NCBI RefSeq assembly: GCF_004005945.1 | Contig: NZ_SACS01000003.1 | Location: forward strand, 56,790 to 80,789 | Direction: 5' to 3' | Length of the DNA: 24,000 nt | Origin: Rheinheimera riviphila | GTDB taxonomy: Bacteria; Pseudomonadota; Gammaproteobacteria; Enterobacterales; Alteromonadaceae | In this document: positions 1-24,000 of the stretch, piece after piece | How positions within the stretch are numbered: the first letter of the stretch is position 1 | How the letters are laid out: each line of letters begins with the position of its first letter | Program-made: the position numbers and the translations under genes | The notes under the pieces: generated by a model | Told to the model about the DNA's origin: nothing | Database searches by the model: none | The model's input: only the letters and a program-made list of their open reading frames with translations

Positions 1-44
1 AAACAACTGTTTTGCCGCAGTTAAAACGGCAGACAAAACAGTTG
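1..44 (-). terminator. Possible rho-independent terminator downstream of the small CDS 87..326
   Basis: Imperfect hairpin: CAACTGTTTT (4-13) pairs with AAAACAGTTG (35-44), and GCCG (14-17) pairs with CGGC (27-30), with a bulge. On the minus strand only TTT follows the stem before the window ends, so the U-tract cannot be fully seen. Confidence 0.35.
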
Positions 45-86
45 CGACAAGCGTTACGACGACCCACTTAACCAGGCGACTAAAGG

Positions 87-326
87 CTATTCACCGGCGG
101 ACAGGATCCGCAGTGCCGTCTGCACATGCTCGGCACAGTGCCTGCCAAGATCAGTGAGGTAACCGCCGTCTTCATGGGTGACCAGGCCTTTTTTGTAAAG
201 TCTGGCCACAGCCGCCAGACTTTCCGGATCTGCAGATTTATGGGCTTTAATCCCTTCCAGACTCGTATCGAGATTAAATAAATTCAAAATCCGGATCTCA
301 GCATTTAATTCGGCATTAACTGGCAT
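87..326 (-). CDS. Small conserved hypothetical protein (79 aa), possibly the gammaproteobacterial TIGR02647-like putative DNA-binding family
   Basis: The ORF is open over 87..377. I prefer the internal ATG at 326 because AAGGAG (331-336 on the minus strand) lies 4 nt upstream of it. The family suggestion comes from memory of size and sequence character only. Confidence 0.6.
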   Translation of the reverse strand: MPVNAELNAEIRILNLFNLDTSLEGIKAHKSADPESLAAVARLYKKGLVTHEDGGYLTDLGRHCAEHVQTALRILSAGE

Positions 327-388
327 ATCGACTCCTTTAAATGATTGCAGTTCAACCATAGCCGCAGCAGGCGGCAAATGGCAAGCAA

Positions 389-946
389 TTAATTCAGTGC
401 ATCGTCACGCCAGAATTTAGTGCCTTTAATCGTCGCCTGTAATGCTAAACCAGATTCAGTCAGCTGATAAATGGTGATGTTATCGACGGTAATTTCACCG
501 CCAATCGCATCCCCTTTATCTTTGGCTTTAGCTGCAGCGTCCAGCTGGCCGCCAAAAGCCCAACCATGATCAACAAAACGATTGAGCGCTTCTGGGGTAT
601 GGAACACAAATACCAGCCGGTAATCTTTGGCGCCGATGCCAAGACCAACCCCAACCTCACCCATTTTCATATAGGTCACAGCACCATTGTTGCTGTGCAC
701 CACACCATAACCGCCACCGGCGCTGGCGAAAATCAGATTGATGTTGGCGTTACTGAACACCGCATATCCGGCCGCACGTTCGATGGTATCGGCGGCATAA
801 GGTTTGTCCCGATACAGCGCATTTAAGGTGTTGGCGCGCATGTTTTCAATCGACTGGCGCTGCTGCGCCACGGTTTTGCCCTGATGACTGGCACAACCGC
901 TCAGCAGCAACATCACAGAGATGCATAGGGTAAGCATGAACTTCAT
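389..946 (-). CDS. Lipoprotein, SYLF/DUF500-like domain
   Basis: ATG start. The N-terminus MKFMLTLCISVMLLLSGC has a signal peptide plus an LSGC lipobox. The Gly-rich body (FASAGGGYGVV, GVGLGIGA, WAFGG) resembles SYLF (Ysc84-like) domains. An AGGAAA RBS is present and the start lies only 9 nt after the upstream protease gene. Confidence 0.75.
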   Translation of the reverse strand: MKFMLTLCISVMLLLSGCASHQGKTVAQQRQSIENMRANTLNALYRDKPYAADTIERAAGYAVFSNANINLIFASAGGGYGVVHSNNGAVTYMKMGEVGVGLGIGAKDYRLVFVFHTPEALNRFVDHGWAFGGQLDAAAKAKDKGDAIGGEITVDNITIYQLTESGLALQATIKGTKFWRDDALN

Positions 947-955
947 GGTGGTTTC

Positions 956-3900
956 CTATTTTATAGTTTTTGGACCTGTCGCATCGGCTGCGCTACCTGC
1001 TGGTAACGGCAATGCCTGCATTTTGACCGGCGGAACTTGTTTAAGTTGCTGTTGCAAATAACTAATTGCTGCAACTAATTGTGCATCATGCCCGTTAAAT
1101 GTTGCCAAAGGCAAATTTTCCACTACCAGATCCGGGCTCACGCCACGCCCTTCAATCAGCCAACGCCCATCCATCGCGTGCTGCGCCGTTTCCGCAACAC
1201 GGGCCACGCCGTAGTCACTCAGCAGATTGCGACCTGACAGCCAAACACCAGCGCCCGCGGTCTGTTTGCCAATCAATTTGCCAAGCCCCAGAGTTTTAAT
1301 GCCTGCGGCAAAAGTCTCGCCATCGGAATACGTCAGCTCATCGGTTAGCACCACCAACTGGCCATTAAAGCTTTGTTGCATATTGGGATAAGCTTTGCCC
1401 CGCACCGGTTGCCAGAACGCCCAGGCACGGCGCAGCAGCTTTTCAATCAGGATACTGTCGATATTGCCGCCTCGGTTACGACGCACATCGATAATCAAAC
1501 CTGGTTTTTCCAGTTGGGCATAAAAATCACGGGCAAAACCGGCCAGATCCGGCGGCGTCATCGCATTGAGATGCAGATAACCAAGCTGCTGTTTGCTCAG
1601 GCTGGCGACCTGTTGCTGATTGGTCTGCACCCAATGGCTGTAGCGCAGCATGGTTTCCTGCTGCGGCGAAATGGCTTCGACGACAGTTTGCAGCACCGAT
1701 CCCTGACGTTTGAGTGTCAGCAGTACTTGTTTACCTTGTTGTTGCAACAACGCCTGATGATAAGAAGCTGCATCCGTGACCGCCTGACCGTTTACAGCAA
1801 GGATTTGGTCACCCGCTTTGGCATCAACACCGGCTTTGGCCAATGGCGCTGCCAGCAAAGGTAAATCCGGGTCGGTTCGGTAGATTTGGTTAATCCAGAC
1901 GGCATTATCGGCAAAACGCAGCTGCGCGCCTAAAGTCGCTTGTACTACCTGCTCCAGCGGTTTTGCAAAATCATTGCCACGCACCTGCGAATGCAGTGCA
2001 TCCAATTCGCCCATCATCTGACTGAATAAATCATCCAGCTCGTAGCGGTCGCGCACCCGGTTTAACAGCGGCTGATAGCGCTTTTTACTGGCTTGCCAGT
2101 CCACACCACGCATGGCGGGGTCAAACAACGAATCACGGTGCATGATCCAGGCATCATTAAACATCTGTTGCCATTCAGCAGCGGGTTGCAGTGAAATACT
2201 CAAATCTTTGGTCGCTAACGCTTTGCCTTGCAGATTATCCGGCGCCTTGGCTGCGGCATCCAGCAACAATAAATCGGTTTGTTCCGGCGTTGGCTTTTTG
2301 CTTAACAGCAGCTGTTTACCGTCATGACTTAATGAAAAATCGACCACCTGTTCACTGAAAGTGGCGGTGTCAGGTTTGAGCGCGTCAATCGCCACGGTTT
2401 TCAGTGTTCCGGTATTGGCACCTTGGGCTGAGTCCAGTAAAAACAGGAACTTATCATTGAGCTCCAGCTTTTGATAATTGCCGGCTGCGACCGGAATTGG
2501 ATACAGCTGGCCAGGCAATTGCGCTAACGGTATTGCTGCGGCTTTGGCTGGTTTGGCATCATCTTTCGCTGCCGCTGCATTTGGCAAAGGACTTGGCAAG
2601 GAACTCAGTTCATTCGGCGCTAAAAATGGCTGTTTGGCACCTTGGGTTAACGCCAACGCGTAGACCTGCGTTCTTTTATCAAAGGCCGGCCCCATATTAC
2701 GATCGCCCCAAGGCGATGCCGGACTGGCTTCAAACTGGCGCTGCGATAAAAAATACAACCAATTGCCATCCGGGCTAAAGGCCGGACTAAAGGACGAATA
2801 ATTTTCGGTGGTCAGCAATTGGCTTTGTTTTGATTGCAGCTGATACAACATCAACTGTGGCCGTTCGCGGTCTTTGTGTTCAAAGGTAAAGGCTAATTGT
2901 TGGCTGTCACTCGACCAGACAATATTTGGATAAGGGGATAATCCGGAGCCGTCTTGATAAATCAGCTGATTGGTTCCCGATTGCAGATCCAGCAACCACA
3001 AATGACCGGCTTTATCATCATGCGCTAAATAACGGCCATCCGGCGATGGATACAAGCCCCAGCGAAAGGTGTTGCCATCTTTGGTCAGCTGCTTTGCCCC
3101 GGCACTGCCATCAGCGGCAAAGCGCCAGATTTCGTTCTCACCGGACTGGTCATTAATCGCATAGACAAATTTGCCGTCGGGGCTTAATACTGCACTTCTG
3201 GAGCGACTGGTGTCTTTGGTGGCAATAGTCACAGCGCGGCGTGGTGGTTTACTCAGCACCGCCAGTTTGCCGCGCACCGTTACCACGGCTTTTTCGGCTT
3301 TACCCGCCAAACTGGCCGACGTCAGATAAGTCAGCGGTTTATCAATAAAACGCTGGCGCTGATAAGGTGCATCGGAGCGTAACGTCAGCTGCAGTTTTTG
3401 TGGTTTTGCGCCTGCAGCACTGTTCAGTGCCAGCTGATAGATGTCAGCGCCTAACTGGTAAACCGCATGATCGCCATCAACCCGGAAACTACGCAGCTGA
3501 AAATCCTGCTCGGCAGTGATAGCTTTGCCAGCTGCACCATCCAAATCAAACTGCCAAACATTCGGATTGCCAGAGGCATCGCTGACCAACAGGATTTTAT
3601 CGCGCCATAATTGCACTTGGCGTACTGAACCAACATGATCCGCTGCCAGCCGGGTCGCTTCTGTTTTGCTACCTAAATTACCGTCTAAATTGCCGTCTAA
3701 ATTGCCGTCTAAATGATACCGCCACAGCTGACCCATGGCGCCGCCGCGATACACGCGAGCATTGTCGCCGGTCAGTTGCAGGCCATATCGAATGAAATAC
3801 AGGTACTCGCCTTTGGCATCGATGACACCTTCCACCGCATCGGCCAGGGGCAAGGTTTCCGTTTCGAGCGTCTCTGGATCCACCATTTTCAGCAGCCATC

Positions 3901-4345
3901 GGTTGGCCGGGCCAACCTGATGGTCGGTGCTGTACAAAATTTTACCGTCGGCGGTCCAGCCTTGCACTTTCACTTTGCTGTTTTCAAAACTAACCCGTTT
4001 GGGCAAACCACCGTCTTTACTCAGCACATAGACTTCGCTGACGCCATCGTAATTGGCCTGATAAGCCAACCATTGTCCGTCCCTCGACCACTGCGCATTG
4101 ATTTCTTCTGCCGGATGAGTGGTCAGTCTTTGCGCTGGAGAGGTTGAGCCAAGCTGCTGCAACCACAAATCGCCCTCAGCGGTAAACACCAGTTGATCCA
4201 GATGCAAAGCCGGCGCCCGGTAATAACCCTGTTGCTGCGAGGCCAAGGCTGGCAAAGCAGCCAGACAACAAAGCACAGTGACCGATAACTTAAACACCGG
4301 TGACGACAATTTAATCGAGGGTAAAGACAACGCAAACCTGGCCAT
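956..4345 (-). CDS. Secreted tricorn-protease homologue (TolB-like beta-propellers + PDZ + S41 peptidase)
   Basis: About 1129 aa. There are repeated PD40-type motifs (WSRDGQWLAY, LSPDGKFVY, PSPDGRYLA, WSSDSQQLAF, FSPDGNWLYF). A PDZ-like segment (GDQILAVNGQAV) and a C-terminal S41-like region (RRNRGGNIDS, VVLTDELTYSDGETFA) follow. I prefer the start at ATG 4345 (MARFAL...ALPALA/SQQ signal peptide) over the ORF-track start at 4420. Confidence 0.85.
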   Translation of the reverse strand: MARFALSLPSIKLSSPVFKLSVTVLCCLAALPALASQQQGYYRAPALHLDQLVFTAEGDLWLQQLGSTSPAQRLTTHPAEEINAQWSRDGQWLAYQANYDGVSEVYVLSKDGGLPKRVSFENSKVKVQGWTADGKILYSTDHQVGPANRWLLKMVDPETLETETLPLADAVEGVIDAKGEYLYFIRYGLQLTGDNARVYRGGAMGQLWRYHLDGNLDGNLDGNLGSKTEATRLAADHVGSVRQVQLWRDKILLVSDASGNPNVWQFDLDGAAGKAITAEQDFQLRSFRVDGDHAVYQLGADIYQLALNSAAGAKPQKLQLTLRSDAPYQRQRFIDKPLTYLTSASLAGKAEKAVVTVRGKLAVLSKPPRRAVTIATKDTSRSRSAVLSPDGKFVYAINDQSGENEIWRFAADGSAGAKQLTKDGNTFRWGLYPSPDGRYLAHDDKAGHLWLLDLQSGTNQLIYQDGSGLSPYPNIVWSSDSQQLAFTFEHKDRERPQLMLYQLQSKQSQLLTTENYSSFSPAFSPDGNWLYFLSQRQFEASPASPWGDRNMGPAFDKRTQVYALALTQGAKQPFLAPNELSSLPSPLPNAAAAKDDAKPAKAAAIPLAQLPGQLYPIPVAAGNYQKLELNDKFLFLLDSAQGANTGTLKTVAIDALKPDTATFSEQVVDFSLSHDGKQLLLSKKPTPEQTDLLLLDAAAKAPDNLQGKALATKDLSISLQPAAEWQQMFNDAWIMHRDSLFDPAMRGVDWQASKKRYQPLLNRVRDRYELDDLFSQMMGELDALHSQVRGNDFAKPLEQVVQATLGAQLRFADNAVWINQIYRTDPDLPLLAAPLAKAGVDAKAGDQILAVNGQAVTDAASYHQALLQQQGKQVLLTLKRQGSVLQTVVEAISPQQETMLRYSHWVQTNQQQVASLSKQQLGYLHLNAMTPPDLAGFARDFYAQLEKPGLIIDVRRNRGGNIDSILIEKLLRRAWAFWQPVRGKAYPNMQQSFNGQLVVLTDELTYSDGETFAAGIKTLGLGKLIGKQTAGAGVWLSGRNLLSDYGVARVAETAQHAMDGRWLIEGRGVSPDLVVENLPLATFNGHDAQLVAAISYLQQQLKQVPPVKMQALPLPAGSAADATGPKTIK
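3674..3715. repeat. 12-bp tandem repeat, about 3.5 copies (TAAATTGCCGTC), in frame inside the tricorn-like protease gene
   Basis: Read directly: taaattaccgtc / taaattgccgtc / taaattgccgtc / taaatg. On the minus strand it encodes HLDGNLDGNLDGNLGSK. Confidence 0.9.
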
Positions 4346-4480
4346 GTTGCTGATCCAACTGAGTGAAAAGTCCATCAACATAACAAAGCATTGACAACTC
4401 CTACAGTCACCAGCGGACAAAACTCGTTCAACGGCAGGGATTTAACGTTTAAATTCTGTGCACAGTGCAACATTGGGGCG

Positions 4481-4506
4481 AAAAAAAGGGCCGCTACTGC
4501 GACCCT
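4481..4506 (-). terminator. Rho-independent terminator of htpX
   Basis: The minus strand reads AGGGTCGC-AGTA-GCGGCCCT followed by TTTTTTT. It lies about 65 nt downstream of the htpX stop. Confidence 0.65.
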
Positions 4507-4569
4507 GAACGGTTGAGAACTGTGCCCACGCCAGCTGAAAAGCCCGGCGGATCAAGTGACTTCAATAAA

Positions 4570-5445
4570 TTAAAAACCTGATCTTAAAGCCGCAATCCGT
4601 TTTTCCAGCGGCGGGTGACTCATAAAGAGTTCCGAAGCGGCCGGTTTGTTGGCAATACCAAACGCCATCATTGACCCTTCTAACTGGCTTTCATGGTTGT
4701 TGCGCAGGCGTTCCAGCGCTGCAATCATTTTATCCGCACCCACTAACTTGGCCGCACCGGCATCGGCGCTGTATTCACGTTTGCGCGAGAACCACATCAC
4801 GATGATGCTGGCCAGCACGCCAAAAATCATTTCCAGTACAAACACTGTGGCCATATAAGCCAAACCGCCCTGCGCCGGTTCTTCGCTATCGCTGCTGCGG
4901 GTAGCGTTGGAAATTGCACCGGCAATCAACCGCGCCATGAAAATCACGAAGGTATTGACCACACCCTGGATCAGCGTCAGCGTCACCATATCGCCATTAG
5001 CAACGTGCGAAATTTCATGCGCCAACACCGCTTCTACTTCATCTTCGCGCATATTGCGCAGTAAGCCGGTACTCACGGCAACCAACGAGCTATTGCGGCT
5101 CATACCGGTGGCAAAGGCATTCATTTCCGGTGAATCATAAATGGCAACTTCCGGCATTTTAATGCCCGCTTTGGCCGACTGGTTTTTCACAGTGGTAAAT
5201 AACCATTGTTCAGTCGCGTTACGCGGTTGTTCAATAACAACAGCGCCGGTTGAGCGTTTGGCCATCCATTTTGACATCGCCAGTGAAATAAATGAGCCAC
5301 CAAAACCAAACACCGCGGCCAGCGTTAATAATCCACCCATGCTGTTGCGGCTGATGCCAAATACCGAAAAGACGATACTCAGCACAATAGACAACACCAG
5401 CATCACTGCTAAGTTTGTCAATAAAAACAGCATTATACGTTTCAT
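4570..5445 (-). CDS. htpX: Zinc metalloprotease HtpX (M48 family, membrane heat-shock protease)
   Basis: Near-colinear with E. coli HtpX: [17 protein letters not shown], the [12 protein letters not shown] zinc motif (HExxH), and a [14 protein letters not shown] tail. An AAGAGG RBS precedes the ATG. Confidence 0.95.
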
Positions 5446-5501
5446 GTTTACCTCTTTACTTCTGATGTTAAGACCAGCATATTTAAAATTCCTGTCCTTA
5501 C

Positions 5502-5528
5502 TATATGGTCTGATTTTTGATTTTCAAT
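5502..5528 (-). promoter_or_regulatory. Candidate sigma-32 (heat-shock) type promoter for htpX
   Basis: The minus strand reads cATTGAAA-N13-CCATATAg, compared with the remembered consensus CTTGAAA ... CCCCATnT. It lies about 55-85 nt upstream of the htpX ATG. The spacing is slightly short relative to the E. coli dnaK and groE promoters. Confidence 0.35.
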
Positions 5529-5659
5529 GTCGCCTCCACCACGATTTGTAAGCGGAAGTGTCACCGTCATGCCAAAGCCGCCAGCAAAACCTATGATGAC
5601 CCCTGCTGCAATCCCGCCAGCGCTGCCGTAGAATGCAGCAAACTTTCCCGGAGTTCTTT

Positions 5660-6367
5660 ATGCAGTTATTACTTTTAAGTTCATCCCGTGCTGATAACAG
5701 CGACTATTTAGCACCAGGTCTTGCTCAAATTACTGAAATTCTTGGCGATATCCAGCGGGTATTATTTATCCCCTACGCCGGTGTTAGTGTCGGTTACGAT
5801 GCTTATCAGCAGATGGTTCAATCTGCGCTCGGGACTATCGGGATCACGGTGGATAGCATTCATCAGTTTGAAAACCCAGCATTGGCAGTGGCCGAAGCAC
5901 AGGCGATCGTGATTGGTGGCGGCAATACCTTTCACTTGCTGCACCAACTGTATCAACATCAGCTGATTGAATTAATTCGTGAAAAAGTAACTGCGGGCAC
6001 GCCTTATATCGGCTGGAGCGCAGGCTCGAACCTTGCTGGACAAAGTATCCGCACCACCAACGATATGCCGATCATTGAACCACCGTCATTTAATGCACTG
6101 AATTTATTACCCTTTCAGCTTAACCCCCATTACACCGACTTTAAACCGGCCGGATTTCATGGCGAAACCCGCGATATGCGGTTAAATGAATTTATGCTGT
6201 TAAACCCAACCACGGCTATTTTCGGTTTACCTGAAGGCACCGCGCTGCGCCGCGAAGGCAATCAGCTGCATTATGTTGGCACTGTAACTGGTTATTTGTT
6301 TGTTGGTGGCGAAAAAACGCCGGTTGCACCCGGCGCTGATTTATCCGGCTTGTTGCAGCGGCCTTAG
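5660..6367 (+). CDS. pepE: Dipeptidase E (peptidase S51, alpha-aspartyl dipeptidase)
   Basis: Colinear with E. coli PepE: MQLLLLSSS vs MELLLLSNS, IVIGGGNTF, YIGWSAGSN (nucleophile Ser), RTTNDMPI, NPHY. ATG 5660 is preceded by GGAG at 5650-5653, so it is preferred over the ORF-track start at 5633. Confidence 0.9.
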   Translation: MQLLLLSSSRADNSDYLAPGLAQITEILGDIQRVLFIPYAGVSVGYDAYQQMVQSALGTIGITVDSIHQFENPALAVAEAQAIVIGGGNTFHLLHQLYQHQLIELIREKVTAGTPYIGWSAGSNLAGQSIRTTNDMPIIEPPSFNALNLLPFQLNPHYTDFKPAGFHGETRDMRLNEFMLLNPTTAIFGLPEGTALRREGNQLHYVGTVTGYLFVGGEKTPVAPGADLSGLLQRP

Positions 6368-7042
6368 CTAACGAAGGCTATGCAGCACTGCATCAGCCAG
6401 TTGCAGTGCAATCTGCACTGGCGCATCGCTTTGAAACGGCAATACCGCCAGCCGCGGCCAGGGTAAACGTTGCGTCAGATCCTTGATGTTGTCGTCCAGC
6501 AGTAACATCGTAGGATCTATCACATTGGCCACCCACCCCAGCACTGGCACGCCACTGCGTTGTAATTCGCGGGCGGTTAACATGGCATGATTTAAACAAC
6601 CGAGTTTCATGCCAACCACCAAAATTACCGGTAATTGCTGCTGTATCACCCAGTCGGCGAGATAAAGTTGTTCATTGATTGGCAATAACCAGCCACCAGC
6701 GCCTTCAATTAGTCTGATGCTGGCCGGTAACGTGGCAGTTTCAGCCAACTGCTGATCCAGCACTGACAAATCTAGCTCGATGCCTTCATTGGCTGCCGCC
6801 AAATGCGGTGCCACCGGTGCTTGCAGCAACAACGGATTCACCAGGTCGTAGGGCAAAGCAATAGCAGATAACGCCTGTAGAATTTTGGCATCGGCGTTTT
6901 TGCCATCCCCGTCCACCCCAGCGGCGATAGGTTTTAAGCCAATGGCAGGGATGTTTTGCGCAGCGAAGCCCGTCAATAGCAGGCGACTAACATAGGTTTT
7001 ACCGGCATCGGTATCAGTGCCGGTGATAAATACGGTTTGCAT
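6368..7042 (-). CDS. bioD: Dethiobiotin synthetase
   Basis: N-terminal P-loop FITGTDTDAGKT, about 224 aa, last gene of a bioBFCD string. Its ATG lies 1 nt after the bioC stop (TAAAATG). Confidence 0.93.
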   Translation of the reverse strand: MQTVFITGTDTDAGKTYVSRLLLTGFAAQNIPAIGLKPIAAGVDGDGKNADAKILQALSAIALPYDLVNPLLLQAPVAPHLAAANEGIELDLSVLDQQLAETATLPASIRLIEGAGGWLLPINEQLYLADWVIQQQLPVILVVGMKLGCLNHAMLTARELQRSGVPVLGWVANVIDPTMLLLDDNIKDLTQRLPWPRLAVLPFQSDAPVQIALQLADAVLHSLR

Positions 7043-7043
7043 T

Positions 7044-7928
7044 TTAGTCTGTTGCGCCCTGTTTGAAGCGAGCTGAACCTGGAACAGTCGCAGCAGCAGC
7101 GGGTTTAGTCACCACCAGTTGCAAGACCTGATAACTCAAAGGTAAACCCCTTGCGCCGCGAAACTGCTCATAGTTATTCGCAAAAGCCAACCAGCGCTGT
7201 TTGCCCATTAACCCTTGCCCTTGCCGACCTTGTACAAAGTTAGCACCAATCTGTTTAAAACCGCGCGCCAATGCCCGAACATCGGGATAAAACACCTGGT
7301 ACTGCTTCTGTTCACTGACGATATTCACACCAAGCGGTAGCAACTGCGCCAATAACTCAGTTGCTGCTAACAATTCAAGTTGATGGGCATCGTCATCGAC
7401 CCCGGCCCAGCTTTGCTGAAACTCCCTCAGCGACCCTTGCACTAAAGTGCTAAGCAGCAGCGTACCGCCTGGTTTTAGCAGCCGGCAAAGTTCGCTGAAA
7501 GCTTGTTGCGGTGTCGCACACCATTGCAGCATCAGACTGCTGAAAATCACATCAACACTGCCATCTGGCAGCGGGATCTGACAGACATCGGCCTGGATGT
7601 AGCGGCTGGCGCAGCCCAGTGTTTGCGCCTGTGCCAGCATCGCCGCGCTTAAATCGACCGCCCATAATTCGCTGCAATGGTTGACGAGTTGCGGATGATA
7701 CCAACCAGGGCCACAGCCGACGTCCAGTAACACCTGGTTTTGCTGTACTAAAGAAGGTATCGGCGCTGCGGCGGGCAAAAGAGCAGTCAGATCCAGCGCC
7801 ACCTGTTGCTGCAAAGTCGCCGCATTGACATAACTGCTGGCCGCTTTATCAAAATGGGCGGCAATCACCGGTGAAAATGACGACAACTTCATCCGGTCCT
7901 GTTGTTGTTCGTGTACCATGACAGCCAT
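7044..7928 (-). CDS. bioC: Malonyl-ACP O-methyltransferase
   Basis: Class I SAM methyltransferase motif LLDVGCGPG. The N-terminal region IAAHFDKAASSY matches E. coli BioC IAAAFGRAAAHY. The position between bioF and bioD fits. The start is placed at ATG 7928, which overlaps the bioF stop (TGATG). ATG 7892 (MKLSSF...) is an equally plausible alternative. The ORF-track extension to 8054 overlaps bioF and is rejected. Confidence 0.85.
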   Translation of the reverse strand: MAVMVHEQQQDRMKLSSFSPVIAAHFDKAASSYVNAATLQQQVALDLTALLPAAAPIPSLVQQNQVLLDVGCGPGWYHPQLVNHCSELWAVDLSAAMLAQAQTLGCASRYIQADVCQIPLPDGSVDVIFSSLMLQWCATPQQAFSELCRLLKPGGTLLLSTLVQGSLREFQQSWAGVDDDAHQLELLAATELLAQLLPLGVNIVSEQKQYQVFYPDVRALARGFKQIGANFVQGRQGQGLMGKQRWLAFANNYEQFRGARGLPLSYQVLQLVVTKPAAAATVPGSARFKQGATD

Positions 7929-9082
7929 CACAAAAGCGCCCTTAAACTTTGAAATAACAAGGCTAAATCTGCTTTTTGATGTAACGCTGTTAAGGTAATA
8001 CGAAGCCGTGCCTGCTGCTGCGGCACCGTTGGCGGACGAATGGCACTGAGCCAAATACCCTGCGCTCTGAGTTGCTCACTCACCACCATGGCCTTGTTGC
8101 TGTCGCCAATCAATAACGGCTGAATCGCACTATGAGATGGCAACAACGGCAAATCATATTGTCTTGCCAACTCCTGACAATATTGAATATTTTCAGCCAA
8201 ACGCTCGCGACGCCACGCATTTATGCGACATAAACGGATACTCTGGGTCATCGCCACCGCCATGGCCGGCGATAACGCGGTGCTGTAAATAAAATGCCGC
8301 GCACTTTGGGCTAAATAATCTGCCACCAATTGGGTGGTAGCCAAAAAACCGCCCTGACCGCCGAGCGCTTTACCAAAATTGGCCATCAGACACTGCGCAT
8401 CTTGAGTCGCCAGACCGGCCTGCACCAGTGACCCAGCACCTTCTGCACCTTGCACACCAATGCCGTGGGCATCGTCCAGTAACAACGGCGCCTGATACTG
8501 TTGACTCAACTTCAACAGCGTTGGTAGATCGGGCGAGTCACCATCCATACTAAAGACACCTTCGGTCGCAATGACGGCTGGCGCCTCGTGCTGGCTTTGC
8601 AGTAATTTTTGCAGCGAAACTACGTCATTATGCAAAAACCTTTTATAACCACCAGGTAACTGCAAAGCCGCATCAATCATCGAGGCATGGCTGAGTTTAT
8701 CCAGCAGCAACAGCTCGTCTTCGCCGCAGAGCCCCAATAACATTGCCTGATTGGCAGCAAAACCGGAGCTAAACAGCAGCACCGCTTCAACATTCAGCCA
8801 ATCACAGATTTCATCACAAAGCGCTTGATGCGGTTTTTGCTGGCCACTGATCAGCGGCGAGCCGGTACTGCCCACGCCAAAGTCGCTGGCGCCTTGTTGC
8901 AGCGCTGCGACGACCGCCGGGTCAGCGGATAAGCCCAGGTAATCGTTGCCGGAAAAATTTAAGAACAACTTACCCTGAAAGCTCAGGCTGGAACCTTTGA
9001 CAGCATCCAGTACTTTGAGTTGGCGCAGCAAGCCTGCCTGTTGGCGCTGTGCCAGCAACGCCTGCATCTGTTCAGCACGCAT
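7928..9082 (-). CDS. bioF: 8-amino-7-oxononanoate synthase
   Basis: NFSGNDYLGLS motif, a PLP-enzyme body (DDAHGIGV, the conserved FGKALG lysine region), about 384 aa. ATG 9082 aligns the N-terminus with E. coli BioF and has AAGG upstream. The ORF-track start at 9103 is a TTG codon. Confidence 0.9.
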   Translation of the reverse strand: MRAEQMQALLAQRQQAGLLRQLKVLDAVKGSSLSFQGKLFLNFSGNDYLGLSADPAVVAALQQGASDFGVGSTGSPLISGQQKPHQALCDEICDWLNVEAVLLFSSGFAANQAMLLGLCGEDELLLLDKLSHASMIDAALQLPGGYKRFLHNDVVSLQKLLQSQHEAPAVIATEGVFSMDGDSPDLPTLLKLSQQYQAPLLLDDAHGIGVQGAEGAGSLVQAGLATQDAQCLMANFGKALGGQGGFLATTQLVADYLAQSARHFIYSTALSPAMAVAMTQSIRLCRINAWRRERLAENIQYCQELARQYDLPLLPSHSAIQPLLIGDSNKAMVVSEQLRAQGIWLSAIRPPTVPQQQARLRITLTALHQKADLALLFQSLRALL

Positions 9083-9115
9083 CAGCAGCGCCTTGCCGGG
9101 CAATGATCATGACTA

Positions 9116-10171
9116 TCAGCTGGCAGCATGAAACAACGACGGTGTATTTTGCTCTTTAATCGCATCGGCCATCGCCGCTTCGTAAGCTTCATCCGATACG
9201 TCATGACGCTGCTCTGGCACCAAACCAAGTTTGACGAACAGTTGCATATCGGCATCGGCTTCCGGGTTTTCGGTGGTCAGCAGTTTGTCGCCGTAGAAAA
9301 TCGAATTGGCACCGGCCATAAAACACAGCGCCTGCATTTGTTCATTCATCCGCGAGCGCCCTGCTGATAACCGGACATGGCTTTTTGGCAACATGATGCG
9401 GGCAACGGCGATGGTGCGGATAAACTCAAAGCCATCCAAATCTTCAACATTTTCCAGCGGTGTACCGGCCACTTTCACCAACATGTTAATCGGTACACTT
9501 TGCGGATGCTCCGGCAAATTGGCAATTTGCATCAACAGCGCAGAGCGGTCATTGGCACTTTCGCCCATGCCGACAATACCGCCACAACAGACTTTCATCC
9601 CGGCATCCCGCACATGTGACAGCGTGTCTAACCGGTCTTGATAAGTGCGGGTGGTGATAATTTCGCCATAAAATTCCGGCGAGGTGTCGAGGTTGTGGTT
9701 GTAATAATCAAGACCTGCGCCTGCTAGTTCCTGCGCCTGACCGGCATCAAGTTTGCCCAGTGTCATACAGGTTTCCAGACCCATCGCTTTGACGCCTTTG
9801 ACCATTTCCATGATGTACGGCATATCACGCTGCTTTGGGTTACTCCAGGCGGCGCCCATACAAAAACGGCTGGCGCCTTTGTCTTTAGCCGCTTTGGCTT
9901 GAGTCAGCACTTTCTCTACTTCCAGCAAGCGCTCGCGCTCGAGGCCAGTATTGTAGTGGCCGCTTTGTGGGCAATATTTGCAGTCTTCGGCGCAAGCACC
10001 GGTTTTGATCGACAACAAAGTACTGATTTGCACTTCGCGTGGATTAAAATTGGCGCGGTGAGTCAGCTGGGCCTGAAACATCAGTTCATGAAAAGGTAAC
10101 GCAAACAAGGCGTTGACCTGCGATAAAGTCCAGTTATGACGCACTTCTGCATTCGGCATGGTAAAAGACAT
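9116..10171 (-). CDS. bioB: Biotin synthase (radical SAM)
   Basis: [27 protein letters not shown] (CxxxCxxC) and YNHNLDTS are nearly identical to E. coli BioB. ATG 10171 has an AGGAAA RBS upstream. ATG 10159 is an alternative start. Confidence 0.95.
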
Positions 10172-10300
10172 AGATCCCGGTTTCCTGTGGCGTTTTTGCA
10201 TTGTAGTTCGAATGATTTGTCGTTAGTCTAACGGCCTGCCCTTTGAAGTCAACGCCAACCAGTTTGCAATGTTTACCACTGGTTATTTATTGAGCAATTT
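10172..10300. promoter_or_regulatory. Divergent bioB / bioA promoter-operator region
   Basis: The gene arrangement is that of the E. coli bioA|bioBFCD control region. It contains a perfect 6-1-6 palindrome CGTTAG-T-CTAACG (10221-10233) and an inverted repeat AACCAGT-N14-ACTGGTT (10257-10284). No clean TTGTAAACC-type BirA operator was recognised. Confidence 0.5.
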
Positions 10301-11596
10301 ATGGCTATTGATCTGCAATTTGACCGTCAACATATCTGGCATCCCTACACATCGCTAAAAAACCCGTTGCCGGTGTATCCGGTCACTCACGCATCCGGCG
10401 TGACACTTTATCTGGAAGACGGCCGTTCGCTGATTGACGGCACGTCCAGCTGGTGGTCGGCGGTACATGGCTATAATCATCCGCAGCTAAACGCCGCCGT
10501 CACTGAGCAGCTCAGTAAAATGAGCCATGTGATGTTTGGTGGTATTACCCATCAACCGGCGGTCGATTTAGCTAAGACATTGTTATCGCTGGTGCCGGCG
10601 TCCCTTACCAAAGTGTTTTTCGCCGACAGTGGCTCGATAGCAGTAGAAGTGGCGCTGAAAATGGCGTTGCAGTTCTGGCTGGCGCAGGGCAACCCCCATA
10701 AAACTAAAATTTTAAGCCTCGCCAAGGCCTATCATGGCGATACTTTTGCTGCGATGGCGGTGTGCGATCCGGATGATGGCATGCACAGCCTGTTTCGCAG
10801 TCAGCTCACACCTCAGCTGTTTGCACCGGCGCCACAAAGCCGCTTTGATGGGCTGTGGCGGCCTGAAGATGAAACTTCACTGCGCTGGTTGTTTACTCAA
10901 CACCATCAGGAAATCGCCGCGATGATCGTCGAGCCCATTTTACAAGGCGCTGGCGGCATGCGGATGTATCACCCGCGTTATCTGCAACTGTGCCGCGAGT
11001 TATGTAATGAATTTAATGTGCTGCTGATTTGTGACGAGATTGCCACCGGCTTCGGTCGCACCGGCAGATTATTCGCCTCTGAACACGCAGCTATCGCGCC
11101 GGATATTATGTGTGTTGGTAAGGCGCTGAGTGGCGGTTACATCACGCTCGCCGCGACTTTATGCAGTGATCAAGTCGCAAACGGTATTGGTGGCACTTTA
11201 ATGCATGGACCAACTTATATGGCGAATCCGCTGGCCTGCAGCGTGGCCAATGCCAGTTTGCAAATCATCGCCAGTGGCCAATGGCAAACCCAGGTCAGCG
11301 CAATTGAGCAACAACTCAAAACCGAATTAATCGCTGCCAAAAACCTGCCGCAAGTGGCCGATGTACGGGTGCTGGGCGCAGTGGCCGTGCTGGAAATGAT
11401 GGATACAGTGGATGTGGCGTTATGTCAGCGGCTGTTTGTCGATCTCGGCGTCTGGATCCGCCCCTTTGGCCGGTTGTTGTATCTGATGCCGCCTTTTATC
11501 ATCAGCCCGCAGGAATTGCGGCAGCTGACCGGTGCCTTACTGCAGGTGGCACAGCAGCCAATTTTTACCAGCCAGCCGCCGTTGCCGGGAGCTTAA
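10301..11596 (+). CDS. bioA: Adenosylmethionine-8-amino-7-oxononanoate aminotransferase
   Basis: The N-terminus FDRQHIWHPYTS matches E. coli BioA FDQRHIWHPYTS. Class III aminotransferase body (DEIATGFGRTG, PLP Lys in CVGKALSGG). 431 aa. Confidence 0.95.
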   Translation: MAIDLQFDRQHIWHPYTSLKNPLPVYPVTHASGVTLYLEDGRSLIDGTSSWWSAVHGYNHPQLNAAVTEQLSKMSHVMFGGITHQPAVDLAKTLLSLVPASLTKVFFADSGSIAVEVALKMALQFWLAQGNPHKTKILSLAKAYHGDTFAAMAVCDPDDGMHSLFRSQLTPQLFAPAPQSRFDGLWRPEDETSLRWLFTQHHQEIAAMIVEPILQGAGGMRMYHPRYLQLCRELCNEFNVLLICDEIATGFGRTGRLFASEHAAIAPDIMCVGKALSGGYITLAATLCSDQVANGIGGTLMHGPTYMANPLACSVANASLQIIASGQWQTQVSAIEQQLKTELIAAKNLPQVADVRVLGAVAVLEMMDTVDVALCQRLFVDLGVWIRPFGRLLYLMPPFIISPQELRQLTGALLQVAQQPIFTSQPPLPGA

Positions 11597-11639
11597 ATAC
11601 AGTTGTCGACAGATGCTGAGTTAAAACCAGCGAACCGGC

Positions 11640-12014
11640 TCAAACCACCTGATATAAATAAGTTAACAAGGCTGCAGACATCGCGAGCAACACCAACACG
11701 TTATAGCGCATCCGATCATCGGTACGGCGTAACCGGGCGCGATTAAGCAATAAGCTAAGCAAACTGATCCCACAACACCACCATAGTAAATACAGCAGCT
11801 GTGGCGTCAGCTCCGGATGCCAGTATTCACGAACAGAGATGCCCCAGTAACGGACTAAACCAGATTTAAACTCCGGTTTTGCCATATGGGCAAAACCAAG
11901 CGCAGCAACAAAAGCGACCCAACCCACAATCGATAAAATACTCAAACTATGTAATAACCAGTCTGGGCCCTTACGGCGATTTTTCGGTGGCAGTGCTGGT
12001 TTTTGCTCAGTCAA
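11640..12014 (-). CDS. Small integral membrane protein, unknown function
   Basis: 124-aa ORF with about three hydrophobic helices. The only upstream start is TTG at 12014, which has a good RBS (AGGAAG, 6-nt spacer). I recognise no family. Confidence 0.55.
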
Positions 12015-12132
12015 ATCGGGCTTCCTGTCAATTTTTGCTTGTGTTGAAACGCGGCCTGCGTATGATTACACCTCTTTAGCGAAATTCACATCGAAATTCA
12101 AACCATTCAAGCAGCAAGTTGGAGCCTATTGC

Positions 12133-13533
12133 ATGACACATGCAGTGATTAAAGATGTTTTGGCCGGCAAATATGCAGTCGGCGACCTAGTTACCATTAA
12201 AGGCTGGATCCGCACCCGTCGCGATTCCAAAGCTGGTATTTCTTTCCTCGCCGTACACGACGGCAGCTGTTTTGATGCACTGCAAGCCGTCGCTCCGGCT
12301 GAACTGAATAATTACGAAACTGAAATCAAACGCCTGACTACGGCTTGCTCGGTGATTGTCAGCGGCACCATCGCTAAATCTGAAGGCCAGGGCCAATCCT
12401 TTGAAATTCAAGCTAATTTGGTTGAAGTTTTAGGTTGGGTCGAAAACCCTGATACCTACCCAATGGCACCAAAACGTCATTCGATGGAATATCTGCGCGA
12501 ACAGGCACATTTACGCTCACGGACCAACATGGTAGGCGCGATCACCCGCGTGCGCCACTGTCTGGCCCAGGCCATTCACCGCTTCTTCCATGAGCGTGGT
12601 TTTTACTGGATCAGCACGCCAATCATTACGGGTGCCGATGCTGAAGGCGCAGGTGAAATGTTCCGCGTCAGTACTTTAGACATGGAAAACCTGCCACGCG
12701 ATGACAAAGGCAAAGTGGATTACAAACAAGACTTCTTCGGTAAAGAAACCTTTTTAACGGTGTCTGGTCAGCTCAACGTTGAAACCTACGCTTGTGCATT
12801 ATCGAACGTATACACCTTCGGCCCGACTTTTAGAGCTGAAAACTCTAACACCACCCGTCACTTAGCCGAATTCTGGATGATTGAACCAGAAGTGGCATTT
12901 GCCGAACTCAAAGACGTGGCGCAACTGGCCGAAGACATGCTGAAGTATGTGTTTAACGCCGTATTGACCGAGCGCAGCGACGACATGGCATTTTTCGCCG
13001 AGCGCGTCGACGACAAAGCCATTAGCCGTCTGCAAGACATCGTCAATTCAAGCTTTGTGCGGATGGATTACACCGATGCGGTGGAAATTCTGAAAACCTG
13101 CGGCAAGAAGTTTGATTACCCGGTGGAATGGGGTGTGGATTTACAATCAGAGCACGAACGTTATTTAGCCGAAGTGCATGTTGGCGCGCCGGTTATTCTG
13201 CAAAACTATCCAAAAGACATCAAAGCCTTTTATATGCGGATGAACGAAGATGGTAAAACCGTCGCCGCCATGGATATTCTGGCACCAGGCATCGGTGAAA
13301 TCATCGGTGGTTCACAGCGTGAGGAGCGTTTAGAGCAGCTCGACGCGCGGATGGATGCAATGGGTCTGAATAAAGAAGATTACAGCTGGTATCGTGACCT
13401 GCGCCGTTACGGCACAGTACCACATGCTGGTTTTGGTCTGGGCTTTGAGCGTCTGGTGTCTTATGTGACGGGTGTGGGTAACGTACGGGATGTGATTGCC
13501 TTCCCACGGACTCCGGGCAATGCAGATTTCTAA
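12133..13533 (+). CDS. asnS: Asparagine--tRNA ligase
   Basis: 466 aa, colinear and highly similar to E. coli AsnS ([58 protein letters not shown]). A GGAG RBS is present. Confidence 0.97.
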
Positions 13534-13547
13534 GTAAAAAAACCTCG

Positions 13548-13571
13548 CGACAACAACCTGCTGTCGTTTTT
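13548..13571 (+). terminator. Rho-independent terminator (first of two) after asnS
   Basis: Stem CGACAACA / TGCTGTCG (one mismatch), loop ACC, followed by TTTTT. An A7 run lies upstream, so it may also act on minus-strand transcripts coming from the PPTase gene. Confidence 0.55.
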
Positions 13572-13576
13572 AAGTG

Positions 13577-13610
13577 AATGCCTGTCTGAAAAAAGATGGG
13601 CATTTTTTTT
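13577..13610 (+). terminator. Rho-independent terminator (second) after asnS
   Basis: 11-bp stem AATGCCTGTCT / AGATGGGCATT (two G-U pairs), 6-nt loop, followed by a T6 run. Confidence 0.65.
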
Positions 13611-13646
13611 AGCGATTTCCGGGTTCGGATCACAAGCCGGATCATC

Positions 13647-14420
13647 TTACCTGCTTCTGACTTCGGCAAGTACCTGCACCAATAGCGCTTCGGCCTGATA
13701 ATCCAGCCAGATTTCCGTGCCTGCACACCATGTTGCTGACCAGTCCACGGTCAGCTGCAGCAAAATCTGCTGACCGGTGACCGCACGTACTTCAGCAGCA
13801 TGAAACGCCATAATTTGCCGGCAATCGGGGTATAAAGCTTTATATAAAGCTTCTTTGGCGGCAAAAATTAACGTCAACAGCTGCGACTCTGACCACAGTG
13901 TCGGACCTTGTTGCTGCAGAACAAATCGCGAACACCAATGCAACTCCACAGAACTCAAAATAGCTGGCCCCAGCTCATTAAATTGCGCCTGCGTCAGCCA
14001 TTTCTCCAAATCAACCCCCAGTCGATACGCTGGCTTTGCAGCAAGTCCTGCAACCAACTCATTGCCACAGTGTGATAATGAACCTTGCTGATCTGCAGGC
14101 CACTGTGGACTGCGATCGGCCGCTGGCAATATCTGCAAAGTGCACAAACCCAGTTGCAGTTGCAGCTGTCGAAGCAATAAACGACCGGCCAGGTATTCCG
14201 CCTGACGTTGTGGCACCGCCCGACAAACTTGTGCTGGTAGCACAATGTGGTGCCGCGAGGCTAACCTGACCAGCTCAGGCTGCGGTACAAACTGAGCCCG
14301 GCTTACCAGCCAGCCTTGCCAGGTCCAGCTGCGGACGTGCTGCAAAAAACCATCCACCGGTAACTCATTGGGTAAAAAATCATCAGCGACTACTTCGCCT
14401 GTGAATAATGTTGTTGTCAT
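13647..14420 (-). CDS. 4'-phosphopantetheinyl transferase, Sfp/EntD type
   Basis: It has the diagnostic motifs PQWPADQQGSLSHCG (P-x-W-P-x-G-x-x-G-S-x-S-H), LGVDLEK (G-x-D) and FAAKEALYKAL (F/W-x-x-K-E-A-x-x-K). 257 aa. AAGGA RBS. Confidence 0.88.
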   Translation of the reverse strand: MTTTLFTGEVVADDFLPNELPVDGFLQHVRSWTWQGWLVSRAQFVPQPELVRLASRHHIVLPAQVCRAVPQRQAEYLAGRLLLRQLQLQLGLCTLQILPAADRSPQWPADQQGSLSHCGNELVAGLAAKPAYRLGVDLEKWLTQAQFNELGPAILSSVELHWCSRFVLQQQGPTLWSESQLLTLIFAAKEALYKALYPDCRQIMAFHAAEVRAVTGQQILLQLTVDWSATWCAGTEIWLDYQAEALLVQVLAEVRSR

Positions 14421-14580
14421 CTACTGAGTCCTTTGAATATCTTCAGCGGTAAACGTCGCCATCCATCCGGTATGCCAACGGTTTATCGGCTGACAATGCT
14501 GTCAGTCACATGCCAAAGCGCCCCCCGAAGTAGCCGATTACAGTAACACTCCCTGACCACACTTCTGACAAGGAGCTTTT

Positions 14581-15372
14581 ATGTCTGCGATGTTATACCA
14601 ACCCCGTTTACTGATCCCCAGCCTTGGGATCATCTTCAGCCTGCACAGCCCTGTACTAACCGCAGAACCATGGCAATTCGAAGCCGGTGCCGGTGTTATC
14701 AGTCAGCAACAGGTCTGGAAAAAAATGCCAACTGTCACCTCCGCAGTACCGTATTTTTCAGCGAGCAAAGGCCCATGGCGCATTGGCATTGATGGCGGCA
14801 ATCTCATAAGTTACAGTTTTTATCAGGACGAAGCTTTCCGCCTCTACGCCGGCGTTGGCATCCGCGATAACGGTTATGATGCCGATACCAGCCTGAGCTC
14901 TGATTTATCTGACGATCCGGTGTTTAGCGGCTATCAGGCTCCCAATACTGAGATCACCAGCGCCGTTGGATTCAGTTGGCATTGGATTTCACTACAACTA
15001 GCACAGCAACTGAACGACGTTCGGACAGCACAAGTTGTTGATTTGGCAATTGAACTACCATTGTACCAACACAACTCCGGCTTACGTTTGATGGCGAACA
15101 TCGCGGCCAGTTGGATGAACGAAGATTATACCCAACGTATTTATGGCGTTGCACCCGGCAATCAGAATCTAAGCGTGAACCGGCCGGTATTTCAAACCGA
15201 AGCTGAAGTGAACTACAGCTTGAATCTCCGTGTTCAATATCCGCTCAGTACACAAACGATGCTGCTTGGCAGTACCGGCGTTACACAGCTGGCCGACAAT
15301 TTACAAAAAAGTCCGCTTGTCGGCGAAGAGCAAAGCCTCGATGCAATGTTACTGGTGGTATACCGCTTTTAA
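14581..15372 (+). CDS. MipA/OmpV-family outer-membrane beta-barrel protein
   Basis: Signal peptide, an alternating beta-strand pattern, a C-terminal ...SPLVGEEQSLDAMLLVVYRF with terminal aromatic residue, and a size (263 aa) typical of MipA/OmpV proteins. A strong AAGGAG RBS is present. Confidence 0.7.
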   Translation: MSAMLYQPRLLIPSLGIIFSLHSPVLTAEPWQFEAGAGVISQQQVWKKMPTVTSAVPYFSASKGPWRIGIDGGNLISYSFYQDEAFRLYAGVGIRDNGYDADTSLSSDLSDDPVFSGYQAPNTEITSAVGFSWHWISLQLAQQLNDVRTAQVVDLAIELPLYQHNSGLRLMANIAASWMNEDYTQRIYGVAPGNQNLSVNRPVFQTEAEVNYSLNLRVQYPLSTQTMLLGSTGVTQLADNLQKSPLVGEEQSLDAMLLVVYRF

Positions 15373-15380
15373 CCGTTGTT

Positions 15381-15435
15381 GCTGACTTCAGTGCAAAAAT
15401 CCCGCCTTGTTGCGGGCTTCTGCATTGAAGTCAGC
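15381..15435. terminator. Large nested hairpin between convergent mipA-like and NRPS genes (likely bidirectional terminator)
   Basis: Outer 15-bp stem GCTGACTTCAGTGCA / TGCATTGAAGTCAGC (one G-U pair). It encloses an inner GC stem CCCGC-cttgtt-GCGGG. On the minus strand the inner stem is followed by ATTTTTG. Confidence 0.5.
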
Positions 15436-15474
15436 TGTTCGTCTTGCCACCAGACTCATTGCACCTGACACGAT

Positions 15475-15504
15475 GATGCAACCGATCCGCAGATCGGTTG
15501 CATC
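15475..15504 (-). other. Perfect 13-bp stem / 4-nt loop hairpin just after the NRPS stop codon
   Basis: GATGCAACCGATC-cgca-GATCGGTTGCATC, 8 nt downstream of the NRPS stop at 15512. No U-tract follows on either strand, so it may be an mRNA 3' stabiliser or processing element rather than a terminator. Confidence 0.45.
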
Positions 15505-15511
15505 CCTATCG

Positions 15512-18500
15512 TCACACTGACGACAACAACTGAATCAACTTCTGCGCCAGCGCCGGAGCAGACAACATGGTTAAGTGATCGCCGGCGACTTGCTGTAACT
15601 GCAAATTGCCTTTTAGATATTGCTTCAGTTGTCGGCGTAGATGGGTACGCGGATGTGCGGTAGCGAAATCATCACCATAAATAAGTACCGCCGGGCCGTG
15701 AAATTTCGGACCAGGCTTAAACTGCCGGTACAATTCAGCCTGAGCGCTGGCAACTGCTAGCAGCGCATCAAGCTCAGTCTGCCAGTCGTCCGTCGGCAAT
15801 AAACCCGCCTGCTGCATCAGTTGCACCAAAGCGCCACGGTACTGCGCTGGGTCACTGAATTCCAGAGCTGGTTGTGCCATTGCCCGGCACAGCAGCTGGT
15901 ACATTTCACTGCAAGCATCCAGCACATCACCGGTATCTGCCATTGGTCGTAAATCGACATCCAACAGACACAAGGTGACCTGTTCGCCCTGTGCTTCGAG
16001 CATACAGGCGAGCTGATAAGCGATGCGTCCGCCGAGCGAATGACCGGCGATGTGATAAGGTCCCTGCGGCTGTGCCCGGCGCAATGCCTGCAGATAGTCG
16101 CTGGTCAGGGTTGCCCAATCCTGATGCGGGTTTTGCAGGCCAAGCCGGCCCTGCGGTTCTGCAACCTGCACCTGTGCATTGCCACGCAACTGACGCGCCA
16201 GCGGCAGCATGGCAGCACTGATCGCGCCAGCGCCCGGGATCACCCACCATTCGGGTAATCCGGCCTGAGGTTCCAGTACGACCCAGCGTACGCTATCATC
16301 CTGCGACCGCGTGTGGTCTTCATGCTGTAGCAGAGCGGCACTGAGATGGTCGGCCAGACGACGAATGTCAGGGTTGTGAAACAAATCAGCCAGACTGAGC
16401 ACTGGCCACTGTCTCGTCCGCCCTTGGCTGTTTAACAGCTGCATCAAGCGAATACTGAGTAACGAATGACCGCCCAGTTCAAAGAAGCTGACTGTCACGT
16501 CCGGCACCTGCTGTTCCAACACCTGTTGAAAAATCTGCTGCAACACCAGTTCCAGCTCAGTTGCTGGCGGCTGGCTAATCTGCCTTGTCGGTTGTGGCGA
16601 CGGCAGTGCCTTGCGGTCAATTTTGCCATTACTGTTGAGCGGAAAATTGTCCAGCTCCAGCCAATACGCCGGTTGCATATATGCCGGTAACTGCTGCTGC
16701 AGATATGTGCGCAAACTGTGTTCGTCGTCGGTAACACCGGCACAACGCTGCCAATACAGTACCAACTGTGGTTGCTCACGGACGGTCAGGACAAGAGCTA
16801 CAGCTTGCTCAACTGCCGGATGCTGGCGCAACTGGCTTTCAATATCGCCAAGCTCAATCCGAAAGCCATTGATTTTAACCTGATGATCAAGCCTTCCCAA
16901 AAACGCCAACTGACCGCCAGGTAACTGTCGCACCAGATCGCCTGTGCGATACATGGTCTGTGTTGACGTTGAAAACGGATCGGGTAAAAAATGCCGTGCC
17001 GTTAAATCTGGTCTGTTGCGATAACCCGCAGCCACGCAGGGTCCACTCAGATAGAGTTCACCGGCGACACCGGGTGGTTGCAGTAAACCCGCAGGACTCA
17101 ACACATAACTGCGCACCCCGGGCAACAGATCACAAACCGGCGCCACACCTTGCCCGGCAAAGTCGTCTTCACTGCGGATTGGCGCGGCCGACACCCAAAT
17201 AGTCGCTTCGGTCGGTCCATAAACATTCCACAGGGTGCCGCCACCGGATAGCAGCTGCAACGCCAATGGCTTACTCAGAGCTTCGCCACCACACAACATG
17301 GTCAGCCCAGGCCTGCTCTGCCAGCCAGAAAGTATCAATCCTTGCCAGGTGGCAGGTGTTGCCTGCAGTAACCGGATCTCAAACCGATCCAGCCATTGCT
17401 GTAACAACAACGGATCACGTGCCTCCTCGCTTTGCATCAGTACAGTGCGCCCGCCCCACAGCAGCGGCAGCCACAACTCCAATACCGAAATATCAAAGGT
17501 AACCGTGGTGATGGCGAGCATTGCCTGCTGCGGCTGAAAACCAATCCTGGCGGCGATCTGATTCAGGCATTCCAGCACCGAGCTCAGATACACCTGCACG
17601 CCTTTGGGCTGACCGGTTGAGCCTGAAGTATAAATCAGGTAAGCCAGTGGATCGGCCGGCAACAGCAGCTCTGGCGCAGTTGATGGTTGCTGTTGCAGCG
17701 TTCGCAGCAGTTCCGGGGCATCCAGCACCCAAAGTGCCGTAGCGAGTGCTGGATCTGTTGATAACGTCTTTAAGTTCAACTGTTGTGCGAGCGCCTGATA
17801 ACAGCGACTCGCCAGCGTCAGCTGCACGTCGGCATCCAACAATACCGCCTGCTGCCTCGCCGCTGGCTGTGTGGGGTCTAGCGGCACATAAGCGCAGCCC
17901 AACTTCCAGAGCGCCAGAATTGCCATTGGCAACTGATGATCACGGCGCAATAGCAACGCAACACGCTGCGTCGGCCTGATCCCTATCGCATACAAAGCGT
18001 GTGCCAGTTGATTGGCGCCGGCTTCAAGCTGCTGGTAACTGAGCGCATGCAGTGGATCGGCCACCGCGATCTGATCCGCGTGCTGCACCTGTTGCTGATG
18101 CCACTGCGTCAATAAATCGGTGTGGCGGGAAAAGCTCAGCCGATCTTCAGTTAACACCGGTTGTTTTGCCAATAGCAGTTGCTGCTGTTGCGGACTGAGC
18201 ACTGGTAAACGACCCAGCGACCGTAGCGCTTCAATACGTACCTGCTGCAACGTCAACAGCAATGCATCAAGCAATGCGTTGGCGGTACGTTCACTAAACA
18301 AAGCGCAGGCATAATCAAGCCGTAGTCGCAGCTGCTGTTCCTGCACCTGCAAATTCAGACTGAGATCAAAACGTGCGAGTACTGCGTCTGGTTGTATTAA
18401 AGTGATTCCATGTGCCTGCAGTGCAGTGTCATCCGACACGTCCATGGCCATAAAGATTTGGAAAAGCGGATGGATCGCGGCTTCGCGCGGCGGATTCAGT

Positions 18501-21500
18501 GCTGCAACCAGTAATTCGAATGGATAATCCTGATATTGCTGGGCCTGGTGCAGCTGCTGCCGGCTTTGTTCCAGCAGCGCCGTGAAATGTTGCGCCGGAT
18601 CACAATCAAGTCGCAACACCAGGGTGTTAACAAAAAATCCAACCAGATCCTGCAAACTGGCCTGCGTCCGGTTGAGTACCGGCGTGCCGATCACAATATC
18701 GCGTTGTCCGCTCCAGCGTGCCAGCACATGAGCAAAAGCGGCGTGGCATAGCGAAAACAAACTGGTCTGATGGCTGAGCGCAAATTGTTGTAACTCCTGC
18801 AGTTCTTCCCGATTGATCATCAGACTGATGCTGGCACCCCGATGGTCAGGTAACACCGGTCTGGGGAAATCGAGTGGCAAAGCATGCACCGGCGGCAATT
18901 GTGCCAGTGTCGTGTTGAAATAGTGCGCCGCCTGGGCAAAATATCCCGCTTGCGCCAGCGCCTGTTGCCACAACGCGTAATCACCATATTGCAGCGTCAA
19001 CACCGGAACTGAAGCATCTCCATGCTGCAGTTGCTGATAGCAACGCAGCAAGCCGTTGATCAGCAAGTCTACCGACCAGCCATCGCCGGCAATGTGATGC
19101 AGATTAAACAATAAGAACTGTGTTTCGCCACTGTCGACCAGTGCCAGCCGCCACATCAGATCAGCCTGCAGGTCAAACGGCGTGTCGGCGTGTTTTGCTG
19201 CGACAGCACTGAGATCTGCACGCCCGGCAATACTCAGCCGCTGAAGCGAGAACTTTGCATCCGGCATCACCCGTTGCCAGCTCTGGCCGTCCTGCTCCAC
19301 CATGACGGTACGCAGGATTTCATGTTGCGCGGTCAGCAGATTTGCCGCTTGTTCCAATATGTCCGCGTCCAGTGGCTCCAACAGTTGCAATGTGGCGCTG
19401 ATGTGATACTGCGCCGAGCCAGGTTGTAGTTGTTCGATAAACCACAGCCGTTGCTGGCTGAACGACAACGGCAGCAACTGCGCCTCATTCGTTGCGATTA
19501 TCGTCCTGTTGCCGGCCTCTTCACTCGCTACCGCAGCGTTGGCTACACTCGCCCTGGCGACCAATAACGGCCAGTGCTGTTCATCCTCCTGCAACAGTCT
19601 GGCCATCGCCGCCAGTTCACTGTGCTGAAAAATATCACGCACGGCCAGCTCACGCCCAAACTGCTGACGGATCAAGGCCAGTAACCGGATCGATAGCAAC
19701 GAGTGCCCGCCCAGCGCGAAAAAGTCACTGCGCCTGCTCTGCACGGCAACACCCAGCAATTGTTGCCAGAGCTGCGCCAATTGTTGCTCGGCAGCGGTGG
19801 CCGGCGGCTCACCGGCACTGTGGGCAAACGCCGTGTCAGCTGGTTGTGGTAAGGCTTTGCGGTCAATTTTACCATTGGGCAATAGCGGCCATTCCGCCAG
19901 TTGATGTAATGCCGCAGGCAACATAAACTGCGGCAGTTTGCGGCTTAAATACTGACGCAGTGCCTGAATATCGACCTGATGATCAGCCCGTAAGTACGCC
20001 AGCAAACGCCAGCTGCCTTGTGGTTGATCGGCCACGACCAGTGCACTACAGACCCCCCGATATTGCAAAATCTGCGCTTCGATATCGCTGAGTTCAATCC
20101 GGAAACCATTCAGTTTGACCTGATCGTCTTCACGACCAAAAAACTCCAGCTGATCATCGCTGTTCCAACGCGCCAGATCACCACTGTGATACCACAGATC
20201 GCCGTTGCTACTAACGGCGATACCCAGCGGATCCTGACAAAATACGGCCGCTGTTTGTTCAGCACGTCGCAGATACCCCTGACTGACGCCGGGACCGGCA
20301 ATCCACAATTGACCGATAGCACCAGGTGGTAACAGCCGGCGATCTGCGTCGAGGATATAACAACGATTCATGCCAACCGGCCGCCCCAGCGGAATTTGAT
20401 GTTGGCGCGGTTGCACGGAGGAGATCGGATAACAAGTGGCCGTCACCGTTGTTTCGGTTGGACCATAGGCGTTGATCAAGCGAATGTGACTGGCGGTGCT
20501 TTGCAGCCAACGCCGTACCTGTTGCAACGGAGCCGCTTCACCGCCAATAATCACCAGTCGCAGTGCCGGATCAAAAGTATCTGGCAAGGCAGTGGTCAGC
20601 TCGCTCCAAAATGCTGTGGGCAAGTTCAGCACTGACAGCTGGCAGGCTTGCACCTGTTGCCAGAACGACGCCGGACTATCGATCCAGTTTTCCTGGCGCA
20701 ATACCAGACAAGCGCCGCTGTACCAACTGGCAAAAATTTCTTCAATTGAAATATCAAAGTTAATGCTGCTGAACTGCAGCACCCGATCGGTGGATTGCAG
20801 CTGATAAGCTTGTTTCATCGAATGCGCCAGATGCAACAACTGCGGTTGCCCCACCATCACCCCTTTTGGCGTACCGGTCGATCCCGAGGTATAAATCAAA
20901 TATGCCACCGCGTCCGCAGAAGGCAATAAAAGCACAGTGGTCTGCAGCGCCGGCAATTGCTCTGCACTGAACCAGTCAGCCCAACATTGCTGCAGTACCC
21001 GGCAACGCGGTACAAAAACAGGCTGCTCAGCCTGGTCAAATCGCTGCGCCTGCGTGGGTTCGGTCAGCACTAAGACCGGTTGTGCATCCTGTATAATTTG
21101 CTGTAGCCGTTCATCCGGATAAGCCGGATCCAGCGGCAGATAAACAGCACCTAGTCGCAATAACGCCAGCACAGTCACCAACAACGGCACTGAACGCTGC
21201 AAACACAAAGCTACCACCGCGCCTTCAACGATCCCGTCCCGCTGCAGCGCAGCGGCGACCACCTGACTTTGTTGCCACAACTGCTGATAACTGAGCGCCG
21301 TAGCGCCGTGCTGTAACGCTGTGGCTGCCGGGGTGTCAAGGGCGAATTGTTGCAACTGCGCCAGCAATGTCGCCGCACCGGTGTTGGCTTCAGTGTCGGT
21401 GACAAATGACTCCAAAGTTGGCGCGGTACCATGTCCTGTCAACAGCGATACGCGCTGCGCTGCCGATAACGCATCCAGTTGGTCCCATCGTTGCTGCGAA

Positions 21501-24000
21501 CTGTGCAGCATTTGTTGTAATAACGCCTGATAACTTGCAGCCAGCCGCTTGATGGTCGTCGCACTGAACAAGTCCGCGTTGTACTCAAATGCAAACTCAA
21601 AAGCGTTGCTTTCGGTGCTGACTTCCAGTGTCAGCTCAAATCGGGCATGTTGCTCGGCGCCGCTGGCTTTGCTCAGGCTTACATCGGCAAATTGCATGTC
21701 GGCAAGGCCGGGCGGGTCCATGCTAAACATGATCTGAAACAGCGGCGAATACTGACTTTGTCGTACCGGCTGCAACGCTTCGACCAGCTTCTCAAACGGA
21801 TATTCCTGATGTTGTTGTGCTTGTGCCACCTGTTGCTGCACCTGATGCAGCAGCTCTGCCAGTGTGAGAGCAGGATCCAGTTGCTGGCGTAGCACCAGCG
21901 TATTGACAAAAAAGCCGGCCAGATTGCCAAGCTCGGGTTGAGCGCGGTTGGCGACCGGCGTGCCAATAACCAAATCGCGGCTCTGGCTGTATTTTTCCAG
22001 CAACAGATAAAAAGCGCTCAGCAACACCGTAAACAAACTGACCTGCTGCTGCCTGGCGAACTGTACCAATTCAGTGCTGTGTTGTGTTGCCAACGTAAAT
22101 GCATGCCAGCCACCATGGTGGCTTGGTTGCTCCGGCCGGTCAAAGTCCAATGGCAACTGGTGCACTGGCGGGGCATCTTCCAGCACCTGTTGCCAGAAGC
22201 TGAGCTGTTGTTGCCAGTGCCGCTGAACGTCCGGGCTTTGTTGCCACAACACATAATCGCTGTATTGTAACGGCAGGGGTGGCAATGTTTCAGCGCTGGC
22301 AGTGCCGGCGTTGGCTTGGCACAGTGCCTGGTACAAAGTGGCGAACTCAGTGGCGAGTACGGCCATCGACCAACCATCGGTTGCGATATGATGCAGATTC
22401 AGCACCAGTAAACCGCGTTCTGGTGCAGTCTGCAGCCACCATGCCCGCAGTTTGATGTCGGTTGCCAGGTCAAAAGGCAATGCCAGCAAAGCTGCAACCT
22501 GTTGTTGCACCTCGCTTTCGTGGCAGTGTTGCAAATCACGTTGCTGCACTAACGAAGCTGGTAACGGCAACGGCTGTTGCCACAGCTGACCGTCGTCGTC
22601 TTCAGACAGACCAAAGTGCAGTGGCTGATGGCGTGCCAGTAACGTCATTAACGCCTGATCAGCGAACTTTGCCACAAATGGCCCCGTTACCTGCCAGACC
22701 AGCGGTACATGGTACATGCGCTGTCCGGCGGACCAGCGTTCAACAAACCACAGTCGTTGTTGCGACGCTGACAGCGGATAACGAGCCTGGGGCGGCAAGG
22801 CTTTCAGAGATGGGATGGCTGGAGCTGCGATGTTGGGATCACGCACCGCAGCGTCAATACGACAGGCTAACTCCGCCAGATCGGTGCTGCCAATCACTGC
22901 GGCCAATCCGAGCTCAACCGGCCAGTGCTGCTGGATCTGCGACAATAAACGGGCCGCGAGCAAACTATGACCACCGAGCGCATAAAAATTGTCATGCCTG
23001 CCGACTTGTGCTGCTTGCAATAGCTGCTGCCAGATTGTCGCCAGCAGCCGTTCAGTCGCACCTTGCGGCGGTTCAAACAGTGTCCGCTGATAATCATCTG
23101 CTGCCGGTAACGGTAACGCTTGTTTGTCCAGTTTGCCATTGGCGGTCAGTGGCAATTTAGCCAGAATCACCAGTGCAGCGGGCACCATATAGTCCGGCAA
23201 AGTGGCCCGAAGCGCGGTCCGGACTTCGTCACAGACATTGGCTGGTGCCACCAGGTAAGCGATCAGTTCGGCATCGGCACCAGCGCCAAGCACCCGCACT
23301 GCGGCCTCACGCACCTGTGGTTGAGCCAGCAATACCGCCTCAATTTCCGCAAGTTCGATCCGAAAGCCGCGCAGCTTAACCTGGTGATCAATCCGTCCCA
23401 GATATTGCAATTGACCTTCCGGTAACCAGCGCACCAGATCGCCGGTACGGTACAACTGACCCGCGGCAAAGGGATTGGGAATAAACTTTTCCGCATTCAG
23501 TTCCGGCCGCTGCAAGTAACCCGCGCCAACCCCGGGGCCGCCAATCAGTAATTCGCCGGGGACACCAGGTGGCACCGGGCTCAGCGCATTGTCCACAACG
23601 TAGAGCCGGGCTTCGGCGACGCTACCTCCCATTTGCATCCTCACAAAATCTGGCGGCAACTGGCCCTGAGTACAATAAATGGATGTTTCGGTCGGACCAT
23701 AACTGTTCAATAAACATCGGCCTTCTGCCCAAAGCCTGGCGAGTACATCCGGGCAGGCTTCACCGCCGATCAGCAAAGTACGGACACTTCGCCAGGCTGT
23801 TACGTCCAGATACGGCAGCAACGCCGGTGTCATCAAGGCATGGGTCAGTTGATCACGCGCGACCACCTGGTCTAACGCTGCCGGATCACGTACCACAGCT
23901 GCCGGATACATATACAAAGTTGCGCCACTGCACAGTGCCCAGAAAAACTCCACCAGACCCGCGTCAAAGCTGAATGAAGCAAATTGCAGCACCCGACTGC
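15512..24000 (-). CDS. Non-ribosomal peptide synthetase, C-terminal portion (partial A)-T-C-A-T-C-A-T-TE; the 5' end lies outside the window
   Basis: A single 8.5-kb frame. The ORF-track M at 23992 is an internal GTG. The frame stays open to base 24000 (..SRVLQFASFSFD, an A4-region motif). Three sets of A-domain core motifs, three GGHSL carrier sites, two HHIAxDGWS condensation motifs and a terminal GHSLGG / GDH thioesterase were read directly. Confidence 0.95.
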   Translation of the reverse strand, partial: SRVLQFASFSFDAGLVEFFWALCSGATLYMYPAAVVRDPAALDQVVARDQLTHALMTPALLPYLDVTAWRSVRTLLIGGEACPDVLARLWAEGRCLLNSYGPTETSIYCTQGQLPPDFVRMQMGGSVAEARLYVVDNALSPVPPGVPGELLIGGPGVGAGYLQRPELNAEKFIPNPFAAGQLYRTGDLVRWLPEGQLQYLGRIDHQVKLRGFRIELAEIEAVLLAQPQVREAAVRVLGAGADAELIAYLVAPANVCDEVRTALRATLPDYMVPAALVILAKLPLTANGKLDKQALPLPAADDYQRTLFEPPQGATERLLATIWQQLLQAAQVGRHDNFYALGGHSLLAARLLSQIQQHWPVELGLAAVIGSTDLAELACRIDAAVRDPNIAAPAIPSLKALPPQARYPLSASQQRLWFVERWSAGQRMYHVPLVWQVTGPFVAKFADQALMTLLARHQPLHFGLSEDDDGQLWQQPLPLPASLVQQRDLQHCHESEVQQQVAALLALPFDLATDIKLRAWWLQTAPERGLLVLNLHHIATDGWSMAVLATEFATLYQALCQANAGTASAETLPPLPLQYSDYVLWQQSPDVQRHWQQQLSFWQQVLEDAPPVHQLPLDFDRPEQPSHHGGWHAFTLATQHSTELVQFARQQQVSLFTVLLSAFYLLLEKYSQSRDLVIGTPVANRAQPELGNLAGFFVNTLVLRQQLDPALTLAELLHQVQQQVAQAQQHQEYPFEKLVEALQPVRQSQYSPLFQIMFSMDPPGLADMQFADVSLSKASGAEQHARFELTLEVSTESNAFEFAFEYNADLFSATTIKRLAASYQALLQQMLHSSQQRWDQLDALSAAQRVSLLTGHGTAPTLESFVTDTEANTGAATLLAQLQQFALDTPAATALQHGATALSYQQLWQQSQVVAAALQRDGIVEGAVVALCLQRSVPLLVTVLALLRLGAVYLPLDPAYPDERLQQIIQDAQPVLVLTEPTQAQRFDQAEQPVFVPRCRVLQQCWADWFSAEQLPALQTTVLLLPSADAVAYLIYTSGSTGTPKGVMVGQPQLLHLAHSMKQAYQLQSTDRVLQFSSINFDISIEEIFASWYSGACLVLRQENWIDSPASFWQQVQACQLSVLNLPTAFWSELTTALPDTFDPALRLVIIGGEAAPLQQVRRWLQSTASHIRLINAYGPTETTVTATCYPISSVQPRQHQIPLGRPVGMNRCYILDADRRLLPPGAIGQLWIAGPGVSQGYLRRAEQTAAVFCQDPLGIAVSSNGDLWYHSGDLARWNSDDQLEFFGREDDQVKLNGFRIELSDIEAQILQYRGVCSALVVADQPQGSWRLLAYLRADHQVDIQALRQYLSRKLPQFMLPAALHQLAEWPLLPNGKIDRKALPQPADTAFAHSAGEPPATAAEQQLAQLWQQLLGVAVQSRRSDFFALGGHSLLSIRLLALIRQQFGRELAVRDIFQHSELAAMARLLQEDEQHWPLLVARASVANAAVASEEAGNRTIIATNEAQLLPLSFSQQRLWFIEQLQPGSAQYHISATLQLLEPLDADILEQAANLLTAQHEILRTVMVEQDGQSWQRVMPDAKFSLQRLSIAGRADLSAVAAKHADTPFDLQADLMWRLALVDSGETQFLLFNLHHIAGDGWSVDLLINGLLRCYQQLQHGDASVPVLTLQYGDYALWQQALAQAGYFAQAAHYFNTTLAQLPPVHALPLDFPRPVLPDHRGASISLMINREELQELQQFALSHQTSLFSLCHAAFAHVLARWSGQRDIVIGTPVLNRTQASLQDLVGFFVNTLVLRLDCDPAQHFTALLEQSRQQLHQAQQYQDYPFELLVAALNPPREAAIHPLFQIFMAMDVSDDTALQAHGITLIQPDAVLARFDLSLNLQVQEQQLRLRLDYACALFSERTANALLDALLLTLQQVRIEALRSLGRLPVLSPQQQQLLLAKQPVLTEDRLSFSRHTDLLTQWHQQQVQHADQIAVADPLHALSYQQLEAGANQLAHALYAIGIRPTQRVALLLRRDHQLPMAILALWKLGCAYVPLDPTQPAARQQAVLLDADVQLTLASRCYQALAQQLNLKTLSTDPALATALWVLDAPELLRTLQQQPSTAPELLLPADPLAYLIYTSGSTGQPKGVQVYLSSVLECLNQIAARIGFQPQQAMLAITTVTFDISVLELWLPLLWGGRTVLMQSEEARDPLLLQQWLDRFEIRLLQATPATWQGLILSGWQSRPGLTMLCGGEALSKPLALQLLSGGGTLWNVYGPTEATIWVSAAPIRSEDDFAGQGVAPVCDLLPGVRSYVLSPAGLLQPPGVAGELYLSGPCVAAGYRNRPDLTARHFLPDPFSTSTQTMYRTGDLVRQLPGGQLAFLGRLDHQVKINGFRIELGDIESQLRQHPAVEQAVALVLTVREQPQLVLYWQRCAGVTDDEHSLRTYLQQQLPAYMQPAYWLELDNFPLNSNGKIDRKALPSPQPTRQISQPPATELELVLQQIFQQVLEQQVPDVTVSFFELGGHSLLSIRLMQLLNSQGRTRQWPVLSLADLFHNPDIRRLADHLSAALLQHEDHTRSQDDSVRWVVLEPQAGLPEWWVIPGAGAISAAMLPLARQLRGNAQVQVAEPQGRLGLQNPHQDWATLTSDYLQALRRAQPQGPYHIAGHSLGGRIAYQLACMLEAQGEQVTLCLLDVDLRPMADTGDVLDACSEMYQLLCRAMAQPALEFSDPAQYRGALVQLMQQAGLLPTDDWQTELDALLAVASAQAELYRQFKPGPKFHGPAVLIYGDDFATAHPRTHLRRQLKQYLKGNLQLQQVAGDHLTMLSAPALAQKLIQLLSSV
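15515..16291 (-). other. NRPS type I thioesterase (release) domain
   Basis: GHSLGG nucleophile elbow (Ser codon 16037..16039). The LLDVD Asp lies about 27 residues later. The GDHLTML His codon is at 15575..15577. The domain is at the extreme C-terminus. Confidence 0.85.
16349..16567 (-). other. NRPS thiolation (PCP) domain 3
   Basis: VSFFELGGHSLLSIRL. The Ser codon is at 16463..16465. Confidence 0.85.
16604..18121 (-). other. NRPS adenylation domain (terminal module), predicted glycine-activating
   Basis: LIYTSGSTGQPKGV (A3), FDISVLE (A4), NVYGPTEATIW (A5), YRTGD (A7), GRLDHQVKINGFRIELGDIE (A8), NGKIDRK (A10). The hand-derived specificity code is DILQLGVIWK. Confidence 0.8.
18209..19480 (-). 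other. NRPS condensation domain 2
   Basis: LSFSQQRLWF (C1), AQHEILRT (C2-like), HHIAGDGWS with first His codon at 19097..19099. Boundaries are approximate. Confidence 0.8.
19589..19807 (-). other. NRPS thiolation (PCP) domain 2
   Basis: SDFFALGGHSLLSIRL. The Ser codon is at 19700..19702. Confidence 0.85.
19850..21385 (-). other. NRPS adenylation domain (module n-1)
   Basis: LIYTSGSTGTPKGV (A3), FDISIEE (A4), NAYGPTETT (A5), YHSGD (variant A7), GREDDQVKLNGFRIELSDIE (A8), NGKIDRK (A10). Boundaries are approximate. Confidence 0.85.
21479..22783 (-). other. NRPS condensation domain 1
   Basis: C1 motif LSASQQRLWF. The C3 motif HHIATDGWS has its first His codon at 22391..22393. About 435 aa, ending before the LSAAQRVSLL linker. 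Boundaries are approximate. Confidence 0.8.
22853..23077 (-). other. NRPS thiolation (PCP) domain 1
   Basis: DNFYALGGHSLLAARL. The phosphopantetheine-attachment Ser codon is at 22964..22966. Confidence 0.85.
23114..24000 (-). other. NRPS adenylation domain (module n-2), C-terminal two thirds only
   Basis: Motifs FSFDAG (A4), NSYGPTETS (A5), GELLIGGPGVGAGY (A6), YRTGD (A7), GRIDHQVKLRGFRIELAEIE (A8), NGKLDK (A10). The A1-A3 motifs lie beyond the window edge. Confidence 0.85.

Follow-up and report, generated by a model that had tools for sequence, protein, structure and literature searches.

Domain organization of the NRPS

We analyzed a stretch of 24,000 nucleotides (the window) from Rheinheimera riviphila, a freshwater bacterium of a genus common in fresh and brackish water. 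The last 8.5 kb of the window, 15512 to 24000 on the minus strand, is a single open frame of 2,828 codons that runs from 23998 to the stop codon at 15512-15514 with no internal stop, and base 24000 is reached with the frame still open. Pfam found three AMP-binding, three PP-binding, two Condensation, and one Thioesterase domain in this NRPS, together with AMP-binding_C, in the order (partial A)-T-C-A-T-C-A-T-TE. The gene, its domains, and the features downstream of it are as follows.

15512..24000, minus strand: NRPS gene, C-terminal 2,828 codons plus stop (open frame, Pfam, collinear orthologue alignment, locus-tag numbering)
23099..24000, minus strand: A1 adenylation domain, motif A4 (FDAGLVE) to A10, signature DAVLLGSIYK (motif-anchored extraction)
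22856..23050, minus strand: T1 carrier domain, Ser345 in GGHSL (Pfam, motif scan)
21464..22786, minus strand: C2 condensation domain, HHIATDG, LCL-like (Pfam, solved-structure comparison)
19844..21352, minus strand: A2 adenylation domain, signature DIENIGAVTK (motif-anchored extraction, pocket comparison)
19592..19786, minus strand: T2 carrier domain, Ser1433 (Pfam, motif scan)
18170..19480, minus strand: C3 condensation domain, HHIAGDG, LCL-like (Pfam, solved-structure comparison)
16604..18115, minus strand: A3 adenylation domain, signature DILQLGVIWK (pocket comparison)
16355..16549, minus strand: T3 carrier domain, Ser2512 (Pfam, motif scan)
15536..16240, minus strand: TE thioesterase domain (Pfam PF00975 at 6.5e-19; alignment to solved TEs)
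15401..15416, minus strand: terminator-like GC hairpin with a T run, ~96 nt past the NRPS stop codon (consensus scan only)
14581..15372, plus strand: MipA/OmpV-family outer-membrane protein (RVU40792), which accompanies the NRPS in R. texasensis (76% identity)
13647..14420, minus strand: EntD/Sfp-type 4'-phosphopantetheinyl transferase (PPTase; RVU40791), which accompanies the NRPS in R. texasensis (58% identity)
13534..13646, no strand: variable-island boundary (blastn of the window against the related Rheinheimera contig L125, and the L125 gene table)

Motif scans located GGHSL carrier motifs at residues 342, 1430, and 2509 of the window protein, the condensation motifs HHIATDG at residue 536 and HHIAGDG at residue 1634, and the TE nucleophile motif GHSLG at residue 2652. 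Adenylation core motifs A3 to A10 were found in A2 and A3, and A4 to A10 in the truncated A1, among them LIYTSGSTG.PKG, FD.S..E, N.YGPTE, Y(R/H)(T/S)GD, GR.D.QVK, and NGK.D(R/K). Alignment to solved thioesterases assigned the Ser of the TE triad to GHSLG, its Asp to the LLDVD region, and its His to GDH. The sequence marks of a linear, TE-terminated type I modular NRPS are all present: A core motifs, a carrier Ser in GG(H/D)S, HHxxxDG, and a C-terminal Ser-Asp-His TE. An open frame of 8.5 kb carrying these domains in order cannot have arisen by chance.

Pfam detected no extra epimerization (E), methylation (MT), or cyclization (Cy) domain in the window NRPS, and both of its Condensation stretches, the only ones detected, precede an A domain and score as LCL-like. 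Dual E/C domains were considered and rejected, the HH[IL]xxxxGD signature being absent from the motif scan. A preliminary description of this DNA had proposed an uninterrupted 8.5-kb frame with the same domain order, intact motifs (three GGHS, two HHxxxDG, and a Ser-Asp-His TE), and no epimerization, methylation, or cyclization domains in the visible part; frame reading, Pfam, motif scans, and the TE alignment agree with it on all of these points.

Gene extent, genomic context, and selection

Proteins encoded in the window match RVU40780 to RVU40792 exactly. In the R. riviphila annotation the MipA gene is EOE67_04225/RVU40792 and a MATE exporter gene is EOE67_04235/RVU40794. Between them the numbering leaves room for a single locus tag and a single protein accession, so that exactly one NRPS gene lies there, and we infer from this that the gene at 15512..24000 is EOE67_04230/RVU40793.

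In each of three other Rheinheimera lineages, one gene encodes the whole orthologous NRPS (3,551, 3,566, and 3,543 aa), with the order C-A-T-C-A-T-C-A-T-TE. The R. texasensis orthologue (MAG contig NZ_CAXIRE010000022.1; L002:7751-18406) has the same domain order, and the window protein is collinear with residues 751 to 3551 of its 3,551 aa at ~75% identity. Judging from the orthologues, the frame covers the C-terminal four-fifths of the NRPS, with ~750 codons (~2.2 kb) still to come beyond base 24000. These would encode a conserved short helix at the N terminus with its linker, a single C domain of the LCL type, and the opening third of A1. Since the orthologues have exactly three modules and the alignment begins at residue 751, the three visible modules should be all that the synthetase has. 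We therefore favor, with a probability of roughly 0.6, the reading that the full R. riviphila NRPS is one self-contained three-module gene of ~3,570 aa, N-terminal helix-C-A1-T-C-A2-T-C-A3-T-TE, which makes a tripeptide-based product; for R. riviphila itself the three-module claim rests on accession numbering and the orthologues. The preliminary description had taken the gene to be giant and probably to carry further modules, and here it needs correcting: a single locus tag, three-module orthologues, and an alignment starting at residue 751 point to a whole synthetase of ordinary size and not to the tail of a giant line. In the homology search with a 629-aa C-terminal query, all listed matches were shorter than ~1,100 aa.

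Blastn homology to L125 extends precisely to the stop codon of asnS (13533) and ends there. The NRPS locus is absent beside asnS in that related Rheinheimera, which marks it as a variable island. Its insertion site differs between species, lying at prmA in R. texasensis and at asnS in the window. The R. texasensis locus shares the MATE, MipA, and PPTase neighbors of the NRPS studied here, and the Rheinheimera-like contigs L120, L121, and L124, covered on the upstream side, have the same NRPS order and the MATE gene. A MATE gene directly precedes each orthologous NRPS, 33 to 47 nt upstream. Besides this MATE exporter, the orthologous loci encode an ABC exporter of Lol-like type as well as a LytS/LytTR pair and a type II thioesterase; it is from these loci only that the accessory genes farther upstream than MATE are known. 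Rfam and tRNA scans of the window returned no matches.

Against the three orthologues, dN/dS was 0.09 to 0.10 overall and 0.05 to 0.22 per domain, with dS saturated; among the orthologues, the N-terminal C domain and helix are likewise under selection (omega of 0.08 to 0.16). A ratio of ~0.1 in every domain indicates a working gene. The idea of a decaying relic, or of a silent and nonfunctional gene, could draw on the lack of a known product, on the silence in culture that is common for such clusters, and on the silence of Rheinheimera RiPP clusters (PMC11626197). We give it almost no credence, as stops and frameshifts are absent over 8.5 kb, the set of catalytic motifs is complete, constraint is evident across three lineages, and RVU40793 falls to this gene by numbering whereas pseudogenes receive no protein accession. 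The preliminary description's view of the gene as functional and not a relic thus holds, in the sense that it looks functional.

Predicted substrates and assembly of the product

Adenylation signatures were taken by motif-anchored extraction, and substrates were called by querying pocket segments against solved structures; whole-domain searches were undiscriminating, with LgrA topping every list. Among solved structures the A1 pocket is nearest GrsA and TycA, yet six pocket residues differ. A1 probably takes an aliphatic or hydrophobic residue and is otherwise essentially unpredicted. Its signature shows conservative swaps at only two positions in the orthologues (DAALLGSIYK and DAVLVGSIYK), and those of A2 and A3 are unchanged. 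A literature search for the signature strings found no match.

The A2 pocket segment is nearest A1 of the anabaenopeptin synthetase ApnA (PDB 4D4G-4D57; 4D4G, Arg/Tyr-activating), with 101 bits against 74 bits for CmnG, the next match. The two share E239, I299, and G301, as well as the blocks LPTA(F/Y)W and RLVIIGGE. Position 278 of A2 was read as N by ungapped count and ApnA numbering (W277 and S278 in ...WSLPT...; PMC5311044). We predict an Arg-like cationic residue for A2 from this pocket similarity to one Arg/Tyr-bispecific enzyme; residues 236, 278, 322, 330, and 331 differ from ApnA A1, so the A2 specificity may not match. ApnA A1 is also cyanobacterial and works within a six-residue ureido-cyclopeptide line.

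For A3, pocket comparison predicts glycine. Its pocket is nearest AB3403 of Acinetobacter baumannii (ABBFA_003403; PDB 4ZXH/4ZXI) at 114 bits, followed by the 5U89 A domain at 83 bits, and the segments FDIS.LE, QATP, GGEAL, and YGPTE.T.W match the AB3403 pocket region. AB3403, whose structure was solved with glycine bound (PMC10510592), is a C-A-T-TE termination module like the last module here. Beyond the A3 pocket the likeness is generic. In AB3403, a free-standing A domain and a carrier protein feed a single module, whereas the present NRPS has three fused modules and no such partners at the locus.

Condensation subtypes were scored by similarity to solved structures, a proxy rather than a phylogeny, and overall LCL references gave 176 to 246 bits, starter C domains 47 to 61, and DCL-type domains at most 87. 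C2 scored 227 bits with Txo1/Txo2 and 196 with TycC6 against 87 with SrfA-C (DCL); C3 scored 238 bits with Txo1 and 190 with TycC6 against at most 83 with DCL-type references.

Under the favored reading, the adjacent Sfp/EntD-type PPTase would convert the three carrier domains to the holo form. The residues loaded would be aliphatic or hydrophobic for A1, Arg-like and cationic for A2, and glycine for A3, and the two LCL-type C domains would link them without epimerization, so that T3 carries an all-L X-(Arg-like)-Gly chain. Release of this chain by the TE would be by hydrolysis, cyclization, or oligomerization. At the other end, the N-terminal C domain would most likely use an acyl group, or some other donor provided in trans, to cap the first residue, because the locus encodes no donor-loading enzyme. 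The type II thioesterase would act in editing. Export would proceed via the MATE pump, co-transcribed with the NRPS, and/or via the divergent Lol-like ABC/LolA-like/outer-membrane-protein set, and the divergent promoter region is probably controlled by the LytS/LytTR pair, with a TTCATCA-N15-TTCATCA repeat as a candidate site for the LytTR regulator.

Chain initiation and relation to characterized synthetases

The N-terminal C domain carries HHAISDG in all orthologues. Against solved LCL domains it scored 246 bits with TycC6 and 176 with LgrA, compared with 61, 50, and 47 bits for the starter domains CDA-C1, SrfA-A Cs, and RzmA-Cs. The starter-C lipopeptide synthetases (surfactin SrfA-A, RzmA, and CDA PSI) also place a C domain first and need no loading A-T or FAAL if the donor is an acyl-CoA, which would hold here as well, and their dedicated exporters have counterparts at this locus. 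They differ in the N-terminal C domain itself, which here scores 47 to 61 bits with starter C and 176 to 246 with LCL, and starter-C lipo-initiation was accordingly rejected as a family assignment. Acyl capping is no better a fit for an elongation-type (LCL) domain in this position than a peptidyl or aminoacyl donor provided by an unlinked protein.

Such a donor would be expected if the protein were the last subunit of a longer multiprotein line, its N-terminal helix docking and its LCL C domain accepting a chain from an NRPS or A-T pair encoded elsewhere, with a product of more than three residues. The distance of the N-terminal C domain from starter C is consistent with this, as is a 42-aa N-terminal helix, conserved in the orthologues (78 to 88% identity; omega of ~0.1) and followed by a freely evolving linker, an arrangement that resembles docking elements. 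EntF and AB3403, which receive donors from free-standing A and carrier proteins, provide a precedent (PMC10510592). We nevertheless consider a longer line unlikely: no NRPS, A domain, or carrier protein occurs within 15.5 kb downstream in the window, or within 10 kb upstream and 2.7 kb downstream in the orthologues, and the island, complete with PPTase, type II thioesterase, exporters, and regulators, moves as a self-contained unit.

An unusual start is also conceivable, since an LCL C domain lies behind a conserved 42-aa helix and flexible linker at a locus without a donor-loading enzyme. The C domain heading the only NRPS of the locus might then accept a thioester cap from primary metabolism or reuse the synthetase's own tripeptidyl chain, giving (X-Arg-Gly)n, and the product might be a small exported peptide of a new kind, a Gram-negative NRPS-made signal or surface-active peptide sensed by the co-inherited LytS/LytTR pair and handled by the Lol-like, lipoprotein-style export set. 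We regard this as improbable.

EntF, DhbF, and MxcG likewise have an N-terminal elongation-type C domain that needs a donor in trans, and release by a TE. A synthetase of the EntF/DhbF/VabF type for a catecholate or another siderophore, placing an aryl cap (e.g., DHB from unlinked ent-like genes) on a cationic peptide in the manner of vanchrobactin or chrysobactin, would fit the LCL-like N-terminal C domain, the EntD-like PPTase adjoining the NRPS, and partial NCBIfam matches to EntF and MxcG. Siderophores of the DHB-Arg/Lys/Orn-Ser type exist, and the predicted Arg-like residue echoes them. However, the NCBIfam scores lie far under the cut-offs (EntF, 976 versus 2,400; MxcG, 1,059 versus 2,300), and in the window and the orthologous loci, the regions covered for aryl-acid, TonB, and Fur context, there are no entABCE-like genes and no genes for ferric-siderophore transport or a TonB-dependent receptor. 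Within the promoter region, the sequence closest to a Fur box agrees at just 13 of 19 positions. A siderophore synthetase is highly doubtful on these grounds.

NCBIfam and homology searches found no characterized relative. No NCBIfam equivalog reached its cut-off (AusA, 1,348 versus 2,500; SolG, 1,075 versus 2,200; PRK05691, 1,616 versus 4,090), database identity was at most ~48% outside Rheinheimera-type relatives, and a metagenome scan gave nothing above 48%, its matches dominated by the generic A8 pattern. The orthologous NRPSs (L002, L120, L121, and L124) are uncharacterized, none with a known product. The synthetase is thus unassigned, as the preliminary description had it. According to a 2024 paper, Rheinheimera has yielded no characterized NRPS product; what has been characterized from the genus is limited to diketopiperazines, a pigment, and, recently, RiPPs (PMC11626197).

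On the favored three-module reading the locus is compact and self-contained, with one 10.7-kb NRPS gene and a PPTase, joined in the orthologous loci by a type II thioesterase, exporters, and a two-component regulator; from the type II thioesterase to the PPTase the island spans roughly 25 kb. It should therefore lend itself easily to heterologous expression, and the predicted hydrophobic-Arg-Gly core is of a size that synthesis could confirm.

Architecture and extent of the synthetase

The NRPS frame lies on the minus strand and runs for 2,828 codons without a stop, from the stop codon at 15512-15514 up to base 24000, where it is still open. Pfam searches of this frame returned three AMP-binding, three PP-binding, two Condensation, and one Thioesterase domain, in the order (partial A)-T-C-A-T-C-A-T-TE. 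A motif scan located three GGHSL carrier sites (amino acids 342, 1430, and 2509), two condensation motifs (HHIATDG at amino acid 536 and HHIAGDG at 1634), complete A-domain core motifs, and a GHSLG in the TE. In an alignment with solved thioesterases, all three positions of the TE triad line up (Ser; Asp, in the LLDVD region; His, in GDH). Neither an E domain (Pfam) nor a dual E/C motif (motif scan) was found in the window NRPS. These results confirm the 8.5-kb frame, domain order, catalytic motifs, and lack of epimerisation domains given in the preliminary description, and each of the defining features tested for a linear, TE-terminated type I NRPS is present. The protein is also strikingly Gln-rich (window 16001-24000). 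Its listing as unassigned stands as well: no NCBIfam equivalog reached cut-off for the window NRPS, and outside Rheinheimera-type relatives the best identities are 35 to 48%. A 2024 paper on natural products from Rheinheimera mentions unassigned NRPS clusters and lists no characterised products beyond diketopiperazines, glaukothalin, and the RiPPs that it reports itself (PMC11626197).

The length of the synthetase past base 24000 was judged from orthologues and from the strain's own annotation numbering. Scanning genomes with the first 399 residues of the visible part identified three close relatives (76 to 82% identity), the most complete being L002, a 407-kb contig of R. texasensis. Its NRPS is a single ORF of 3,551 amino acids (C-A-T-C-A-T-C-A-T-TE), with which the window protein is collinear from residue 751 to the end (75% identity), and the upstream gene, ending 33 nt away, encodes a MATE exporter. 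Three more contigs, reached via MATE homologues, share the MATE-NRPS arrangement and encode NRPS products of 3,566, 3,566, and 3,543 amino acids. The R. riviphila MATE orthologue (EOE67_04235/RVU40794, 79% identical) is on the same contig as MipA (EOE67_04225/RVU40792), which leaves one locus tag (04230) and one accession (RVU40793) between them. Since pseudogenes receive no protein accession, the NRPS would be one intact CDS (RVU40793 by numbering). Because of the orthologue collinearity and the single locus tag between MipA and MATE, only ~750 residues are predicted to be missing beyond base 24000, with no further module among them. As in the orthologues, this part would comprise a 42-amino-acid conserved helix, an Ala/Pro-rich variable linker, a single C domain with the motif HHAISDG, and the beginning of A1. 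The three-module, single-gene orthologues and the lone locus tag argue against a "giant" enzyme with probably more modules, as had been proposed; comparison with relatives instead points to an ordinary-sized three-module synthetase that is genuine, intact, and orphan.

In codon alignments of the window gene with three orthologues, dN/dS was 0.09 to 0.10 overall and 0.05 to 0.22 in every domain, with dS saturated (1.6 to 2.1). Among the orthologues, the N-terminal C domain and N-terminal helix are as constrained as the rest (omega, 0.08 to 0.16), while the linker between them drifts (34 to 39% identity). Since dN/dS is ~0.1 across every domain, the NRPS reads as a working gene; along with the intact motifs and uninterrupted frame, this upholds the earlier view of a functional gene and not a relic.

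Predicted substrates, product, and chain initiation

Specificity was read from pocket segments only (motifs A4-A5), as whole-domain comparisons with solved structures gave no discrimination. The A3 pocket is nearest to AB3403 (114 bits) and then to the 5U89 A domain (83 bits); the shared segments are FDIS.LE, LQATPATW, LCGGEAL, and WNVYGPTE.T.W. Its signature, DILQLGVIWK, is one position off the canonical Gly code, DILQLGLIWK, which was read from 5U89. The AB3403 crystal structure has glycine bound (PMC10510592). A2 carries the signature DIENIGAVTK, in which position 239 is Glu. Its pocket is clearly nearest to ApnA A1 (101 bits); CmnG, a capreomycin pathway enzyme that loads capreomycidine, an Arg-derived residue, comes second (74 bits). 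ApnA A1 activates Arg and Tyr, and its structure has been solved with each of these amino acids (PMC10510592; PMC5311044). An Arg-like, cationic substrate is predicted for A2 with moderate confidence. The A1 pocket (DAVLLGSIYK) has its best matches among solved structures in GrsA and TycA (Phe), which score only ~65 bits and differ from it in six pocket residues; a hydrophobic, probably aliphatic substrate is predicted for A1 with low confidence. Across all orthologues, the signatures of A2 and A3 do not vary, and that of A1 varies only conservatively, at two positions (L002 has DAALLGSIYK; L120, L121, and L124, all Rheinheimera-like contigs, have DAVLVGSIYK).

Compared with solved structures, C2 and C3 are LCL-like (TycC6, 190 to 196 bits; Txo1/2, 226 to 238 bits), and do not resemble the DCL subtype (SrfA-C, only 87 bits; TycB1, 79 bits). 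The tests for an epimerising assembly line were likewise negative, there being no E domain, dual E/C motif, or DCL-like C2 or C3. From these features and the A-domain predictions, the core product would be an all-L X-(Arg-like)-Gly tripeptide, freed by the TE.

The N-terminal C domain of the orthologues, which shares just 33 to 34% identity with C2 and C3, likewise resembles LCL domains (TycC6, 246 bits; Txo2, 198; LgrA, 176). Three solved starter C domains scored far lower (CDA-C1, 61 bits; SrfA-A, 50; RzmA, 47), and a starter-C lipopeptide synthetase was rejected on this difference. An elongation-type C domain normally accepts a carrier-bound donor. The flanks surveyed (10 kb upstream and 2.7 kb downstream in the orthologues; 15.5 kb downstream of the NRPS in the window) contain no A domain, carrier protein or FAAL, and no second NRPS. 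The N terminus of the orthologous NRPS (L002:7751-8035) is a Gln/Leu-rich helix (PALLA.F.QQLAR.SQMQQLMSVQLQQL; 78 to 88% identity among orthologues; under purifying selection), followed by ~50 linker residues free to vary and then the first C domain. This helix looks like a putative docking or coiled-coil element. A separate NRPS or A-T pair could dock onto it, but with no A domain, carrier protein, or second NRPS near the orthologous or window gene, we consider this unlikely. We favor capping of the first residue by a donor in trans, which may be either an acyl thioester of primary metabolism or a carrier encoded elsewhere. The sole mildly unusual feature of this NRPS is that its N-terminal C domain is of the elongation type and follows a conserved leader helix, with no donor encoded in the locus.

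Accessory genes and regulation in the orthologous loci

In R. texasensis, the NRPS is accompanied by MipA (76% identity) and an EntD/Sfp-type PPTase (58%). A divergent operon lies upstream of MATE in every orthologous locus and has the following genes:

ABC ATPase
LolC/E-like FtsX permease
LolA-like protein
probable outer-membrane protein, 415 to 447 amino acids
LytS-type kinase
LytTR regulator
lipoprotein, 218 amino acids
type II thioesterase

The direct repeat TTCATCA-N15-TTCATCA, whose two copies start 22 bp apart, is conserved in the divergent ABC-MATE promoter region of all orthologous loci (L002:6110-6138; L120, L123, and L124 at about 9869-9897); for R. riviphila this region lies outside the window. 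The 22-bp spacing is similar to that of LytTR-type sites, and the locus itself encodes a LytS/LytTR pair. The repeat fits such sites better than iron control, and the Fur-box match in this region is only 13/19. A gene survey found ent, TonB, and uptake genes absent from the orthologous loci, and the EntF and MxcG scores of the window NRPS fell below NCBIfam cut-offs, so that membership of the catecholate-siderophore equivalogs failed. Together, these observations argue against a siderophore.

The cassette and its neighbours

Exact-sequence matches placed the following window proteins on a single 297,467-bp R. riviphila contig:

SYLF protein, RVU40780
HtpX, RVU40782
BioA, RVU40788
hypothetical protein, 124 amino acids, RVU40789 (EOE67_04210)
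AsnS, RVU40790
PPTase, EntD/Sfp-type, RVU40791
MipA/OmpV, RVU40792 (EOE67_04225)

L125, a related Rheinheimera contig, matches window 2071-13533 at 84 to 90% nucleotide identity, and the homology ends exactly at the asnS stop codon (window 13534-13646; L125:8365-8457). Past asnS, L125 carries a cysteine-desulfurase/rhodanese gene, fadR, and dsbB, with no PPTase, MipA, or NRPS. In R. texasensis, the same cassette adjoins prmA, not asnS. Synteny thus marks the PPTase-MipA-NRPS cassette as a variable and probably mobile island. G+C content is 0.54 to 0.575 in the NRPS region (window 16001-24000) versus 0.47 to 0.53 in the housekeeping flank (1-15000), a shift consistent with acquisition as an island.

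The other window genes are housekeeping (a tricorn-like S41 protease, htpX, pepE, bioBFCD/bioA, and asnS). The protease (956-4420, minus strand; named Tricorn-like in the L125 gene table) is a 1,154-amino-acid periplasmic-type protein with TolB-like beta-propeller repeats and an S41 C-terminal-processing peptidase domain. The 124-amino-acid protein (11640-12014, minus strand), between bioA and asnS, has no Pfam or NCBIfam match and is conserved in Rheinheimera, where clustering at 90% identity groups 24 members; in L125, an extra 102-amino-acid ORF (~477 bp), missing from the window, separates its gene from bioA. As in E. coli, the bio genes are arranged divergently (bioA / bioBFCD). Since the longest ORFs of bioC (336 amino acids; 7044-8054) and bioF (7928-9103), both on the minus strand, overlap by 127 nt and BioC is called at 295 amino acids in the related contig, translation of bioC probably starts at a codon inside the longest ORF.
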